This document shows positions 1 to 64,000 of a stretch of 64,000 nucleotides of DNA, piece after piece. Source of the stretch: an uncultured delta proteobacterium (lineage in GTDB: Bacteria > Desulfobacterota > Syntrophobacteria > BM002); the NCBI GenBank assembly GCA_963712115.1, contig CAVQGX010000007.1:1-64000 (forward strand). Reading direction: 5' to 3'. The translations under genes and the position numbers were made by a program. The stretch's first letter is position 1. The number at the start of each line of letters is the position of its first letter. The notes below the pieces were generated by a model. The model was given only the letters and a program-made list of their open reading frames with translations. It searched no databases and was not told where the DNA came from.

Positions 1-729
1 AGTAAATTCACGATAATCTCGGCCCAAATAGGCTCGTTTAACATCGTGATCCTCCAAAAGTTCGGCTGCGCTTCCCTGGAGGATAATCCTGCCTGTCTCG
101 AGGACGTATCCTCTGTCGGCGATCTTCAAAGCAGCCCTGGCGTTTTGCTCCACAACAAGAATGGTCAAGCCCTCGTGGCGCAACCTCGATATGGTGTGAA
201 AGATGTCAACGACCAATCTTGGAGCCAAGCCCATTGAGGGCTCATCCAATAAAAGAAGCTTGGGACGCGACATGAGCGCCCGACCGATGGCCAGCATCTG
301 CTGCTCCCCACCGGAAAGAGTGCCGGATATTTGGTTCGACCTTTCTGAAAGAACCGGAAATAGGGAAAAAACCATGTTCAAATCTTGCTTAATGGAACTT
401 CTCTCCCTCCTGCCGAACCGCAGGTAGGCACCCAACTCCAGATTTTCCAGTACCGTTAGAGGTTGGAAAATCTGTCTGCCCTCAGGAATCTGACAGATGC
501 CCAGACGAACTATCGCTTCCGGTGGCTGGCCGTTTATCCTCTGACCCTGAAAGAGGATCTCTCCCTCCCGGGATGGGATTAAACTGGAGATGCAGTTGAG
601 CATTGTACTCTTGCCGGCACCATTTGCGCCGATGAGAGTAACAATCTCACCTGGTTTCACCGAGAGAGAAACATTGTCCAGAACCCGGATCCTGCCGTAG
701 AAGGTCTGTAGATTACGAATTTTAAGCAA
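1..729 (-). CDS. livF: Branched-chain-amino-acid-type ABC transporter ATPase (LivF); 3' end runs off the window
   Basis: Translated by hand (absent from ORF track): TTG start overlapping the livG stop, [22 protein letters not shown]...GANGAGKST (Walker A), ending ...VKRAYLGRDYREFT with no stop in the window. Confidence 0.9.
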   Translation of the reverse strand, partial: MLKIRNLQTFYGRIRVLDNVSLSVKPGEIVTLIGANGAGKSTMLNCISSLIPSREGEILFQGQRINGQPPEAIVRLGICQIPEGRQIFQPLTVLENLELGAYLRFGRRERSSIKQDLNMVFSLFPVLSERSNQISGTLSGGEQQMLAIGRALMSRPKLLLLDEPSMGLAPRLVVDIFHTISRLRHEGLTILVVEQNARAALKIADRGYVLETGRIILQGSAAELLEDHDVKRAYLGRDYREFT

Positions 730-1510
730 CCGGTTCTTCCCCTAAATAGGCGTCAATAACTGCTTGATTCTGCTGGATCTCCCTCGGACTGCCTTCCGCC
801 AGGGTGCGCCCATAGTCCATTACTAGGATCTCGTCGCACACTTCCATGGTTAGGCTCATGTCGTGTTCTACCAAAACTACGGTAATTCCCCGATCCCGAA
901 TCCGGCAGATCAATTGTCCCAGCTCGCGGGTTTCTGCCGCGTTGAGCCCGGAAGCGGGCTCGTCCAGCAATAACAGAAGGGGGTCGGTGGCAAGGGCCCT
1001 ACCGATCTCTAGTATCCTCTGAAGCCCGAAGGGCAAAACAGAACTGGGGCTGCCGGCCCGCTCCCCCAGGCCAATAAAGTTCAGCATCTCCAAACCATCT
1101 TGCCTGATGCACCCCTCCTCCTTCCGGTGGCGTGACAAGCGCAGAGCGGCGCCGATGAATCCGGCACTGGTCCTTGGGTGTCGACCCACCATGATATTTT
1201 CCAGCACGGTCATCCGGTCAAAAAGCTCCACGTTTTGAAATGTCCGGGCAATGCCGAGTTCAGCCACCTGGTGTGGTCCCAGGCCATTTAGCTTGTGACC
1301 ATTGAAGTATATAGCGCCGTCGTCAGTGGGATAAAAACCCGTGATAAGGTTAAACAAGGTGGTTTTGCCGGCACCGTTGGGACCTATAATGCCTTTTATC
1401 TGTCCCTTGCAAACCTCAAAACTGACCTGGCGGACAGCATGAATACCGCCAAAAGACTTGGAAACATTTTCTGCTTTCAGAAGAGGTATTGTCGTCGCCT
1501 CTGCCTTCAC
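722..1510 (-). CDS. livG: ABC transporter ATPase (LivG)
   Basis: [34 protein letters not shown] motifs. Confidence 0.93.
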
Positions 1511-1594
1511 GGCTTTCTCCGATGACAGCCAAACTTCCAGTGAAAAACAGCGAGTAAGACCACAGGTGTAACTCCCTCTTGCCTATCACCTGCC

Positions 1595-2578
1595 CTAAAC
1601 AGATTCCCCAGCGACTCCGCGGCGGAACCGGTATTTTTCCAGGAGATCCAAAGCACCTCGCGTCAGTCCCTGGGGCAAAAAGATCATAACCACCATGAGA
1701 ATGAGTCCAAAGATAACGATGTCGTAGTCGTGAAACACGGCCAGCACTTCCGGAAGTAAAGTAAGAGTAGCAGCGCCAAACACCGCCCCCCAAATGGATG
1801 CCATGCCGCCCACCACAACCATGGTAACCAACTTTATTGAGAACATGAAGTCAAAGGAACCAGGGCTGATGAAGGTGATGAAATGGGCATAGAGACTTCC
1901 TGCCACCGAGGCGTAGACAGCGCTTATGACAAATACCCAGATTTTCAGTCGTGAGGTATAAATACCCGAAGCACGGGCCGCTGATTCACTGTCGTGGATG
2001 GCGCGCAAGGCTCTTCCTACTCTAGAATCTACGATATTGAGGCTCACAGCTAAAGCTGCAAGTGTAGTAAACCACACCAGGTAGTAATAGCTTGCCGGCT
2101 CATCAAGAATTATGGATCCTATGGCAAGTGCAGGGATGCCAACCAAACCTGAAGGACCGCCGGTAAGGTAGTTGAATTCCTTGAAACAAATGTGAACAAT
2201 TATGCCGAAGCCGAGGGTGGCCATGGCAAGGTAGTAGCCGGTAAGCTTTAGGGCGGGAATGCCCACCACCAAGGCTACTACCGCTGTGAGGGCAACAGCC
2301 GCCACCATGGCCGGCCAGGGTGACACATGGTAAGTAGCAGTTAGAATGCCGGAAGTGTAAGCTCCAAGCCCAAAAAAAGCAGCGTGACCGAGACTGATCT
2401 GACCGGCATATCCCATCAATAGGTTTAGCCCTACAACCAACAGAGTGTGGATGCCGATAAAGATCATCACGTTAAGGTAGTAGCGGTTCGTCAGCACCAA
2501 AGGCAGAAGAGCCAGAACCAGCCCGAAGGTACCCACCTGAAACCATTTATATTTAAGTAACCGGATCAATGTTCTCAC
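1595..2578 (-). CDS. livM: ABC transporter permease (LivM)
   Basis: GYAGQISLGHAAFFGLGAY, YLAMATLGFG, TGGPSGL motifs; multi-TM. Confidence 0.93.
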   Translation of the reverse strand: MRTLIRLLKYKWFQVGTFGLVLALLPLVLTNRYYLNVMIFIGIHTLLVVGLNLLMGYAGQISLGHAAFFGLGAYTSGILTATYHVSPWPAMVAAVALTAVVALVVGIPALKLTGYYLAMATLGFGIIVHICFKEFNYLTGGPSGLVGIPALAIGSIILDEPASYYYLVWFTTLAALAVSLNIVDSRVGRALRAIHDSESAARASGIYTSRLKIWVFVISAVYASVAGSLYAHFITFISPGSFDFMFSIKLVTMVVVGGMASIWGAVFGAATLTLLPEVLAVFHDYDIVIFGLILMVVMIFLPQGLTRGALDLLEKYRFRRGVAGESV

Positions 2579-2589
2579 TCCAATATTGC

Positions 2590-2812
2590 AAGGAGCCAGT
2601 AGTCAGAATCCAGGAGTCAGCTGACAGCAGACAGCTCGCAGCATGCAGCAATGATTCTATATAGAGGATACCTGTTTTCTGCCAGTTGACAGCTGCAATC
2701 TACCTGCTGTCTTTTGTCCTCTATCTTCTGCCCGCTGCCAGCTGTAAGCTGCTAGCTGTATTTCCCTATGCTCCTATGCCCTATGCCCTATGCCCTGTGC
2801 CTTGTGCCCTTT
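2590..2812. repeat. Heptamer-periodic palindromic intergenic repeat cluster
   Basis: Purine-rich arm GAGTCAG/GACAGCA-like units, pyrimidine-rich arm CTGCCAG/CTGCTAG units, then (CTATGCC)n at about 2765-2810. Confidence 0.75.
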
Positions 2813-2818
2813 TCATTA

Positions 2819-3703
2819 TCAGAACTTCTTAACTTGCTTCGGCCCCAGCAGACCGCTGGGTCGAAGGAAGAGCACCAGGAGCAGCACGAAAAATGCTATG
2901 GCATCCTTGAATCCAGAGCTGATCAGGCCAGCACCCAGAGCCTCCAATACCCCTAGCAGAAAACCGCCGAGGATGGACCCAGGGCTGCTTCCCAGGCCAC
3001 CCAATACAGCGGCGCAAAAACCTTTAAGACCGAGCATAGTTCCCACGTCATAGCCGCACAAGGTGATGGGAACAATAACGATGCCTGCGGCCGCCCCAAT
3101 AGCGGCGCTCAAAGCGAAGGAGACCGAAACCATACGGTTCACACTTATACCCACTAAACTTGCCGCCCGTCGATTGAAGGCGCAAGCGCGCATAGCCTTC
3201 CCCGTTATTGTGCGTTTATAAAAGAACTGAAGGGACGCCGTCACCACCATGGTCACTCCCAATACCCAAAGGCTTTGCGGAACCAGGGTGGCACCACCAA
3301 GGTGGATTGGATCGGAACCGGTAAAGGGTTTAAGCCCCAGCGCATCTTTCCCCCAGAGCATCATGGCCATGCCGCGAAGAAAAATCGAAGCGCCTACGGT
3401 AATAATGATTAGGGTTATGGGATTAGAACTCCTGGCTGGACGGATGGTAAAGCGTTCCAATACGACCCCCACCAGGGTCACAGACAGAACTGCCAGGATA
3501 AAACTCAAACCGAGGGGCAAAAGACCAATACTGTTCAGGGCGATAACCGCCATGCCGCCCAGCATGACAAATTCACCCTGGGCAAAGTTGATCACCTCAG
3601 TGGAATTATAGATGATGGTAAAACCCAGAGCGATAACCGCGTAAATGGCACCGATGGTAATACCGGAAATTATATACTGGAGAATCTGGACGCTTAGATC
3701 CAT
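2819..3703 (-). CDS. livH: ABC transporter permease (LivH)
   Basis: GAIYAVIALGFTIIY, INFAQGEFVM, LGGLGS, RPSGLLG motifs. Confidence 0.93.
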   Translation of the reverse strand: MDLSVQILQYIISGITIGAIYAVIALGFTIIYNSTEVINFAQGEFVMLGGMAVIALNSIGLLPLGLSFILAVLSVTLVGVVLERFTIRPARSSNPITLIIITVGASIFLRGMAMMLWGKDALGLKPFTGSDPIHLGGATLVPQSLWVLGVTMVVTASLQFFYKRTITGKAMRACAFNRRAASLVGISVNRMVSVSFALSAAIGAAAGIVIVPITLCGYDVGTMLGLKGFCAAVLGGLGSSPGSILGGFLLGVLEALGAGLISSGFKDAIAFFVLLLVLFLRPSGLLGPKQVKKF

Positions 3704-3747
3704 AGTCGAATGCGAAATGTCTAAAATTTAGTAAAACTGGGCTCTTT

Positions 3748-3830
3748 CACCACAAAGAGCACGAAGACCACAAAGAAGCAAACAGTTTTAGATTGCTTGA
3801 ATCTTCGTGATCCTTCGTGCCCTTGGTGTC
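3748..3830. repeat. 9-mer-periodic palindromic element (CCACAAAGA type)
   Basis: CACCACAAAGAGCACGAAGACCACAAAG ... CTTCGTGATCCTTCGTGCCCTTGGTG; related copy at 56344-56422. Confidence 0.8.
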
Positions 3831-3842
3831 TTAAAATAACCC

Positions 3843-5012
3843 CTACTGAATAATCTGCCAGTCGCCTTCCACGATTTTAACCATCACGAAGGCCTCATCT
3901 TTATTAAGGCCGTTATGATCTTGTGGGGAGAATCGAAATATGCCACTTATCCCCACATATCCATCGATTTTCTCGACTTCATCGCGAATTTTGGCCCGGT
4001 CATCCCCCGCTTTTTCGAGGGCTTGAGCAAGGATCTGCAAACCATCCCAGGCATAGCCACCAAAACCGGAAACCGCCACTTGGTATTTTGCCTCGTAGTC
4101 GGCAATGTACTTCTGCAGGACTTGCTTTTGAGGATCGGAATCAGCCAGATCTCCGGCCACGAGAATCTTGCCGGTGGGTAAAATGATGCCATTAGCTGCC
4201 TCACCCGCGAGCTCGATGAATTTTTTGGATGCAACACCATGGCTCTGATAAAGGGGAATCTTGATACCTAGCTGTCGCATGTTCTTGGCAATTACCGCGG
4301 GACCGGGGTTAGTCCCCCAACAAATGATCGCCTGTGGTTTCAAAGCCCTAATCTTAGTGAGCTGAGGGGTCATGTCTGTGTCTTGTGGCCCGAAACTTTC
4401 GTCAGCAACTATCTCATATCCATAGTCTGCTGATTGTTCGAGCAACTGCTGCCTACCGCTATCGCCAAAAGCATTGCTCACCGTCAGGATGGCAATTTTC
4501 TTAACACCCTGGCCCTTGATATAGTTATAGATTTTGGCCACCGCCATCACATCGGTTTGCGGTGTTTTGAAGACCCAGCTTTTCACCGGAGTGGTGATTT
4601 TAACTGAAGCTGCACAAGAAATTAGTGGCACCTGCGCTTTTTCCACTATCGGTATCACCGCCAGGGTTGTGCCACTCCTGGAGGGACCCACAATGGCCAA
4701 GACATTATCTTTCTCGATGAGTTTGTTGGTATTGAGCACTGCTTTGGTAGCATCCCCTTCGGTATCGTAGATCACCAGCTCGATGGGATGCCCGTTGATG
4801 CCTCCGCCAGCGTTTATCTGCTCAGCAAGAAGTTCCATGGAGTTGCGCTCCGGCTCGCCCAAAAACGATGCTGGCCCGGTGATCGCAAAAATACCGCCGA
4901 TCTTGTAAGGAGCCTTGGGTTCTTCTTTTTTGGCGCAACTGCTACATATCAGAAATATTGCCAGCAGCATCACTGCCAAAATCAGCAACCTTTTCCTCTT
5001 ACCCTGTTTCAT
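3843..5012 (-). CDS. ABC transporter substrate-binding lipoprotein (LivK/LivJ-like, PBP type 1)
   Basis: Signal peptide with Cys, YKIGGIFAITGPASFLG, GGINGHPIELVIYD; ATG 5012 has a GGAGG RBS. Confidence 0.9.
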   Translation of the reverse strand: MKQGKRKRLLILAVMLLAIFLICSSCAKKEEPKAPYKIGGIFAITGPASFLGEPERNSMELLAEQINAGGGINGHPIELVIYDTEGDATKAVLNTNKLIEKDNVLAIVGPSRSGTTLAVIPIVEKAQVPLISCAASVKITTPVKSWVFKTPQTDVMAVAKIYNYIKGQGVKKIAILTVSNAFGDSGRQQLLEQSADYGYEIVADESFGPQDTDMTPQLTKIRALKPQAIICWGTNPGPAVIAKNMRQLGIKIPLYQSHGVASKKFIELAGEAANGIILPTGKILVAGDLADSDPQKQVLQKYIADYEAKYQVAVSGFGGYAWDGLQILAQALEKAGDDRAKIRDEVEKIDGYVGISGIFRFSPQDHNGLNKDEAFVMVKIVEGDWQIIQ

Positions 5013-5079
5013 TCTCCACCCTCCTTTTTCCCTCACCACTGATTATCGAACTTAGAACTAACCATCAGACTGGAGTTTG

Positions 5080-5243
5080 AACCACAGAGAGTTAGAATTT
5101 CAGATTATTGATTGTAGATTGCACCCGCCCGCCTCGCCTTGCTCGCATGGCGGGCGGGGATTTCAGAACCTTCTCGTGCCTACTTAAGCCACTCTACAAT
5201 CTAAAATCTCCAATCTCAAATATCCTTTGTGCCCTATGTGGTT
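5080..5243. repeat. Composite palindromic element (AACCACAGAG...CTATGTGGTT) carrying a 35-bp GC hairpin insert
   Basis: Closely matches 48172-48293 and 27756-27910; extra hairpin at 5124-5158. Confidence 0.85.
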
Positions 5244-5266
5244 GTGCAACCCTGATGAAATCTCAT

Positions 5267-5698
5267 TTACATAGCATAGAGTTTCTCGCCCTTGATAACC
5301 GTAACTCCATTCCGCCTCAAAACCTCCACCGCACTGTCAGCGTTGTCAAAGCGGAAAATAAGCACCGCGTTTTGACCGCTTTGTTGGACAAATGCATACA
5401 TGTATTCAACATTAATCCCACCGTCGAAAAGAATTTGCAGAATGTTGTTCAGACCCCCGGGCCGGTCCTCCACCTCCACGGCTACGACCTCGGTTCTACC
5501 CACGGTGAAGCCATGTTCTTTGAGCACTTTCTTGGCTTTCTCGTGGTCGTTAACAATGAGCCGCAAGATGCCGAAATCAGAGGTGTCAGCCAAAGATAAA
5601 GCGCGGATGTTGATTTCGGCCTTCCCCAGAATTCCGGTAACCTCAGCAAGTCTTCCAGCCTTGTTCTCCAAGAATATGGAGATTTGCTCAACCTTCAT
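5267..5698 (-). CDS. Double ACT-domain amino-acid-binding protein
   Basis: [13 protein letters not shown]...DRPGGL...INVEYMYAF; this family is typically adjacent to paaK. Confidence 0.92.
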
Positions 5699-5884
5699 GG
5701 TATCCCTCCTCTGGCACGGGCTTGCAATCTTTTGTTTTGTCAGTTTTGCCGTTTATGCCGGTTTTGCCTGATGAAATCTGTTCAACAGTTATTTCTTATT
5801 TACCACAGATAATCGGAGCTCCATCTCTGCGTATTGATTATTACCTGGCCAATTAGCTAAACCGACGAAACTGGCTAAACAGAA

Positions 5885-7186
5885 TTATATTTTTCTCTTG
5901 TCTATTACCCGGACAGCCTTGCCTTCAGTCCTTTGAATTGATTTAGGCTCTACCAGCCTGACCTTGGCAGCAACCCCCAGCAGTTCCTTGATATTCTTTT
6001 CTAAACTTCGTTCCATCGCCTGAAGGTTCTTGACTTCGTCAGAAAAAATCCTTTCATTTACCTCCACCATAACAGTGAGGGTGTCCAATCTTCCCTCCCT
6101 GTCTACTACCAACTGGTAGTGGGGCTCGATGCCATCAAACTCCATGATGACGCTCTCGATTTGGGAGGGGAAAACATTGATGCCGCGGATGATCAGCATG
6201 TCATCACTTCGGCCACGTACTCGCCCCATGCGCACCATGGTTCGACCACAACGGCAAGGCTCAGGATAAAGAATTGAAATGTCGCGAGTTCTGTAGCGAA
6301 TGACGGGGAAAGCCTCTTTGGTGATGGTGGTGAACACAAGCTCTCCCGGGGTGTTGTACGGCAAGACTTCTTCACTGTCTGGGTCGATAATTTCAGGAAT
6401 AAAATGGTCCTCAAAAATGTGCAAGCCATTTTGGGCTTCAATGCACTCTACGGAAACACCCGGTCCAATGATCTCACTGAGACCATAAATATCCATTGCT
6501 TTGAGGTTTAGCTTTTTCTCGATTTCATCTCTCATCTTCTCGGACCAGGGTTCAGCCCCAAAAATGCCGGCCTTGAAGTGGAGTTCGCGGAAATCAACAC
6601 CCATCTCCTCCGCCACTTCTGCAATCAACAGGGCGTAGGAGGGAGTGCAGGTCAAAATGGTGGGAGCAAAATCCTTCATTATCATCACTTGCCGCTTGGT
6701 ATTCCCGCCGGAGATGGGAATAACCGAAGCCCCCAGCTTTTCCGCTCCATAATGAAAACCAAGACCTCCAGTAAAGAGACCGTAACCATAGGCATTATGA
6801 ATCATGTCTCCTTTGGTGGCTCCCCCTGCCATGAGAGTTCGTGCCATGAGTTCAGACCAGGTCTGGATATCTCGAGCTGTGTAGCCCACAACGGTGGGCT
6901 TTCCGGTTGTGCCGGAAGAGGCATGGATTCGAACCACATTGTCCATGGGCACGGTAAACATGCCAAAGGGGTAGTTGTCACGCAGATTGTCTTTGTAGGT
7001 GAAAGGGAGTTTACGCAAATCATCGAGTGTGCGTATGTTATCTGGTTTGACCCCTGCCTCGTCGAAACGCTTCTTGTAAAATGGCACTGTGTTGTAAACT
7101 CTTGCAGCTACCGACTGCAGCCGCCTCAGTTGAATGGCCTCCAGAGCCTCCCTGGGCATGGTTTCAAACTCTTCGTTGTAGATCAT
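5885..7186 (-). CDS. paaK: Phenylacetate-CoA ligase
   Basis: [11 protein letters not shown]-loop, [36 protein letters not shown]. Confidence 0.93.
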
Positions 7187-7207
7187 TAGCCCTCCTTATC
7201 AACACCA

Positions 7208-7380
7208 ATATTGACGGCTTGGTAAAAAGTCCATCTGTCCGCCTCAGGCGGATTGCGCTTCATCTTTAGTCACTGCAGCGTACTTTTATGTACGCCTCAT
7301 TCCTAAAGCTTCGCGCGCCTTGCATCTGGCTCTTTTTACTGTGCCGTCTCATAAATGACTTTTTACGAATTCATCAATAT
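7208..7380. mobile_element. MITE-like long hairpin element with about 24-bp imperfect terminal inverted repeats
   Basis: Left end ATATTGACGGCTTGGTAAAAAGTC; right end GACTTTTTACGAATTCATCAATAT; apical GCGTAC-TTTTAT-GTACGCCTC; mini hairpin TCCGCCTCAGGCGGA at 7238-7252. Confidence 0.7.
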
Positions 7381-7434
7381 AGGCTTACCTGCTCCAATTT
7401 TTATCTGACCATCAAAGCCCGAGACTAAACCCCT

Positions 7435-8424
7435 TCAGAAGGAGAACCTCACAGACAAACTCAAAGCTGGTGCCCGAGGCTGATTTAAACTCTCCTGTTC
7501 GTAGGGGACAAGCCGCTGTTGTTGTCTCCTTTCTTCTCGATCATTGTATTTGTGAGCTACGTTTACCGCGCTATAAATGTTTCCACCGTAAAAGGCCGCA
7601 GTGACCACCGCCAATCCAACTCCCACTCCCTGGTGGTCCTGATTAAAGGCCTCGTAAGTGGCAAAAGCAAAAGCACCGGTGAACACTAACGCTATGGTTC
7701 CGTCTCGAGGTCGCTGGCAATAAAAGTGTCCTGCCCCAGGTAAAATCGCTGCTAGGAAGCCTGCCAGAGCAGGATCTTTTCGTTTTGCTTGTGATTCTTC
7801 TGCCACGATCTTCTGCACTTCCATGGCTGCCCCGTATAGGGTGTCGCCGCTCCCCACCTGTCGCAGAGCTTCGTCGGCTTCCAACCACCGGCCGTCTTTG
7901 GCATAACTAAGGCCAATGAGATACCAGGCCTCTGACTCCAATAGTCTACCTGGACGATCTGCAATAATGGACCGATACTCCTCTCTGGCCTTTTCGCCTC
8001 TTCCCATCTCACTGAAGGAGCGAGCTTTAAGGAAACGGGTCTCCCATTTCAATGAACTCATGGGATACCCACGTAGAAAAGAGTCTGCCGCCTCCACTGC
8101 TTGTTGCCAGCGTTTGCCTCGAAAGTAGCACTGGACAATCCGAAGGGCAGCATTCGCTGCTTGGAAATCATCGGGGTAGAGAAAGAGAAAGCGCTCATAC
8201 TCGCCAATAGCACGGAAATATTCTTGCTGGGAAAAAAGGTAATTGGCAAATTCCAGTACCTGCTGGGCAGAGAGGTCAACGGCAGATTTTGTCCCCTGGG
8301 CCTCAGCAGAAGTTCCCAAGGCCAAAATAAGAGTGAATATAATGGCTACTAAGAACGAGCGGGGGAAGATAGCAACAGATGTCGCAGGCTGTGTAAGCGC
8401 TTTATCCATGACTTGTCGTGGCAT
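7435..8424 (-). CDS. Exported TPR protein with C-terminal TM2-like membrane domain
   Basis: Signal peptide, TPR-like helices (YFRAIGEYERFL), KDPALAGFLAAILPGAGHFY motif. Confidence 0.8.
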   Translation of the reverse strand: MPRQVMDKALTQPATSVAIFPRSFLVAIIFTLILALGTSAEAQGTKSAVDLSAQQVLEFANYLFSQQEYFRAIGEYERFLFLYPDDFQAANAALRIVQCYFRGKRWQQAVEAADSFLRGYPMSSLKWETRFLKARSFSEMGRGEKAREEYRSIIADRPGRLLESEAWYLIGLSYAKDGRWLEADEALRQVGSGDTLYGAAMEVQKIVAEESQAKRKDPALAGFLAAILPGAGHFYCQRPRDGTIALVFTGAFAFATYEAFNQDHQGVGVGLAVVTAAFYGGNIYSAVNVAHKYNDREERRQQQRLVPYEQESLNQPRAPALSLSVRFSF

Positions 8425-8455
8425 CTCGAGATTACGAAACCTGGCCGTTTAACTT

Positions 8456-8489
8456 AAAAAGCCGTGGAATCCGCCTAACCCACGGCTTT
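8456..8489 (-). terminator. Second (distal) attenuator terminator of the Phe leader
   Basis: Minus strand AAAGCCGTGG-loop-CCACGGCTTTTT. Confidence 0.8.
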
Positions 8490-8494
8490 GAAAT

Positions 8495-8533
8495 AAAAAG
8501 CCATGGGCTCACTTCCCTGTCCGCCCATGGCTT
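8495..8533 (-). terminator. First attenuator terminator of the Phe leader
   Basis: Minus strand AAGCCATGGGC-loop-GCCCATGGCTTTTTATTT. Confidence 0.8.
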
Positions 8534-8555
8534 AGATGCTCACCTCTATACCGGC

Positions 8556-8636
8556 TTACCTCTTCAACCAAAGGGCAGACTTCTTAAAAAAGAAGCCGCC
8601 GGAGGGAAAGTTAATCTGAAAGCCGGCAAACTGCAT
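8556..8636 (-). CDS. Phe-rich attenuator leader peptide MQFAGFQINFPSGGFFFKKSALWLKR
   Basis: 26 codons, 6 Phe including FFF; GAGGA RBS; followed by two terminators. Confidence 0.8.
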   Translation of the reverse strand: MQFAGFQINFPSGGFFFKKSALWLKR

Positions 8637-8662
8637 AGATTCCTCAGTTCCTATGGAGCGTC

Positions 8663-8691
8663 AAATTATATAAGTATTGAATACTTGTCAA
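8663..8691 (-). promoter_or_regulatory. sigma70-type promoter for the Phe leader
   Basis: TTGACA (8691-8686), then TATAAT at 15 nt or TAATTT at 17 nt. Confidence 0.6.
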
Positions 8692-8710
8692 GTTATTTCT
8701 TGATCTTGTA

Positions 8711-9427
8711 TTAACCTCCTTCTGCAGGTTTTTCCGCCTGCCGCCACCGCCTGAGCTTTATTCTAATCCACTCGCCAAAGAGAGGAGCCGGACTTTCATT
8801 GAGATAGTTGTCGTAGTGAACCATTGCCTTAGTTTTGTCGCCCATGGCCTCGTACACCCTGCCGAGGTAAAGCTGCACCTGAGCTTGGTATACCGGAGCT
8901 CCCTCCTTAGCAAGGAGCTGGTAAATCTTTAAGGCATCCTCATACGACCCCTTGGCCTCATAAGTCTCACCCAGACTGACTAAGACCCGATCGTGGAGGG
9001 GATGGGTGCGATCGGTTCGCTGAAGAAAATCATTGTAACAGAGAATAGTCTTATCGTATGTTCCTTGCTCGAAATAGATGTTTCCGAGATCTACAAGTGC
9101 AGTGGTGGCCACAGTGGTTGAGCCATAACGCTTCTGTACCTCCTCCAGGGCAGCTGTGGCTTGACCATATTCTGTCAGGTTATTCCCACCTGTCGATCCG
9201 GTAGGATACAGGGCTAGGGCTTTCTGGTAAAGATCGGAGGCTTTTGCTTCACGGCTGGCCTTAAAGACAAAAACTGCTCCCACGATTACAAGGAAAAGAG
9301 CTACTCCTGCCGCTACTCCCGTCATAATCTTTATGTTTTCGCTACACCAGTTTATGACTTTAGCACTAAAAGTTATGAATTCGTCTGGTTTCTTGATTTC
9401 TTTTCTCTTTATTTTTCTTTTTGCCAA
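8711..9427 (-). CDS. Membrane-anchored TPR protein (YfgM-like)
   Basis: RKEIKKPDEFITF N-terminus, one TM segment, TPR repeats. Confidence 0.8.
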   Translation of the reverse strand: MAKRKIKRKEIKKPDEFITFSAKVINWCSENIKIMTGVAAGVALFLVIVGAVFVFKASREAKASDLYQKALALYPTGSTGGNNLTEYGQATAALEEVQKRYGSTTVATTALVDLGNIYFEQGTYDKTILCYNDFLQRTDRTHPLHDRVLVSLGETYEAKGSYEDALKIYQLLAKEGAPVYQAQVQLYLGRVYEAMGDKTKAMVHYDNYLNESPAPLFGEWIRIKLRRWRQAEKPAEGG

Positions 9428-9467
9428 ATTTTCTTCTCCTGATCAGGTTTTTTTTCTGGGCAGTGAC

Positions 9468-9605
9468 GATTTCAGATTTTAGATCTCACTTTAACCTTAT
9501 TAGTTTCTCCATCTTCAGAAAAATCTGCAATCTCCAATCTCAAATCTGCAATGACCCTCCCTCCATTACTCCAGCTTTTTCCTGTCCGCTGTCCGCTGCC
9601 TGCTG
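9468..9605. repeat. Heptamer/octamer periodic palindromic repeats
   Basis: GATTTCA-GATTTTA arm versus AATCTGC-AATCTCC-AATCTCA arm; also CTCCATTACTCCA and CTGTCCG units. Confidence 0.65.
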
Positions 9606-10268
9606 CTAGCTGCTCATCCTTTTTGCCTCTCTCAGGATTGCACCACCCACTAAATTGACCAGAGCCCAGATAACATCCAGGGGGAAATGTTCCTCAATGG
9701 AGGAGTCAAAAGTAACCACCAACCGTGCAGGAAACTCTTCATCCTCAAGCCAGAAAATATAGCCAAGGGGAATCTTGGGTAGAGGCCAGAGGCGAAAGGA
9801 TACATCTCCAAAATCAGTCTGGCCACCTCCAAGTCGCAGGCCTATTTCCTTAAATGTTTGAGCATCTCGACCGAATTTTTCTTCCAACGGCCGGGTGAAG
9901 AGAACGTGAGGACCCCTGAAAAAAAAGTCACCACCCTTGATTTCGCCACCGGTCACCATCCGGCCTGTGAGCCCAATCGGCCGGCTGTGAATCAGGTAGG
10001 TCAACAACACCAGATAAAATTGAAAAGAGAGCTTTTGTGGACCGTCATGATCGAGACACTCAATCAACCTTTTATCAGGGTAACACCCGAAGGACTGATG
10101 CAAGAAAGGAATCTGGTAGCAGCCGCGCCCCTGATCATATCTCACAGCGGCACGACCGCACACTTCACTCACATCCATGGACGAAAGCTCGCTCCAGAGA
10201 TTGGGATCGATTTCGCCAGGATCCTCATAAATACCCCGCCCTTTTTTACTCAAATCGCTTTCGCTCAT
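9606..10268 (-). CDS. DUF3786-like protein
   Basis: GGDFFFRGPH, LPKIPL, DEEFPAR, LDVIWAL motifs. Confidence 0.75.
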   Translation of the reverse strand: MSESDLSKKGRGIYEDPGEIDPNLWSELSSMDVSEVCGRAAVRYDQGRGCYQIPFLHQSFGCYPDKRLIECLDHDGPQKLSFQFYLVLLTYLIHSRPIGLTGRMVTGGEIKGGDFFFRGPHVLFTRPLEEKFGRDAQTFKEIGLRLGGGQTDFGDVSFRLWPLPKIPLGYIFWLEDEEFPARLVVTFDSSIEEHFPLDVIWALVNLVGGAILREAKRMSS

Positions 10269-10284
10269 AAGTAGTTTAAACCGT

Positions 10285-10460
10285 TGAAATAGTTCAAATC
10301 GTGCAAGTAGTCAATTCGTCGATTAGCCAACTCGTCAAATCGTCAATTGGTAAATGGTAATGGTAAACGCTGAACCGACAACGGTTACACCATTTGACTA
10401 ATTCCCTAATTTTCCAATTAACCTCTTTTGTCTGCTGCCTACTGCCCGTTGCCTGCCGCC
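10285..10460. repeat. Octamer/heptamer periodic palindromic repeat cluster
   Basis: TAGTCAAT/TCGTCAA units versus TTGACTAA; CTGCCTA/TTGCCTG units. Confidence 0.55.
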
Positions 10461-10462
10461 TC

Positions 10463-10834
10463 CTACTTCTCCTGGAGCTCAACAGATACGTCAGCAGGGC
10501 TCTCGCTTATGTTCTCCAGCACACTCTCTATCAGGCTTCGCGCTTCCGCTTCGTAATCGCCGGGCACCAGAATGGCACCCCAACCCATCTGGGTTACAAA
10601 AAGTCCATCGTAGGCTGTCTCCTCAAAGCGCCGCAGCATGGCCGGGATGTATTCCTCACGCAGGGCCTGCATCAGCAGATCGGCTTCAAAACGATTCTCC
10701 ACAGTATGGATCCTTACCATGTCTGATTGATCGAAGGACGACTCAGTCGCTTCCTCACTTACAGAGTCTGCATCTTCTCCTTCTTTAGAAGTTTGCGGCA
10801 AAGAAGGATCCCACTTTATTACACCAGAAGTCAT
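10463..10834 (-). CDS. DUF2007-like small protein
   Basis: ENRFEADLLMQALREEYIP...TAYDGLF...GWGAILV. Confidence 0.7.
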   Translation of the reverse strand: MTSGVIKWDPSLPQTSKEGEDADSVSEEATESSFDQSDMVRIHTVENRFEADLLMQALREEYIPAMLRRFEETAYDGLFVTQMGWGAILVPGDYEAEARSLIESVLENISESPADVSVELQEK

Positions 10835-11025
10835 CGTACCTGCCCTCCCAATTCCAAAACTCTAAGCACCAAATCTTAGCGTTTTGGTTTCAGGTTTCGG
10901 GTTTCAGATGTCAGGAGAAGAAAAACAAGAGCTAAAACTTGAACACTGAAACCTCACTGTACTCTGACCTAGCACAAAGTCCTAGGTTTTCTAGATTCGA
11001 ATGAAAATCGGCGGCCCTCTACCTT

Positions 11026-11565
11026 CTACTGCAGGTCATATTCGGCCTGTTCGAGCATCTGCCAAAGTCGCTCCCGTTGGCTATTATATTCCTTCTCCAG
11101 CAAAATCTTGCAGCCATTGGCCGTCAGCTCTCTACTCACCACCCTGGCGGCAAATGCCATACAGGTAGCTTCGCCGCACTCGCCACAATTGGTCTGGGGG
11201 AGCTCACGGTACACTTTCAGGGGATCAAGGCGGGCATGTTTCCGCAGTGTTGGTGTAATGCTCTCCCGCTGTTTATCCACCTCATTAATCATATTCCTGA
11301 GATCTTCGCACACTTGCCGGGCCTCTACCTCGTCCACCAGGGCTGTCACTGTGATTTGCCCGGATCGGATAGCGATTATGTGGCCCTTGTCCATGTAGTT
11401 GAGCTCGCCAGTGCCGTGGATGTAAGTGCATCCCCGGATAACTGTGGCAAGATAAGGAAGTAAGTCGCCGATATCTACTTCAAGATCGATTATTGCATTG
11501 AACTTGGTTGATGTGGGCATGCACTCGATGTTTACTAGTTTAAGATTAAGTCTATCGATCAGCAT
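11026..11565 (-). CDS. Putative Fe-S cluster protein (PF04060-like C-terminal domain)
   Basis: LPQTNCGECGEATCMAFA...C motif. Confidence 0.8.
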   Translation of the reverse strand: MLIDRLNLKLVNIECMPTSTKFNAIIDLEVDIGDLLPYLATVIRGCTYIHGTGELNYMDKGHIIAIRSGQITVTALVDEVEARQVCEDLRNMINEVDKQRESITPTLRKHARLDPLKVYRELPQTNCGECGEATCMAFAARVVSRELTANGCKILLEKEYNSQRERLWQMLEQAEYDLQ

Positions 11566-11611
11566 AGCTGAGTCCCATACAAGCTAATCAGTATATCAAA
11601 CAATGGAACTT

Positions 11612-11772
11612 AGAAATCCCAAATCCCAATATCGAAATCCTAAACAATTTCCCAATTTTCTAAATCCAAATGACCGAAACACCTATTGATAACTTAAATC
11701 AGTATCGTTTTGAACATTGGAGAATTGGAATTTTGAATTTCTTTCGGTTTTAGTGCTTCGGATTTCGGATTT
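11612..11772. repeat. AAATCCN-heptamer palindromic element
   Basis: AAATCCCAAATCCCAATATCGAAATCCTAAAC ... TTAGTGCTTCGGATTTCGGATTT; related segments at 59725-59925 and 60660-60840. Confidence 0.8.
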
Positions 11773-11835
11773 ACTAAATTCAGCCTGAGTTCTGCTCGAT
11801 TTAATAGCAAACAAATATCATGCATTGCTCAGCAC

Positions 11836-12264
11836 TCAACCGGCCCCATTTGAGAGGATCTCATAGGCTTTTTGAATTTTCTGAAACTTTTCTTTTGCCA
11901 GCTGCTGAAATTCCTCCCCTAGGTGCGAGACTCGATCAGGATGGTATCGCTGGGCTTGTTTTCGAAATGCGCTCTTAATCTCTTGCTGGCTTGCATTACG
12001 AGACACGCCAAGGATCTGGTATGGATCTTTTTCTGCCTCTTGTGCTGGATCGGCTCCACCCTGGTGTGGTCTGCCTGAAGTGTGGCTCCTAGCTTGTTCA
12101 TATCCACCAGGTAAGACCCTTTTGATAAACCAATAGGCGAGAAGTAAGATGACAAGATCGTCCACCCAGCCCAAACCCACCAGGGTGTCGGGAATAGCAT
12201 CTATAGGACTGGCTAGATAGAGCAGCCCGATGAGCAAAGGCCAGAAACGTTTCAGCCAGAGCAT
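11836..12264 (-). CDS. DUF1232 (YkvA) + DnaJ J-domain fusion
   Basis: YLASPIDAIPD...GWVDD followed by DPYQILGV...YHPD. Confidence 0.85.
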   Translation of the reverse strand: MLWLKRFWPLLIGLLYLASPIDAIPDTLVGLGWVDDLVILLLAYWFIKRVLPGGYEQARSHTSGRPHQGGADPAQEAEKDPYQILGVSRNASQQEIKSAFRKQAQRYHPDRVSHLGEEFQQLAKEKFQKIQKAYEILSNGAG

Positions 12265-12408
12265 AATTCCACCAATGACAACCAGGTACTAGACCTACGT
12301 CGCCGTGCGATATGTTCCGGGCTCAGTTTCACAGCTTACGATATCAAGTATCCGCTAACAAAAGCAAGAAAATCGAACCACAAATAGCACAATAGCCCCA
12401 AAGAGGTA

Positions 12409-13245
12409 TCAGTCGGTCCGACGGTGTCGGATACCGAGACGACGCCAGAGCTCGCCGCGATATTTCCTACTGGTCCCTAAATCGACCTCCCCAAAATACA
12501 CCTGTTCGCGGTCATCCAGCTCTACCTTCACCCAGGACACTAAACTCTCCAAGCCTCTTAACCATATTGCGAAATCGTCTCGGCTCGCCAATTGGGGCGG
12601 CTGAACAATAATGCTCTTTCCTCCAAAGTGACGGTAGGCCCGCCCTTTCACCCTCCAGTTGAAACTAGCCGTGTTAATCCCCACAACTGGAATGAAGTTG
12701 TCAAATGCCCTCACCAGAGTAGCCTCTTTCCAGTGGTCTCGCAGAATAGGGAAAATGGACTGGTTGATGATCAACTCAGCACCCTTGTCAGTTAGCCTTC
12801 GAGCCGCCTCCGGTTGCCCCCAGAAGTCGATGGAGACTGGAAGACCTATCTTACCGAAGTCGGTTCCGAACACTTGGAAGGTGCCGTCACCAGGCGAAAT
12901 ACCAAAATACCGTTGCTCCATGGCTCCAGGGCTAGCCTTACGTTGTCGTCCCACAATCAAGCCCTTCCTGTCGAACAGTGTGGCCGTGCCAAATTTTTTG
13001 TCCGCCAATTCTTCCACCAGTCCGGCAACAATGTAACACCGAAGTTCCCTCGCAGCTTCGGCTAAAATTTCTTCACCTGTCCAGGGGAAATATTCCGGTA
13101 GGCAGGCTACATCCAGATCTTTGCCACGGCATTTCTCTAGGAGTCTCATTGCATGACCCACATTGCGAGGATCGTCCACCTGCGCGTATGGCTTTCCCTG
13201 AATTAGGGCAACTCGAACGATATCTTTCATAATCCTAAAACTCAC
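12409..13245 (-). CDS. Carbon-nitrogen hydrolase (nitrilase superfamily) with Ser at the nucleophile position
   Basis: CLPEY (Glu), QRK (Lys), GKIGLPVSID where ICxD is usual. Confidence 0.8.
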   Translation of the reverse strand: MSFRIMKDIVRVALIQGKPYAQVDDPRNVGHAMRLLEKCRGKDLDVACLPEYFPWTGEEILAEAARELRCYIVAGLVEELADKKFGTATLFDRKGLIVGRQRKASPGAMEQRYFGISPGDGTFQVFGTDFGKIGLPVSIDFWGQPEAARRLTDKGAELIINQSIFPILRDHWKEATLVRAFDNFIPVVGINTASFNWRVKGRAYRHFGGKSIIVQPPQLASRDDFAIWLRGLESLVSWVKVELDDREQVYFGEVDLGTSRKYRGELWRRLGIRHRRTD

Positions 13246-13335
13246 AAGAAGTAATCATAGCAAAAAATCCCAACCCTCAAGCTCGATTTTTGAAGACCTA
13301 ATTACATCGGTCTATATTCTCCAGTGAAAATTACT

Positions 13336-13923
13336 TTAATAACCGCGGGTTTGCTGCAAAGCCTCGATAAACTCTTCACCAACCGCTTCGAATACGTCCG
13401 CGTCCGCCAGTAACTCGAAGTAGTGGAAATAGGTACTACCTTCGTGGGAATAGATTCGAGCCTCTCCATAGCCCTTGACCTGGAGATCTCCTGCTTGAGC
13501 CGCCATGGCGCTTTTGGCTGCAGGAGTCCCGCCTAAGAGATCGTACTCAAAGTACTGATATTCTCCCGAACCCTTTGCTGCTCTTTGCCGTTTCCTGAGA
13601 ATCTTCTCAAGTCTTTCATAGGCTTTGAGAAGCCTACCTGAATAGTCGGTGGATGAACGCTCTGTCCAGATGAGAATCACTGCCGGTCGTACCATGGCCG
13701 CAAGGATCACATCTGGCTTTGACCCCATCTTAAAAGCGTCGAAAGATTCTGGCATCTTCTTTACCACCTGCCAGGTTCCCAAAGGGAGCTTGAAGAGCAG
13801 ACGACCTTCTGGGTAACGAAAATAGCCATCTTCAAACGCTTGAGCGTGGCTGGCAAGGGTGGCCAAGAAAAGAAAAAACAGCAATAAGGTAATGGATCGT
13901 AGACGCATGAAAGCCTCCTTCAT
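13336..13923 (-). CDS. Hypothetical exported protein
   Basis: 195 aa with a signal peptide (AxA site); directly follows the EEP gene. Confidence 0.65.
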   Translation of the reverse strand: MKEAFMRLRSITLLLFFLFLATLASHAQAFEDGYFRYPEGRLLFKLPLGTWQVVKKMPESFDAFKMGSKPDVILAAMVRPAVILIWTERSSTDYSGRLLKAYERLEKILRKRQRAAKGSGEYQYFEYDLLGGTPAAKSAMAAQAGDLQVKGYGEARIYSHEGSTYFHYFELLADADVFEAVGEEFIEALQQTRGY

Positions 13924-13925
13924 TT

Positions 13926-14723
13926 TTATTCCAACAGCAAATCAACCAATAAAGGAAAATGATCCGATGGGTAGCGACCAGCTTTTTGATCTCGCACTAC
14001 GAAAACGTCTAGGGTTATAAACTCGGGGGTGAGCAAGATCCAGTCTATTCTGCCCTTAGTTGGGACTCCAGTAAAACCGTGCTGTGTATAACTTTGCTGA
14101 TCTTCAGCTTTGCCCATCATCTGCCAACTATCGCTGAAGGGCCCAAAAGGCTCCCTCAAGGTTTGGTGCACCTCTGAGCCAGGGAAGTCATTGAAATCAC
14201 CTAACAATACTATGGGCTCTTTCCTCTCAACCGCCCAGGCGCGAATCATCTTGGCCCCTTCAATCCGGGCTTGCTCCGAGATGTGATCGAGGTGTGTCAC
14301 TGAAACCCAAATTTGCTTACCACTGTGTTTCAGTTCTAATAGACTATGGCTAATCATCCTGGGAAAGGCCGAATCCCAACTCTTACTCATATGTACCTCC
14401 GGTGTTTCTGATAGCCAAAATTCACTATGTTCCACCAAGGCAAAATAATCCGCGAGATAGTACAGAGTTGGATACTGGCAGTGATCGTCCCAGGTACGTG
14501 AGTCAGCTGACAGTTGATATCCTTCTAAATTGTCACTGAGGAATGCAAGCATCGAGGGTTTACCCTCCTGGGTTCCCAGCAGGTGGGGGCGATGTTTTTG
14601 AACGGTACTCACGAGGAAATCCCGGCGATTGAGCCAATGGTTTTCACCGTCAAAATCATTCTCAAAGCGGAGGTTGAAGGTCATCACACGCAAAAGAATC
14701 TCTCCTTCAGTTAGTTTCCCCAT
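13926..14723 (-). CDS. Endonuclease/exonuclease/phosphatase family protein
   Basis: MTFNLR, GTQE, THLDH, GDFN, RIDWI, SDHFP. Confidence 0.92.
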   Translation of the reverse strand: MGKLTEGEILLRVMTFNLRFENDFDGENHWLNRRDFLVSTVQKHRPHLLGTQEGKPSMLAFLSDNLEGYQLSADSRTWDDHCQYPTLYYLADYFALVEHSEFWLSETPEVHMSKSWDSAFPRMISHSLLELKHSGKQIWVSVTHLDHISEQARIEGAKMIRAWAVERKEPIVLLGDFNDFPGSEVHQTLREPFGPFSDSWQMMGKAEDQQSYTQHGFTGVPTKGRIDWILLTPEFITLDVFVVRDQKAGRYPSDHFPLLVDLLLE

Positions 14724-14836
14724 AGACGTCAGTTAGATAATTGAGCAAAATCATACATAATCAAATCAAAAGGTTGCAAGAAAAAGATATGGGAATTCGT
14801 ACTGGAAATAACGGCAGGATATTTTTTGGTCAATAA

Positions 14837-15211
14837 CTAGTTGTGAGTAAGCTGCCCTGCACAGCACGGGCAAGCAGGGGCATGGGAAAATTCTACTTCG
14901 CAGAGTTGATATTCCTCCATCCAATCTGCAAGGATTTCACGCTGCTCTTCATCCAAAACATGGACTGCCTCTTTTATATCCCCAAAGGAGTTGTCCTTCC
15001 CGGTCCATATTCGGGCCAGGAGGGTGAGCAGTAGTCGATCTTGGACACTCAGTTTAAGATTGTCGATATCCTGGAGAATCATCAGGAGGTCGAATTCCTT
15101 TGTGCCACAGTTCCAGTATTTCTGCCATTTAAAAGGTAGACAGCGCTGCATCAGTTCCATAAACCTTAACTTCCGATTCCTGCTATTCTCCGAATGCATT
15201 AAGATCCCCAC
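14837..15211 (-). CDS. Hypothetical protein with C-terminal HxxxCPCC
   Basis: 124-aa ORF; no family recognised. Confidence 0.5.
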   Translation of the reverse strand: MGILMHSENSRNRKLRFMELMQRCLPFKWQKYWNCGTKEFDLLMILQDIDNLKLSVQDRLLLTLLARIWTGKDNSFGDIKEAVHVLDEEQREILADWMEEYQLCEVEFSHAPACPCCAGQLTHN

Positions 15212-15356
15212 CTAATGAGCGACAGTTTTTTTATTAACAGATTTTGGATCGAAATCCCAGCGAAAATTGGCCGGTCCAAACAGAGTGCATAAGGGTTACC
15301 TGGGGGCAAAGAAATTTTGACAGTCCCGTAGCAATTAGCTCAGGAAAATGAAGCAT

Positions 15357-15893
15357 CTATTCCGGCAAATTCTTGCCGAACTTCTCTATAGCCTCAGGGA
15401 TCTGTTTGCGTATAAAAGTCTCTTTTTCGAGCTCAGAAAGTCTCTCAAATATCTGATATTTTGGATGCGATTCGCTAAGCGGCGGAACCAGAGTTGTTCC
15501 TTGTTCCTTTAACTGCTGATATTGCTCGATTAGTTCAACAATCGGCACCTGACGCCTAGCGCTACTTTCCAACCAGTTGAGTCTTCTCATACATTCGAAG
15601 CGAAGCTGATCCAGCAAGTAGATCGAGATGTCGATGACTTCCATCTTCTCAGCTTTATCTAGTTGGAAAAAATCAGAGGTGGTGCCCAGGTCCTTTACCC
15701 CCATGACCAGCTCATACAAGGCAAAAATGTTCTGGTCGCCTGGAGAGATGAGAAAGAGTAAGATCTTGTTCGACAAGTCGGACAGGCTGGTTTGCTCGTC
15801 CAATTTCTCTTTGAAGCGTCTCGACCAGGACCTAAACCCCCTTATTGCAGCCTGTTTGCGCTTAAAGGAATCCAGTTGGATAACTTCTGCCAT
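15357..15893 (-). CDS. Hypothetical protein
   Basis: 178 aa, GGAG RBS, protein-like composition (LLDQLRFECMRRLNW). Confidence 0.7.
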   Translation of the reverse strand: MAEVIQLDSFKRKQAAIRGFRSWSRRFKEKLDEQTSLSDLSNKILLFLISPGDQNIFALYELVMGVKDLGTTSDFFQLDKAEKMEVIDISIYLLDQLRFECMRRLNWLESSARRQVPIVELIEQYQQLKEQGTTLVPPLSESHPKYQIFERLSELEKETFIRKQIPEAIEKFGKNLPE

Positions 15894-16145
15894 TGCCTAG
15901 GAGTGCTCTCCAGCGAGAAAGTGAGTGAAATCGTCGGAAACTGAGGCTACTCTCAATCCTCCATTGCCATGATTACCAAGCCTTATGCGATCAAAGAGCC
16001 GTCCAGAGTTCTCATTTAGCCCGAATGTCAAAAAATAAGGAGGTGCGCCTGGACTTTATTATAATGGAGAATATAGGAGCCTAACTTATTACTTATAGCA
16101 TGACTGGTAATGCACCGCAAGAAAAACTGCACCGCATTATCGCGG

Positions 16146-16934
16146 TCAAGATGAGCAGAAGTGGTCTCGGGCCTCATCAAAGAGGCGCATGAACTCCTCA
16201 ACGTCTTTTTTGGCAATTACTCTCTTGAGCTCAAAGATTATCCTCTCAAATTCTCGAAAAAATACTCCGTAAGTTGAATTGAGCATTGGCATGGCTGCAT
16301 AGAGATCTGCATCCTGGTCAAGGAGATGACTAATCTCCATGAGTCTCCTATGGAATGCGGGGGTGGCAAATCTTTTTAGGCTTTTAAGATCCATGCCCAA
16401 CGAATCGATGGTGAGTCCTAGAACCAGAGTACTGAAATGAGTAAGACCTTGTACTACTGCCATATAAAAGTCATGGACTTCTGGTGCAACCACCTCTACC
16501 TGGGCGCCACTTTCCAACAAAAGGTTGTTGAGCCAATCTTGCCACTTACGCCCTCGACCGGGACAAAGCACCACGGTCTGCCCGGTGATGTTAGGCTCAC
16601 CTGGTCCAAATAGCGGGTGGGTCCCTATCACAGAGGAAGAGGAGACCTCGAGCATTGTTCTGAGCACCTCGCTCTTGATTGAGGCAATATCCATGAGCAA
16701 AGCATCATCCCTGACCAGATGGCCGATATTTCGTACCACTTCCACCGTGTGCTGCAAGGGAACCGCCACAAGCAACACATCACACCTTGGCGCCAAGTCT
16801 TCTGCCATTATTTCAGTATCAAGATCAGCCACTGATACCCTATACCCTAGCTCCTCGAAATATCGATGAAACCAGCGGCCCATCTTACCATGGCCGCCAA
16901 CTATGCCAATCTCTATGTCCTTGTCGTTTTTCAT
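16146..16934 (-). CDS. tyrA: Prephenate/arogenate dehydrogenase
   Basis: GIVGGHGKMG Rossmann motif, DIASIK, GTHPLFGP, HDFYMAVVQGLTHF. Confidence 0.9.
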   Translation of the reverse strand: MKNDKDIEIGIVGGHGKMGRWFHRYFEELGYRVSVADLDTEIMAEDLAPRCDVLLVAVPLQHTVEVVRNIGHLVRDDALLMDIASIKSEVLRTMLEVSSSSVIGTHPLFGPGEPNITGQTVVLCPGRGRKWQDWLNNLLLESGAQVEVVAPEVHDFYMAVVQGLTHFSTLVLGLTIDSLGMDLKSLKRFATPAFHRRLMEISHLLDQDADLYAAMPMLNSTYGVFFREFERIIFELKRVIAKKDVEEFMRLFDEARDHFCSS

Positions 16935-16943
16935 TGATCAGTT

Positions 16944-17067
16944 CTCATTGGGCATTTCACATTTTGCATCTGGCATTTATCAATCTCACATGAGAAGCAT
17001 AATCAGACTCCATTTCATCCAAATGGGAAATGATAGATGAGAAATGGAGAATGCGAAATTTGAAATG
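16944..17067. repeat. CATTTNN / NNAAATG heptamer palindromic element
   Basis: CATTTCA-CATTTTG-CATCTGG-CATTTAT arm versus GAAATGA/GAAATGG arm; related copy at 31729-31855. Confidence 0.75.
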
Positions 17068-17084
17068 TGCGGGCAGTCTGTTGT

Positions 17085-18341
17085 CTATCCGTACAGATGC
17101 TCAAAAGTCTCCCAGAATTGGGGAAAAGACTTGTTTACACACATCTCATCAACTATACGGACTCCCTTCGCCACCAGCCCAGCAACGGCGAAACTCATGG
17201 CAATTCGGTGATCATTATGGGAATCAATCAAGGCTCCTTGGGGATTTCCACCTCTGATAGTGAGGCAGTCTTCCTTCTCCTCCACCTGGACATTCATTTT
17301 CTCAAGTCCTTCTGCAATCGCTCGGAGTCGATCGCTTTCTTTTATCCGCAGGTGGCCAACGTTAGTGATAACCGTTTTACCTTGGGCAAAGGCAGCCGTG
17401 ACAGCGAGAGTTGGCACCATGTCGGGCATATCCTTCATATCCACCTCAATAGATCGAAGTTCTCCACCATACAGTGTCACACCGTAGTCATGCCACTCAG
17501 CCCGACATCCCATCTGGCATAGAATGTCCAGAAAGGCCAAATCCCCTTGACGGCTCTTATGGAGGATGTTTTTAGTTGACACTTTTCCCCCGGTGATGGC
17601 GGCGGCTGCCCAAAAGTATGAGGCCGATGAGCAGTCTCCCTCCACATCATAACTGCCTGCCAGGTAGCGTCCCGGCGCCTCCACCCGGAGATTTTCCTCA
17701 TCCAGCCAACGCGCCTTTGCGCCAAACACGGACATCCCCTCCAAGGTCACATCTACGTACGGCTTGGAAACCAGTCCCTGGACGGCAACCTCAACGGGCT
17801 GTGAAGCATAGGGTGCCGCTAAAAGAATGGCAGAAACGAACTGACTTGATCGGCTCGCATTCACTTTGGTGCTGCCACCTTTGAGACCACTGCCGTGGAT
17901 GCGTACAGGAGGATAGCCCCTTTCTTGCAGGCTTTCAACCACTCCCCCTAGTGGCTGCAAGGCGACCAGCAGTTCTTCAATGGGACGAGTGTGCATTCGC
18001 TCATTTCCGACAAGTACAGACGATCCCCGGCCCAAACAGGCCACTGCAGTTAGTAACCTCATGGAGGTGCCTGCGTTTTCCAGATAGATGGGTTCTGACG
18101 GACAATTGAGGACGCCGCCCGTGCCAATTACTTCTATTGCCTCGGGTGAATGTCTGATCTGTGCCCCGAACCTTTCGAGCGCCGTTGCGGTGTAGCGGGT
18201 GTCATCGCACCAAAGTCCGTTGCGCAGCCAACTCCTCCCCTCGGCAAGGGCAGCCATAATTAGGTAGCGGTGGGTAACGCTTTTGGAACCTGGGATATTT
18301 ACAGATTTATCGAGATTATCAATGGTCTTTATCTGCTTCAT
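17085..18341 (-). CDS. aroA: EPSP synthase
   Basis: PGSKSVTHR, NAGTSMR, SSQFVSA, LRIKESDR, DHRIAM, KSFPQF; likely start ATG 18341. Confidence 0.95.
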   Translation of the reverse strand: MKQIKTIDNLDKSVNIPGSKSVTHRYLIMAALAEGRSWLRNGLWCDDTRYTATALERFGAQIRHSPEAIEVIGTGGVLNCPSEPIYLENAGTSMRLLTAVACLGRGSSVLVGNERMHTRPIEELLVALQPLGGVVESLQERGYPPVRIHGSGLKGGSTKVNASRSSQFVSAILLAAPYASQPVEVAVQGLVSKPYVDVTLEGMSVFGAKARWLDEENLRVEAPGRYLAGSYDVEGDCSSASYFWAAAAITGGKVSTKNILHKSRQGDLAFLDILCQMGCRAEWHDYGVTLYGGELRSIEVDMKDMPDMVPTLAVTAAFAQGKTVITNVGHLRIKESDRLRAIAEGLEKMNVQVEEKEDCLTIRGGNPQGALIDSHNDHRIAMSFAVAGLVAKGVRIVDEMCVNKSFPQFWETFEHLYG

Positions 18342-18389
18342 TGCAAGTCTTGACACCCTGTTGCACGTGGTTGACTCCAAGGGTGTGAA

Positions 18390-19211
18390 CTATAGGGTTT
18401 CGTCTCCAGCTGCCTCCTCGAGCGCCCTACGCATAACTTCAACAGGCGCCGCTCTGCCAGTCCAGATTTCAAACTGGGCAACACCTTGATAAAGAAGCAT
18501 GTCGAGTCCGGAAAGGCAGCCGCATCCAGCCCTCTCAGCATCTTGGAGAAGTCTTGTTTTAAGCGGGCGATATACCATGTCCAAAACCACCATTCCGTCT
18601 CGCAGCCAATGAGCTGGAACCAGACTCTGATCCATTGTGGCCGACATACCCACGGTGGTGGCATTCACGACAAAATCCGTTCTGAACTGATCCCAGGCTT
18701 GCCCTGGCACAAAAGTGCAGTTCATTTCAGCTGCAAGCTTCTGTCCACGTGCTTCATTTCGGTTCATGATAAAAACTTGTGTGTCCTTGCTTTGCAAGCC
18801 ATAGATAGCAGATCGAGCCGCACCACCGGCCCCCAGAATCAGGCCACGCTTACCCCCAAGCTCGGTCATCTGCTCCAATGCCTGAACAACTCCCAGCCAG
18901 TCTGTATTGCTTCCATACAACCTGCCCTCTCGGGACAGAATTGTGTTCACTGCACCAATAGCGCGGCCTATCTCATCCACCTCGTCCAGATGGGGTATAA
19001 TTTTTTCTTTGTGAGGAACCGTAATGCTGGCTCCTCGAAAACCCAATTTTCTTATGGCGGAGGCGGCTTCCCCTGCCTCATCCACCCGAAAAGCCAGATA
19101 GGCCAGGTTCAAACCCAGGTAAGAGAAGGCAGCGTTGTGCATCTGGGGGCTCAGGCTGTGGGCAACCGGATTGCCGAAAATAGCCACATATTCGGTCTGG
19201 GCGTCGATCAT
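18390..19211 (-). CDS. aroE: Shikimate dehydrogenase
   Basis: HSLSPQMHN, TVPHK, GAVNT, NTD, GAGGAARS. Confidence 0.95.
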   Translation of the reverse strand: MIDAQTEYVAIFGNPVAHSLSPQMHNAAFSYLGLNLAYLAFRVDEAGEAASAIRKLGFRGASITVPHKEKIIPHLDEVDEIGRAIGAVNTILSREGRLYGSNTDWLGVVQALEQMTELGGKRGLILGAGGAARSAIYGLQSKDTQVFIMNRNEARGQKLAAEMNCTFVPGQAWDQFRTDFVVNATTVGMSATMDQSLVPAHWLRDGMVVLDMVYRPLKTRLLQDAERAGCGCLSGLDMLLYQGVAQFEIWTGRAAPVEVMRRALEEAAGDETL

Positions 19212-19876
19212 TTCAACAGCTCCAGAAGCTGGCGCATTTTTGCCAGAGTGAGCTGCCCCGGAGCAGCTTCAGCACCGCTTTCCAAAGCCGCGTAAGTGAA
19301 AGCTCCCCCCATCAAAAGGCAAGCCAATCTGCTGATTCGACCTAGAGGCCCAAGACAGAAGGCCACCACCTCTATGCCCCTGTTTCTACCCCGACCAATG
19401 AGATTCAACGATGAAATATTATCTTCCATCCTTTGAGCCAGAGTGACCACCTTTACCACCCCAGTACTTGAGGCGGCCATTTGGTCGAACAATGATTCGA
19501 GCTCCCTCTCTGCTGGAGTTTGTGCAAAATCATGGTAACTGAGAATGACCCGCTCCCGCATAGCTGAGAGTTCGTCTGGCAATGGTTCGCTCGGGCGGAA
19601 TTCCCAGTCCACATATGAACTTCCACTGGTCGCAGCACGGCTTAGAAGTCTAAGTTGCTGCTGTCTAGTGCCTGAAAAATGACCCCCTTGCTCCACCGAG
19701 CGCACCGTGGCAATTACCGGCAAAGGAGATTGCGGCAAAACGGTCTCCACCTCAGGATCCCGGGTAACATCCAACCGCCACTCCAGTAAATCAGCACCCT
19801 CATCTCGCGCCCTGCACATGGTTTCGAGCACTCGATCAGCCGCTTCCACCATCACTGACACGCAGATTTGCGTCAA
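19208..19876 (-). CDS. aroD: Type I 3-dehydroquinate dehydratase
   Basis: EWRLD, TVRSVEQGG, SYHDF, APGQ. Confidence 0.92.
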   Translation of the reverse strand: MTQICVSVMVEAADRVLETMCRARDEGADLLEWRLDVTRDPEVETVLPQSPLPVIATVRSVEQGGHFSGTRQQQLRLLSRAATSGSSYVDWEFRPSEPLPDELSAMRERVILSYHDFAQTPAERELESLFDQMAASSTGVVKVVTLAQRMEDNISSLNLIGRGRNRGIEVVAFCLGPLGRISRLACLLMGGAFTYAALESGAEAAPGQLTLAKMRQLLELLK

Positions 19877-20205
19877 TTTTTTTTCCTTGCAGGAGATTCA
19901 CCCTCGCCAGTCACCAGGCGTGACTGAATATCCCGAGAAGCGGCGAGGATTTCGCCGAAAATCTTCTTCACTGCACCCCAGGCCAGGGGACCTTGGTTCT
20001 GGCTTGCCAGCCTCCGAAATATTGCTTGTTCCCTGTTTAAGTCCATGGCATCCCTGCCCGCCTTGTTTTTGAGCGCAGCAATCTCCTCAACCAAGAGCAT
20101 GCGTTGGTTAAGCAACCGGAGAATTTGATTGTCCAAATCATCTATGTCCTGTCGCAATTGCTGTAGATCAGACCTATCTTTCTTGATCTCATTCATTTTT
20201 CCCAA
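19873..20205 (-). CDS. Stand-alone AroQ chorismate mutase
   Basis: LRQDIDDLDNQILRLLNQR...K...RE...SRDIQ; no prephenate dehydratase domain. Confidence 0.9.
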   Translation of the reverse strand: MGKMNEIKKDRSDLQQLRQDIDDLDNQILRLLNQRMLLVEEIAALKNKAGRDAMDLNREQAIFRRLASQNQGPLAWGAVKKIFGEILAASRDIQSRLVTGEGESPARKKN

Positions 20206-21185
20206 ATGGTCTCCTCTACTTTGTGACCAAAGTGGCGTCCGGCGGACTCCAGAGCAACGAGCACCTCGCTCCCCCTTTCCAAAGAAACCACAGAACGGGG
20301 CTCGCCATCCGGTGCAGTGAGCCGGATAGTTTCGGCATTCTGCACCAAGGTGGAGATTTCTCCTGCCTCGGTCTCTGCTGTAACCAGCAATAGGGGGCGC
20401 CGCTCTATTTTCATTCGACCTACTATAACTTCATAAGCGAGCCCTCGATGATCTACGCACAAAACTGGATCCCCAGCCATCAATTCTGAAAGGTAGCGGG
20501 TCTTACCTCCGGGTACCCTAATGTAGGCATGAACCGGACCTGCATTCACCCTAAAGGGGCGTGGAGCTACATAGGGATTTTCCACACTTTCAGCGTGGAT
20601 GAGAAAGAGCCCGCCACTACTATTGCCCACGAGCATACCCTGACCCTGATCCATTTGGGTGCAGGTATCCACACAGGCACGATCTCCTAAACCTGCCTGA
20701 CGCACGGTAATTATTCGCCCAGTGCTAAGCTGGATCTGCTCACCTTGCTCACGAACCACGGCAAGGGTTTTCTTTAGTTCTAAAGGATCAAGAGTCTCAA
20801 TCAATATTCCGGCAACCCCTCGTTCTAGAACAGAGAGAGCATTCCTGGCTTCCTCACTGTTGGTCACCACCGTGAAAATATTGTCCGCCTGAGCCACCAG
20901 ATTCTCAAGGGGTATTATCGTCCAGTCCGTAGTGCGCACCACTACCGTAGCACTATGGGCCAGCTTGAGGATCTCCTTTTCATCATCCTGGTTCTTGACT
21001 TCATAGAATACAACTTCTTGGTCGAGCTTTAGATCGCCATCAGGGGCAATGGTGGCTATCCGTCCCAGTTCTTTTACTTTCTGATGGTATCCCTCCGGAA
21101 CCATGACGGCTGCAGCTCCTCCCTCAAGAGCAGTTGTCACCAGCGACTTGTTCCAGGGATCCACCTTTACCCAAGCTACTTTCAT
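20193..21185 (-). CDS. aroB': 3-dehydroquinate synthase II (archaeal-type AroB')
   Basis: [43 protein letters not shown]. Confidence 0.93.
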
Positions 21186-22018
21186 CCCGTTAATTTTCTC
21201 CTCTCAGATTCCAAAAGATCACTTTTGAGAAAAGCCAAGGCTTCTTCCACCGTGGCATTCTCATGAACTATCATGCTAATCGCCCCCACCATCCTTGTGG
21301 GGTCAGCATGCTGAAATATGTTCCGACCTATAGAAACGCCTTTGCCGCCGGCATCCATAGCCCCCCTCACAACTTGAAGGATCTCTTTGTCCGACTCCAT
21401 TTTTTCACCACCGGCGATGACCACCGGAACCGGACACCCAAGTACCACTTCCCGGAAGGATTCCACACTGCCGCTGTAAGATATCTTGACCAGGTCAGCA
21501 CCAAGCTCTGCTCCGAGCCGAGCAGCATGCTTCAGCACTTTAGGGTCGTACTCATTGTCTATCTTCTCACCACGAGGATAGATCATTGCCAATAGAGGCA
21601 TTCCCCATTCCCGGGCCCGGCGAGAAACCATGCCAAAATCACTTAGCATCTGTCGTTCCATTTCATCGCCAATGTTCACATGTATGGATACCGCATCGGC
21701 ACCCAAGCACAGAGCCTCTTCAACCGTGCAAATCATGGTCTTGGTGTTGGGATAGGGGGAAAGGGAAGTACTGGCAGACAGATGAATGATTAGGCCAACG
21801 TCTTTGCCACTCCGGCGATGACCTGCACCGACCATTCCCTTATGTTCCACAATGGCATTTGCTCCGCCCCTGACAACGTTATCAATTGCATCTCTCAAAT
21901 CTATGATGCCAGCGATCGGACCAGAGCTAACCCCGTGATCCATGGGGACAATGACAGTTTTGCTGGTATTCCGGTCAATTATCCGTTCCATCCTAATGTG
22001 TTTACCTATCATGTGCAA
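21182..22018 (-). CDS. aroA': 2-amino-3,7-dideoxy-D-threo-hept-6-ulosonate synthase (AroA', DhnA-type aldolase)
   Basis: [30 protein letters not shown]; directly upstream of DHQS II. Confidence 0.9.
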
Positions 22019-22147
22019 CTCCTTTTGCTAGTAAGGGTAAACGTGCCAATAAGGTGCGTTGAAAATCCATGAGCCTATTAATTTAATAAAAAGGTAATCC
22101 TCCACATTTAAGGTATACATTCAAAAAACGGACCATTTCTCCCCCAA

Positions 22148-22182
22148 ATAAAAAAGCCGCGGCTCGGGACTGCCGCGGCTTT
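22148..22182 (-). terminator. Attenuator terminator of the aro leader
   Basis: Minus strand AAAGCCGCGGC-AGTCCCGA-GCCGCGGCTTTTTTATT. Confidence 0.85.
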
Positions 22183-22207
22183 CGGAACATACTCAGCAAC
22201 TATCGGG

Positions 22208-22288
22208 TCAGCATGCGCGCACAGCTCCCTCTATCGCCACCATGGCGTAATAATAATAGCAAAAAAATGGGGAGGGCCGTCGCTTCAT
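22208..22288 (-). CDS. Phe/Tyr-rich leader peptide MKRRPSPFFCYYYYAMVAIEGAVRAC
   Basis: 26 codons; AAGGGA RBS; FF and YYYY run; terminator follows; upstream of aroA'. Confidence 0.82.
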   Translation of the reverse strand: MKRRPSPFFCYYYYAMVAIEGAVRAC

Positions 22289-22535
22289 TTTTCCCTTTCA
22301 GCTATGTTTGTGGCTGAGTTCAGCAAGTTAGACTATACAGCCAGAAAAGTCAAGTTCCTTTTCACAGTGGTTCTTGACATTTTCCCATCCGTCATGAGAA
22401 GTTATCATACCTAGCCCGGATACTTCATGAATGGCCCATTCCGCCCGCTGGCTTTGACGTTCTAGGCTTACCTCCAGCCAAGGCATGAAGCTTGCATTCC
22501 ATTTCCAGCCGGTACATTGGAAGAGGAGACCTACA

Positions 22536-23009
22536 ATGAGTGAGGACATTGTAAAAAGAGTGATAGCGAGAGTTGAAGAAATGTCCCGAGCTGGTGAGGT
22601 GTTCGAGGACAGAGACTTAGAGGAATTCGCCGTTACCATTCAACATCTTCTGAGAGAACGGACCCGCAGAGAGGAAATTCTTGCCATCGCCGCCGCCACT
22701 CTAGCCTTAGACGAACACAAAAAAAGTCTTGAGAATAAAGTTGAGTATGCCAAGGTTGGTGGCCTCAAAGAAAGGGAGGCAACACTGCTGGAGATCTTGG
22801 ACCAGATTGACAAAGAACTAGAGATGGCCGTGACCATGAAGATCCACGAATACACCTACCAAAAAAATATCGCTGATGAGCTCAAAACGGCCATATTGGA
22901 GCATCTTGCGCCCACTATGGGGCGAGGAAAATGGCATGCCCGTGAACAGGAAGCTTTAATGCAAATTGTATCCAAAGCCCTGGAAGGGTACATGGTGGTT
23001 AAAGCCTAG
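22536..23009 (+). CDS. Hypothetical helical protein
   Basis: GAGGAG RBS before ATG 22536; helical/coiled-coil composition. Confidence 0.7.
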   Translation: MSEDIVKRVIARVEEMSRAGEVFEDRDLEEFAVTIQHLLRERTRREEILAIAAATLALDEHKKSLENKVEYAKVGGLKEREATLLEILDQIDKELEMAVTMKIHEYTYQKNIADELKTAILEHLAPTMGRGKWHAREQEALMQIVSKALEGYMVVKA

Positions 23010-23055
23010 ATGACCGCAGGATTAGCAGGTGTACCTGAGTACCTCTTTGCTCTTT

Positions 23056-23817
23056 TCATTTCAGTCCACGAAAAAAGCCACCCACCGCTTGGATCCCCTG
23101 GGCATTGAGTATTCTCAAGGCCTGGCTTCCCACTACGGCAACTTCTGCTTTACCCCGGAGAAACTCGACGTCCTCTTTCGAGCTTACCCCAAAGCCGAGA
23201 GCCAGTGGCAGCTGAGTTGCTCTTCTACATTGGTTTAGAAAATCAGTCATTTCATTAGAAAAATCAGTATCCGAGCCGGTTACCCCTTTTCGAGCAACAC
23301 AGTAAAAAAACCCCCGGCCGAAACGGGCCAAGTGATTGATCCTTTCGGGGGAGGAAGTAGGTGCAAGAATAAATATCGGATCTATGTTGTTTGCCGCGGC
23401 AGCAGCTATATACGACTCCCCCTCCTCAGGCGGCAAGTCGGGGACAATTGTACCACGAATACCCGCCTCTCTGGCCTCAGCAAGAAAACGTTCTTCTCCT
23501 CTTTTGAAAAGAATATTGTAGTAAGTCATGAACAGGAAAGGTATGTCGAAGGCAGAGGTAACCTTTTGGGCGAATCTAAAGCAATCATCCACCTTAATGG
23601 AATCTGCGATGGCAGCCTGATTCGCCTGTAGGATCACCGGGCCATCGGCAATCGGCTCTGAGAAGGGAATCTGCAGCTCCATCAGATCTACACCCGCTTC
23701 AACTATTGTTCGCACCAACTCAAAGCTGTCCTCAATGCTAGGATAGCCCACCACTATGTGGGCCATGAGCAGAATATCTTTTTCCCTCAGCCTCTTCCGA
23801 ATGTAGTCCTCAAGCAC
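23056..23817 (-). CDS. trpA: Tryptophan synthase alpha chain
   Basis: ELQIPFSEPIADGPVI, MTYYN, GVTG, GFGV. Confidence 0.95.
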   Translation of the reverse strand: MLEDYIRKRLREKDILLMAHIVVGYPSIEDSFELVRTIVEAGVDLMELQIPFSEPIADGPVILQANQAAIADSIKVDDCFRFAQKVTSAFDIPFLFMTYYNILFKRGEERFLAEAREAGIRGTIVPDLPPEEGESYIAAAAANNIDPIFILAPTSSPERINHLARFGRGFFYCVARKGVTGSDTDFSNEMTDFLNQCRRATQLPLALGFGVSSKEDVEFLRGKAEVAVVGSQALRILNAQGIQAVGGFFRGLK

Positions 23818-25045
23818 GATATTCCTCCGCTTTCGTCATAATAAAAGATTTCCACCCTACGTCTCCAAGAGCGTCAGCGATGGTAAAAATATCTTTGTCC
23901 CCTCTTCCTGAGAGATTTACTATGATCACATGGTCTCGACTCATCTCCCCTGCTTCCCTAAATGCACCGGCCAGAGCATGAGCTGACTCCAGCGCCGGAA
24001 TTATGCCCTCATTTCTCATTACCAGCCTGGTCGCCTCGATCACTTCTTTGTCGGTTGCGGCCTCAAAGCGAATCCTACCTTCTTCATGATAGGCAGAAAG
24101 GATGGGTGACACCCCGATGTAATCCAGTCCTGCCGCCACACTGTGAGTTTCCAGCATTTGGCCGTCATCGTCCTGGAGAAAGTAGGTCTTGTAACCCTGG
24201 GCCACGCCCACGCTGCCGCGGCCTGAGGCCAAGCGGGTTGCGTGCTTGTCGCTTTCCAACCCCTCACCTCCAGCTTCGACACCTACAAGTTCCACCTCCG
24301 AGTTGTCAATAAAACCGTTGAATATCCCCAAGGCATTGGAACCCCCGCCCACGCAGGCATACACCCTACTTGGCGACCGCCCTGCCTGCTCGATTATCTG
24401 GTCTCGCACCTCCAACCCCACGATGGATTGAAAATAGGACACCATCTCCGGGAATGGATGAGGCCCACATGCTGTACCCAGAACATAGTGGGTGGTATCC
24501 ATGTTTGCGGACCAATCGCGCAGGGCTTCATTTATAGCGTCCTTCAATATCCTGGCTCCGTCCTTCACTGGAACTACTTTGGCCCCCAGCTGTTCCATCC
24601 AAAAAACATTTGGCCGCTGGCGTGCCACGTCCACCTCACCCATGTAGATAGTGCAGGAGTAACCGAATTTGGCTGCCATAGTTGCTGTCGCTACCCCGTG
24701 TTGGCCCGCCCCGGTCTCCGCAATCACTCGGCTTTTTCCCATTCTACCTACTAACAGTCCCTGCCCTATGACGTTATTCAGCTTATGGGCGCCGGTGTGA
24801 TTGAGATCCTCCCGCTTCAGGTAGATCTGGGGGCCACCCAAATGGCGGCTCAGATTCTCCGCATAAGTTAGGGGGGTGGGTCGACACGAATAGGTTGACA
24901 TGAGGCTCTGATAGGTTGACCAGAAATCGGGGTCATTTTTTGCACCCTTAAAGGCAACTCGCAGTTGTTCGAGGGTGGTGCTGAGAATTTCCGGAATGAA
25001 TGCACCGCCAAAACGTCCATAGTAGCCTGGCTTATCCATAATCAC
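23810..25045 (-). CDS. trpB: Tryptophan synthase beta chain
   Basis: KREDLNHTGAHKLNN, AETGAGQHGVA, GGGSNA, NLSGRGDKD. Confidence 0.96.
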   Translation of the reverse strand: MIMDKPGYYGRFGGAFIPEILSTTLEQLRVAFKGAKNDPDFWSTYQSLMSTYSCRPTPLTYAENLSRHLGGPQIYLKREDLNHTGAHKLNNVIGQGLLVGRMGKSRVIAETGAGQHGVATATMAAKFGYSCTIYMGEVDVARQRPNVFWMEQLGAKVVPVKDGARILKDAINEALRDWSANMDTTHYVLGTACGPHPFPEMVSYFQSIVGLEVRDQIIEQAGRSPSRVYACVGGGSNALGIFNGFIDNSEVELVGVEAGGEGLESDKHATRLASGRGSVGVAQGYKTYFLQDDDGQMLETHSVAAGLDYIGVSPILSAYHEEGRIRFEAATDKEVIEATRLVMRNEGIIPALESAHALAGAFREAGEMSRDHVIIVNLSGRGDKDIFTIADALGDVGWKSFIMTKAEEYRA

Positions 25046-25049
25046 TCCT

Positions 25050-25676
25050 CTATATGTTCGCGGCTTTACGTGCTTCTGCTATAAACTGAGTTACTTTCTC
25101 ATGATCCTTAACCCCAGGACTCTGCTCCAAACCGCTGCTGGCATCCACGCCGTATGGTTTGACTATGCTGATGGCAGCGGCTACATTTTCCTGATTTAGG
25201 CCCCCTGCCAGAATGATCCGCCCATATTTCCCGGCCTCTAAAGCCCATTGCCAATTAAAGGTCATTCCGGTGCCACCCAGCTTGTCCGGCAGGTAAGTGT
25301 CCAGCAGCAGGGCCTGAACAACACCATCATATTCTGCCAGACTTTTGAGGTCCTGGCGGTTTCTCAACCGTATCGCCTTTATCACCCTCTGATTGAAGCT
25401 GTCACAGTAGTCAGCAGACTCACTGCCATGGAACTGGAGAATATCCAAACCACACATCTCAGCCACTGAGGATACTTCCCCGAGGTCTTCATCAACAAAA
25501 ACTCCCACCGTTTGAACCAGGGGTGGCAGAGCTTTTATTATCTGTCGAGCCTTCTCGGGTGAGATGCGCCTTGGACTCGGGGCAAAAACGAAGCCAAGGG
25601 CGTCAGCGCCAAGTCGAGCTGCCGCCAAACCGTCTTCCTCGTTAGTTATACCGCAGATCTTTATCCACACGGTCAT
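25050..25676 (-). CDS. trpF: Phosphoribosylanthranilate isomerase
   Basis: KICGIT, QFHGSE, GGTG, LAGGL, GVDASSG. Confidence 0.95.
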   Translation of the reverse strand: MTVWIKICGITNEEDGLAAARLGADALGFVFAPSPRRISPEKARQIIKALPPLVQTVGVFVDEDLGEVSSVAEMCGLDILQFHGSESADYCDSFNQRVIKAIRLRNRQDLKSLAEYDGVVQALLLDTYLPDKLGGTGMTFNWQWALEAGKYGRIILAGGLNQENVAAAISIVKPYGVDASSGLEQSPGVKDHEKVTQFIAEARKAANI

Positions 25677-25703
25677 ATAATTTACTCGCTCTTCTTATCC
25701 AAC

Positions 25704-26486
25704 CTAAGAACTCCTCCCCAATAGTTCTCTCAGCTTTGCTTCCGGGTCTTCGGCTCGCATAAGACTTGTCCCCACAAGTACTGCGTCAACGCCTGCTGAC
25801 GCCAGAGACTGCAAATCACTCCTTGTCCGAATGCCGCTCTCACTTACAACTAAGCGATCTGAAGGAATGCGGGAACGCAGCCTGAGGGTAGTACCAAGGG
25901 ATACCTCAAAGGTCCGCAGATCTCGGTTGTTGATCCCGATGAGACGGGCCTCCGTGTCCAGCACCCGAGACAATTCCTCTTCGTCATGGACCTCAACCAG
26001 GCAAGCCATAGCCAACTGACTCGCCATGGCTAGCAGTTCCTTCAGAATACTTTGCTGTAGAATTGCCGCAATTAATAGCAGTCCGTCGGCCCCAGCAGCA
26101 CGGGCAGTGAAAATCTGTATGGGATCTATGATGAAATCTTTACAAAGAATCGGCAAAGAAACCGCCCCCCTCGCCTCCTCCAGGTATGCCAAGCGGCCCT
26201 CAAAGAAGTCTTCTTCTGTTATCACCGATATAGCAGCAGCCCCCGCCCTTTCATAACTGGTGGCAATTTTACTTACCTCAAGATCGGAACGAATTTGTCC
26301 AGCGGATGGGGAAGCTTTTTTGATCTCGGCTATTACTGCCGGCTTTTCACCATACTTCAGGGCAGCAAAAAAGTCTCGCGGCTCTGGGGCCGAAACCACA
26401 GCCTGTTCCAATTCTTTCTGGACTGACCTCTTCTTAAGCTCAGCCAAGCGTTCTTTCTTGCGTGCGACAATGTCGTCCAGAATCAT
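25704..26486 (-). CDS. trpC: Indole-3-glycerol-phosphate synthase
   Basis: IAEIKKASPS, KDFI, EVH, GINNRDL, SESGI; likely start ATG 26486. Confidence 0.95.
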   Translation of the reverse strand: MILDDIVARKKERLAELKKRSVQKELEQAVVSAPEPRDFFAALKYGEKPAVIAEIKKASPSAGQIRSDLEVSKIATSYERAGAAAISVITEEDFFEGRLAYLEEARGAVSLPILCKDFIIDPIQIFTARAAGADGLLLIAAILQQSILKELLAMASQLAMACLVEVHDEEELSRVLDTEARLIGINNRDLRTFEVSLGTTLRLRSRIPSDRLVVSESGIRTRSDLQSLASAGVDAVLVGTSLMRAEDPEAKLRELLGRSS

Positions 26487-26526
26487 AACAATCCATCCAC
26501 TTGCTAGACCATCAAAGGAACCGATC

Positions 26527-26669
26527 ACGGCGCAGAGTGCGCAGCATATAGCTCTGAAGTTAAGTAGTCAGGAGCCAGAAGTCAGAATTCAGGAGAACCA
26601 CGCATGCCACATTTGGCATCCAAAATCTTTTACCCTATGCTCCATGCCCTAGGCTCTATGCTCTATGCC
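26527..26669. repeat. Heptamer palindromic repeats inside the trp operon
   Basis: GTCAGGA/GCCAGAA units and CTATGCT/CCATGCC units; same units at 2590-2812 and 44187-44350. Confidence 0.7.
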
Positions 26670-27722
26670 TTATCGGTTGGTTATCTCTTTGAGCGCTTCC
26701 AGCTTTTTCATGGCCGCTCCCGAGTCGATGGCCTCCGCGGCCTGCTTAATACCTTCGTTGAAATCTCCGGCCCGCCCGGCAGCAACCAAGGCAGCAGCAG
26801 CATTGAGCAACACAATATCTCTTCGAGCTCCCGGTTCACCCTGGAGCACTCTTAGAACTATCTGGGCATTTTCATCAGCGTTGCCCCCTTTGATCTCATC
26901 AATAGACGCACGGGGCAGACCAAAATCTTCGGGTTCAATGGTGTACGTTGACACTTGACCATTTTTCAGCTCGCTGACAAAGGTGCGGCCAGTAATGCTG
27001 ATTTCATCGAGACTATCCTCGCCGTGCACCACAAAGGCACTCCGGGAGCCCAGCCTGTTCAAGACCTCGGCAAGAACCGGTGTGAGCTTTTTATCGTAGA
27101 CACCTAATATTTGGACATTGGCTCCTGCCGGATTTGTAAGAGGCCCGAGGATGTTAAAGATACTTCTAATGCCGATCTCTTTTCTGGGTCCAATGGCGTA
27201 CTTCATTGCCCCGTGCAGTGCTGGTGCAAAGAGAAAGCCGATACCCACCCTACTGAGACACTCCTCCACCACTGCGGGGGACACATCCAAGTTCACCCCC
27301 AGATTCTCAATGACATCGGCGCTACCGCAAAGGCTCGATACCGAGCGATTTCCGTGCTTGGCCACCCGCAAGCCACAGCCTGCCACAACAAAGGCGGCAG
27401 TGGTGGAAACATTAAAAGTGTTGGTGCCGTCACCCCCCGTCCCGCAGGTATCGACGATGGTCTCCAAATCCAGGTTGATGTCGTCCCGGTCCATGCTCAC
27501 CATGGAATTATCCACAGCGATCCTAGTAGCTTTTCGTCGCATAACCCGGGCGGCTCCGGCAATTTCCTCGATGGTCTCACCTTTGAGCCTGAGGGCGGTG
27601 ATGAAGGCGCCGATTTGGGCTGGCGTTGCCTCGCCGCTCATGATCACATCCATAGCAGCTTCCATTTCTTCTTCGCCCAGATCCTTGCCATCTACCACTT
27701 TCTGGATGGCCATCTTAAGCAT
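26670..27722 (-). CDS. trpD: Anthranilate phosphoribosyltransferase
   Basis: [29 protein letters not shown]. Confidence 0.96.
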
Positions 27723-27755
27723 GATCTCCTCCTTTGGTGATCCTCTGGAAGTCTA

Positions 27756-27910
27756 AACCACGGAGAGCACAGAGCCCACAGAGGGTTGGGATTTCTGATT
27801 GTTGATCTTAGATTGCAGATTGAGAAATCTTCCCTTTCTAGGTAAATCACTCTGCAATCTACAATCTAAAATCTAAAATGTCCTCTGTGTTCTCAGTGGT
27901 CTCTGTGGTT
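27756..27910. repeat. Composite element: 9-mer outer arms enclosing 7-mer inner arms
   Basis: CCACGGAGA-GCACAGAGC-CCACAGAGG ... CTCTGTGTT-CTCAGTGGT-CTCTGTGGTT around GATTNNA / CAATCTA heptamers. Confidence 0.85.
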
Positions 27911-27942
27911 AAACCCCATCTACCTTTGCCAGCTGTAAAAAT

Positions 27943-28506
27943 TCAAAGGGTCAGGAAGTTCTTCAGAATTCGCATACCCTCACTGGTTAAAATCGATTCT
28001 GGGTGAAATTGAATTCCCTCCACCGGATATTCCCGGTGCCGTAACCCCATAATTTCACCGTCCTCGGACTCAGCTGAAATCTCCAAACAAGCAGGCAAAC
28101 TCTCACGTTCGACAGCCAGTGAATGATAGCGGGTAGCAGTGAAAGGGTCGGGCAAATCATGAAAAATTGTTTTGCCGTCATGGGAGATTTCTGAAGTTTT
28201 CCCATGCATGAGTTGGGCGGCGTGCACCACTCGGCCTCCAAGGGATGCCCCAATGGCCTGGTGTCCTAAACAGACTCCGAGGATGGGCACCTTTCGATGA
28301 AACCGCTCGATTATCGGTATTGTTATTCCCGCCGACTGAGGAGTGCCTGGGCCAGGTGAGATCACAATTCGCTCTGGTCTCATCTTTTCAATGTCATCCA
28401 GGGTGATTTTATCGTTCCGCTTTACTAGAACTTCAGACCCCAACACCCCCAGGTACTGGACCAGGTTGTAAGTGAATGAGTCGTAGTTATCAATCATGAG
28501 TATCAC
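27943..28506 (-). CDS. trpG: Anthranilate synthase component II
   Basis: [34 protein letters not shown]. Confidence 0.95.
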
Positions 28507-28527
28507 CTGGAAGTCCTCCTTAAGTCA

Positions 28528-28625
28528 TTGCAGATATTAGATTTTAGATTTAAGATTGCAGATTAAATAATCTTAAAATTTGCCCAATCATATCTGCCTC
28601 AATCCGAAATCCGCAATCCGAAATC
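28528..28625. repeat. Heptamer palindromic element
   Basis: GATTTTA-GATTTAA-GATTGCA ... AATCCGA-AATCCGC-AATCCGA. Confidence 0.75.
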
Positions 28626-28629
28626 ATCA

Positions 28630-30120
28630 TCACACTAAGCCATTGTTGGCCATCTCCAAAGCTCTAACCAGTGCTTCACCTTTGGCCACCGTCTCTTCAT
28701 ATTCAGACTGGGGAACTGAGTCGGCCACAATTCCTGCGCCCACCTGAAGGTAAACCTTACCGTTGCGCACCAGCATTGTTCGAATGGTGATGCAAAAGTC
28801 CATATTACCGGAGAATGAAAAATATCCCACTGCCCCGGCGTACAGTCCACGGCGGCTGGGCTCTAGTTCATCAATTATTTCCATTGCCCGAACCTTGGGA
28901 GCACCAGAAACGGTACCAGCTGGAAAAGAGGCGCGAAGGACATCAAACATATCTAGCCCAGGCGCTAAATCCCCTTCCACATGAGAGACCAAGTGCATTA
29001 CATGGGAGTAGTACTCCACCACCATCAGGTCGGTCACCTCCACTGTGCCAACAGTCGCCACTCGGCCAACATCGTTGCGGCCCAGATCCACAAGCATCAC
29101 ATGTTCAGCCCGTTCCTTTGGGTCAGCTAGCAATTCTTCCTCCAGCCGGCGATCCTCACTACTATTTTTTCCCCTGGGTCGAGTCCCGGCGATGGGTCGC
29201 AGAGCCACTCTTCCGTTTTCCAACCGCACCAAGACCTCGGGTGAGGCACCGATAACTACATCTCCGTCAAAATCAAGGTAATACATATAAGGCGATGGAT
29301 TTATCCGCCTAAGGGCCCGATAGATGTCAAATGGTTCAGAAATGAGATCAGTTTCAAAACGCTGACTGAGTACCACCTGTATAGCCTCGCCGTCTTGAAT
29401 GTATTGTTTTGCCCTCTTGACCATTCCCTCGAACCGATCCCGCTCCATGTTCACTCGCAGCACCAGCTCCTGCTTGGACTTTCCTATCGGCTTTGAAGGG
29501 GGCACAGGCTCCCTAAGTAATCTTAGAGTCTCATCTATTTGAGCGACGGCCTGATCATAAGCGGCAGCATGGTTGACGTATTCGGGCACATAGATGTTTG
29601 CCACCACCTTGATGGTTTGCGTCAAGTTGTCGTAGATCATTACTTGCTCAGGCATCATGAAGGCCGCATCCGGCATGCCAACCTCATCTGGTTTAAAGGT
29701 GGGCAGGTGTTCAATGAAACGAACGATGTCATAGCTCAAGTAACCAACCAGGCCACCAAAAAACCTGGGCAGACCCTCCACGGGTACAGCCCGGAAGGTT
29801 TGCATAAGATTCTTCAGGTAGTTGAGGGGCGATGCTTTGAATTTTCCGCATTGCTCGCCATTTCGAGTTAGTTCAATGTGATCACCACGAGCCTTGACCA
29901 ACAGCCTGGGGCGATGACCAATGAAGCTGTAGCGACCCCAGCGTTCTCCTCCCTCTACACTTTCCAACAAGAATGATTCCGACCCTTTGGCAACCTTTTT
30001 AAATAGACTTATAGGCGTATCAGTGTCTGCGGTGACTTCTCGGAAAACAGGAATGATATTGCCTTGCCGAGCCAAACTGAGGAATTCGTCCTTACTCGGG
30101 TGGTACACGGTAACCTCCAT
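28630..30120 (-). CDS. trpE: Anthranilate synthase component I
   Basis: LLESVEGGERWGRYSF, NPSPYM, AEHVMLVDLGRND, FPAGTVSGAPK. Confidence 0.96.
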   Translation of the reverse strand: MEVTVYHPSKDEFLSLARQGNIIPVFREVTADTDTPISLFKKVAKGSESFLLESVEGGERWGRYSFIGHRPRLLVKARGDHIELTRNGEQCGKFKASPLNYLKNLMQTFRAVPVEGLPRFFGGLVGYLSYDIVRFIEHLPTFKPDEVGMPDAAFMMPEQVMIYDNLTQTIKVVANIYVPEYVNHAAAYDQAVAQIDETLRLLREPVPPSKPIGKSKQELVLRVNMERDRFEGMVKRAKQYIQDGEAIQVVLSQRFETDLISEPFDIYRALRRINPSPYMYYLDFDGDVVIGASPEVLVRLENGRVALRPIAGTRPRGKNSSEDRRLEEELLADPKERAEHVMLVDLGRNDVGRVATVGTVEVTDLMVVEYYSHVMHLVSHVEGDLAPGLDMFDVLRASFPAGTVSGAPKVRAMEIIDELEPSRRGLYAGAVGYFSFSGNMDFCITIRTMLVRNGKVYLQVGAGIVADSVPQSEYEETVAKGEALVRALEMANNGLV

Positions 30121-30145
30121 TTAATCTTCAGCTTAGAGTCAACAG

Positions 30146-30182
30146 AAAAAAGGCCGTGAGGATTTTCAGCTCCCACGGCCTT
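30146..30182 (-). terminator. Second terminator of the trp leader
   Basis: Minus strand AAGGCCGTG-loop-CACGGCCTTTTTT. Confidence 0.8.
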
Positions 30183-30192
30183 CAATAAAAAG

Positions 30193-30227
30193 AAAAAGCC
30201 GTGGGCAAGGAGTTTACCCACGGCTTT
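30193..30227 (-). terminator. First attenuator terminator of the trp leader
   Basis: Minus strand AAAGCCGTGGG-loop-CCCACGGCTTTTT; its 5' side GTGGGTAAACTCC can alternatively pair with leader GGAGTTTATCCAC. Confidence 0.85.
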
Positions 30228-30243
30228 GAAGTACTATTGGCTT

Positions 30244-30336
30244 CTACTCACCTGGCAGTGGATAAACTCCTACACAGACGTACCACCACCAGTACCAGTT
30301 GACGAGATTTTTCTGTCTATTTAGGTTTTTCTTCAT
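30244..30336 (-). CDS. trpL: trp operon leader peptide MKKNLNRQKNLVNWYWWWYVCVGVYPLPGE
   Basis: 30 codons with WYWWWY; AAGGA RBS; promoter TTGACA-18-TAAAGT at 30385-30356. Confidence 0.9.
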   Translation of the reverse strand: MKKNLNRQKNLVNWYWWWYVCVGVYPLPGE

Positions 30337-30559
30337 AACTTGTCCTTACCGGAGGACTTTAAAAAACAGTAGCAACCTTTGTCAAGGAAAAACTTTATGG
30401 TTATTCCTTCTCTGTTGGCTGCCTTAACTTTTTTATACGAATGTACCCAATTAAATACTTATTGCCATTTTGTCGGTGGAATGGCTTGACTCCTCTCTAC
30501 TTTTTCTATAAATAATAAGCTCGTTTTGCGAGGTCATTTATATTATCTGGAGTGGTCAT

Positions 30560-30700
30560 ATGGCGAAACAAAAGAGAAGCGAGCGTAAAAGAGAGCTAGA
30601 CAGACAGCGAAGAAGACGAAAAAAGAGGTTAAAACTACGAGCTAAAGGTCTATTGCCGCCTGTGGAGGAGTCCAAGAAGAAAGCTGCCCCCAAGGGCTAA
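30560..30700 (+). CDS. Small highly basic protein, 46 aa (MAKQKRSERKRELDRQRRRRKKRLKLRAKG...)
   Basis: GGAG RBS, ATG..TAA; below the ORF-track size cutoff; resembles DUF6800-type small proteins (from memory). Confidence 0.65.
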   Translation: MAKQKRSERKRELDRQRRRRKKRLKLRAKGLLPPVEESKKKAAPKG

Positions 30701-30860
30701 GCTTGGTGATAGTCTAATTCTCTGCCCCCAAACTAGACAACCCTTAACAACATCCCTACTGATAACTACCCTACGGATAGAGGCTAGCCGACAACCATCT
30801 ATCTGTCTTCCCCCTGTATAGACCCTGTCACCCCAGCATTTTCGGCCTTCTTTAGGGAAC

Positions 30861-30876
30861 TGGCATTGTAATTGCA
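30861..30876 (+). promoter_or_regulatory. sigma54 promoter (-24/-12)
   Basis: TGGCAT-TGTAA-TTGCA with correct spacing, 37 nt upstream of ATG 30914. Confidence 0.7.
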
Positions 30877-30913
30877 TAGTTATCAAGGCGAACTATCAGG
30901 CCAGGAGACTGTC

Positions 30914-31651
30914 ATGAAGCAGAAAACTTTGCTCCTTTTCCAGCTCTTGCTAGCGGTTTTCTCCATTTATTCAGTTCTCAAATACAGTGGCAACCAGCGT
31001 ATGATCATCCCTCTTACCTGTCTTGTTGCCATGTTTTTGGTGGGGAAAGTAGAGACTGCTGTCACCGAAAGCGAGAAGAAGAAAAAGGACGAAAGGGCAA
31101 AAAGGAGAAAGGGTACTGAAGAAAAGACGACGTTCAAGCCAGTCGACTGCCTGCTTAAGAGCAAGAATGTGCTACTCCTGACCGATGCAATTCACTACCT
31201 TTTGAATGAGCTAGGCCTAAAAGTCTCCCGCTCTCCAGATCAGACTTTCATTGACCGCTTGATCAGAACGGATGACAGCAACCAGGTAACCTTTGGTCTG
31301 AAAGTGCTTGGAGACGTTGGAGAGCTTAGCGAGAATTGGGAGAGTTGGGAGGAAGTTACTGACTTTGATATGGGGAAAGGTGGGAATAGACGTCTTGTTC
31401 TTATCAGCAGCAATAGTACTCAAGAGGAAGATGACGGTAAGCCAAAGTTCAGCGATTTTCCAGCTAATATTCAAAGCCTACTTTCTTCCAAAAACATAGT
31501 TGCTATGACCACCCTCACCTTTTACAAAATTTATCTTCTTTGCCAAAAAAAGAGTGTTAAACCCGGAGCGATTCTTGACCTTATTCACCGTCACCCCGGC
31601 GGTGTTTTCCGCTTGGAACAATATATGAAGGGTTCCAAACAGGCCGCTTGA
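30914..31651 (+). CDS. Hypothetical membrane-anchored protein
   Basis: AGGAG RBS; two N-terminal hydrophobic segments followed by a soluble domain. Confidence 0.7.
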   Translation: MKQKTLLLFQLLLAVFSIYSVLKYSGNQRMIIPLTCLVAMFLVGKVETAVTESEKKKKDERAKRRKGTEEKTTFKPVDCLLKSKNVLLLTDAIHYLLNELGLKVSRSPDQTFIDRLIRTDDSNQVTFGLKVLGDVGELSENWESWEEVTDFDMGKGGNRRLVLISSNSTQEEDDGKPKFSDFPANIQSLLSSKNIVAMTTLTFYKIYLLCQKKSVKPGAILDLIHRHPGGVFRLEQYMKGSKQAA

Positions 31652-31931
31652 GCCTCCGTGCTTGGAGGCGAATCCCCTAGTATCACTTCACCCAACTCCC
31701 CAGAGTTCGAGAGGTAGACCTACTTGCGTCATTTATCATCTCCCATTGCACATTTCGCATTTATCATTTGTGCAAAGAGCCGAGCCCCATGAATGGTTTT
31801 ATTTTTCAAGCTTGAACATACAATGATAAATGACAGATGCGAAATGAGAAATGACCGCGGTGCCTAGTTATTTTTGTGGTATATTCTTCAGAATCGTTGA
31901 AGCGCTAATGAGATAGCAAATCGGAGCTCTG

Positions 31932-33659
31932 GTGAATCTCCCTACTCTGGATTGGATAATCATTCTAGCCTACCTTGCTGCTAGTCTGATAATCGGCTTT
32001 TACTTCTCCAAGAGAGCCCTGCGGAGCGTGGACGACTACTTCGTCTCAGGCCGTGTCCTCCCGTGGTGGCTGGCCGGCATGTCCATGATTGCCTCCGCCT
32101 TCGCCATCGACACTCCTTTAGGCATTACCGGCCTGGTGGCCAAGGATGGTATCCCGGGTGTGTGGTATGCCTGGTCCTTTGTTCTAGGGGGAGCTGGCGC
32201 CCTGGGGGCCTTCATCTTTGCCTCTTTGCTGAGACGTTCTGAAATCATTACTACGGCTGAACTTATAGAGCTCCGCTATGATGGCCCCTCTGCCGCTTTT
32301 CTGAGAGGTTTCAAAGGTGTCTACTTCGGTATATTTGCCAATGCTGTCACTTTGGGCTGGATCATTAAGGCAGTCTGGACAATTAGTGGGGTGGTAGCCC
32401 CCACAATTGATCGCCATCTTCTCTTGGGTGTCATACTTTCGGTCACCCTTACCTATACAGCAGCATCAGGGCTTTGGGGCATCGCTGCGACAGATCTCAT
32501 TCAGTTTGTGATCGGCTCCGCAGGTTCCATTACCCTGGCAGTGCTTGCCTGGAATCACATCGGTGGAATGGGAAATATCATTGACGGCTTCGTCAGTAGA
32601 TATGGAGCTGGATCAGCTGCAGAGAGACTTAGCTTTTTCCCAACTGTAGGCACGCCTTTTTTCGTAACATTCCTGGTCTTCATAACCCTGAAATGGTGGG
32701 GCAATCCGCCCCCGGCAATCACTCAAAGAATTATTTCTGCGAAAAACGAAAAGCACGCCTCCTTTTCAACCATGTTTTTTGCAGTGGTTGCCTTTGGCTT
32801 CAATTACTGGCCCATGATCTTGGTGGCAATGGTTTCACTTATTGTCTATCCAGATTTAGAGGTTCCCGAGGCAGGCTATGCCATGTTGATCTTGAAGCTC
32901 CTCCCCTCTGGGCTCCTAGGACTCATGCTAGCCTCTCTAATGGCAGCCTTCATGTCTACCGTAGATACCCACATAAACTTTGGCGCTGCCTACATGGTCA
33001 ATGACCTCTATCGCCGTTTTATTATGAAAAAGGCCTCAGAAAAACATTACGTCCGTGCTTCTCAGGTTAGCACAGTGCTTATGCTGCTACTTGCAGTGGT
33101 GATTGCCTATAATCTCGATTCGGTAAGTGATGCCTGGTATTACATATCTATGCTGACAGCGGGTTACGGTATTGTCATAGTCGTTCGCTGGTTTTGGTGG
33201 CGGGTAAACGCTTGGGCAGAGATTGCAGCACTGGCGAGTTCAGGAGTCGGCAGCACTCTCCTATCGCCGAAATTTGCCAAAGCCGTGGGTTACTGGGACC
33301 ATATTCCCCATTTGGACTGGCAGTACAGGTTTATGATTGTGGTGGCTTTCTGTACCGTTTCCTGGGTGGTAGTCTGCTTTTTGACCAAACCCACAGCAGA
33401 AGAGCATTTGAAAAAATTCTGCGCTAAGGTGAAACCTTTTCCTACCCTTTGGGGGCCTATCTATAAGAAAAATCCCGAGCTGGATTGGAATCCACATTTC
33501 ACCAGATCATGCCTAAACTGGGTACTCGGTGCTGCCACCGTCTACTGTTTTTGTTTTGGCACAGGCCACCTTTTGTTCTTGAACTTCACCTATGGCTTCG
33601 TGCTCCTTGCATTAGCCGCTGTTCTAGCAATAATTATTCTGATAATTTGGAAAAGTTAG
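31932..33659 (+). CDS. Sodium:solute symporter family protein
   Basis: DYFVSGRVLPWWLAGMSM, AAFMSTVDTH, RWFWWRVNAW; many TM helices. Confidence 0.92.
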   Translation: MNLPTLDWIIILAYLAASLIIGFYFSKRALRSVDDYFVSGRVLPWWLAGMSMIASAFAIDTPLGITGLVAKDGIPGVWYAWSFVLGGAGALGAFIFASLLRRSEIITTAELIELRYDGPSAAFLRGFKGVYFGIFANAVTLGWIIKAVWTISGVVAPTIDRHLLLGVILSVTLTYTAASGLWGIAATDLIQFVIGSAGSITLAVLAWNHIGGMGNIIDGFVSRYGAGSAAERLSFFPTVGTPFFVTFLVFITLKWWGNPPPAITQRIISAKNEKHASFSTMFFAVVAFGFNYWPMILVAMVSLIVYPDLEVPEAGYAMLILKLLPSGLLGLMLASLMAAFMSTVDTHINFGAAYMVNDLYRRFIMKKASEKHYVRASQVSTVLMLLLAVVIAYNLDSVSDAWYYISMLTAGYGIVIVVRWFWWRVNAWAEIAALASSGVGSTLLSPKFAKAVGYWDHIPHLDWQYRFMIVVAFCTVSWVVVCFLTKPTAEEHLKKFCAKVKPFPTLWGPIYKKNPELDWNPHFTRSCLNWVLGAATVYCFCFGTGHLLFLNFTYGFVLLALAAVLAIIILIIWKS

Positions 33660-33829
33660 CTACTGAAAGCTGAACGCTCATGGCGCGAGTCCAAAAAAAC
33701 GTTGTTTTCGGATGAGCACTAGCTAGTTAGTGAAGGTGAACCTGCTCTTTTGCAGGTCATTCTCAGGAGTCCCGCTTAAGCGGCATGAGGAAGAATGTCG
33801 CAGTTGGCGGAAAAGTAGGCAATATCTCT

Positions 33830-34159
33830 TTATTTGTCGCCGCGGACGAAATACACGTAGATATTCACTGCCGCAATGGCAATAAACCCACCACAGAAAA
33901 TCAGCAGTTTTTCGGCATTAAAATCCAAAGCATTAGTCCCCTCTACCGTCAGCTGAAAAAGAAGAAGAAAAGCTGGGGCAGATAGAAGGGTAACCAGTGC
34001 CTTTTCCATCCCCCGGATTATGAAAACAATACTGCAGACCACCATAAAACCTATGAAATAGGGATTCTTTATCAGGGTCAGCATGTCAATCGAGGCAAGG
34101 ATATCATTGAGCCTGCTGAAATCCAGGTCTCTTATGGCGGATATAATGTCTGACAACAT
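33830..34159 (-). CDS. Small hypothetical membrane protein
   Basis: AAGGAG RBS near ATG 34159; about 3 TM segments; sigma54 site upstream. Confidence 0.7.
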   Translation of the reverse strand: MLSDIISAIRDLDFSRLNDILASIDMLTLIKNPYFIGFMVVCSIVFIIRGMEKALVTLLSAPAFLLLFQLTVEGTNALDFNAEKLLIFCGGFIAIAAVNIYVYFVRGDK

Positions 34160-34235
34160 GGTTGACAAACTCCTTGCTTTTTATTCTATAAGCCAAGCTA
34201 GCATAATAACTTGATTTATTATACAGTATTTATTT

Positions 34236-34251
34236 AGCAACTCCTATGCCA
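34236..34251 (-). promoter_or_regulatory. sigma54 promoter (-24/-12)
   Basis: Minus strand TGGCAT-AGGAG-TTGCT. Confidence 0.7.
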
Positions 34252-34372
34252 TAAGTTGCACCTCCAACCTGTCAAAAAGATTTTCTCCTCCTTCTTCGCC
34301 TCAAGACTCAGATCTGATATTTTACCATACTCCTGCTGCGCCCTCGGACACGACCATTCTCCCTGGCCTAGC

Positions 34373-34548
34373 CCGGATGTTTCATGAATCACTTGCTGCG
34401 ACCGCGGATATGAACGTCCTTCCGGGCGTCCTCAGGTGTCGTACCCTGCGACGTACCGTTCAGGTACGCCTCGGGTTCAACACCCTGCGGTTGCCCGGTG
34501 GCACGCCCATCTTCGTGGTCTCGCGACAGCAATTCATGAAACATCCGG
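34373..34548. mobile_element. MITE-like long hairpin element, copy 1
   Basis: Perfect 17-bp TIR CCGGATGTTTCATGAAT; closely matches 41598-41780. Confidence 0.8.
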
Positions 34549-34800
34549 CCTGGGACTTACTCTTGAGGGATCCAGCCAACTGTGCCGCTTCTTGCCATCG
34601 TTGTTCAGAGTCAATTAGTTAACTCAAAGTATTAGCCTTATGATAAAAAAGCTAATTATTACGAGCTATTAAAAATATATGAATCATGGTATGAGCTGCA
34701 AATTAAGTTGGCTAGACTGAGTGAGATGCCCAGTGTGGGTAGGGCCACCGATTCTGCAGACCTATAATCTCTGGTTGATCAGGTAGTTTGGCAGGCAGGT

Positions 34801-35511
34801 TTATTTACTAGCTGACTTTTCGCATTCAGATGTACGGTATGTTCTCATCCGCGCCAAATCGAAGGCATAATCATAAATATGGAGACCTTTAGAAGCCACA
34901 ATCATTTCCCCGTCTTCAACACCAATCTCACTTGCCATGTATTCTTTCAAAAGCTGAATCCCGCCTAAATTGGCCGGATATCCGTTCCAGGCATCCCAGG
35001 AACGGAAATAGACAAAGAAATGAAGTCGGTTGTCTTGAATGCGTGTATCAATCTGACGCAAGCATGGAGGGTCTTCCAGCTTCAAGTCGGTGGGCATTCC
35101 TACGGTCATCACCATCTGATTATTGCGAAATCCGTGACTTTTGTAAGTATCGATGACCGTCTGGATCTGGTCAATCCCCATCCCCCCAGCTAATCGTTCG
35201 CCATAGGTGTAATCCTCATCAGGCTCTTTGTGAGGCGTCATAAGATATGGCAAGTAATTGTCAAGATAGTCGTCCGCCACTGGATTGGGAATGCCTAAAT
35301 GGGCAGGTATATCCGGCAAAAGTGGCCTACCGCCGGGATGTTTAATATGAACTGTCACATAATCCAGCTCTAATCGCTTTTGTCCTGCGTAGGAACCTCT
35401 ATCAATAAGAAACTCCCGGCCGTGATCGAGCAAATTCCAGATAATCTGAAACCAGGAATCTGGAAGTGTGGTGGCCTCGATGTAAACAGGATTCAATGAT
35501 ACTTTCGCCAT
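34801..35511 (-). CDS. thyA: Thymidylate synthase, short archaeal-type
   Basis: YTYGER, DPPCL (catalytic Cys), FRSWD, PAN, LHIYD. Confidence 0.85.
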   Translation of the reverse strand: MAKVSLNPVYIEATTLPDSWFQIIWNLLDHGREFLIDRGSYAGQKRLELDYVTVHIKHPGGRPLLPDIPAHLGIPNPVADDYLDNYLPYLMTPHKEPDEDYTYGERLAGGMGIDQIQTVIDTYKSHGFRNNQMVMTVGMPTDLKLEDPPCLRQIDTRIQDNRLHFFVYFRSWDAWNGYPANLGGIQLLKEYMASEIGVEDGEMIVASKGLHIYDYAFDLARMRTYRTSECEKSASK

Positions 35512-35550
35512 CCCTTTCTCCCTCTCAGCTGGGTTCAGCCCGGACTTGGG

Positions 35551-35750
35551 GTTAACCCTAATGTTGCATACCTACACCGGTAAAAACCGCTGCGCTCGCT
35601 CGATTGCACACCATCTGCGGCTGTGCTCGCCTCGGACAGGACTTCACGTACGGTCAAGTACGCCTCGACCTGTCCGAGCCTGCACGCAGCCACATCTGAC
35701 GCACTCTTGAGCGTTTTTACTCGACATTGCTATGCAACACTAGGGTCAAC
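35551..35750. mobile_element. MITE-like long hairpin element, different subtype
   Basis: Ends GTTAACCCTAATGTTGCATA / TATGCAACACTAGGGTCAAC; apical CGTAC-GGTCAA-GTACGCCTC. Confidence 0.7.
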
Positions 35751-35838
35751 TCTGCTGTAGCGCAGCACCATAGCACGAGGCTACCTCACAGAGTTCAACC
35801 ACCCGAGTTCCCATTATTGGGGCTCCTTATAAAGGAGC

Positions 35839-36591
35839 TTAAGACACGGTCTCTAGTCTTGAGCCTTCCTCTTGGGGTATTTCTTCTCCCCGAACGGAGA
35901 CCTTGACGGTTTCTACTGGAATCTTTTTGCCGCTGGCTTCTATTGCCTTGTGCACCACATGCAATAGGCCGGCACAGCAGGGCACCTCCATATAGCCTAT
36001 GGTGATTGATTTTATATCATTGTTGGCAAATATTTGTCCCAACTTTTCCACATAAAATTTGCTATCGTCCAGCTTGGGGCACCCAATCGCCAGTATCTTG
36101 CCGTGAAGCAAGCGCTGATGAAAGGCTCCCATGGCAAATGGAACGCAGTCAGCCGCAATCAGCAGCTCTGCCCCATTGAAAAATGGAGCATTCACCGGCA
36201 GCAGGTGGATTTGAACAGGCCAGTTTCTCAGTTCCGAGGTCTGACCGCCTACCTTCTGCGCTGCTGCCGCAGGAGCTTGCGGCTGGAAATGTATCAGTTT
36301 TGACCCGGGACAGCCGATTTCGAGCTCTTTAGGTGGTTGCTCGTCCCGTAGGCTTTTGACGTGTTCTTCTGTTGCTTCTTCGTCGAATGGGTCTGAGTCC
36401 TTTATCACAATTTCTAAGGCTCCTTGGGGGCATTCACCTATGCAGGCACCCAGGCCGTCACAATATATCTCTTTTATAATTTTGGCCTTGCCGTCCCGGA
36501 TTTCAAGCGCCCCTTCAGCGCAGGAAATCACACATAAGCCACAACCATCACATTTTTCTTCATCTATCTCTACGATGTTTCTCACTGCCAT
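35839..36591 (-). CDS. 2x[4Fe-4S] ferredoxin-domain protein (hcp-associated type)
   Basis: CDGCGLCVISC, CDGLGACIGECP, GCPG, WPVQ, AADC, GCPKLDD, MEVPCC. Confidence 0.88.
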   Translation of the reverse strand: MAVRNIVEIDEEKCDGCGLCVISCAEGALEIRDGKAKIIKEIYCDGLGACIGECPQGALEIVIKDSDPFDEEATEEHVKSLRDEQPPKELEIGCPGSKLIHFQPQAPAAAAQKVGGQTSELRNWPVQIHLLPVNAPFFNGAELLIAADCVPFAMGAFHQRLLHGKILAIGCPKLDDSKFYVEKLGQIFANNDIKSITIGYMEVPCCAGLLHVVHKAIEASGKKIPVETVKVSVRGEEIPQEEGSRLETVS

Positions 36592-36654
36592 CTTGCACCT
36601 CCGCTCTTGTTTTTACTGTTGTCCGCAATGATAATACCCCTTGGGCAGCGGTGC

Positions 36655-36670
36655 TTTGATTTAAGTCAAA
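36655..36670. promoter_or_regulatory. Crp/Fnr-family (HcpR/FNR-like) binding site
   Basis: TTTGA-TTTAAG-TCAAA palindrome 64 bp upstream of the ferredoxin gene. Confidence 0.6.
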
Positions 36671-36997
36671 TAGCTGAGCTTTAACAAATTATTTCCTTAG
36701 AAGAAAAAAGCTAACATGGAATTATAGGTCTGGCAATGATAAAACTCGGCAGGAGTTTCCCCAAAAATATTTTTGTGACATAGGCCGCGGGAAAGCTACT
36801 CCACAACGAGCAATTGAAGACCCCTGCAGTCTGCCTCCGGCGGCAGCAGGCCGACCTGGGTCTTCGTAGTTCAATATTACTGCTGTTAAAACCCTTTAAA
36901 AATTTACCCTGGGTCATTATAATGGGCTATGAGCGGAATGATTCAGACAAATGGATTGCCTATTCCGCGATTTTCGAGTGATCGAGGAGAGTGACGC

Positions 36998-37453
36998 ATG
37001 ACAGGAGAGAACATGGTTACCATCAGTGAAGTTTATCTTAAAAGCGACCGCAGTTCTGGCAACATGGTGGTATTGAAGGAGACAGAAGAAGACCAGAACC
37101 ATTTCGTCATGTTTGTGGGCGATTCGGAATTCGCGGCCATTGCCAAAGAAAAAGGGTTAGTGGAGCCAAAGAGGCCTTTAACTCATGACCTCTATTTGCG
37201 AATCAGCGATAACCTCCCGGTGGAGTTTCTACGAATAGAAATATATGACATGAAAGAAAACACTTATTACGCCAACGTGTTGTTTCGTGCCAATGGGCAA
37301 GAACATACGGTGGACTGTCGACCCAGCGATGCTGTGGCACTCGCCTTAAACAGGAAGATACCTATCTTGGTAAATAAGAAGCTGTTCCGCCGCGAACTTA
37401 CTACGGAAGAGATCAAAGAGTATGAGGAGATTTGTAAGACGGTGAAATTCTAG
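36998..37453 (+). CDS. Bifunctional nuclease family protein (DUF151)
   Basis: RPLTHDL, DCRPSDAVALAL. Confidence 0.9.
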   Translation: MTGENMVTISEVYLKSDRSSGNMVVLKETEEDQNHFVMFVGDSEFAAIAKEKGLVEPKRPLTHDLYLRISDNLPVEFLRIEIYDMKENTYYANVLFRANGQEHTVDCRPSDAVALALNRKIPILVNKKLFRRELTTEEIKEYEEICKTVKF

Positions 37454-37533
37454 TTTGGCGGCTGCATGCCGAAACTTTGGGACTATTGTGGCTACCCCTA
37501 TCTCGAAGAACTTGCACGGAAACAAACTGCTGA

Positions 37534-37785
37534 CTACTCTGCAGCCTGCTCGCCCGATTTGACGATTTTCTCGGTTGCCTCTGCCAGGGCCACAAAAGCT
37601 CTGATCACATCGAAGTGCTGCATAATTAACTTTATATGGTGTTCCACCAACTCGCCTTTGCTCACTTTTTCCAGTTCAGCCTTTATTTCCTCAGGATTCA
37701 ACTCTTGCTGGCTAATTCTCTTAAGCTCAGGAAGTATCTGTTCAAAGGCACGCAAAGTGGTCATCGGGTCTGCCGTTTGGTCCAT
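37534..37785 (-). CDS. Hypothetical protein
   Basis: 83 aa, GAGGAG RBS, helical composition. Confidence 0.55.
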   Translation of the reverse strand: MDQTADPMTTLRAFEQILPELKRISQQELNPEEIKAELEKVSKGELVEHHIKLIMQHFDVIRAFVALAEATEKIVKSGEQAAE

Positions 37786-37897
37786 CTCCAGCTCCTCTCT
37801 TATTTTATCGCGACTCCCATTGGCTTACTTTTTGAGATTCCCCTTTCCGCTCTAGCTTTCCTGCGCCTGGCGGCCATGAAACATCCGGGTTAACCTC

Positions 37898-38164
37898 TCA
37901 ATACCTTCGAAAGCCTCGTCGGGGTTTGTCCCGACGCGGTTGAGCTTTATCGACCTTCATCGCCCGTCCCTTGAAAACGGAACCGTTAAGCGCTTCTATT
38001 GCTTTTTCCGCCTCACTAACATTAGACATCTCTACGAAGCCAAAGCCTCTCCTCTCGATGATCTTGACTTCCTTAACCATGCCATAATCGGCAAATAGCT
38101 TTTCCAGCTCTTCACTGGTCACCGAGTAATTGAGATTGCCAACATAGAGTTTACCACCTTCCAT
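37898..38164 (-). CDS. RRM-domain RNA-binding protein
   Basis: LYVGNL (RNP2) and RGFGFVEM (RNP1). Confidence 0.93.
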   Translation of the reverse strand: MEGGKLYVGNLNYSVTSEELEKLFADYGMVKEVKIIERRGFGFVEMSNVSEAEKAIEALNGSVFKGRAMKVDKAQPRRDKPRRGFRRY

Positions 38165-38582
38165 GACTTTCTCCTTTTGCGGGCACCAATACCCTGAGCA
38201 ACTCTATTTCAAAGCAAAAGTAAAGAATCTGGGCCCATAGAACCCGGCTTTCCATGGACAAACTCTTCACCCTTCTTACCAGTATGACCTTCTACGTCGC
38301 CGTTTATTCAACCGCCTCAAAGCTTTCTGGTGCTTAAGCCTGTTTCTCTCACCCTTACTTAGATGATAACGATGTCTTTTGATAGAAGGCCCGACGTTTC
38401 TCTGAAAGTCTTTCTTGAGTCGCTTTAACCGTTGCTCAAAACTACTCAAGTCTAGCCGCCTCTCTTTTTAGTTAAAGTCAAGAAAGAATTCTTGAATATT
38501 AAATGCAATGGAAGTAATCTTCATATTTAGTGAAGCTTGTTTTCTCTTTGTCGAGAGATACTTATTCTACTTGCACGAATGG

Positions 38583-39011
38583 CTAGAGGATTTCTAGCAG
38601 TTCAATCTTTAGGCCTATTTCTTGTCCAGCAAGGGGATGGTTTCCGTCTAGGGTTACATCGTCTTCAGTAAGCTCTCTTACGATAAAATATCTGATGTCA
38701 CCTTCTTGGAACCGAATTTCCAATCTCATGCCCGGCTTTGGATCAATATTTGTTGGTAGTTGTGACCTCTCCAGGGTAATTTGCAGATCTTCGCTATAGT
38801 CCCCAAATCCCTCCTCGGGGGGTATTTCGACGGATTTAGTCTCTCCCACACTCATTCCAACAACGGCATTTTCAAACCCTGGAATTACCATCTCCTGGCC
38901 AATAACAAATTCAAATGGCTCACCTCCAATGGAAGAGTCGAAAACACTGCCATCATCCAACAGTCCTTCATAGTGAACTTTCACAGTGTCACCCACCTTT
39001 GCCTGCGCCAT
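38583..39011 (-). CDS. FKBP-type peptidyl-prolyl isomerase (SlyD-like, no His-rich tail)
   Basis: VKVHY, VFDSS, IPGFE, LDGNHPLAG. Confidence 0.92.
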   Translation of the reverse strand: MAQAKVGDTVKVHYEGLLDDGSVFDSSIGGEPFEFVIGQEMVIPGFENAVVGMSVGETKSVEIPPEEGFGDYSEDLQITLERSQLPTNIDPKPGMRLEIRFQEGDIRYFIVRELTEDDVTLDGNHPLAGQEIGLKIELLEIL

Positions 39012-39400
39012 TTAACACCTCCTGAATAAAATTCCAAATATCTAAGTAGTAAAGAATCCGGGCCTAAAGGACCCAGCTTTGAACTGACCCCAGAAGGGAT
39101 TTCAATGGTCTTTCCCTCATGCTGGACTCTATTGGAGTAATGGAGTGGTGGAGTAATGAATGGACTAATTCACGGTGAACATAGCAGCAATTTCTTTGAT
39201 AATCAACCGGCAATCTAATCAGGAGTTCTCACTAATGAGCAGCCAGTCTCCAGCAAGAAAAGGGTGAGCTACGAGGGACAGGAGCAACCGCTGTGGGACC
39301 TCCGTTGCTTGCGAGAACCACCGTCGGCGTCGGCACGAGTATACTTTAAGCGGCTTAGCCCAAAGGACAGAAAAGGGGAAACTCCTGGCAATTCAGCCAA

Positions 39401-40672
39401 CTAGGCTGAAGAGGATTCTGGCTCTTGTGCACGAAATACTCGAATCCTGATAAGGGCGTTTTCAAACATTTCCTCCACCTGAAAGCGAAATGTTTCCCAT
39501 TTTACCTCTTCACTTGTTTCTGGTAACCGGCCGAAGAGGGTCAAGACGAGCCCGGCAAGGGTCTGGTATCCGTCTTCTGGCAAATTCCATTTTAACCATT
39601 TGTTTAGGTCACGTATTGAAATGCTGGCGTCAATTAGAAAAGATCCATCCTGCTGTGGCTGGATCTTTCGAAGAAACCTATCATGTTCATCTTGGATTTC
39701 CCCTACTATCTCTTCAAGGATGTCCTCCAGCGTTACGATCCCCACAACCTCTCCGTACTCATCAACCACAAATGCCAAGTGACTCCTAGTCTTCTGAAAA
39801 TCCACGAGTTGTTGTCGCACCGACTTCACCTCCGGCACATAGCTCGCCGTGCGCATGATTTTTCTGAGAGAAAACTCACCAACTGAACCGGACCACTTCA
39901 GCAGATCCCTTATGTGGACGAAGCCGGCCACCTCACCCTTGTCCTCTTTATATATGGGATACCGAGAAAACTCACTTCTTTTCATCCCAGCTAGGACCTC
40001 GTCGTAGGGCGTGTTCATTTCGAAGGAAACCATGTCCCGGGTGGGTATCATCACGGACTCAACCGAAATACTACCCAGGGTTAGAACTGCCTGAAGCATT
40101 TCTTCTTCTCTTTTCTTCAAGATCCCTTCCTCAGCGCCCACCGTGATCATAGCTGCGATTTCCTCGACACCTGCAAGAGCTCCAGGTCCAGGTTTCTCCA
40201 GACGAGCCAGAACAATGAGCATGTTGCTCATTGCCGAAAGCACCCGGACAACGGGATACAGCACCTTGATGAGTCCATAAATGGGCTGGACGATGAGAAT
40301 GGCCATCTGCTCCGGATAGTAAGCTGCAATAGTTTTAGGTGTGATTTCCGCAAACACCAAGATAATCAGGGTCATAATCAGGGTGGCCCAGATCACTCCC
40401 CCCTCACCCCACAGACTTATGGCCATCCAGGTTGCAATAGCCGAAGCCGCCACATTGACTAGGTTGTTCCCTAGAAGGATCGTACCAATAAATTTCTCAG
40501 GTTCCCTGAGGGTCTTCTCCACCAGCCGGGCTCGTCTTCTTTTCCGGCTAAGGTGACGGATGCGCCAGCGATCAACGGCCATTAGAGCGGTCTCTGACCC
40601 CGAAAAAAAGGCTGAGGAGACAATAAGAAAAATTAGTCCCAGCAGAACAAAAGGCCAGGCTGCCAAATTCAT
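39401..40672 (-). CDS. CNNM/HlyC/CorC family transporter (DUF21-CBS-CBS-CorC)
   Basis: SAFFSGSETA, TILLGNNLVN, EITPK, SRYP, VVDEYG, EDILEEIVGEI. Confidence 0.93.
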   Translation of the reverse strand: MNLAAWPFVLLGLIFLIVSSAFFSGSETALMAVDRWRIRHLSRKRRRARLVEKTLREPEKFIGTILLGNNLVNVAASAIATWMAISLWGEGGVIWATLIMTLIILVFAEITPKTIAAYYPEQMAILIVQPIYGLIKVLYPVVRVLSAMSNMLIVLARLEKPGPGALAGVEEIAAMITVGAEEGILKKREEEMLQAVLTLGSISVESVMIPTRDMVSFEMNTPYDEVLAGMKRSEFSRYPIYKEDKGEVAGFVHIRDLLKWSGSVGEFSLRKIMRTASYVPEVKSVRQQLVDFQKTRSHLAFVVDEYGEVVGIVTLEDILEEIVGEIQDEHDRFLRKIQPQQDGSFLIDASISIRDLNKWLKWNLPEDGYQTLAGLVLTLFGRLPETSEEVKWETFRFQVEEMFENALIRIRVFRAQEPESSSA

Positions 40673-40899
40673 AACTTCTCCTTCACTTTATGAATTCACC
40701 ACGCCGAGGGTATAATGGTCCTGGACTCCGAAATACAGGAGTTCGCTTGCCTCTGAAGGTACAGTTTGTTATATAGAAATCGAGGGTTGGAGTGCTGTCC
40801 ACGGTTTTCCTTCACCTCAGAAGCCTCTGCTGTGTAAAGAAAGAAATTGGCCTTCTTCCGACCAGCAGGGGCTTTCTTATACGAGGAGGTAGATTAAGA

Positions 40900-41055
40900 A
40901 TGACCAGAGATGAGGAAAAAATACTGAAGGTTGCCAAGGAAGTCGTAGTAAAATTCATTGAAATCGGTCGGGTTTCCCCCACGCAGTTTGACGGTGTCTT
41001 TCAAAGTGTCTTCCGCGCCATCAAATCGAGCGTCAGCTTCAATGAGTCAGAGTAG
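40900..41055 (+). CDS. Small conserved-looking hypothetical protein (51 aa)
   Basis: GAGGAGG RBS; ILKVAKEVVVKFIEIGRVSP. Confidence 0.7.
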   Translation: MTRDEEKILKVAKEVVVKFIEIGRVSPTQFDGVFQSVFRAIKSSVSFNESE

Positions 41056-41225
41056 TTCTGGTTTTTGCTCGCCCCTGGAAACGACTGCCGCCGGTGCGGC
41101 AACTAATTATGCTTTTAGTATAAGGGGCGACTGCTTTTCTTGCAACTAGCATTGCGCCAAGCCCATTCTCCCACCACCCCGTGCCTGCTCTTCAGTGGGA
41201 TCTCTTTATACAGGGAGTGGAGATA

Positions 41226-41270
41226 AAAGAAGCGGCCGCGACTTCAGATGTAGCCGGGGCCGCTCTCTTT
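41226..41270. terminator. Hairpin/terminator between convergent genes
   Basis: AAAGAAGCGGCC...GGCCGCTCTCTTT. Confidence 0.6.
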
Positions 41271-41302
41271 GGTCTTATCAGCAAGAAATATCGTATCCTC
41301 TT

Positions 41303-41551
41303 TTATGCAGCCTGGAGAGCATTCTCCATGTGGCTAAAGATATCCTTAACACTTTTGATTTTTTCTGCTTCCTCATCTGGAATTTCAAGGTTGAACTCTT
41401 CTTCCAGTGCCATGATCAACTCAACCACGTCGAGAGAGTCAGCACCTAAGTCATCCACCACGCTGGCCTCCGGGGTCACATCTCCTCGATCAATTCCCAG
41501 TTGATTGGCAATAATCTCTACGATTTTCTCTTTCATTGCACCCATATCCAT
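41303..41551 (-). CDS. acpP: Acyl carrier protein
   Basis: [12 protein letters not shown] phosphopantetheine site. Confidence 0.95.
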
Positions 41552-41597
41552 TGCTTATCCTCCAAGAATTAAGTCAAAACCACTTTGTTGTTTACCC

Positions 41598-41780
41598 AAC
41601 CAGGATGTTTAATGTATCGCTTGCTGCGACCCTGGATTTGGCCGTCCTCCCGGGCGTCCTCGGGTGTCGGCTACTGCGACGTACCGTTCAGGTACGCCTC
41701 GCAACCAACACCCTGCGGTTGCCCGGTGACACGCCCATCTTCATGGTCTCGCGACAGCAATTCATGAAAACATCCTGGTT
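41598..41780. mobile_element. MITE-like long hairpin element, copy 2
   Basis: Ends AACCAGGATGTTT / AAACATCCTGGTT; shares long identical stretches with 34373-34548. Confidence 0.8.
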
Positions 41781-41942
41781 AAAACTCAGTTGCAAAAGCT
41801 AATATAAACCTCAACCGATCCTGTTCGCCCTCGAATAGTTTCAGCTCAATGATTCAGAACAGTCTACATTCAGTCTGAGCATCCCCCCTTTCCTCTCTGT
41901 GTGTTCACCAACCTCAGCCCGAGACCCTTTCTACCAACCTAG

Positions 41943-42914
41943 CTAGCCGAAGGTATTCTCCCTCGAGAGCTCGGATGGCTCAAGATTTACGAACCCGTAA
42001 AAGATAGTCTCGGTCACAGTGGCTATTTCATCCACCAGCGAGTATTCGGTTTCGCTTGCCAACCACTTCTGCATTACACCATCGATAAAACCCATTACTC
42101 CGTAGAAAACTGTATGAAAATCCATTTGCTTTAGATGGCCTTTTCGGGCCGCAAGGAAGATCTTTCGTTTCAGCAGTGGCACTTTTTTAAGAATGTTGCC
42201 GATATAGAGGGCTTTGACTTCGGCACCAAAATCGCTCTGCTCCTGGATAAGGACCCTATAAAGATCTCGGTTACGGTCAAAGAAGGAGAAATAGGTCCTA
42301 AGATAAGTCTCAATAATATTAAGTACATCAGCATGAGGATCAATGGCACCCTGCACCGTCTCCTCCAGCTCGGCCACCTTCAATCGAATAAGCTCAGAAA
42401 ACAACCCTTTCTTACTGTGAAAATGGCGATATACCGTTCCTTTGCCCAGTGCAGCACGCTCTGCAATCTCGTCTACAGCAGTGCCGTGGAATCCCTTGGC
42501 AGAGAAAACCTCCAGGGCTGCTGCCAAAATTTTCTCCCGGGTCCCTGAGGTCTGTGGCCTGGCCTGATCCCTTTGTCCAAGTCTCTTAGAGAACTGCCGG
42601 GTAAGTAATAGTTCGCTAAAATCCGCCTGATCTACTCCCCAATTCTTAGCTACCCTAATAATCTCTCTTATCCAAAGGCTGATGGAATCTTCAGCTTCCA
42701 TGTTGGTGGAAGTTATTTCAGAAACCCCCTCCTCAAAAATCGAAACCAGGGTCTCTATATATTTTCCGTTACCCCTAGTTGCCTCACCCAAGGTGTTTTG
42801 CCAAAACAGCTGCCAGGCAGATGGATCCGCTGCCGCGCCCTGGGAGAGCAAATCCAGAAGCTCAGCCCGCTCGTCTTTATCAAGTTGAGAATTTTTTCTT
42901 ACATAACCTGACAT
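41943..42914 (-). CDS. TetR/AcrR regulator with about 120-aa N-terminal extension
   Basis: REKILAAALEVFSAKGF...IAERAALGKGTVYRHFHSK HTH located mid-protein. Confidence 0.88.
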   Translation of the reverse strand: MSGYVRKNSQLDKDERAELLDLLSQGAAADPSAWQLFWQNTLGEATRGNGKYIETLVSIFEEGVSEITSTNMEAEDSISLWIREIIRVAKNWGVDQADFSELLLTRQFSKRLGQRDQARPQTSGTREKILAAALEVFSAKGFHGTAVDEIAERAALGKGTVYRHFHSKKGLFSELIRLKVAELEETVQGAIDPHADVLNIIETYLRTYFSFFDRNRDLYRVLIQEQSDFGAEVKALYIGNILKKVPLLKRKIFLAARKGHLKQMDFHTVFYGVMGFIDGVMQKWLASETEYSLVDEIATVTETIFYGFVNLEPSELSRENTFG

Positions 42915-42936
42915 GATCGCAGTCCTTAAAATACTG

Positions 42937-42981
42937 TGACGGACCAGTCCGTCATTATCTCCAATTAATTGTAGGTGTCAA
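42937..42981 (-). promoter_or_regulatory. sigma70 promoter with probable TetR operator
   Basis: TTGACA-16-GATAAT, then the perfect inverted repeat TGACGGAC-CA-GTCCGTCA (42937-42954). Confidence 0.75.
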
Positions 42982-43018
42982 GTCCTTTTTACAGGAGATA
43001 CCGGAAACAGCCCTTTGA

Positions 43019-43498
43019 CTAAGGATAAATTGAAATGGTTTTCTTGACTTTATAGATGGGGGGGGAGTCGCCGTTCAAACGCTGGTAAGCCTTATTGATT
43101 ACCTCTCTAGTTTCCTTGGTAAGTTTGTATCCGTCCAAGGCTGAGAAAGGTACCCGAGCACAAGAAATAGCATCGCTACTGGCCCGTAGTTTACCTCCTG
43201 TTTGACGGCAGAGGAAGTCCAGGAGTACGTAATGGAACTGTACTTGACCCTCCTTGTCCAAAAAAATCCTATCCAATATAGCAACCAACTCCAACACCTC
43301 AACCTCGAGTCCGATTTCTTCGCTGACCTCTCGAATAACAGCCTTCTCCACAGTCTCTCCAAGTTCCACCGCACCTCCTGGTAACGACCATTCTCCATAT
43401 GCCGGCGGTCTACCTCGGCGGACCAGAGCTACCTTGTCATTTTCTATGACAACCGCGGCCACCCCAATTATTGGACGCTCTGGGTAATCTCGTGGCAT
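43019..43498 (-). CDS. NUDIX hydrolase
   Basis: PGGAVELGETVEKAVIREVSEEIG Nudix box. Confidence 0.93.
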   Translation of the reverse strand: MPRDYPERPIIGVAAVVIENDKVALVRRGRPPAYGEWSLPGGAVELGETVEKAVIREVSEEIGLEVEVLELVAILDRIFLDKEGQVQFHYVLLDFLCRQTGGKLRASSDAISCARVPFSALDGYKLTKETREVINKAYQRLNGDSPPIYKVKKTISIYP

Positions 43499-43544
43499 AG
43501 TGAACCCCGCTGCTTACTGCTTTCTTTTCACTGCTTACAAATCA

Positions 43545-44180
43545 TCACGGTTTACACCGGCGGCCGGGGCTAAACCCCTGATATAAGGCTTGGTAGCGGT
43601 TTTCGAAAAAAACTCGATTATGACCTGCTGTCTTGAGACCAAACTGACAATGAGGCCGGTGGAATACCCAAGTCCGTTTGTTCCCCAAATAATGCTTTTC
43701 GGGTTTGGCAACAGGTAATGACCAAATACCCTTTTTATCCTTTAAGGCTTCACGTTGGAGATTCAGCAGTCTTTCCCAGTAAAGTGTCTTGGACTGGCGA
43801 CGTATTAAATGAGCATAGCCCTGTTGGACCAGCTCGCCATTGACAAAAGTACCATCTTCAAGGAAAACATAAGCCAGCAGCCTCCCATAGTGGTCACGGG
43901 ACTCCTCAGCCAACTCGAGGTTTAGCCAACGGCCCAGGACCAATTTCTGGTTGAATGCCCGGGCCTCATCACCGTAGGGCTCCCCGGGTTCACCATCGTG
44001 AGCTATTTCAGGAGCGTTGATACCAGCGTAGCGCACCCGTTCACCACCCGTGAGGACAATTGTGTCACCGTCAGCCACCCAGCGCACTCGGCCACGTTTT
44101 TCAGCACCATACAAGGGTAAAGCCGCCAGGGTGCAGACTATTAAAATAGGATGGAGTGTGAGAATGAAACGTTTGAGCAT
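43545..44180 (-). CDS. Thermonuclease (SNase) with degenerate C-terminal Ada-like metal-binding motif
   Basis: DGDT, GINAPE, DHYGRLLAYV, GNKRTWVFHRPHC. Confidence 0.9.
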   Translation of the reverse strand: MLKRFILTLHPILIVCTLAALPLYGAEKRGRVRWVADGDTIVLTGGERVRYAGINAPEIAHDGEPGEPYGDEARAFNQKLVLGRWLNLELAEESRDHYGRLLAYVFLEDGTFVNGELVQQGYAHLIRRQSKTLYWERLLNLQREALKDKKGIWSLPVAKPEKHYLGNKRTWVFHRPHCQFGLKTAGHNRVFFENRYQALYQGFSPGRRCKP

Positions 44181-44186
44181 ATTTAA

Positions 44187-44350
44187 TCAGTAAGCGATAA
44201 GCAGTGAGCAGTGAGCAGTAAGCCCTCGGCACTAAGTAGTCAGGAGTCAGAATTCAGAAGCCAGGAGAATCACCTAAGCGATCTGTCCTTGTCTCCTGTC
44301 TACTGGCTCCTATCTCCTAGCTCCTTTACTTAAACTATGCTCTATGCTGA
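44187..44350. repeat. Nested heptamer palindromic repeats
   Basis: CAGTGAG units, GTCAGGA/GTCAGAA versus CTCCTGT/CTCCTAG, and CTATGCT units. Confidence 0.7.
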
Positions 44351-44386
44351 AATGAGGAATGATAACCGATCGATCAATGGTGACCC

Positions 44387-45088
44387 TCATCGATAGCCGC
44401 AGCGACGATCCACCTCTGCCATCATAGTGTTCAACCGCTCTTGAACCAGTTGCCGGTAGTGCTCCAACTCCTCGCCGGTGGTTTCTCTCGGAATGTGGAT
44501 CGGGTCACCAAAGGCCATGGAAATCCTACTCCAAGGAAGGGGCAATATCATCTTATCCCAACTATTTCGCAGGGTAATAGTGCGGTTGGCAGACCAAATA
44601 GCTGGAATAAATGGCGATTCCGTTTGCATGGCCAGAACGATCATTCCTTTCTTGGCCACATAGGCTGGCCCCCGGGGGCCATCTAGCACCGTCGCACATG
44701 CCTTGCCGCCGCTAGTTAAATGGTGGTGCATCTGTTTCAGAGCTTCCTTGCCACCCCGGCTGGAAGAACCGCGCGCCGGAATCGCTCCCATTGCAGATGT
44801 ATACTGGGCAAGAATTTCGCCGTCTTTACTTTGACTGATCATGATCATAGGGTGAAAATGACCAAAGAAGTATAGAAAGTAAATGGCGGCTCGGTGCCAG
44901 GTACCAACAACTACAGGCGTGTCATTCGAAGCATATTCCCGGTAGACCTGCTCATTAATGAATGTCACTTTGCAGGTATTGAACCATATACGGGCGAGAG
45001 GTGCCACAACTTTGCGTATAAGGCGGGCCATGAGAGTTTCATGGGCGAAGTCACGAATTCTAAAATTTTTCCTGCGTCTACTGGCCAT
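44387..45088 (-). CDS. DUF374 / lysophospholipid acyltransferase-like protein
   Basis: WH, ISQSKDGE, RGSSSRGG, DGPRGP, SWD. Confidence 0.88.
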   Translation of the reverse strand: MASRRRKNFRIRDFAHETLMARLIRKVVAPLARIWFNTCKVTFINEQVYREYASNDTPVVVGTWHRAAIYFLYFFGHFHPMIMISQSKDGEILAQYTSAMGAIPARGSSSRGGKEALKQMHHHLTSGGKACATVLDGPRGPAYVAKKGMIVLAMQTESPFIPAIWSANRTITLRNSWDKMILPLPWSRISMAFGDPIHIPRETTGEELEHYRQLVQERLNTMMAEVDRRCGYR

Positions 45089-45220
45089 TAGCTATGCTGC
45101 CTTTGCGATCCCACCTGATGTTTGAGAACAACAGACCAGGTCATCCAGCGCGGGATAAATCTTCCTGGGCGAAAAGCTAACAGAGCCTCAAACCCCTGTC
45201 AAACATTAAGGGTGATTGAT

Positions 45221-46288
45221 TTAAAGTAGGGCCTGCCTGTCCAGCATAGCGCTCAGGCCTCCGCGGTCCGCAGGGGTGAATCCGAGAGCCTCACGCCACA
45301 CATCATTACTCTCCATACACAGATAGAGGCAGAGATCTTTATGGACTGAGAGCAGTAACTCTTTGAGGTGACTGTACATCTCCACCCGGAGATCGCGAAA
45401 GTAACGCAGCTTTCCGTCCAGCCCTGGGACAAACTCCTCATCCAGAATTGTAGAGAGGGGATGGTGGTATCGAATAGTGGCTTTGAGTGAAGGCATGAAC
45501 CGGAGAGTACCCAGGCTGATCCAGGCGATACCATCTGGATCTACGGCTGAAAATAAGCGATCTACAACCTCAGCGTAGCCCTCCTTCCACTTAGGGTAAG
45601 CCAAAAGAGGATCAAAGTGAAAAGCCAGGCGAAAGCCCCACTCTTGGCACCGGCGAGCTGCCTCGAGCCTTTCTCTCAAGGAAGAGGCAGCCCCTTCCTC
45701 CCTGGCAATCACCTCAGCTGGATTGAGCGACCAGGCAACAATAGTGCGCCCTCCGTGATCCAGCTTTTCGAGTAAATCTACCTGGGCGGTCTTGGTTTTC
45801 AGTTCGAGAACCGCATTGGGCTGCTTGGCGAAAAACGGCACCAGGATTGCGCTCAAGCGGGTCAAGTGATCCAAGAGCAGGCTATCGGTGAACTCGCCAG
45901 TTCCTATGCGGTGCACTGCCCTGGGGGAATTGCGCAGATGCTCTCTCAACTCCTGCATCATCTCATCAATATTGGCAAATAGCCTCAGGTTGGGATTGGG
46001 GAAATAGGCCTGCAGAATGCAGTAGGAGCAACCAAGGGAACATTGGTGGCCAAAATTTAGTATCTGGTAGCCGCAGCAATTGTAGGAGCGCGTTCCCGGG
46101 CAGGCTTTTACAAAACGCCCCTTGAATTTTACGATTTCCAGAACTTTACCTGTTTCACTTTTCCTCTCTTCACCTAGCCGATCCACCCATTTCACCGGGA
46201 TTCCAGGCAGACCCGCCAGAATACTTCTCACCAAGGGGCTTCCGGCAACCTCCTCTTCAATTACTAGCTTCTCGGGATGATATGTCAC
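45221..46288 (-). CDS. Spore-photoproduct-lyase-like radical SAM protein
   Basis: CSLGCSYC motif, GTGEFTDSL, ELKTK, AWSLN, HFDP, DGKLRY, YLCME. Confidence 0.85.
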   Translation of the reverse strand: MTYHPEKLVIEEEVAGSPLVRSILAGLPGIPVKWVDRLGEERKSETGKVLEIVKFKGRFVKACPGTRSYNCCGYQILNFGHQCSLGCSYCILQAYFPNPNLRLFANIDEMMQELREHLRNSPRAVHRIGTGEFTDSLLLDHLTRLSAILVPFFAKQPNAVLELKTKTAQVDLLEKLDHGGRTIVAWSLNPAEVIAREEGAASSLRERLEAARRCQEWGFRLAFHFDPLLAYPKWKEGYAEVVDRLFSAVDPDGIAWISLGTLRFMPSLKATIRYHHPLSTILDEEFVPGLDGKLRYFRDLRVEMYSHLKELLLSVHKDLCLYLCMESNDVWREALGFTPADRGGLSAMLDRQALL

Positions 46289-47252
46289 TCTTGCTTTCCA
46301 TCATACCCTGGAGTTCAGGCTGATCAGCCAGCTGGGCTACATGTCGCAGTCGACTTGCCAACTCCTCGGCTCGCTCAAAGGTACATTCCAAAATCCACTT
46401 GGGCCCCTCAAAATAAGGAGGGGGTACCAGCCGCACTCCAGAAGGCAGGCCGAGATCCCTCGCCTCCCTGGCAAACCTTTCTCTGCGGGCGGTGAGGCGA
46501 GGATTGCGCCGGGCCTGCAGATGCTTTCGAATTTCTTGGGCGCACTGCCGTGCTGGCCTTTTGGAAGCCTGTTGCAGTGCTCTGACCTCTTTACTGCTTA
46601 AGATCTGCTCAGGCGTGAGATTATCCTTCCGGGCGATCTCCTCAACTGTTTCGATTATTTCCTCCTGCACACTCACACTGAAAGGAAGCTCTTCAAATAA
46701 AAGCAAGTAAGCGAGCCGGTCTTTCTGTTCCTGCGTTGCCAGGGCAAAAGCAATGCGCTCATTGAGTCTGCCCGCAGCCAGAGAATCGAGTATGACCTCT
46801 TCCAGATCATGCAACCCCAAGTACCGGTTGAAGAGTGTAATGCTGGGCTCCAAATCCAGAAGGGGCATGAACTCATCAATGAGTTGCGGCTCCTCCAAAT
46901 AATCCGCCATCTTAGCAAGAACCAAGGACTTCTCTACCGGATTTAGGGTCCTTTGGGCCACATTGTCATAAATTGCCAGCCGAAGGCATCTTTGATGTTC
47001 AAAAGAGCTGGGCAACACTCGACAGCTTAGTGAGTCTAAACCAATTTTCTTGCAGGCAGCCAATCGACGGCCTCCGCAGACGATCCTGAAAAGGCCGTTT
47101 TTTTTGCCCTGCAGCAGGGGTGGCTCAATCAAGCCAACGGTTTGGATGGAAAGTAGAAGCTTATGGGGAAGAGGACCATAAGTGATCAGGCAGGAGGTGT
47201 CAGTCCAATCTATTTTGTTAAGCTGGATGGAACAAGACTCCGTTTCAACCAT
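46257..47252 (-). CDS. ParB/Srx N-terminal domain protein
   Basis: SIQTVGLIEPPLL...IVCGGRRLAAC...DN...RTLNPVEK; overlaps the radical SAM gene start. Confidence 0.8.
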   Translation of the reverse strand: MVETESCSIQLNKIDWTDTSCLITYGPLPHKLLLSIQTVGLIEPPLLQGKKNGLFRIVCGGRRLAACKKIGLDSLSCRVLPSSFEHQRCLRLAIYDNVAQRTLNPVEKSLVLAKMADYLEEPQLIDEFMPLLDLEPSITLFNRYLGLHDLEEVILDSLAAGRLNERIAFALATQEQKDRLAYLLLFEELPFSVSVQEEIIETVEEIARKDNLTPEQILSSKEVRALQQASKRPARQCAQEIRKHLQARRNPRLTARRERFAREARDLGLPSGVRLVPPPYFEGPKWILECTFERAEELASRLRHVAQLADQPELQGMMESKSDISSREASN

Positions 47253-47262
47253 AATCCCGCTC

Positions 47263-48177
47263 CTAACCTTGGGTAAGACGTTCCAGAGCCTCCAAGTAGC
47301 GGGTCCTAGTGTTCTGCACTACCTCGTCGGGAAGCTGTGGGGCAGGCGGTTTGTGATTCCAGCCGCTCTGATCAAGGTAATCGCGCAAGTACTGCTTATC
47401 GAAGCTCTCTTGGCTCCGACCCGGCTCATACTTGTCTGCCGGCCAGAACCTGGAAGAGTCTGGGGTAAGGACTTCATCTATCAGAGCAAGCTGATCACCT
47501 ACTGTGCCGAACTCAAACTTGGTATCGGCGATGATTATGCCTCTCTGGCTAGCAATGGCTGCCCCCTTCTCGTACAAGGCTATGCTGAGTTCACAAAGTT
47601 TTTCTGCCAAGCTAGTCCCCACTTTTTCACCCAGGGTGGCAAAATCGATGTTCTCGTCATGGAGACCCCTCTCAGCCTTGGTCGACGGGGTAAATATTGG
47701 CGATTCTAGGCTAGAGGACTCCAAAAGTCCCGGTGGGAGTGTTATGCCGCACACCGATCCCTGTCTCTCATAGTCCTTCCACCCGGACCCGCTGAGATAA
47801 CCGCGCACAATACACTCCACCGGCAGGGGTTTCGCTTTGGTCACCAGCATGCTGCGACCCGCCAATTCCTCAGCATAAGGTCGGCATTGTTCAGGAAATT
47901 CATCAATGTCTGCGGTAACCAGGTGATTGTCCACCACCTCGGCCAAGGCCCTGAACCAGAAAGCGGATATCTTGGTCAGAATCCTGCCTTTGTCAGGAAT
48001 AGGTGTAGGCATTACCACATCGTAGGCAGAGATCCTGTCAGTGGCAACTATGAGCAACTGCTCCCCCAAATCATAAATGTCGCGCACCTTTCCCCGTCCG
48101 CGCAAGGTAAGATTAGGGAAGTTGGTCTCAAACACCGGCCCTGCTGTCATACCATCCTCCAAAGCAGTTTGAACCAC
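47263..48177 (-). CDS. purC: SAICAR synthetase
   Basis: [48 protein letters not shown]; true start probably about 48150. Confidence 0.96.
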
Positions 48178-48293
48178 AGAGAGTTGGAATTTCAGATTAT
48201 TGATTGTAGATTGCAGATTTAGAAATCTTCTCGTTGGTACTCAAGTCACTCTACAATCTAAAATCTAAAATGTCCTTAGTGCACTCTGTGGTT
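48172..48293. repeat. Composite palindromic element without the GC insert
   Basis: Near-identical left arm to 5080-5243. Confidence 0.85.
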
Positions 48294-48315
48294 GAATCCC
48301 CTTGAGTTAAATTGA

Positions 48316-48355
48316 CAAAGGGGCGAACTCACAACCTCTTGGAGCCGCCCCTTTG
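48316..48355 (-). terminator. Terminator-like hairpin after pycB
   Basis: CAAAGGGGCG...CGCCCCTTTG. Confidence 0.6.
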
Positions 48356-48370
48356 ATGGTAGAGCAGATT

Positions 48371-50350
48371 TTAGCCAATCACTGCCAAGGTATTGCCCTT
48401 CTGAACTGAATCACCACTTTTGAAGGGTATGGACAGCACCGTCCCGGAAATAGGGGCAGTAATGGAATTCTCCATCTTCATAGCCTCTAGGATGAGGACC
48501 ACATCCCCCTCATTTACCGAGTCCCCCTCATTGACTTCATAGCGAATTACCATTCCCGGCATGGGCGCCTCAATGCGAGTACCCTCAACAGCAGGTTTTG
48601 CAACGGGCTTGGCCGCTGCAGGAGCTGCCGCTGGCGCAGGGGCTGGAGCGGCTGCTGCCGCAGCCGGTGGTACCGCTGGTTGTGGCATCATAGGGGTCAC
48701 CGAGGTCACAACTGGTGCTCCACCCACTTCATCCACTTCCACCTCGAAGTAGTCACCGTCCACAAATACGTTAAAGGTGCGTACTCCAGGGCCCTTTTCC
48801 GGTGCTGGCTTTTCCACTTTTTCAACTAGCTTGCCCGCTTTGGCCAGAGACACCAACCGTTCTACTTCCTTGACCTGTTCTAAAGTCTTAGGTTTGACCT
48901 CGGCCGGGATTTCTTCCAGCCCATATTTCCACTTCAAGAATCGAACACCTGTGGTGGGATAAATAGCAACAATTAGCTGATCGTCTATGTCTTTAGCCAG
49001 ATCACCTGCCAAAGCCTTGGCTTTGTCCAATTCGGGTTCCAGAACATCTGCCGGCCTGACCTTGATGGGTTTTTCCCCGCGCTCGTAACCCTTTAAGGCT
49101 TTCTTACGGACTTCGGGGTCAATGGGCACAGGTGTCTCGCCGTAGAGGCCGTAACAGAGGTCTTTCACCTGTGCGGTGATCATTTTGTAGCGTTCGTCTC
49201 CGGTATCAAAGAGAACATTGTTAACCGTCTGAATTCCAACAATCTGACTGGTGGGAGTTACCAGTGGTACCTGGCCCAGTTCTTTTCGGACTCGGGGAAG
49301 TTCGGCAAAAACCTCGTCAATACGATCCAAGGCATCCATTTCCCTGAGCTGGTTTACAAGATTGGAGAGCATGCCACCCGGAGTCTGATGGAGGAGCACA
49401 TTAATATCTATGACGGAAAGCTTGGTGTCATCCAAGAGATGCCTATATTTGGGAGACACCTTTTCTATATGTTCAGAGAGGGCTGCCAGCTGTTTGATGT
49501 CAAAACCCGTATCCCTGTTTGTTCCCTTCAGGGTCATTGCCAGAGGTTCAATGGCCGGGTGCGAGGTCCGGTAAGCCCAAGGTGAGAGTACGGTGTCAAC
49601 AATGTCCACTCCTGCTTCTATGGCCTTCAACAGGGCCATGCACGATTGGCCGGAAGTGAAGTGGCTGTGGAGGTGAATGGGCACCTTCACCTGCTCCTTT
49701 AGGGCCTTTACCAGCATATAGGCATCATAGGGCGAGATAAGACCTGCCATGTCTTTGATACATACAGTGTCTGCCCCCATATCCTCGAGCTGTTTGGCCT
49801 TCTTCACATAGTATTCGATGTTATATACCGACCCGCCCATGCGTGGAGCTGTGAGGGAATAACAGATAGCTCCCTGAAAATGTTTGCCCATCTTCTTGAT
49901 TACCGGCACAACCGTCGTAAAATTGCGCAAATCATTCACCGCATCGAAAACCCGAAAAACATCGATGCCGTTTTCAGCTGCTCGCTCTACGAATATCTTG
50001 GCCACGTCGTCGGCGTAGTTGCGGTAGCCCACCAGATTTTGCCCGCGAAGCAACATCTGTAGTGGAGTTTTCTTGACGTACTTTTTCAATGTTCGCGGTC
50101 TTTCCCACGGGTCTTCCCCGAGGAAGCGGTGCATGGTGTCAAAGGTTGCACCACCCCACACACCCAAGGCCCAGAAACCCACCTTATCCATTTCTTCTGC
50201 TATGGGTATCATGTCTTCGGTGCGCCCGCGGGTTGCGAAGATTGATTGGTGCGCATCACGAAAGGTCAAATCTTGAACCTTGACCGGATTGGACACTTTT
50301 ACTTCCTCTTCTACCAGTCCAGCCGTAAGTTTCCCGTGTTTGTCTGCCAT
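48371..50350 (-). CDS. pycB: Pyruvate carboxylase subunit B / oxaloacetate decarboxylase alpha (carboxyltransferase + biotinyl domain)
   Basis: RDAHQS, WGGATFD, MLLRGQN, IKDMAG, HSH, LVTPTSQ, EAMKM. Confidence 0.92.
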   Translation of the reverse strand: MADKHGKLTAGLVEEEVKVSNPVKVQDLTFRDAHQSIFATRGRTEDMIPIAEEMDKVGFWALGVWGGATFDTMHRFLGEDPWERPRTLKKYVKKTPLQMLLRGQNLVGYRNYADDVAKIFVERAAENGIDVFRVFDAVNDLRNFTTVVPVIKKMGKHFQGAICYSLTAPRMGGSVYNIEYYVKKAKQLEDMGADTVCIKDMAGLISPYDAYMLVKALKEQVKVPIHLHSHFTSGQSCMALLKAIEAGVDIVDTVLSPWAYRTSHPAIEPLAMTLKGTNRDTGFDIKQLAALSEHIEKVSPKYRHLLDDTKLSVIDINVLLHQTPGGMLSNLVNQLREMDALDRIDEVFAELPRVRKELGQVPLVTPTSQIVGIQTVNNVLFDTGDERYKMITAQVKDLCYGLYGETPVPIDPEVRKKALKGYERGEKPIKVRPADVLEPELDKAKALAGDLAKDIDDQLIVAIYPTTGVRFLKWKYGLEEIPAEVKPKTLEQVKEVERLVSLAKAGKLVEKVEKPAPEKGPGVRTFNVFVDGDYFEVEVDEVGGAPVVTSVTPMMPQPAVPPAAAAAAPAPAPAAAPAAAKPVAKPAVEGTRIEAPMPGMVIRYEVNEGDSVNEGDVVLILEAMKMENSITAPISGTVLSIPFKSGDSVQKGNTLAVIG

Positions 50351-50504
50351 AATCCTCTCCTCTTAGTCTCTCCTCCCGTTTTCTGAAACTCTCAACCGAA
50401 GGAAGGTCGTTCCTCGGTGAGCGTTCAATATGAGTCAAAAGGAACAGAAGTAAATACAACTAGCAGAATGATTGAAAACGCTGATTGTCTCTTGCTATGA
50501 ACAA

Positions 50505-50714
50505 CTAGCGCATCATACGCAACTGAAGCAGCCTGCGCATCTCCATCCCAGCCTGCCTCCCCGAGGCGGACCACAGACTTACCGCCCCTAGAGCCGGTGC
50601 AGAGACTGGCCTGCTTACCGCTGCCATTGCAAGTTGTTGTTCTTCTTGGCTCCTCAGATATCTATAGACCGCAGTAACTGCCGCAACAATGCTTTTCTTC
50701 TGAGGTACGTCCAT
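50505..50714 (-). CDS. Small hypothetical protein, possible carboxylase accessory subunit
   Basis: AAVTAV...SLWSASGR...MRRLLQLR; directly upstream of pycB. Confidence 0.65.
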   Translation of the reverse strand: MDVPQKKSIVAAVTAVYRYLRSQEEQQLAMAAVSRPVSAPALGAVSLWSASGRQAGMEMRRLLQLRMMR

Positions 50715-50837
50715 TCTCTCTACTTAGTTTGTTGAGGTTGTCCTAGTATCTTCTTCGCCACTGCCTTCCCGCCTACCACTGTTCGGCTGGCGGACGGGCG
50801 AAGTGCACAGGAAGCCCTCAGGGGATGATCTGATCTA

Positions 50838-51392
50838 CTAAAGGCCGAGTTGGTCGCTGATCCCTTGCATGGCCACCAGGCTGAGCTCGGCAAAATCCGC
50901 CATGGGCACCCCGATTTCTTCACAGAGCCTTATTTGCTCTCGATTGACCCGCCTGGCAAAATCTTTTTGTTTCATCCGTTTCAAGATGGATTTCGGTTTA
51001 ACACTTTTTAGACGTTTATCTGGGTAGACGAGTGCCGTGGCGATAACCATGCCGGTAATAGATTCGGCACAGGTGAGGGCGAAATCGAGCTTAGACTCTC
51101 TCTCCAGACCCAAGACCTCAGCATTGTGCGCCTTGATAGCGCTAATCACCTCAGTTGGCAAGTCGCTATCGGCCAGCATGGCAGCCGTCTTTAACCCATG
51201 CTCGGAGGGATTATCAGCTGTCTCCTCATAATCCAAGTCGTGTAAAAGGCCTGTAATACCCCACAAGTCAATGGGTTCATCTAACCGCTCTGCCAGAGCC
51301 CGCATTACTGCTTCAGTGGCAAGGCAGTGTTTTCTCAAATTGTCGGCCCTCATGTGACTTTCGAGTAGATCAAGGGCTTGCTGCCGATCCAT
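50838..51392 (-). CDS. HDIG-domain metal-dependent hydrolase
   Basis: KHCLATE, GLLHDLD, EHG, AH; GAGGAGG RBS before ATG 51392. Confidence 0.88.
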   Translation of the reverse strand: MDRQQALDLLESHMRADNLRKHCLATEAVMRALAERLDEPIDLWGITGLLHDLDYEETADNPSEHGLKTAAMLADSDLPTEVISAIKAHNAEVLGLERESKLDFALTCAESITGMVIATALVYPDKRLKSVKPKSILKRMKQKDFARRVNREQIRLCEEIGVPMADFAELSLVAMQGISDQLGL

Positions 51393-51487
51393 GGACAATC
51401 TTACGACCTCCTCAACCCCAAAAGGGAAGCACAAACCACAGAGCACTTATAGCTGCCACCGAATTCGAATTTCGGATTTAGTAACAA

Positions 51488-51826
51488 CTATGCTGCTTTG
51501 GTGGCCCGACGGGTTTTCTTTTTCAGCCGGCTAATTCTCCTTCTAAGCAGCTGCACCTTATCTTTTTCTCCTGCCTCCCTCATTGTCTCTTTCTGGCTCC
51601 GGAGTTCCCTTATTTTCTTCTTGATGCTGCGAACGTCGCCGCTCTTGTCGCGTTTTTTCTCATCTGCAATTCCTTTGGCCTCCTTTATGGCGGCAACCAG
51701 CTCACTTTTATTCATGGCATGAACGCCGACGATACCCTCCATACCCAGGGCCATCTCTCGCAGTTCCTTGGCAGTCATCCGATCTAGGGGTTTCTCCTTT
51801 TTTTCCTTTTTCTCTTTCTTAGCCAT
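51488..51826 (-). CDS. Small basic protein with Rho N-terminal-like domain
   Basis: LDRMTAKELREMA...GVHAMNKSELV. Confidence 0.8.
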   Translation of the reverse strand: MAKKEKKEKKEKPLDRMTAKELREMALGMEGIVGVHAMNKSELVAAIKEAKGIADEKKRDKSGDVRSIKKKIRELRSQKETMREAGEKDKVQLLRRRISRLKKKTRRATKAA

Positions 51827-51891
51827 TTACTTCCACTCCTCCATCTAATACCAGTCGGGCAAGGGCAATCGGGTGTTTTGCACCAATCACC

Positions 51892-52677
51892 TTACTTGTC
51901 AGAGTCATCTTTTTTACGCTTCTCAAGAACTTCCGATAACTGAATAAATGGTTTGAACAAGTCTATTGGAATGGGGAAAAGGGTGGTGGAATTATTTTCC
52001 GCCGAAACCTCCCTCAGTGTCTGGAGGTATCGCAACTGTAAGGCCATGGGATGTTCAGCGATTATCTCTGCTGCTTGGGCTAAGCGGGCTGCCGCCTGGT
52101 GCTCACCCTCAGCATTTATAACCTTGGCACGTCTTTCCCGTTCGGCCTCGGCCTGCCTCGCCATAGCACGCTGCATGTCTTGGGGCAGATCGATGTGTTT
52201 GACTTCCACGGTGGTGACTTTAACGCCCCAGGGGTCTGTGTGCTTGTCCAAAATCTCTTGTAGTTCGGTGTTAATCTTATCTCGGTCAGATAGGAGTTCA
52301 TCCAGCTCCGCCTGCCCACAGACGCTTCGTAGGGTGGTCTGGGCCAACTGAGAAGTAGCGTAGAGATAATTTTCAACCTCTACTACCGCCTTAATGGAAT
52401 CCATCACCCGAAAATAGATGACTGCATTTACCTTCACAGAAACGTTGTCTCGAGTAATTACGTCCTGCGGCGGCACGTCCATGGCCACCAGTCGCAAACT
52501 TATTTTCACCAGCCTGTCTACTACCGGTATTATGATAATAAGGCCCGGGCCTTTGGCTCTTGACATTACTCGGCCCAAACGAAATACAACTCCCCTTTCG
52601 TACTCGTTTAGGATCCTAATTGCACTGGCCAAAAAAAGGACCGCGAGTACTATCAAAAATATAATTGAGTAAGACAT
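51892..52677 (-). CDS. Slipin/stomatin (SPFH) protein
   Basis: [43 protein letters not shown]. Confidence 0.93.
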
Positions 52678-52734
52678 GGAGTCCTCCTATCAAGGCGGCA
52701 AAAAAGCTGTAAATTCCCGCTCTAAGTGACCAAA

Positions 52735-54078
52735 TCATTGCTTTGTATCACCTATTTTTCTCACTTTCAACAACAAATTTTCAACCCCAATTACCTCCAC
52801 CCTGGTACCAACAGGCACGATGTCCTCGGAGGTAGCGTTCCAGAGTTCGCCGTGGACGAACACCTTTCCCTCTGGGGCCAAAGACTCTTTGGCAACCGCT
52901 ATCTCTCCGATCAACCCCTGATACCCGGTGCGCGGCTTGGCCATGTGGGCCCGGACAGCCAGAAAAGCCACAGTAATGAAGAAGCCTGAGATGACAAGTA
53001 CTGCCGGAATCAACACACTCCAGGAAACCCGCAACCCGGTAGTCCCGGTGTTAAAGAGCATGATGGAACCGAGGGTAAGGCAGATGACACCCCCTATGCT
53101 GAGCAAACCGTAACTGGTTACTTTGATTTCCAGAAGAAATAGAATGGCTCCCAAAAGGATCAACAGCACCCCGGCATAGTTCACTGATAGGGTCTGGAAA
53201 GCATAAAAGGCAAGAATCAGGGAAATTCCACCGATGACACCAGGGAAAATGGCGCCGGGATGGGAGAGCTCGAAATAAAGGCCAGCCAAACCGATGAGCA
53301 TTAGTATGTAGGCGATATTTGGGTTGCTAATGGTTTTGAGAATCTTATCCCGCAGATTCTCTTGGAGGCTTTCGGTAGAGAGCCCCTTGAGGGCTAGCTT
53401 TTTTTCTCCTTCTTTGGTCTGCACCGGCCAGCCTTCAAGTTTGAGCAATAGATCGTTCATGTCTTTGGCGATCAGATCAACTACATTCAGCCTCAAGGCC
53501 TCTTCAGCAGTAATGGACACGCTTTTTCTCACCGCCTCCTCGGCCCAATCAGCATTGCGGTCCCTCTTGCTGGCAATGGACTTGATGAAAGCCACCAGAT
53601 CATTGACCATCTTTGTGTCCATGGTTTCGTCCATCTCCTTGCCCCCAGCCACAACCGGATGAGCGGCGCCTATGTTGGTACCTGGCGCCATGGCAGCAAT
53701 ATCGGCAGCCATTACAACAAATACACCTGCAGATGCAGCCTGGGCGCCACTGGGAGACACATAAACCACCACCGGAACGGGGGAGTTCATGATGGTCTTC
53801 ACCATGGTTCTCATGGAGGAAACCAAACCACCAGGGGTGTCCAATTGGACCACAATGAGCACTGCCTCATCTTCCACTGCTTGCTGTGTCCCCCTAGCCA
53901 GAAAGGCTGCTGTACCCGGGTTTATACTCTCCTCGATGTGAATCACCTTGATGCGCTCGCCAGTTGCCGCCGAGAGGGAAGTCCCAGACGTTATCAGTAA
54001 GATAAAAAGCAACCCAGCCAGAAAAGAAAAACCTCTTCTAAGTCTGGCTGGTTCAGTTAATTTCGCTACAAGCCGCAT
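52735..54078 (-). CDS. nfeD: NfeD membrane-bound serine protease
   Basis: LDTPGG, ASAG, TNIGAAHPV, GELW OB-fold; paired with slipin. Confidence 0.92.
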   Translation of the reverse strand: MRLVAKLTEPARLRRGFSFLAGLLFILLITSGTSLSAATGERIKVIHIEESINPGTAAFLARGTQQAVEDEAVLIVVQLDTPGGLVSSMRTMVKTIMNSPVPVVVYVSPSGAQAASAGVFVVMAADIAAMAPGTNIGAAHPVVAGGKEMDETMDTKMVNDLVAFIKSIASKRDRNADWAEEAVRKSVSITAEEALRLNVVDLIAKDMNDLLLKLEGWPVQTKEGEKKLALKGLSTESLQENLRDKILKTISNPNIAYILMLIGLAGLYFELSHPGAIFPGVIGGISLILAFYAFQTLSVNYAGVLLILLGAILFLLEIKVTSYGLLSIGGVICLTLGSIMLFNTGTTGLRVSWSVLIPAVLVISGFFITVAFLAVRAHMAKPRTGYQGLIGEIAVAKESLAPEGKVFVHGELWNATSEDIVPVGTRVEVIGVENLLLKVRKIGDTKQ

Positions 54079-54166
54079 TTTTATTTCCTTTCTATGCTTC
54101 TAGACCACAATCGGCTTTTTTGCCGTGCCCCCTAGACAGGCTGAAAAACCTCCCAGGCCAGCACCC

Positions 54167-54895
54167 TCAGCTATCCCCCTTTTTTACCAGAGACAGGAGC
54201 AACTGGACATCCTTCCAAGCCTGGCGCTTCTGCAGAGGATTGCGGAGAAGATATGCAGGATGGTAGGTGGGCACCACGGGAATACCCTCAAACTGGTAAA
54301 CCTGGTTCCTCAGTCTAGATATTGGTTGCTGCGAGGAGAGCAGAAATTGGGCGGCAAAACTTCCTACGGCTAAAATGGCCTGAGGACGAATGGCGCGAAG
54401 CTGACGGCGAAGGAATGGGCCGCACAATTCGATTTCATCTGGCAGAGGGTCTCTGTTCCTCGGTGGTCTGCATTTGATCACGTTGCAAATGTACACCTCA
54501 TGGCGCCGCCACCCCATTGCTGCAATTATGTGGTCGAGTAATTTGCCGGCTGGGCCCACAAAGGGTCGACCCAATCGGTCCTCTTCCCGGCCTGGTCCTT
54601 CTCCAACGAGCACTACTCTGGCTGAGGGGTTTCCTTCCCCAAAGACAATATGGGTTCGATCGGAGTGAAGTCTGCAGCGGTTACATTCTCCCAAATCGAC
54701 CTTTATCTCATCCAGGGTCTCCGGCAGAGCTTGGGTGATAGGTAGCAACTCTGAGGGCAACCATTCCAGACCCATCATGGCCTGGTAGCTGAGATGCTGG
54801 CGAAGGGAGGCTGCCAGTTGAGCGAGGTCTCGGCGAGTCGATCTCACTAGCTCTTTGTCATCATGGGCTTTTCCACTCTGATTGCCAAAACGCAT
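54167..54895 (-). CDS. Uracil-DNA glycosylase, family 4
   Basis: CNRC, GEGPG, PFVG, KCRP, HPAY. Confidence 0.93.
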   Translation of the reverse strand: MRFGNQSGKAHDDKELVRSTRRDLAQLAASLRQHLSYQAMMGLEWLPSELLPITQALPETLDEIKVDLGECNRCRLHSDRTHIVFGEGNPSARVVLVGEGPGREEDRLGRPFVGPAGKLLDHIIAAMGWRRHEVYICNVIKCRPPRNRDPLPDEIELCGPFLRRQLRAIRPQAILAVGSFAAQFLLSSQQPISRLRNQVYQFEGIPVVPTYHPAYLLRNPLQKRQAWKDVQLLLSLVKKGDS

Positions 54896-55028
54896 GTTTT
54901 GCTTATCCTATTCTTTTTGGGTTCATCTGGGATTTGCTTGGTTGATCATCTCCAAGCAAATCCCGGATGAACCTCTTTTTGACCCCCATTATAACAGGTT
55001 TTCTCAATCCCTAAGAATTGACAGGTTG

Positions 55029-56228
55029 TTACTTTCGCCACAGACGCTCCACTCGATCCCATATCTCCATGGCGATCAATTCTTTGCTCTTCAGAGGTAG
55101 GTTTTCCACCTCGCCTCCCGGCCACAAAATGGTCACTTCATTGGTATCACTGCCAAAGCCGGCATTAGCTGCGGTGAGATCATTTGCCACAATGAAATCC
55201 AGATTCTTCTGGCGGAGCTTTGTCTTTGCATTTTCCAGCAAATCTTCGGTCTCTGCGGCAAATCCTACCAGGATTTGCCCCTGCTTCAGTTCTCCAAGAC
55301 GCAGTAGGATATCCTCGGTCTTTTCCAGCTCTAGAGATTCGCTGGCTTTTATTTTTTTTATTTTCTCCACCGCCCTTTTCATTGGCCGATAGTCAGAAAC
55401 TGCCGCCGCCATCACCACGGCATCCATCTGGGTGAATTGGTCCACAACAGCCTCGTACATCTCCTTAGCACTCATAACCTGGATCTGCGAAACTCCATAA
55501 GGTGGAGTCAGAGAAGATGGTCCGCTCACCAGAGTGACCTCAGCTCCCCTCCTCCTAGCTGCACTCGCCAGAGCATAACCCATCTTTCCAGATGAGGGGT
55601 TGGTCAAATGTCTTACTGGATCCAACAATTCTCTGGTGGGGCCGGCGGTCACTAAAACTTTTTTCCCCTGAAGGGATTGCGGTGTCGACACTTGTCGGAT
55701 GCATTCCAAAATTTCATCTACAGGCGCCAATCTTCCCAACCCTTGAACCCCACAAGCAAGGTCACCGGTTTCGGGACCCACTTGATGGAACCCCCAACCC
55801 CTGAGCTTGGCGAGATTTTCCTGTACAGCCTGACTTTCATACATATTCACATTCATGGCAGGACAAATAATCTTGGGAGCGGTGCAAGCCAGCAGGGCCG
55901 TGGTTAAGTAATCATCGGCAATCCCGTGTGCCAGTTTGCCAATTATGTTGGCTGTGGCGGGAGCAATGACAGCCACTTCAGCCTCGGTGGCAACTTGGAT
56001 GTGACCGATTCGTGATTCCGTCTCTAAATCGAAAAGATGAGTGCACACAGGCTGGCCAGAGAGTACCTGAAATGACAGAGGTTGCACGAACTCCATAGCG
56101 CTTTGGGTCATGATCACCCGCACTTGCGCCGCTGCCAAAGCCAAAAGCCTGGTTAGCTCCAAGGCTTTGTACGCTGCGATCCCTCCACTTACTCCCAAGA
56201 GAATCTTCCGGTCTTTTAATGTCGTCAT
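55029..56228 (-). CDS. coaBC: Phosphopantothenoylcysteine decarboxylase/ligase
   Basis: GGIAAYK, PATAN, PAMN, LACG, TAGPT, SSGKMG, GFAAET. Confidence 0.96.
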   Translation of the reverse strand: MTTLKDRKILLGVSGGIAAYKALELTRLLALAAAQVRVIMTQSAMEFVQPLSFQVLSGQPVCTHLFDLETESRIGHIQVATEAEVAVIAPATANIIGKLAHGIADDYLTTALLACTAPKIICPAMNVNMYESQAVQENLAKLRGWGFHQVGPETGDLACGVQGLGRLAPVDEILECIRQVSTPQSLQGKKVLVTAGPTRELLDPVRHLTNPSSGKMGYALASAARRRGAEVTLVSGPSSLTPPYGVSQIQVMSAKEMYEAVVDQFTQMDAVVMAAAVSDYRPMKRAVEKIKKIKASESLELEKTEDILLRLGELKQGQILVGFAAETEDLLENAKTKLRQKNLDFIVANDLTAANAGFGSDTNEVTILWPGGEVENLPLKSKELIAMEIWDRVERLWRK

Positions 56229-56343
56229 GCCTTCCTCTTTGCTTTCTAACCTTAAGTCGAGTTGATCCTGAGGTTCTCATTCTAAGCGAATCGAATTAAC
56301 TGATGAATCAATCCCCCTCTTGCAGCATCTAAATGTAGTTCTT

Positions 56344-56422
56344 CACCACAAAGGGCACAAAGAGCACAAAGGTTTTTTCAAATAGAAGTAGTTCCTTTGT
56401 GTACTTTGAGATCTTCGTGGTT
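56344..56422. repeat. 9-mer-periodic palindromic element
   Basis: CACCACAAAGGGCACAAAGAGCACAAAG ... CTTTGTGTACTTTGAGATCTTCGTGGT. Confidence 0.8.
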
Positions 56423-56438
56423 AAGCCTGCTTCAGGCC

Positions 56439-56918
56439 TCAAGGCATGGTTGCACTCACTTGGGGTGCCACCCAGATTTCAACTCCGGTTTTCAGGGGAT
56501 ACTCGGCCACACTTACTAGGCAGCTACGCTTATCCTTTTCGAAGTTCAGGATTACCCGGCGATAGCGAAAACTGGATTTCAGAATCCAACCGTCCTTGGG
56601 CATATTAGTGGTAAAAAAATTTACCAGTGACTCACCCTGCACATACCCCTCGAACACCAGGACACCAGCTGAAAAGGAGGGCGTACTGTAGACAAAGGAA
56701 TTCTTTTTATTAAGGGAAAGTTCTGCGGGAATTAAAATGTCAGCAAAGTCATAGTAGACAGGAGCCGGTCCTTTAACTTCACTTTTCTTCTCTTCAGTTT
56801 CTCCAGAGTTATCCTCAGACTTTTGAAAAGCCGCACACCCGAAGCCGACAAGGAAAAGCAGCGAAACCAAACAGATTAGCAAACCACTTCTACCTGCAAT
56901 ACCACCATCAATTCTCAT
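56439..56918 (-). CDS. Hypothetical lipoprotein
   Basis: Hydrophobic signal ending in GFGC; YYDFADILIP. Confidence 0.75.
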   Translation of the reverse strand: MRIDGGIAGRSGLLICLVSLLFLVGFGCAAFQKSEDNSGETEEKKSEVKGPAPVYYDFADILIPAELSLNKKNSFVYSTPSFSAGVLVFEGYVQGESLVNFFTTNMPKDGWILKSSFRYRRVILNFEKDKRSCLVSVAEYPLKTGVEIWVAPQVSATMP

Positions 56919-56989
56919 AACTTCCCCCTCCTTGCCCCGTTCGCTTTAACCTTGCTTAAAGTCACTCTGGTTATGAACCCATTGCCCAA

Positions 56990-57508
56990 TCATACTTCCT
57001 TGAACACAAGGTCTGAAAGTGACTTGCGGTCGGACTTCTGCTGCCGATGCTTAGGATGCCCAATAGCTAGAACCGCCATCAATTCATAGGTCTCAGGCGC
57101 ATCTAGGATCTCCCCCACCCTCTCTTTGTTCTTCAAGATTTCGCCAAGCCAGACGCCTCCGAGGTCCAAAGCATGAGTTGCCAGCCACATATTCTGTAGG
57201 CAGGCGCCTATCCCCTGACAGTCCTTGGTCCGATCATAGCTGGCATCATTATCAATAAATACTGCAATGATCACAGGGGCATTACGAATGATCTCCCGGT
57301 AACGGGTATGCTTCGCAACTTCATCTTTAACTTTAGAATCCTGAACAACAGCAAAACGCCAAGGCTGGTTATTGAGTCCGGAAGGAGCCCAGCGACCAGC
57401 CTCCAGGATTGTTTGCACATCATGCTGGTCTACCGGATCATCGGTATACTGCCTGATGCTTCTCCTGGCAAATATGGCTTCCAACACAGCTTGACCGGAT
57501 TTACTCAT
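56990..57508 (-). CDS. Nitroreductase family protein
   Basis: RRSIRQY, APSGLNNQPWRF, QNMWL, LGGVW. Confidence 0.93.
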   Translation of the reverse strand: MSKSGQAVLEAIFARRSIRQYTDDPVDQHDVQTILEAGRWAPSGLNNQPWRFAVVQDSKVKDEVAKHTRYREIIRNAPVIIAVFIDNDASYDRTKDCQGIGACLQNMWLATHALDLGGVWLGEILKNKERVGEILDAPETYELMAVLAIGHPKHRQQKSDRKSLSDLVFKEV

Positions 57509-57788
57509 TTGTTCTCCCGTGGTCTCGCGCCTGACCTTCGCGGTAAGGGAATTGAACCTCGCTGGTCACATAACCCCTTTAGTTGCTTGATATTATTGAG
57601 AGTATATCGGTATCCACCAAACCCGTCAATGATTAAGGCAAAGCTCTACGAGCTTTGCCTTACGAGACTGGATGTCGGGCGAGAGGGGAAATCGGGAATA
57701 ACGGGTATTTGATTATTTTGATTGTGCACCTCTCTCCCGTATCGCTCGTCTCGCTGTTTCCCCGTGCCTGGTGCCTAGTGCTCAGTGC

Positions 57789-58442
57789 CTAGTTCGCACT
57801 GCGGTTGAACCGCAGTCCGTTAATAACCCCGTGGCAACGGCAGGCGGTCGCCACTAGAATATTCTTCACCGAGGATCTCGCTGCTTCGAGAAGCCGCCAA
57901 AGAGTTGACAATTGGTAGCCGCCAACACCTGGCGTCAGTTGATGGCTGCGAACCACCAGGGTCTTATAGCCACGGACCTCTATTTGTTGGATAAGCTCAT
58001 ACAAATTAGCTTCGCGACGTTCTCGGGTGACGCTACAGATATCTTCAGGCTCCTCACAGTCGTTGGGACAGCGAAAGGTTGCAAAACTCGTATAGAGAAC
58101 CCCTCCTTTGCCTCTCATGGGGTTGGGAATTTGCTGATCGAGAGCTGAAGGGGCGACAAGTGGCGTAACTGCCCCCTCTTTGGTCAACTGTTGACAGAGC
58201 CAGGAGAAAGCAACATGTTCGGGAATTGCTGGGATAATCCACTCATTCCCCGCACCAGTATGGGATAGAAGAAAGTCGACAGCATCCTGTTTTATGATCT
58301 TCAAGGGCTCATCCCTCAGATCATCCAGTGCATCTTCATGGTGATCCACTACTAGCAAATTGCATCTCCTTTTTCGCTGCAAAATGCGCTTCGCCGCTAA
58401 AGAGCCAAAATGTCCGGCTCCAAGAATCCAAAAAGATTCCAT
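57789..58442 (-). CDS. Uncharacterised Rossmann-fold protein with Cys-rich C-terminal half
   Basis: ILGAGHFG; CPNDCEEPEDIC; TACRCHG; start uncertain (58442-58538). Confidence 0.7.
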   Translation of the reverse strand: MESFWILGAGHFGSLAAKRILQRKRRCNLLVVDHHEDALDDLRDEPLKIIKQDAVDFLLSHTGAGNEWIIPAIPEHVAFSWLCQQLTKEGAVTPLVAPSALDQQIPNPMRGKGGVLYTSFATFRCPNDCEEPEDICSVTRERREANLYELIQQIEVRGYKTLVVRSHQLTPGVGGYQLSTLWRLLEAARSSVKNILVATACRCHGVINGLRFNRSAN

Positions 58443-58626
58443 GAACCCTACCCTTTTTTTATCTTTCATTATCTTAACAACATGATAGAGTAAACAGCAA
58501 ACTATCGCAGATACTAGATTGCAGATTTTAGATTTCAAACTGACCTATCTTAAAAATATGGAATTCCGCAATCTGAAATAACCATCACGCCATCGCTCCA
58601 ATACTCCAGTACTCCATTGTCGTTTG

Positions 58627-58655
58627 TTGACACCCCCTTTTTTTAATTTTATAGT
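58627..58655 (+). promoter_or_regulatory. sigma70 promoter for tatD-maf-yggS
   Basis: TTGACA-17-TATAGT. Confidence 0.7.
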
Positions 58656-58719
58656 TCATCCAAAGTGCGGCAAAGCTGCATTCATATTTGAAAAGCCAAG
58701 CACGAAACAAATTGTGGCA

Positions 58720-58875
58720 ACAGATGTGGGATGTGCGATATGCGATCTATAAATTTAGGAATTGCGAATTAAGGGATTAAGGAATTGAGCCTGGTCTAGA
58801 AAAATCCCTGAATTCCTCAATCCCTAAATTCCTAAATTTGATTCCCGCATCTCAGATCTCAGATCTCACATCCAG
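58720..58875. repeat. Nested 7-mer/8-mer palindromic element
   Basis: GATGTGG/GATGTGC ... ATCTCAG outer arms around GGAATTNN / AATCCCTN inner arms. Confidence 0.75.
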
Positions 58876-58884
58876 ATAAAAAAC

Positions 58885-59721
58885 ATGTTTGTAGATACCC
58901 ATTGTCATCTTGACTTTGATGATTTTGCCAAAGATCGAGGAGATATTCTGGCTCGAGCGAAGCGGGCCGGCGTCCAGCAAATGGTCACCATAGGAATCGA
59001 TCTTCCCTCCTCCAGGCGAGCCATCGCACTGGCTGAGAACAATGGAGAGATTTACGCCACAGTAGGAATCCATCCCCATGATGCCAAGGTTCTTTCTCCT
59101 GAGGACATCCAGGAGTTGCTCAGCCTAGGAAGTAAATCACAAGTTGTAGCTTACGGCGAGATTGGCCTAGATTTCTTCCGCAATTATCAAGCGCAATCTG
59201 TGCAAGTCGCTTGCATGGAGGAGCAACTTAATTTGGCCCATCAATTAGGATTGCCCGTGGTCATTCATGATCGCGAGGCTCACCAAGAGATCTTCCAGAT
59301 CTTGCAGGAAAATAAGGTCTGGGAAATAGGTGGAGCCATGCATTGCTTTTCTGGCGACTGGTCCTTTGCGAAAAAATGTTTAGATCTCGGCTTGTACCTC
59401 TCCATAGCAGGACCCGTTACCTTCGATAAATCACAAATTCTGCAGGAGCTGGCCCAAAATTGTCCACTTGACCGGTTACTTATTGAGACCGACGCCCCTT
59501 TTCTGGCTCCAGTACCCAAACGTGGCAAAAGGAACGAACCCGCTTTTGTAGTTTACACGGCAGAAAAAATCGCATCTTTGAGGAAACTCCCCTTGGAGGA
59601 CGTAGCCAGACAGACCAGTTTAAACGCCCGACAGCTCTTCAGGCTGCCAACTCCGGAACCATTTAGAGTAGGAAAAATTGTAACCACAGAGGACACAGAG
59701 ATTACAGAGCATAGGAGTTAG
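58885..59721 (+). CDS. tatD: TatD family DNase
   Basis: DTHCH, GIHPH, GEIGLD, IHDRE, HCF, ETDAP. Confidence 0.95.
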   Translation: MFVDTHCHLDFDDFAKDRGDILARAKRAGVQQMVTIGIDLPSSRRAIALAENNGEIYATVGIHPHDAKVLSPEDIQELLSLGSKSQVVAYGEIGLDFFRNYQAQSVQVACMEEQLNLAHQLGLPVVIHDREAHQEIFQILQENKVWEIGGAMHCFSGDWSFAKKCLDLGLYLSIAGPVTFDKSQILQELAQNCPLDRLLIETDAPFLAPVPKRGKRNEPAFVVYTAEKIASLRKLPLEDVARQTSLNARQLFRLPTPEPFRVGKIVTTEDTEITEHRS

Positions 59722-59948
59722 CTCTAAATTCGAAATCCTAAATTCTCCTTCGGAGTCCCCACCCTGCGGGCGGGGTCCCGGTTTCGAAGCACAAAACAAA
59801 TTAGGGAATTAAGGTTAGAATTGAGGAATTAAGAGATTAGGCTTCGTTCTTTTTTCAATCCCTGAATTCCTGAATCCCTAAATTCCTTAATCTGTGCATT
59901 TCGATATTCGGATTTCGGATTTATTCTTTCCCATGATTTTTGTGGTTT
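59682..59948. repeat. Multi-level nested palindromic element
   Basis: 9-mer arms enclose 7-mer arms (with mini hairpins), which enclose 8-mer arms. Confidence 0.8.
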
Positions 59949-60000
59949 AATCTTTTCCTCCTCTCAATTGCGAGCCGGCGAATTCGTGCCACCGGTTAAA

Positions 60001-60600
60001 ATGACTGAAAAACACAAGAAAGGAGATTTTATTCTAGCATCGGCTTCGCCGCGGCGCCGAGAACTTTTGGCACAACTTGGACTCTCTTTTATCGTGGTTC
60101 CCAGCAAGCTCCAAGAGATCAACCAAAGTGGGATGAAGCCACATGTGCACGCCACTTACTTTGCTGAGGCCAAGGCCAAAGAGGTGGCTAACCACCACCC
60201 GCATCAGTGGGTTTTGGGGGCAGACACCATTGTTGTACTTGGCCAAGAAATCTTGGGAAAACCAGCAGACTTCACCGAGGCCTCCTCCATGCTCTCTCGA
60301 CTGGGCGGACAAAGCCATGGCGTTATTACCTCCATTTGTCTTGCACACGCAAGTATGGAAGTTTTGGAAAGCGAGTGGGTTGAAACCAAGGTCTTCATGA
60401 GAAGCCTCAGTGGGGAGGATATCGAGGGTTATATAAGAACTGGTGAACCCATGGACAAAGCTGGTGCTTATGGCATCCAGGGCATAGGTGGTTGTCTGGT
60501 CCAGCGGATAGAGGGCTCTTACTCCAATGTGGTAGGACTGCCTCTGTGCGAGACCTTGGAGTTGTTACGTCGCCATGGGGTAGCCAACCCTTTCAAATAG
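60001..60600 (+). CDS. maf: Maf/YhdE nucleoside triphosphate pyrophosphatase
   Basis: ILASASPRRRELL, GADT, LGKP, DKAGAYGIQG, NVVGLP. Confidence 0.95.
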   Translation: MTEKHKKGDFILASASPRRRELLAQLGLSFIVVPSKLQEINQSGMKPHVHATYFAEAKAKEVANHHPHQWVLGADTIVVLGQEILGKPADFTEASSMLSRLGGQSHGVITSICLAHASMEVLESEWVETKVFMRSLSGEDIEGYIRTGEPMDKAGAYGIQGIGGCLVQRIEGSYSNVVGLPLCETLELLRRHGVANPFK

Positions 60601-60625
60601 GTGGCAATGCTTCGAGGGGTGTATA

Positions 60626-60854
60626 AAATCACAGAGATCACTGAGCAGATGAGCTACCATAAAATTCGAAATCCTAAATTCTCCTTCGAGAGCTCACGAA
60701 CCTGACAGACATAATCCTAATTTCGAATTCTCCAATGCTCAAAACAAAAACCAATAAATTAGTGGTTTGTTAGTTTTTGTCATTTGGATTTTGAAAATTT
60801 GAATTTGTTTAGGATTTCGATATTCGGATTTCGGATTTGCTCTCCTCTGTGGTT
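60626..60854. repeat. Nested palindromic element (9-mer arms around 7-mer arms)
   Basis: AATCACAGAG ... CTCTGTGGTT; inner AAATTCGAAATCCTAAATT...TTTCGATATTCGGATTTCGGATTT shared with the 59682 element. Confidence 0.8.
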
Positions 60855-60886
60855 TCAATTTTCGGCCGTTGCAAGTAGAGGACTCT

Positions 60887-61576
60887 ATGGGGTCAATTGC
60901 GGACAATCTTGCCCGAGTGAAGGAGAGAATGGCGGAGGCCGCCATACGTTCGGGCCGCACGCCGGATTCGGTCAAACTTGTAGGTGTTACTAAGACCGTA
61001 GATGTGGTCCGGATTAAACAAGCAGTCTCTGCAGGTTTACAGACACTAGGGGAAAACTACGTCCAAGAAGCCCGGAATAAAATCAAGGAGGTCGGGAGCG
61101 AAGCAAGTTGGCATTTCGTAGGACGATTGCAGACAAACAAAGCAAAATATGCAGTGAAGCTTTTCGACCTGATTCAAACCGTTGATTCAATTAAGCTGGC
61201 AAAGGAACTGAACCATCGTGCCCAACCATTGGGCCGGACAATTCCCATCATCATACAGGTAAATCTAGCCAGCGAATTTACTAAAGGAGGAGTGGAGCCG
61301 TCAGAATGTCTCTCCCTAATCAAAAAAATCTCCGCCCTGGAAAATCTGCAGATCCGTGGACTTATGACCATGCCCCCATTCTTCGATCAAGCTGAGCGAG
61401 CCAGACCTTATTTTTCCCAGCTGAGAGAATTGAGTCAAGAAATAGCCCAGGCCCAAGTGGTTGGAGTTGAAATGAATGAATTGTCCATGGGCATGTCTGG
61501 CGATTTTGAAACGGCTATCGAGGAAGGGGCAACCATGATTAGGGTGGGAACTGCTATTTTTGGGGAGCGGCTGTAA
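60887..61576 (+). CDS. yggS: PLP homeostasis protein (YggS/PLPBP)
   Basis: VTKT, GENYVQE, WHFVGRLQTNK, GLMTM, LSMGMS, IRVGTAIFG. Confidence 0.95.
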   Translation: MGSIADNLARVKERMAEAAIRSGRTPDSVKLVGVTKTVDVVRIKQAVSAGLQTLGENYVQEARNKIKEVGSEASWHFVGRLQTNKAKYAVKLFDLIQTVDSIKLAKELNHRAQPLGRTIPIIIQVNLASEFTKGGVEPSECLSLIKKISALENLQIRGLMTMPPFFDQAERARPYFSQLRELSQEIAQAQVVGVEMNELSMGMSGDFETAIEEGATMIRVGTAIFGERL

Positions 61577-62306
61577 GCCTCTGACGCATGGTCTCATACA
61601 AAGCCATAGCGCCTGCTGCCGCTGCATTTAAAGAATCCAATCTCCCTCGCTGGGGAATTGAAGCGTGCAAATCGCAGGTCCGTTTTATTAGTGGTCGGAT
61701 ACCTTTAGCCTCCCCCCCTATTACCAAAGCGATGGGCTGGCAGAGATCTAGTTTATAGATGGGTTGATCCCCTTCCATGGTCAAACCCACCACCCATATT
61801 CCCTTTTCCTTCAATAGCTCCAATGTTCGCCTCAGGTTAGTGACCCGGGCAACCTTAGAATGCTCAAGCGCACCTGCAGAGGCTTTGGCCACCGCTGCTG
61901 TTAGGGGCGCAGCACGATCTTTGGGCACCACCACTCCGTGAGCTCCGCAAACATAAGCCGTGCGAATCAAAGCGCCCAGATTTTGAGGGTCTTCGATTCC
62001 GTCCAGCACTACAACCAGGGCTGGGCCTTCATGCAGGGAGACTTCCAGAATGGTCTCCACCTCCACATAATCATAGGGGGAGAGGAATGCTATGATCCCC
62101 TGGTGACTGGTAGTCCCTGCCCTGGCTTCCAAGAGTTGACGATCGGAGGTTCGGACCTTAATGCCAAGCCCCCGCGCCTGGATGAGGATCTTGTGGACCG
62201 TGGCGCTAGATCCTCTTCGACTTACCCAGATCTCTCTAATCTTATGGCCACGGCTAGCCAGTGCTTCCCGGATTGGATTGGTACCGTAAAGGATCTCGTC
62301 TGCCAT
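61554..62306 (-). CDS. rlmB: 23S rRNA Gm2251 methyltransferase
   Basis: HQG, LDGIEDPQNLGALIRTA, KASAGA, SLN; 3' end overlaps yggS convergently. Confidence 0.93.
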   Translation of the reverse strand: MADEILYGTNPIREALASRGHKIREIWVSRRGSSATVHKILIQARGLGIKVRTSDRQLLEARAGTTSHQGIIAFLSPYDYVEVETILEVSLHEGPALVVVLDGIEDPQNLGALIRTAYVCGAHGVVVPKDRAAPLTAAVAKASAGALEHSKVARVTNLRRTLELLKEKGIWVVGLTMEGDQPIYKLDLCQPIALVIGGEAKGIRPLIKRTCDLHASIPQRGRLDSLNAAAAGAMALYETMRQRLTAAPQK

Positions 62307-62411
62307 GGGAGGGGCTATTTTTGTAGTCAACGAGTGTTTTGGCCTCAGATTTCGGGTTTCAGCTTTCAGGGCTTTAGGTCTTAGTAATCCAAAACCTCGG
62401 TGGTTTGTTGT

Positions 62412-63026
62412 TCATTCTGGTTGCAAAAGATCTCTGACCCGCGGCAAAACAACCTGTCGACGGTAACGGGCAGCCAAGACGACAGCCTTCAGAGCCTCTG
62501 CCGCCTCATCGAGAACGTCGTTGATTATCAGATAGTCATACCAAGAGGCTTCCAAAAGCTCTCCCATGGCGTTCTCCAGCCTGGCCTCTATGTCCTCTCC
62601 TTGTTCGGTACCCCTCTCCAGAAGTCTTTTTTCCAGAGTCTCACGGTCGGGTGGCAAGACGAAAATGAAGCAAGCTTGGGGAAAATGGGCTTTGACCTGA
62701 CGAGCACCCTGAACGTCAATTTCCAGAAGCACATCCCCGTTTTCCTTCAGTTGCCTCTCTAGCTGATTCACCGAGGTGCCATAATAGTTGCCGTGAACGA
62801 AAGCCCATTCCAAGAAAGCACCCGCTTCCCTCATGGCAAAAAAACTTTCCTCTGATACAAAGTGATAGTCCTTGCCCTCACTCTCTCCATGGCGCGGCGG
62901 TCTTGTGGTGTACGAGATCGAGTATGCGAGTTGAGGGAATTCCTTCCGCACATTTTCGCGCAAACTCGATTTTCCCACCCCTGATGGTCCGGATAGCACG
63001 AAGAGTTGTCCGCTGGACTCCATCAC
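62412..63026 (-). CDS. gmk: Guanylate kinase
   Basis: [31 protein letters not shown]. Confidence 0.96.
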
Positions 63027-63295
63027 TTTTTGCTATCGCCGTCCTTGCCGAGTGAATCAGCCATAAACCGTTGGGCAATTGTCTCAGCCTGCACCCCGGA
63101 CAATATGACATGATTGCTGTCGGTAATAATGATTGCCCGAGTACGGCGGCCCATGGTGGCATCAATAAGTTTCTTGGCCATCTTGGCATCTTCTTTCAAA
63201 CGCTTCATTGGTGCAGATCCTGGGGAAACGATTGCAACCACCCGATCTGCCACCACCGTATTGCCAAAGCCGATGTTTAAAAGCTTTCCATCCAT
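63023..63295 (-). CDS. remA: DUF370 / RemA-family protein
   Basis: [31 protein letters not shown]. Confidence 0.9.
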
Positions 63296-63368
63296 TTCAA
63301 CCCCACCTTCTGGAAAATGGCTCCCTGAACCGATTGCCTCAGTAAATTAATTTAACTTGACCTGCAGC

Positions 63369-64000
63369 TTATTCGACGTTCTGTAACTGTTCTCGAAACC
63401 TTTCAAGCTCCGTTTTCATCTGGATCACTTTTTGCCCAATCTCCACATCATTAGCCTTGGAGCCTATGGTGTTGATCTCACGGTGCATCTCCTGCAGGAG
63501 AAACTCCAACTGGCGCCCGCGGGGCCCGCTGGCCTTGAGTAAGGCCCTGAACTGCTGTACATGGCTTTTAAAGCGTATCAACTCTTCGGTGATGTCGCTC
63601 TTTTCCGCCAAAATGGCAACCTCCTGAGCCAAGCGGGACTCATCCAGCTCCCCTTGGCCAAGAAGTTCCGCAATCCGCTTCTGTAATCGGTCGCGCACAT
63701 CCAGAACAACAATAGGCGTCCGGCTTTCAACCTCACTGCCAAGGGTCTCCAGTTGATTCAACCGTTCATTGAAATCGGTCTGAATGGCGGAGCCCTCCTC
63801 CCTTCTCATCTTAATGCACTCTTTCACGCTCTGATCAAGAGCCTCTTCAATTAATTTCCATGCTTGTCCGCGACTCTCCTCATCTTCTTTAAAAACAAAG
63901 ATGTCCCGAAAATGCAAAAGTGTATCCAAGCGCAGATCGGCCTCAAGGCCCAATTTATCTCGAAGATCGAAAAGTAACCTTTTGTAAGTCTCAGCCAACT
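63369..64000 (-). CDS. yicC: YicC/YloC endoribonuclease; 5' part outside the window
   Basis: DITEELIR, GRQLEFLLQEMHREINTIGSKA, EQLQNVE. Confidence 0.93.
   Translation of the reverse strand, partial: LAETYKRLLFDLRDKLGLEADLRLDTLLHFRDIFVFKEDEESRGQAWKLIEEALDQSVKECIKMRREEGSAIQTDFNERLNQLETLGSEVESRTPIVVLDVRDRLQKRIAELLGQGELDESRLAQEVAILAEKSDITEELIRFKSHVQQFRALLKASGPRGRQLEFLLQEMHREINTIGSKANDVEIGQKVIQMKTELERFREQLQNVE

Follow-up and report, generated by a model that had tools for sequence, protein, structure and literature searches.

Why should a bacterium place a PaaK-family ligase and a Liv-type ABC importer behind a leader peptide full of phenylalanine codons? The operon that raises this question lies on the minus strand of the 64-kb stretch of DNA analysed here (the window), and an earlier note had proposed that it makes Phe by salvaging phenylacetate rather than through prephenate dehydratase. 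We consider it probable that the operon is induced by Phe starvation and salvages aromatic carboxylic acids. Such wiring of an import and activation cluster to Phe shortage points to a little-studied anaerobic route from scavenged acids to Phe.

Every gene of the paaK-ACT-livKHMGF unit claimed earlier was recovered on this one strand with matching profile domains. The unit comprises a PaaK-family aryl-acetate-CoA ligase (5885-7186, 433 aa), an ACT-pair protein (ACT_8 pair/PF19571; 5267-5698, 143 aa) and the importer genes, which together span 1-5039: a Peripla_BP_6 substrate-binding protein in the aromatic-acid-binder branch of the HAAT family (3843-5039), livH-like (2819-3703) and livM-like (1595-2578) permeases, and livG-like (722-1510) and livF-like (1-729) ATPases, the last few livF codons and anything 3' of them lying beyond the window edge. 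Two placements changed. The binding protein, previously put at 3843-5012, is present, but its start was extended to 5039, the earlier ATG at 5012 being in frame; the Phe leader is real but lies outside 1-7186, at 8556-8636, with the gene for a TPR/YfiO(BamD)-like protein (7435-8424, minus strand, 329 aa; in this lineage it directly follows the attenuator) and a 248-nt gap before paaK.

A two-terminator attenuator behind a Phe-only leader

A sigma-70-type promoter, an SD sequence, a leader and two hairpins with U-runs can be read straight from the sequence upstream of the TPR gene. The promoter-like site (8665-8691, minus strand) consists of TTGACA (8691-8686), 15 nt and TATAAT (8670-8665); a promoter scan that required a spacer of 16-18 nt does not list it, and in the related loci inspected the leaders are likewise preceded by a TTGACA box. 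Behind GAGGA (8645-8641) comes a leader of 26 codons, MQFAGFQINFPSGGFFFKKSALWLKR (8556-8636, minus strand), with six Phe codons (F3, F6, F10 and F15-17) and no other aromatic codon. The attenuator RNA that follows (8450-8583, minus strand; 131.8 bits to our covariance model R1) matches no Rfam family. Its segment S0, TCTGCCCTTTGG (8568-8579), lies 6 nt after the FFF-KK codons and is the antiterminator partner of S1. Terminator T1 (8490-8533, -21.5 kcal/mol) is formed by S1, AAGCCATGGGC, a loop and S2, GCCCATGGCTT, and terminator T2 (8456-8489) by S3, AAAGCCGTGGG, a loop and S4, CCACGGC, each followed by a U-run. The five segments are mutually compatible: S1:S2 and S3:S4 give the terminators, and S0:S1 (-22.4 kcal/mol) with S2:S3 gives the alternative state.

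With Phe-tRNA scarce, a ribosome would stall on the upstream Phe codons and leave S0 free; S0 would then pair with S1 and S2 with S3, neither terminator would form, and antitermination would allow transcription of the TPR gene, paaK, the ACT gene and the importer. With ample Phe, the ribosome would reach S0 and the stop codon, and both T1 and T2 would terminate. Unlike in the classical trp model, an RNA free of any ribosome would be predicted to fold into the read-through state. As in pheL-pheA, pheST and trpL of E. coli, a short ORF with a codon run, mutually exclusive hairpins and an intrinsic terminator precede the first gene. The window's RNA differs in having five segments instead of four and two tandem terminators, both disabled by a single upstream pairing (S0:S1 with S2:S3); moreover, its regulatory codons lie upstream of S0, not inside it, and what it controls is an operon for salvage and uptake, not pheA.

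Both states are conserved. Across 11 aligned copies, 97.9% of 187 cells are paired in the terminator state (slid controls, 29-49%), both partners having changed in 5 of 17 pairs, and 92.9% of 240 cells in the antiterminator state (slid controls, 34-46%), both having changed in 4 of 22; all but one of the 11 copies have S0:S1 duplexes between -18 and -28.5 kcal/mol. Run against 1.31 Mb, R1 recovered the window's element and, from the 80 related loci, 12 further copies, each at 86.6 bits or above. It also matched the window's own trp-operon leader (..NWYWWWY..; 30142-30336, minus strand; 56 bits, E 2e-11), which has the same two-terminator design; this match calibrates the design as starvation-induced. 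Because the same RNA design recurs in 12 of the 80 relatives and in the window's own trp operon, we take the element to be a starvation-induced attenuator. Phe-rich leaders precede 11 of its 13 copies, which exceeds chance, given that 57 of 5470 ORFs (ATG starts, 15-35 codons, from the window and the 80 loci) are equally Phe-rich. In two leaders, Tyr codons occur alongside those for Phe. SBP/liv genes follow paaK-ACT in 10 of the 12 element-bearing loci, the exceptions being L002, which has the order leader-TPR-paaK-ACT with no liv genes, and L056, where the contig ends; the element was found in none of the 38 paaK-ACT-only loci flanked by 1 kb or more at either end.

Phe control of paaK-ACT in other lineages

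The salvage chemistry would run as follows: the importer would bring in phenylacetate and/or phenylpyruvate, PaaK would convert phenylacetate to phenylacetyl-CoA, an indolepyruvate:ferredoxin oxidoreductase (IOR) encoded outside the window would carboxylate this reductively to phenylpyruvate, and an aminotransferase would yield Phe. Work on an aryl-acid route to aromatic amino acids in rumen bacteria reportedly goes back to Allison in 1965. For Methanococcus maripaludis, a passage of PMC4162585 credits Porat et al. (2004) with a second pathway fed by aryl acids through the IOR MMP0713/0714. The proposed chemistry (activation of an exogenous aryl acid, carboxylation by IOR, transamination) is the same as in these organisms; the present case differs in resting on genetics and regulation instead of biochemistry, in having no IOR within the window, and in joining ligase, ACT protein and importer into one unit behind a Phe attenuator.

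A scan of 65 of the window's 96 ORFs of at least 110 aa (the other 31, which overlap longer ORFs, were dropped) detected no POR/TPP (IOR) domain, in agreement with the earlier statement that iorAB is absent from the window, and no aminotransferase gene either. Among the 80 loci, iorAB stands beside paaK in six (in L050 in the order iorAB-SBP-livHMGF-paaK2-paaK-ACT) and is absent from the neighbourhood in 74, and a class I/II aminotransferase stands beside paaK in five, all of them Firmicute. In L080, a promoter, a Tyr/Phe leader, MPAMSQRVAETPAYYFFIYFRGYHLCP, and a terminator precede iorA-iorB-paaK-ACT, the iorA product scoring 743 bits against a profile cut-off of 650.9. In two Firmicute MAGs, an RF00230 T-box lies directly 5' of paaK-ACT, at 94.6 bits in L058 (gathering score 93), where a frameshift around residue 63 divides the paaK reading frame, and at 92.3 bits in L045, 0.7 bits under the gathering score. 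The specifier loop is GAA(A)-UUC-A in both, and its UUC reads as Phe by the rule for T-box specifiers. Such T-boxes sense uncharged tRNA-Phe and switch on Phe supply; in L045 and L058 they precede orthologous paaK-ACT genes, and their mechanism, a tRNA-binding RNA, differs from that of the window's attenuator. The text of PMC2494555 on T-box targets mentions none of paaK, CoA ligase, F390, ACT domain or indolepyruvate. The Phe T-boxes, the iorAB leader of L080 and the binding protein, with its aromatic-acid-binding relatives and its missing LivJ contact, support an anabolic role; together with the attenuator, they make the proposal of Phe from salvaged aryl acids well supported, the carboxylation step being presumptive in this organism.

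An aromatic-acid-like binding protein

Starvation-induced uptake of the missing amino acid would be the simplest logic for such an operon, and the ABC system could be a high-affinity importer of Phe or other aromatic amino acids with paaK-ACT as passengers serving some other task. HAAT-family systems do import amino acids, the NCBIfam best names for all five components are Liv proteins, and E. coli LivJ/LivK-LivHMGF (LIV-I/LS), which has the same five components with permeases and ATPases of the same families, is annotated as a branched chain amino acid/phenylalanine ABC transporter. However, the binding protein shares no more than 20-21% identity with LivJ/LivK (E 5e-13 to 2e-11). In 12 of 12 family members aligned, the position of LivJ Glu226, which we take to contact the ligand's amino group, is His, and that of Thr102, presumably a further ligand contact, falls in a one-residue deletion. 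The earlier suggestion that the system imports Phe itself is weakened because the protein has no Glu226 equivalent.

The best sequence matches in the PDB are instead 3sg0/4dqd, 3tx6, 4jb0 and 3ukj (E 2e-45 to 6e-42), and phenylpyruvate, coumarate and ferulate are ligands of the nearest relatives of known structure. An AF2 model (pLDDT 90.6) has as its top 13 fold matches aromatic-acid binders from R. palustris and related ones, the second being a transporter in complex with 3-phenylpyruvic acid (TM 0.82/0.90). Also against an importer of Phe itself, paaK-ACT stands free of any transporter under the T-boxes of L045 and L058 and behind iorAB and the Tyr/Phe leader of L080, and L002 retains leader, TPR gene and paaK-ACT without liv genes. 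We therefore hold that reading unlikely.

In both sequence and fold, CouPSTU and the R. palustris HAAT importers (4jb0, 4f8j, 3sg0/4dqd) are nearest. Like CouP, the protein has the YQ(S/T)HG motif, and it keeps a hydroxyl residue at the positions of CouP Thr102 and Ser222; identity is 26-28%, and Gln305 is replaced by Gly and His309 by Tyr. CouP Arg197, which caps the carboxylate, is Pro here, so the ligand is not readable by analogy, and phenylpyruvate and phenylacetate are equally likely cargoes. The context is biosynthetic regulation, in contrast to the lignin-monomer catabolic regulon of CouPSTU.

Supplement to, or replacement of, prephenate dehydratase

Might salvage be the only route to Phe, in a genome with neither prephenate nor arogenate dehydratase? 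The aro operon (16146-22018) encodes ADH synthase, DHQ synthase II, chorismate mutase, aroD, aroE, aroA and tyrA; the domain scan bears out the earlier description of a stand-alone chorismate mutase (110 aa) and tyrA with no prephenate dehydratase. PF00800 was found neither in this operon nor elsewhere among the 65 window ORFs scanned, and of the window's three aromatic leaders the Phe-specific one controls paaK, not pheA. Against this, the window is 64 kb of a several-Mb genome. The aro operon also lacks shikimate kinase (aroK) and chorismate synthase (aroC), which must be encoded elsewhere, so the absence of the dehydratase from it says little about the genome. Its own leader, MKRRPSPFFCYYYYAMV (..PFFCYYYY..; 22208-22288 within 22150-22288, minus strand), followed by the terminator AGCCGCGGC..GCCGCGGCT with a U-run (22180-22150), has two Phe codons before four Tyr codons, which fits a Phe supply drawn from chorismate as well; this suggests that chorismate still feeds Phe. 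Dependence on external aryl acid would, moreover, make the organism a conditional auxotroph. We consider a sole route quite unlikely. With aroK and aroC missing from the aro operon and Phe codons present in the leader of that operon, the earlier idea that the aryl-acid route replaces prephenate dehydratase is somewhat doubtful; most likely it supplements the chorismate-derived route.

PaaK, its ACT partner and the substrate

The ligase has PF00501 and PF14535 domains and the two-domain adenylate-forming fold of B. cenocepacia PaaK1 and PaaK2 (2y27, 2y4o), PaaK1 (2y27) being its closest solved relative (E 1.9e-151). Its TIGR02155 score, 640 bits, is 6 bits under the NCBIfam equivalog cut-off of 646.3. 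Unlike PaaK of the paa catabolon, it has no paaABCDE/FGHIJ nearby in the window scanned, is controlled by Phe shortage and belongs to a family whose gene adjoins the ACT-pair gene in 67 of 80 loci. The ACT-pair protein, which matches 2f06 (E 1.7e-31), probably senses an amino acid and modulates PaaK. A predicted fold hints at contact between the two: ipSAE was 0.43 (runs 0.47, 0.43 and 0.41; best of three controls 0.00), with at least 97% of contacts shared between runs and partner pLDDT of at least 86. Among solved complexes, 116 of 157 reach the ipSAE mark, as do 2 of 215 mismatched pairs; those reaching it with 0.60 or less comprise only 18 of the 157, together with both mismatches. These counts hold only roughly here, with our own alignments used.

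The same salvage logic could serve another cargo (phenylpyruvate, phenyllactate or phenylpropionate), with PaaK acting on a different aryl or acyl acid. The closest solved homologue of the binding protein was crystallised with 3-phenylpyruvate, and a passage of PMC3610893 describes CouP as also binding 4-hydroxyphenylpyruvate. PaaK falling just under its cut-off, the divergent second PaaK of many relatives and the two mixed Tyr/Phe leaders point the same way. Yet the 640-bit match and the similarity to PaaK1 make phenylacetate the default substrate, and the window's leader has Phe as its only aromatic residue; we find this alternative very unlikely. That the unit is catabolic or detoxifying, taking in phenylacetate for anaerobic breakdown via phenylacetyl-CoA to benzoyl-CoA or running the ligase in reverse to save energy during Phe fermentation, is most improbable: PaaK is best known from phenylacetate catabolism, with B. 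cenocepacia PaaK1/2 as closest solved relatives, and IOR works oxidatively in peptide fermenters, but the window scan turned up no paaABCDE, pad or benzoyl-CoA reductase genes, and control is of a biosynthetic type, by an RNA designed as in the trp operon here and by T-boxes in Firmicutes, five of whose loci place an aminotransferase beside paaK.

Two features of the operon, its gaps and its first gene, weigh against the salvage reading. The intergenic gaps are long (84-254 nt), and internal promoters are therefore possible. The region between the TPR gene and paaK (7187-7434; folding z = -3.96) contains a structured insertion of about 170 nt (7203-7372, minus strand) that is absent from L001 and L002. 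The TPR gene, directly behind the attenuator, has no known link to Phe or aryl-acid pathways; it has orthologues in L001, L002 and L056, and in L008 and L070 a YidD-like domain is fused to the TPR protein. In many relatives the operon includes a further PaaK paralogue of divergent sequence, located 3' of livF in L017, L020, L022, L024, L037 and L060.

A Phe leader ahead of a ligase-ACT-importer unit

Every gene of the paaK-ACT-liv unit lies on the minus strand. Pfam and NCBIfam matches identify a PaaK-family ligase of 433 aa (5885-7186), followed by a 143-aa ACT-pair protein (5267-5698; Pfam, PF19571) and a complete HAAT-family importer set, again by Pfam and NCBIfam: a Peripla_BP_6 binding protein (3843-5039), two BPD_transp_2 permeases (LivH-like, 2819-3703; LivM-like, 1595-2578) and two ABC ATPases with a BCA_ABC_TP_C tail (LivG-like, 722-1510; LivF-like, 1-729, with its last codons beyond the window edge). 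An earlier note had started the binding protein at 5012, where an ATG does stand in frame; we call the gene as 3843-5039.

A script listing short ORFs with amino-acid runs found three aromatic leaders in the window. One of these, MQFAGFQINFPSGGFFFKKSALWLKR (8556-8636, minus strand), has 6 Phe in 26 codons behind a GAGGA and stands ahead of a TPR/YfiO(BamD)-like gene (7435-8424, minus strand; 329 aa), which is separated from paaK by a 248-nt gap. TTGACA-15 nt-TATAAT precedes the GAGGA, and two hairpins, each with a U-run after it, lie 3' of the leader. The Phe leader claimed for the unit is thus present beyond the TPR gene, with none directly before paaK (7187-7434 examined). Rfam gave no family match in the whole window at gathering score; relaxing the limit to E 5 for 7000-8800 added just two lncRNA matches, both due to chance. 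No tRNA turned up with ARAGORN.

For comparison we used a PaaK query against genome contigs, which matched 423 stretches, of which 290 encode a relative; the best 80 loci, each a contig stretch around a paaK gene (L001-L080), were kept, with the source genome outside the set. The closest relatives are two uncultured 'Deltaproteobacteria' MAGs (PaaK 94% and 93% identity), followed by Desulfobacterales, Desulfatibacillum, Desulfatitalea, Syntrophobacter and Smithella MAGs, and then by Firmicutes, Acidobacteriota and others. The TPR gene is the first of the unit in the window's lineage, and in L001 and L002 it ends about 80 nt before paaK; in seven other loci (L017, L020, L022, L024, L030, L037, L052) the attenuator lies 150-310 nt ahead of paaK, with little space between genes. 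The remaining intergenic gaps in the window's paaK-liv unit span 84-254 nt and hold only weak hairpins (-9 and -12.9 kcal/mol), with no strong terminator in them. As far as sequence can tell, the unit is likely co-transcribed.

A two-terminator attenuator design shared with the trp operon

Displayed side by side, the related leader regions resolve into five segments: S0 ([TC]CTGCC[CT]NTGG), 6 nt past the last Phe run and within the leader ORF or just 3' of it; S1 (CCATGGG); S2 (CCCATGG, then a U-run); S3 (C[CT]G[TC]GGG); and S4 (CC[AG]C[GA]G, then a U-run). S1:S2 and S3:S4 form the terminators T1 and T2, and S0:S1 and S2:S3 are the alternative pairings. In 10 of 11 copies the stability of the S0:S1 duplex matches that of T1 (-18 to -28.5 versus -15 to -23 kcal/mol); the odd one is that of L020, in which S0 was mis-placed. 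In an 11-sequence alignment (A2), the terminator state has 97.9% of 187 cells paired and 5 of 17 pairs changed on both sides, versus 29-49% for slid controls; the antiterminator state has 92.9% of 240 cells paired and 4 of 22 pairs changed on both sides, versus 34-46%. The element therefore has the sequence features of an attenuator: a short ORF with clustered codons for one amino acid, an intrinsic terminator ahead of the first gene, and a mutually exclusive antiterminator with covariation behind it.

A covariance model built on the terminator state (R1) was run against the window and the 80 loci together (1.31 Mb). Of its matches, 13 were strong (86.6-131.8 bits): the window and 12 of the 80 loci, themselves the best 80 of 290 (L001, L002, L008, L017, L020, L022, L024, L030, L037, L052, L056, L070), with L022 and L037 outside the training set. 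A further match, on which R1 was also untrained, fell at 30142-30270 in the window (56 bits, E 2e-11) and is the trp-operon attenuator. The other 10 rows reach at most 19.4 bits (E at least 0.03) and are mostly reverse-strand echoes of the same hairpins. The trpEGDCFBA operon (23056-30120, minus strand) has its own leader, MKKNLNRQKNLVNWYWWWYVCVGVYPLPGE (..NWYWWWY..; 30244-30336), within an attenuator region (30142-30336, minus strand) that shows the two-terminator design of the Phe element before trpE. One RNA design therefore also serves an unambiguous biosynthetic operon, with Trp in place of Phe codons in the leader.

We called an ORF Phe-rich from 5 Phe and 17% Phe upward. In the background this holds for 57 of 5470 short ORFs, and among the leaders of the element for 11 of 13; the other two fall narrowly under the threshold (L017, with 4 Phe and 4 Tyr; L070, with 5 Phe in 30 codons). 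Upstream Phe-rich leaders occur at exactly those loci that have the importer or the TPR gene, for example MASSQNFFFGFFGGFYFFMGCP (L020) and MMKFGFFHFSGFSFRGGFFFAGPACGAAK (L030), and the L052 leader has twelve consecutive Phe codons. From the design common to the trp and Phe leaders we infer the direction of control, read-through at shortage, and its steps. A Phe-starved ribosome would stall early and leave S0 free, giving read-through; a ribosome that reaches the leader end would cover S0, and transcription would terminate at T1 and T2. The Phe codons of L052, L020 and L030 stand a long way 5' of S0, and S0 itself comes only after the leader stop codon in L002 and L052, so that a starved ribosome would be expected to leave S0 free there. 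By analogy, read-through would rise when the charged cognate tRNA is scarce. This five-segment, two-terminator attenuator lies outside Rfam and is used by the source genome for both Trp and Phe; as a design common to trp and Phe leaders it appears new within the titles and abstract openings searched.

Distribution of the unit and its control among relatives

Among the best 80 of 290 loci, an ACT gene lies 3' of paaK in 67, and a binding protein with liv genes is present in 13. The element and the importer go together: 10 of the 12 element loci carry the importer behind paaK-ACT, and of the other two, L056 has a contig that ends inside paaK, while L002 (93% identical) keeps leader, TPR gene, paaK and ACT and is truly without the importer. 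Conversely, three importer loci have no R1 match: L013 has only 594 nt of upstream sequence, L060 has none, and L050 begins with iorAB and has no leader. R1 found the element at 0 of 38 paaK-ACT-only loci having at least 1 kb on either side. In a quick PaaK tree of 84 rows, attenuator-bearing rows are basal in three subclades of a 40-row clade, from which we draw no firm conclusion. The next gene after ACT in L002, 670 nt on (5263-6612), encodes a FadL/TodX outer-membrane channel for hydrophobic or aromatic compounds.

In relatives the ligase is also genetically linked to genes for indolepyruvate:ferredoxin oxidoreductase (IOR) and to an aminotransferase. Again among the best 80 of 290 loci, iorAB adjoins paaK in six (L034, L050, L051, L055, L067, L080) and a class I/II aminotransferase does so in five (L041, L042, L043, L046, L047). 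No leader stands upstream of iorA in L034, L050, L051 or L055; only L080 has one. Three of the Firmicutes loci with the paaK-aminotransferase pair have a TPP riboswitch just 3' of it (L041, 2613-2726; L046, 9098-9212; L047, 12442-12556), which presumably controls the next gene.

A divergent second PaaK stands at the operon end in L017, L020, L022, L024, L037 and L060. Two of these loci have mixed Tyr/Phe leaders, L017 (2115-2198, ..YYCNCYYFRGGFFF..) and L037 (9759-9842, ..FYTCSCFYFRGGFYF..), and there the terminal paralogue has 37-40% identity. Such mixed-leader operons may handle a pair of aryl acids, one for each of two amino acids.

Rfam scans on 18 non-Desulfobacterota loci brought out a different device. 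L058 has a T-box directly 5' of paaK-ACT (94.6 bits; gathering score 93), and L045 has an orthologous T-box leader (92.3 bits, against the same gathering score of 93). In T-boxes the specifier loop ends, on its 3' side, with a conserved purine that follows the specifier codon. The loop before the closing helix reads GAA(A)-UUC-A in both loci, and by the usual rule the specifier would be a Phe codon. Neither locus has a transporter behind ACT. The L045 paaK is intact; that of L058 (10001-10190) is frameshifted near residue 63, through either an assembly error or pseudogenization. The third device is that of L080, where a promoter, a leader (MPAMSQRVAETPAYYFFIYFRGYHLCP), an S0-like segment and a terminator are followed by iorA-iorB-paaK-ACT, with an iorA that passes TIGR03336 (743 bits versus a cut-off of 650.9). 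Across the Phe leader attenuator, the Phe T-box and the Tyr/Phe leader, the ligase-ACT pair is thus tied to Phe or Phe/Tyr shortage by three devices in two phyla; one of the three cases, L080, couples it with IOR. Titles and abstract openings, and a term search of PMC2494555, yielded no description of Phe-attenuator or T-box control of paaK-ACT.

The ligase, its ACT partner and the binding protein

The window PaaK scores 640.0 bits on TIGR02155 against a cut-off of 646.3, with residues 8-431 aligned to positions 1-422 of the 422-position model. It has a PF00501 N-domain and PF14535 (AMP-binding_C_2), and among solved structures it matches 2y27 (B. cenocepacia PaaK1; E 1.9e-151), 2y4o (1.5e-147) and 4r1l (1.4e-123). 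No domains of paaABCDE, paaFGHIJ or padBCD/EFGHI occur beside the ligase in the 65 window ORFs scanned.

The ACT protein has 40-96% identity over 30 relatives, and its nearest solved relative is the uncharacterised 2f06 (E 1.7e-31). A complex prediction for PaaK and ACT gave ipSAE 0.43 (runs 0.47, 0.43 and 0.41), with the best of three controls at 0.00, at least 97% of contacts agreeing between runs and partner pLDDT of at least 86. In calibration, the ipSAE mark is reached by solved complexes in 116 of 157 cases and by mismatched pairs in 2 of 215, and values of at most 0.60 hold only 18 of the 157 solved complexes and both mismatches; these counts apply only roughly to our input of an own 31-row alignment per protein. 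The prediction weakly suggests a PaaK-ACT contact. We also looked at longer proteins with an ACT pair (22 among 651 candidates), which include four or five fusions with ligase domains, two with a binding-protein domain and one with an aminotransferase domain. Each of these fusions is a single sequence on a single contig, and they may reflect gene-calling read-through, merely echoing gene order.

The top seven sequence matches of the binding protein are aromatic-acid binders, with solved relatives 3sg0/4dqd, 3tx6/4f8j, 4jb0, 3ukj, 3uk0 and 7ylt at E 2e-45 to 4e-40, whereas LivJ and LivK are weaker (5e-13 to 2e-11). An AlphaFold model built with 12 orthologues (pLDDT 90.6) draws all of its 13 best fold matches from the same aromatic-acid group (TM by query length 0.80-0.82). 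Second in rank is 4dqd, a transporter with 3-phenylpyruvic acid (TM 0.82/0.90); the group also includes CouP and structures that contain p-coumarate or a ligand listed as 'caff'. The CouP group is thus nearest to the window protein by both sequence and fold, unlike LivJ and LivK, whose alpha-ammonium-holding residues it lacks. We take these to be LivJ Glu226 and the Ala100-Thr102 loop (numbering checked on the E. coli sequence). In an alignment with E. coli LivJ and LivK, to which the window protein is 20-21% identical, all 12 of 12 family members have His for Glu226 and a one-residue deletion at Thr102; Ser79 and Tyr150 are kept in kind.

In the excerpt of PMC3610893 that describes the CouP site, ferulate is held by Thr102, Ser222 and Arg197 and its ring hydroxyl by Gln305 and His309, and 4-hydroxyphenylpyruvate is also bound. 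At these positions the window protein has conservative changes at Thr102 (Ser) and Ser222 (Thr), and Pro, Gly and Tyr for Arg197, Gln305 and His309. Because of its relatives and of the residue comparison with CouP and LivJ, the protein appears to bind an aromatic carboxylate whose ring carries no hydroxyl, a description that covers phenylacetate as well as phenylpyruvate.

Probable salvage, and a dehydratase missing from the window

The earlier note had proposed that phenylacetate salvage takes the place of prephenate dehydratase (PDT) in making Phe. Its reading of the aro operon holds. The aro operon (16146-22018), upstream of the Phe unit, encodes ADH synthase, DHQ synthase II, a stand-alone 110-aa chorismate mutase, aroD, aroE, aroA and tyrA, and no PF00800 (PDT) and no IOR-type domain occurs in the 65 ORFs scanned (65 of 96 of at least 110 aa, the 31 others overlapping longer ORFs). 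At the start of the operon (20193-22018, minus strand) archaeal-type enzymes stand in for DAHP synthase and AroB: ADH synthase matches NF005556 at 411 bits, and DHQ synthase II matches NF002627 at 481 bits.

Two features of the aro operon speak against a real absence of PDT. The aro leader (..PFFCYYYY..; 22208-22288, in a 22150-22288 region, minus strand) has a single terminator, gives no R1 match and carries FF-C-YYYY, so that Tyr and Phe would both be sensed. Its two Phe codons are one of these features; the other is that shikimate kinase (aroK) and chorismate synthase (aroC), likewise absent from the operon, also lie elsewhere. A permissive Pfam search (E up to 1) of the three ORFs 3' of tyrA and five others found nothing dehydratase-like or kinase-like. 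We consider it improbable that salvage replaces the dehydratase route here. The three ORFs just 3' of tyrA (13336-13923, 14837-15211 and 15357-15893, minus strand; 195, 124 and 178 aa) draw no convincing match from Pfam or NCBIfam even at E up to 1, with just a chance-level one (E 0.11) for the 178-aa ORF; they may be candidates for missing aromatic-pathway steps, or unrelated.

The unit is probably one for aryl-acid salvage induced by Phe starvation. Labelling decades ago established that anaerobes make Phe from phenylacetate via reductive carboxylation, and annotation files such genes under 'phenylacetate degradation' and 'branched-chain amino acid transport'. The same chemistry is reportedly known from rumen work. 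It is also known from M. maripaludis (an excerpt of PMC4162585, citing Porat et al. 2004). A far bolder reading has PaaK-ACT, optionally joined by a HAAT aryl-acid importer and iorAB, as the long-missing bacterial phenylacetate-to-Phe gene set, a Phe regulon across several phyla in which each lineage has its own tRNA-charging sensor (two-terminator attenuator or T-box), ACT is a Phe-sensing ligase subunit and the set is the sole Phe route of this PDT-less genome; taken whole, we think this unlikely.

Leader-peptide attenuators, T-boxes, PaaK and aromatic-acid HAAT importers are known kinds already. New, within the titles and abstract openings searched, is their combination, in which a ligase-ACT pair acts as a Phe regulon whether or not importer and IOR accompany it. 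New in the same sense is the changed view that this implies of genes whose usual annotation is catabolic or branched-chain. Three independent starvation sensors would re-label the widespread paaK-ACT pair and its importer as anabolic, which would affect auxotrophy predictions and metabolic models of sulfate reducers, syntrophs and gut or rumen Firmicutes. Phenylacetate released by fermenters could then be a neighbour's amino-acid precursor, and the uncharacterised ACT-pair family gains a testable role.

Other features of the locus

A structured insertion of about 170 nt (7203-7372, minus strand) separates the TPR gene from paaK in the window. It occurs once there, is missing in the two closest relatives (L001 and L002) and has zero copies in the best 80 of 290 loci; its origin as a YidD-gene remnant was ruled out. 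A YidD-like (PF01809) domain does occur in relatives between attenuator and paaK, fused to the TPR protein or as a separate ORF after it (L008, 670-1878; L070, 5715-6968; L056, 6860-7321; L013, 94-558). The gap between ACT and the binding-protein gene holds a GC-rich hairpin (CCCGCCCGCC..GGCGGGCGGG). Many short tandem arrays with a period of 7, 8, 14 or 16 (for example CCCTATG x6.6) fill intergenic DNA throughout the window, including gaps within the paaK-liv unit; examples are at 2764-2810, 5193-5225, 9522-9552, 26635-26668 and 58802-58877.

Follow-up and report, generated by a model that had tools for sequence, protein, structure and literature searches.

The leader element and the genes downstream

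The window (the whole stretch of 64,000 nucleotides that was analysed) carries on its minus strand a gene for a TPR lipoprotein, followed by genes for a PaaK-like aryl-acetate CoA ligase, a protein with a pair of ACT domains and an ABC importer (Table 1). Upstream of the lipoprotein gene lies a leader region, which the preliminary description of this DNA had credited with a promoter, a ribosome-binding site, a 26-aa ORF with six Phe residues including FFF, and two U-tailed hairpins; all of these are found on the minus strand at the coordinates given there, and the content of the downstream genes was confirmed by Pfam and NCBIfam. The importer had been named livKHMGF. ABC import genes are indeed present, but the branched-chain type is not favoured: the binding protein matches CouP-type aromatic-acid binders with E values of 1e-45 to 1e-40, against 1e-13 to 1e-11 for LivJ/LivK. 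Judged by this likeness, the transporter more probably imports aromatic acids than branched-chain amino acids. The ligase scores 640.0 bits against the PaaK equivalog TIGR02155, just below the cut-off of 646.3, and is not counted a member of that family. Neither an indolepyruvate/phenylpyruvate oxidoreductase nor a prephenate dehydratase is encoded in the window. The TPR lipoprotein has no known link to phenylalanine.

Table 1. Leader features, downstream genes and sister leaders in the window
Feature	Coordinates	Strand	Evidence and remarks
-35 hexamer TTGACA	8686..8691	minus	sequence; TTGACA in 10/11 aligned copies, CTGACA in L018
-10 hexamer TATAAT	8665..8670	minus	sequence; 15-nt spacer to -35
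Shine-Dalgarno core GAGG	8642..8645	minus	sequence; 5 nt 5' of ATG at 8636
Leader ORF MQFAGFQINFPSGGFFFKKSALWLKR	8556..8636	minus	ORF listing; 26 codons + TAA, 6 Phe including FFF
Regulatory Phe codons 15-17 (TTC TTT TTT)	8586..8594	minus	sequence and folds; top of hairpin 1:2
Hairpin 1:2 (anti-antiterminator) GGCGGCTTCTT / AAGAAGTCTGCC	8574..8600	minus	folds; consensus helix 5, 99.1% paired
Region 2, antiterminator 5' strand GTCTGCCCTTTGGTT, common to hairpin 1:2	8566..8580	minus	helix 1, 96.4% paired, 11 sequences
Region 3, antiterminator 3' strand AGCCATGGGCGGAC (T1 5' arm + first loop bases GGAC)	8519..8532	minus	
Terminator T1 (3:4)	8489..8533	minus	repeat search; helix 6, 99.0% paired
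Terminator T2 (5:6)	8456..8489	minus	repeat search; helix 7, 99.2% paired
First gene, TPR (BamD/YbgF-like) lipoprotein, TM2-like C-terminus	7435..8424	minus	Pfam, NCBIfam, homologues
PaaK-like aryl-acetate CoA ligase	5885..7186	minus	Pfam; 87-94% identical in relatives
ACT-domain-pair protein	5267..5698	minus	PF19571; PDB 2f06, E 1.7e-31
ABC importer	1..5039	minus	Pfam; runs off window
Importer parts	binding protein 3843-5039; permeases 2819-3703, 1595-2578; ATPases 722-1510, 1-729	minus	
Phe/Tyr leader element	22150..22288	minus	ORF 22288..22208 MKRRPSPFFCYYYYAMVAIEGAVRAC (FFCYYYY); terminator 22183-22150; before aro-tyrA operon
Trp leader element	30146..30336	minus	ORF 30336..30244 MKKNLNRQKNLVNWYWWWYVCVGVYPLPGE (WYWWW); tandem terminators 30227-30146; trpE ~30 nt on

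The leader has, close to its promoter, a short ORF equipped with a ribosome-binding site and start codon, and within it a cluster of codons for a single amino acid. Among the 11 aligned copies (see below), the -10 hexamer reads TATAAT in eight and AATAAT, TATAGC or TATAGA in the remaining three, and the promoter spacer is 15 nt in ten and 16 nt in L006. A consensus scan did not return this promoter because it needs a spacer of 16-18 nt. The Shine-Dalgarno core stands 5 nt from the ATG in the window, L001 and L002 and about 11-15 nt from it in seven further copies; no motif of the GAGG type was found before the ORF of L016. An operator-like palindrome in the promoter spacer, AGTATTCAATACT, was considered and rejected, being kept in the closest relatives only.

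The TPR gene begins 28-43 nt after T2, and with only 28 nt between the T2 tail and the TPR ORF in the window there is little room for a promoter of its own. Further along, several operon genes of the window are 139-240 nt apart. The spacer between the TPR gene and paaK measures 248 nt, of which about 165 are inserted bases absent from L001 and L002; it is 40-86 nt in 13 of the 17 loci in which it was compared, the window counted among them (40 nt in L011, L013 and L015, 77-86 nt in ten others). A scan of the coding strand gave no convincing intrinsic terminator between the operon genes. A separate paaK promoter in 7187-7434, which the preliminary description had named among the findings that would count against it, did not turn up there as a 10-of-12 site.

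Alternative folds of the leader RNA

After the leader ORF, and before the first structural gene, come two intrinsic terminators. T1 is a perfect stem of 11 bp (arms 8533-8523 and 8508-8498) with a 14-nt loop, followed by TTTTTATTT; T2 is a perfect stem of 10 bp (arms 8489-8480 and 8467-8458) with a 12-nt loop, followed by TTTTT. A terminator scan found a sub-stem of T1 only, because it allows loops of 8 nt at most and those here measure 14 and 12 nt. The pairing of GTCTGCCCTTTGGTT with AGCCATGGGCGGAC that had been claimed does exist, as 8 + 5 pairs around a small internal loop (helix 2:3), and is kept in relatives. The folds are mutually exclusive: the segment GUCCGCC is common to 1:2 and 2:3, and GGGCGG to 2:3 and T1. 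The T1 loop bases GGAC, which the terminator does not need but which form part of 2:3, are kept in 10 of 11 copies. Moreover, the T2 5' arm can base-pair with the T1 3' arm, and this 4:5 helix is 99.0% paired across copies. The classical attenuator topology 1:2 / 2:3 / 3:4 is therefore present and conserved, with the Phe codons held in hairpin 1:2 and a 2:3 antiterminator that excludes the terminator, the latter supported by invariance.

The two states differ in the kind of support they receive from the alignment. In the OFF fold (1:2, T1, T2 and the enclosing helices), 97.6% of 550 alignment cells are paired, and five pairs show compensatory changes, a covariation score reached by none of 500 shuffles. 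In the ON fold (2:3 + 4:5), 97.5% of 239 cells are paired, against 36-46% with slid partners; 2:3 and 4:5 have no compensatory pairs, and their observed pairing was reached by 377 of 500 shuffles, so that what supports them is invariance and not covariation. In L001, L017 and L006 the outer pairs of 2:3 are weakened by changes in region 2. The T2 5' arm, which has two possible partners, is invariant in all 11 copies; at pairs 202:219, 203:218 and 205:216 the changes all fall on the T2 3' arm, which has one. The 4:5 pairing arises automatically, however, because both terminators share their stem sequence, and selection for it is not required.

With a ribosome footprint of 28 nt, a ribosome holding F15 in the A site leaves region 2 free, one at F16 covers 2-3 of its bases and one at F17 most of them; a ribosome at the leader stop codon covers region 2. 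Equilibrium folding with such a footprint masked was carried out for 10 indexed copies, L017 being left out. For the RNA through T1 and free of ribosomes, nine of the ten prefer the terminator fold, by 4.5-14.3 kcal/mol. With the ribosome stalled at F15 in the window, the gap is still +4.5 kcal/mol in favour of the terminator, and at full length under a stall the ON state is favoured in only four of ten copies. This negative outcome is weakly informative because the same test fails to flip the Trp and aro leaders of the window, whose terminators stay whichever codon is in the A site.

Two further candidate pairings were noted by eye. That of 5' CCAGAGG with CCUCUGG of region 2 is perfect in six copies and has a central mismatch in the window, L001 and L002; UUUCCCU (codons 10-12) can pair with AGGGAAG in the T1 loop, with one compensatory change in L007 and one break in L002.

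Conservation among relatives

The leader unit occupies the spacer between two TPR genes in a gene order, DUF3786-TPR1-[leader]-TPR2-paaK-ACT-liv, that is conserved across relatives. It is present in 11 of the 17 related Syntrophobacterales-type loci where this spacer is visible; ten of these copies are complete and that of L008 ends at a contig end. The expectation that a Phe-rich uORF would recur in relatives was borne out, an ATG-started in-frame ORF with 5-6 Phe codons being found in 10 of the 11 aligned copies, of which nine end at the same TAA; the other two frames of the same span hold 1-4 Phe (+1) and 0-2 Phe (+2). FFF is intact in 8 of 11 copies, reads FSF in L017 and FLF in L016, and is lost in L018. 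In L013 and L015, F3 and F6 are lost and F8 and F12 gained, the total still being six; the N-terminal half of L016 differs and is two codons longer, in frame, with five Phe. A stop directly follows FFF in L001. L018 keeps the RNA but has no ATG, VSS at the position of FFF, and a stop out of frame. The other residues of the ORF vary freely, and synonymous sites such as those of GGC GGC TTC are invariant. From the aligned sequences, this is the substitution pattern to be expected for a leader peptide, where the RNA matters and not the protein.

Six of the 17 relatives lack the uORF and its promoter. They retain T1 + T2 (L004, L012), part of T1 with T2 (L003), T2 only (L005, L010) or a remnant (L011). 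In all six, TPR2 and paaK are full-length, with paaK 89-90% identical, and the ACT gene, together with the liv genes in three, is present as far as the contigs reach. Since these relatives retain the operon genes, the operon can be kept, and is presumably expressed, without the leader. No second copy of the element was found by nhmmer in the window plus 43 loci (485,890 nt), a search that matched only cut-down remnants and the terminators of the Trp leader.

Sister leaders in the window

The window contains 558 ATG-started ORFs of 10-45 aa, of which exactly three contain FFF, YYY or WWW. All three are intergenic, run on the coding strand and have U-tailed hairpins behind them, and the genes that come next are trpEGDCFBA, an aro-tyrA operon and the TPR-paaK operon (Table 1). 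In shuffled windows a run of FFF, YYY or WWW appears 1.5 +/- 1.2 times per window; WWW alone averages 0.08 and YYYY 0.02. A small ORF with FFF somewhere in 64 kb is thus not rare on its own; it is the position of the leader, its conservation and the two sister leaders that carry it beyond chance. No Rfam 15 family matched anywhere in the window at gathering scores, and hence none matched the three leaders. A permissive search of 7000-10000 (E <= 10) returned no match to RF01859 (Phe_leader) or to any other Rfam leader family, only four chance matches to eukaryotic lncRNA and snoRNA models, so the element cannot be placed in RF01859.

Discussion

Enterobacterial Phe leaders, pheL before pheA and pheM before pheST, sense charged tRNA-Phe through ribosome stalling. 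The element described here resembles them: near the promoter there is a short ORF with successive Phe codons, then an intrinsic terminator, and the 5' arm of that terminator has an alternative partner just past the regulatory codons. It differs in its lineage (Desulfobacterota of the Syntrophobacterales type), in its two tandem terminators, in its longer ORF, where Phe takes 6 of 26 codons, and in its genes, which specify a TPR protein, a PaaK-like ligase, an ACT protein and an ABC importer and not prephenate dehydratase or Phe-tRNA synthetase. Attenuators of the trpL type, including the Trp leader of the window, share the 1:2 / 2:3 / 3:4 design. In our own reading of its sequence, the Trp leader has a 13-bp antiterminator joining codons 23-26 to the 5' arm and loop of the first terminator; as in the Phe leader, its terminators come in tandem and share GCCGTGGG stems, and its first gene follows the second terminator by about 30 nt. 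Here, however, Phe codons replace Trp codons and the cargo is not a recognised biosynthetic operon. The conserved topology and the two window leaders of the same design support the classical attenuator reading put forward in the preliminary description, and we consider that the element, on its sequence features, probably senses charged tRNA-Phe by ribosome-mediated transcription attenuation at a leader peptide. Several observations speak against this: the uORF is absent from six relatives, the L018 copy has the RNA but no ORF, 2:3 and 4:5 show no compensatory changes, the ribosome geometry is tight, equilibrium energies favour the terminators, and the Shine-Dalgarno spacing is wide in seven copies.

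Transcription would start about 7 nt downstream of the -10 hexamer, and the leader RNA would form a long hairpin topped by 1:2, whose 5' side and loop hold Phe codons 15-17; GUCUGCCC and GGGCGGAC would be pairing partners within the leader in the switch proposed. When phenylalanine is plentiful, or the leader is not translated, 1:2 should form and leave region 3 to pair with region 4; T1 would then form, with T2 behind it, and transcription would end. When Phe-tRNA is scarce, the ribosome would stall at the first Phe codon of the run and cover region 1, so that region 2 may engage the T1 5' arm together with the first bases of the T1 loop; released in this way, the T1 3' arm could in turn pair with the 5' arm of T2, and neither terminator would form. 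RNA polymerase would enter the TPR gene 28 nt on and would most likely continue into paaK, the ACT gene and the genes of the aromatic-acid importer.

How far the switch reaches is the point at which another reading has to be weighed. The attenuator could be real and yet gate the TPR gene alone, or tune read-through from TPR1 only, with paaK-ACT-liv transcribed from a promoter of its own, in which case phenylalanine would not control the ligase and importer. The six leaderless relatives, with TPR2 and paaK intact and ACT and liv genes up to the limits of their contigs, can be read in this way, as can the long and partly inserted TPR2-paaK spacer of the window, the gaps of 139-240 nt between several operon genes and the lack of a Phe link for the first gene. 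The same spacer, however, is only 40 nt in three relatives and 77-86 nt in ten others, nothing like a terminator or a 10-of-12 promoter is seen in these spacers on the coding strand, and a Phe leader before a lone TPR lipoprotein would make little sense when both sister leaders precede their cognate pathways. We therefore regard control of the TPR gene alone as unlikely, if the most serious of the alternatives.

It is considerably less probable that the element is a free-standing gene for a small RNA, with a promoter of its own and a structured RNA of about 170-200 nt that ends in a double terminator and acts in trans or binds a protein, the ORF being a by-product of a U-rich hairpin loop. Conservation does run at the nucleotide level, synonymous sites included, the palindrome CTTCTT-TTTT-AAGAAG is what encodes FFFKK, L018 has the RNA without the ORF, the element is missing from six relatives whose neighbouring genes remain, and two strong terminators close it. 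What a small RNA gene leaves unexplained is the occurrence of small ORFs with aromatic runs in the same layout before the trp and aro-tyrA operons, the Phe count kept at 5-6 by substitutions that offset one another and an indel that preserves the frame, and a next gene that follows T2 by 28 nt, with no room for a promoter; nor was a second copy found in the 486 kb examined, or an Rfam match. That the 26-aa product is itself a functional micropeptide seems to us very improbable. An ATG-started ORF with the motifs GGFFF and SALWL does persist in 10 of 11 copies, but amino-acid replacements are as frequent as silent changes, the first position of codon 18 shows all four bases (T creating the stop that costs L001 nine residues), and neither a hydrophobic span nor a known motif is seen in the peptide.

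Under attenuation by Phe-tRNA supply, the mechanism would be one already known, acting on a target that does not appear in the literature searched. That literature on leader-peptide attenuation contains no Phe leader before a paaK-ACT-ABC operon, in line with the earlier statement that no description of the arrangement was known. Leader peptides are not mentioned in PMC545781. How a gene is regulated says much about what it does. Genes of this kind are routinely labelled phenylacetate catabolism and branched-chain transport, and a Phe switch before them argues for a role in feeding phenylalanine synthesis in anaerobes; placed ahead of ligase and importer genes that usually pass for catabolic, a Phe leader suggests that these genes supply phenylalanine when it is short.

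A biochemical setting is available. An aryl-acid route to the aromatic amino acids, through the indolepyruvate oxidoreductase pathway, is described for Methanococcus maripaludis (PMC4162585), and the conversion of phenylacetate to phenylalanine for rumen microbes and cultures (PMC7356843); in the accessible parts of these two papers, no regulatory link of a leader to such a route is described. The route would give a reason for placing an aryl-acetate CoA ligase and an aromatic-acid importer under control of Phe starvation, and the PaaK-like ligase, ACT pair and CouP-like importer fit it, although the oxidoreductase gene is absent from the window and the substrates of the ligase and transporter here are putative. 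The binding protein of the importer matches CouP of the CouPSTU system of Rhodopseudomonas palustris (4jb0, 3tx6/4f8j) with an E value of about 1e-42. The ligands of CouP are given as ferulate and coumarate in PMC3610893. CouPSTU serves the catabolism of lignin monomers; the ligand of the window importer is putatively an aromatic acid. We infer that the operon would bring in an aryl acid, for instance phenylacetate, and activate it on the way to phenylalanine.

The three leaders (Trp, Tyr/Phe, Phe) form a coherent set of probable leader-peptide attenuators in one Desulfobacterota-type genome. A wider scheme can be offered tentatively, as a possibility that we rate as doubtful: in this lineage each aromatic amino acid may have its own leader-peptide attenuator, the Phe branch being an aryl-acid salvage module and not a prephenate dehydratase operon. 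Phe starvation might then act through a relay over two terminators (2:3, then 4:5) to switch on a CouP-like importer, a PaaK-like ligase and an ACT-domain sensor, and phenylacetate would be taken up, activated and reductively carboxylated to phenylpyruvate, and so to phenylalanine. Were this scheme right, paaK-ACT-ABC clusters would have an anabolic role in anaerobes.

The preliminary description was silent on how the second terminator would be passed. We know of no description of tandem terminators whose arms re-pair in a chain. Both the Phe and the Trp attenuators have tandem terminators with arms able to do so, which suggests that one stall may disable two terminators. The tandem terminators of the two leaders carry the same stems, and of the 14 GCCRTGGG sites in the window, where 5.05 would be expected, six lie inside the Phe and Trp leaders.

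Conservation of the leader

The phenylalanine leader lies on the minus strand, where all the parts proposed in the preliminary description, namely promoter, ribosome-binding site, Phe-rich ORF of 26 codons and two U-tailed hairpins (the terminators T1 and T2), were located (see table). The promoter was missed by a consensus scan because the scan needs a spacer of 16–18 nt and that between its -35 and -10 boxes is 15 nt. A near-palindrome, AGTATTCAATACT (8672-8684, minus strand), fills the spacer; it is probably no operator, since it is imperfect in the related loci L001 and L002 and missing from the other copies. The leader RNA is predicted to fold with -79.8 kcal/mol and to be more stable than shuffles (z = -2.5).

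Coordinates of the leaders and associated genes in the window
Feature	Position	Strand	Basis or remark
-35 TTGACA	8691-8686	-	sequence
-10 TATAAT	8670-8665	-	sequence
GAGG	5 nt upstream of ATG at 8636	-	sequence
Phe leader ORF	8636..8556	-	product MQFAGFQINFPSGGFFFKKSALWLKR
T1, perfect inverted repeat + T run	8533-8523 / 8508-8498	-	repeat search
T2, perfect inverted repeat + T run	8489-8480 / 8467-8458	-	repeat search
TPR protein gene	ORF start 8424, 28 nt past T2 tail	-	Pfam
aro operon: ADH synthase, dehydroquinate synthase II, chorismate mutase, aroD, aroE, aroA, tyrA	22018 to 16146	-	Pfam annotation
Phe/Tyr leader ORF MKRRPSPFFCYYYYAMVAIEGAVRAC (2 Phe, 4 Tyr)	22288..22208	-	upstream of aro operon
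trpE-G-D-C-F-B-A operon	30120 to 23056	-	Pfam annotation
trpE	28630-30120	-	
Trp leader-peptide attenuator	30146-30336	-	ORF + tandem terminators
Trp leader ORF MKKNLNRQKNLVNWYWWWYVCVGVYPLPGE, 30 aa, includes WYWWW	30336..30244	-	upstream of trpE

A genome scan based on an alignment of TPR-protein homologues returned 43 loci, of which L001-L018 are orthologous (53–83% identity). The order DUF3786-TPR1-TPR2-paaK-ACT-livKHMGF, in which TPR1 and TPR2 are the TPR genes before and after the leader, is kept in every locus of sufficient length, and PaaK identity among the relatives is 87–94% (both by tblastn). Seventeen loci show the TPR1–TPR2 spacer (L014, which begins within the gene, is excluded), and the element is present in 11 of these, complete in 10 and cut by the contig end in L008. 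The leader ORF is missing from the other six: promoter and ORF are lost and both terminators retained in L004 and L012, T2 alone is retained in L005 and L010, L011 holds a remnant, and in L003 the 5' part, promoter and ORF included, is replaced by a small insertion with terminal inverted repeats (1900-2200). Small insertions of this kind also lie between T2 and the TPR gene in L006 (1230-1470; similar sequence at L012:1-115) and between a promoter/T-run remnant and the intact leader in L017 (6620-6712). In three of the six leaderless loci (L004, L005, L012) the outer base of the T2 5' arm is U in place of G (AGUCCGUGGG), which breaks a pair invariant in 11/11 leader-bearing copies and shortens T2.

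When the window copy was aligned with ten loci, an in-frame ATG was found in 10 copies and a common TAA stop in nine; L001 has TAG immediately 3' of FFF, and in L018 the start is absent, VSS replaces FFF and the stop is shifted. The Phe-rich ORF postulated earlier is conserved, in that each of ten ORFs contains 5–6 Phe, as against 1–4 and 0–2 in the other two frames over the same span. In L013 and L015 two Phe codons have gone (F3, F6) and two have appeared elsewhere (F8, F12), and L016, with a different N-terminal half 6 nt longer, retains 5 Phe. Outside these features the peptide changes at codon positions 1 and 2 as often as at position 3, and synonymous sites, for example in GGC GGC TTC, show zero changes across the alignment. 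Such a pattern is that of a leader peptide, with reading frame and regulatory codons conserved and with constraint on the RNA, not on the protein.

Alternative folds of the leader RNA

In the consensus structure (RNAalifold) a single long irregular hairpin encloses the ORF: GCCGGCUU (codons 4-6) pairs with AAGCCGGU, directly beyond the stop codon, and the top is formed by GGCGGCUUCUU and AAGAAGUCUGCC, with the FFF codons (F15-F17) in the 5' side and loop and T1 and T2 downstream. In this terminator (OFF) fold 97.6% of 550 alignment cells are paired; five pairs show compensatory changes, and its covariation score is reached by 0/500 shuffles. In the alternative (ON) fold, region 2 (8580-8566) pairs with the T1 5' arm and its loop bases GGAC, and the T1 3' arm with the T2 5' arm; the antiterminator pairing claimed for the T1 5' arm is thereby present as a conserved alternative, the whole ON fold being paired in 97.5% of 239 cells versus 36–46% with the partners slid. 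It has zero compensatory changes and shuffles attain an equal pairing value, so that what speaks for it is invariance. The loop bases GGAC are retained in 10/11 copies, and the T2 5' arm is invariant, all T2 changes falling on the 3' arm, which has one partner; at the level of comparative sequence this distribution is telling for the ON fold.

Ribosome stalling was modelled in ViennaRNA by masking a 28-nt footprint in ten usable copies (L017 was left out). With a stall at F15 the terminator fold loses part of its advantage in 9/10 copies, and at full length the ON state becomes the more stable one in 4/10; in the window the terminators are still favoured by 2.7–4.5 kcal/mol. With a stall at F17 the footprint covers region 2. 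The terminators of the window's Trp leader also stay in place under identical modelling, so that a kinetic switch cannot be judged from equilibrium folding.

The mechanism proposed here for the Phe leader is the one by which the pheA and pheST leaders of enterobacteria and the trp leaders work. Rfam gave no match at the Phe leader, which belongs to none of its leader families and differs from them in lineage, in target genes and in having tandem terminators able to re-pair in chain. We found no description of a Phe leader with a paaK-ACT-importer arrangement in the openly accessible literature searched.

Reach of control and function of the operon

The leader is followed, in the order first described, by the TPR gene, a PaaK-like ligase, an ACT-pair protein and five ABC-importer genes. 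Since TPR homologues are mostly 324 aa, the second ATG (8409) is the suggested start. The gap between T2 and the TPR gene leaves no room for a promoter, and leader control of this gene is likely. No good terminator or promoter site was found between the operon genes, and the TPR2–paaK spacer is 40–86 nt in 13/17 loci (window counted); the window's own is 248 nt (7187-7434, minus strand), including ~165 inserted bases absent from L001 and L002. This insert, flanked by a ~15-nt imperfect direct repeat (AAGCC..TATTGRTG), resembles a small insertion. Extension of leader control to paaK-ACT-liv is probable from this layout, if unproven. In the six leaderless relatives TPR2 and paaK are intact, as are the ACT and liv genes up to the contig ends, so that these relatives must have another way of expressing the genes.

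On the PaaK model the ligase reaches 640 bits, slightly below the cut-off of 646.3. Of the livKHMGF importer announced earlier, the five ABC-importer genes stand and the Liv-type identity probably does not: the "LivK" binding protein (3843-5039, minus strand) is far closer to CouP-type aromatic-acid binders (E 1e-45 to 1e-40) than to LivJ/LivK (1e-13 to 1e-11), and "branched-chain amino acid transporter" is therefore probably the wrong name. CouP binds ferulate and coumarate (PMC3610893). PMC4162585 cites a route from aryl acids to aromatic amino acids for M. maripaludis, and PMC7356843 cites Phe synthesis from phenylacetate for rumen cultures. A Phe-starvation switch on ligase and importer genes would fit phenylacetate salvage into Phe. 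Among the 71 ORFs scanned in the window we saw no oxidoreductase gene and no shikimate kinase, chorismate synthase or prephenate dehydratase domain; with oxidoreductase and prephenate dehydratase not found, the salvage pathway cannot be closed from the window.

Sister leaders of the aromatic operons

FFF, YYY or WWW occurs in exactly three of the window's 558 ATG-started ORFs of 10–45 aa, and these are the Phe, Trp and Phe/Tyr leaders (shuffled windows gave WWW 0.08 and YYYY 0.02 times per window). The Trp leader, with no match in Rfam, has two tandem U-tailed hairpins ending ~30 nt before trpE, and a 13-bp antiterminator between codons 23-26 and the 5' arm and loop of the first terminator. 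The Phe/Tyr leader (22150-22288, minus strand), ~130 nt upstream of the aro operon, has a strong terminator after its ORF. Both leader ORFs follow the design of the Phe one. Evidently, aromatic amino acids are under classical attenuation in this organism, with the element studied here as the Phe member. Terminator stems are common to the Phe and Trp leaders, which contain six of the 14 GCCRTGGG sites in the window (5.05 expected window-wide). A stretch of 15 nt, TTCAAAGCCGTGGGT, is identical between the second terminator of the Phe leader (8479-8493) and the first of the Trp leader (30217-30231), both on the minus strand; the two attenuators may share an ancestor or a common module. The aro operon starts (20193-22018, minus strand) with an archaeal-type pair, 2-amino-3,7-dideoxy-hept-6-ulosonate synthase and 3-dehydroquinate synthase II, replacing DAHP synthase and AroB.
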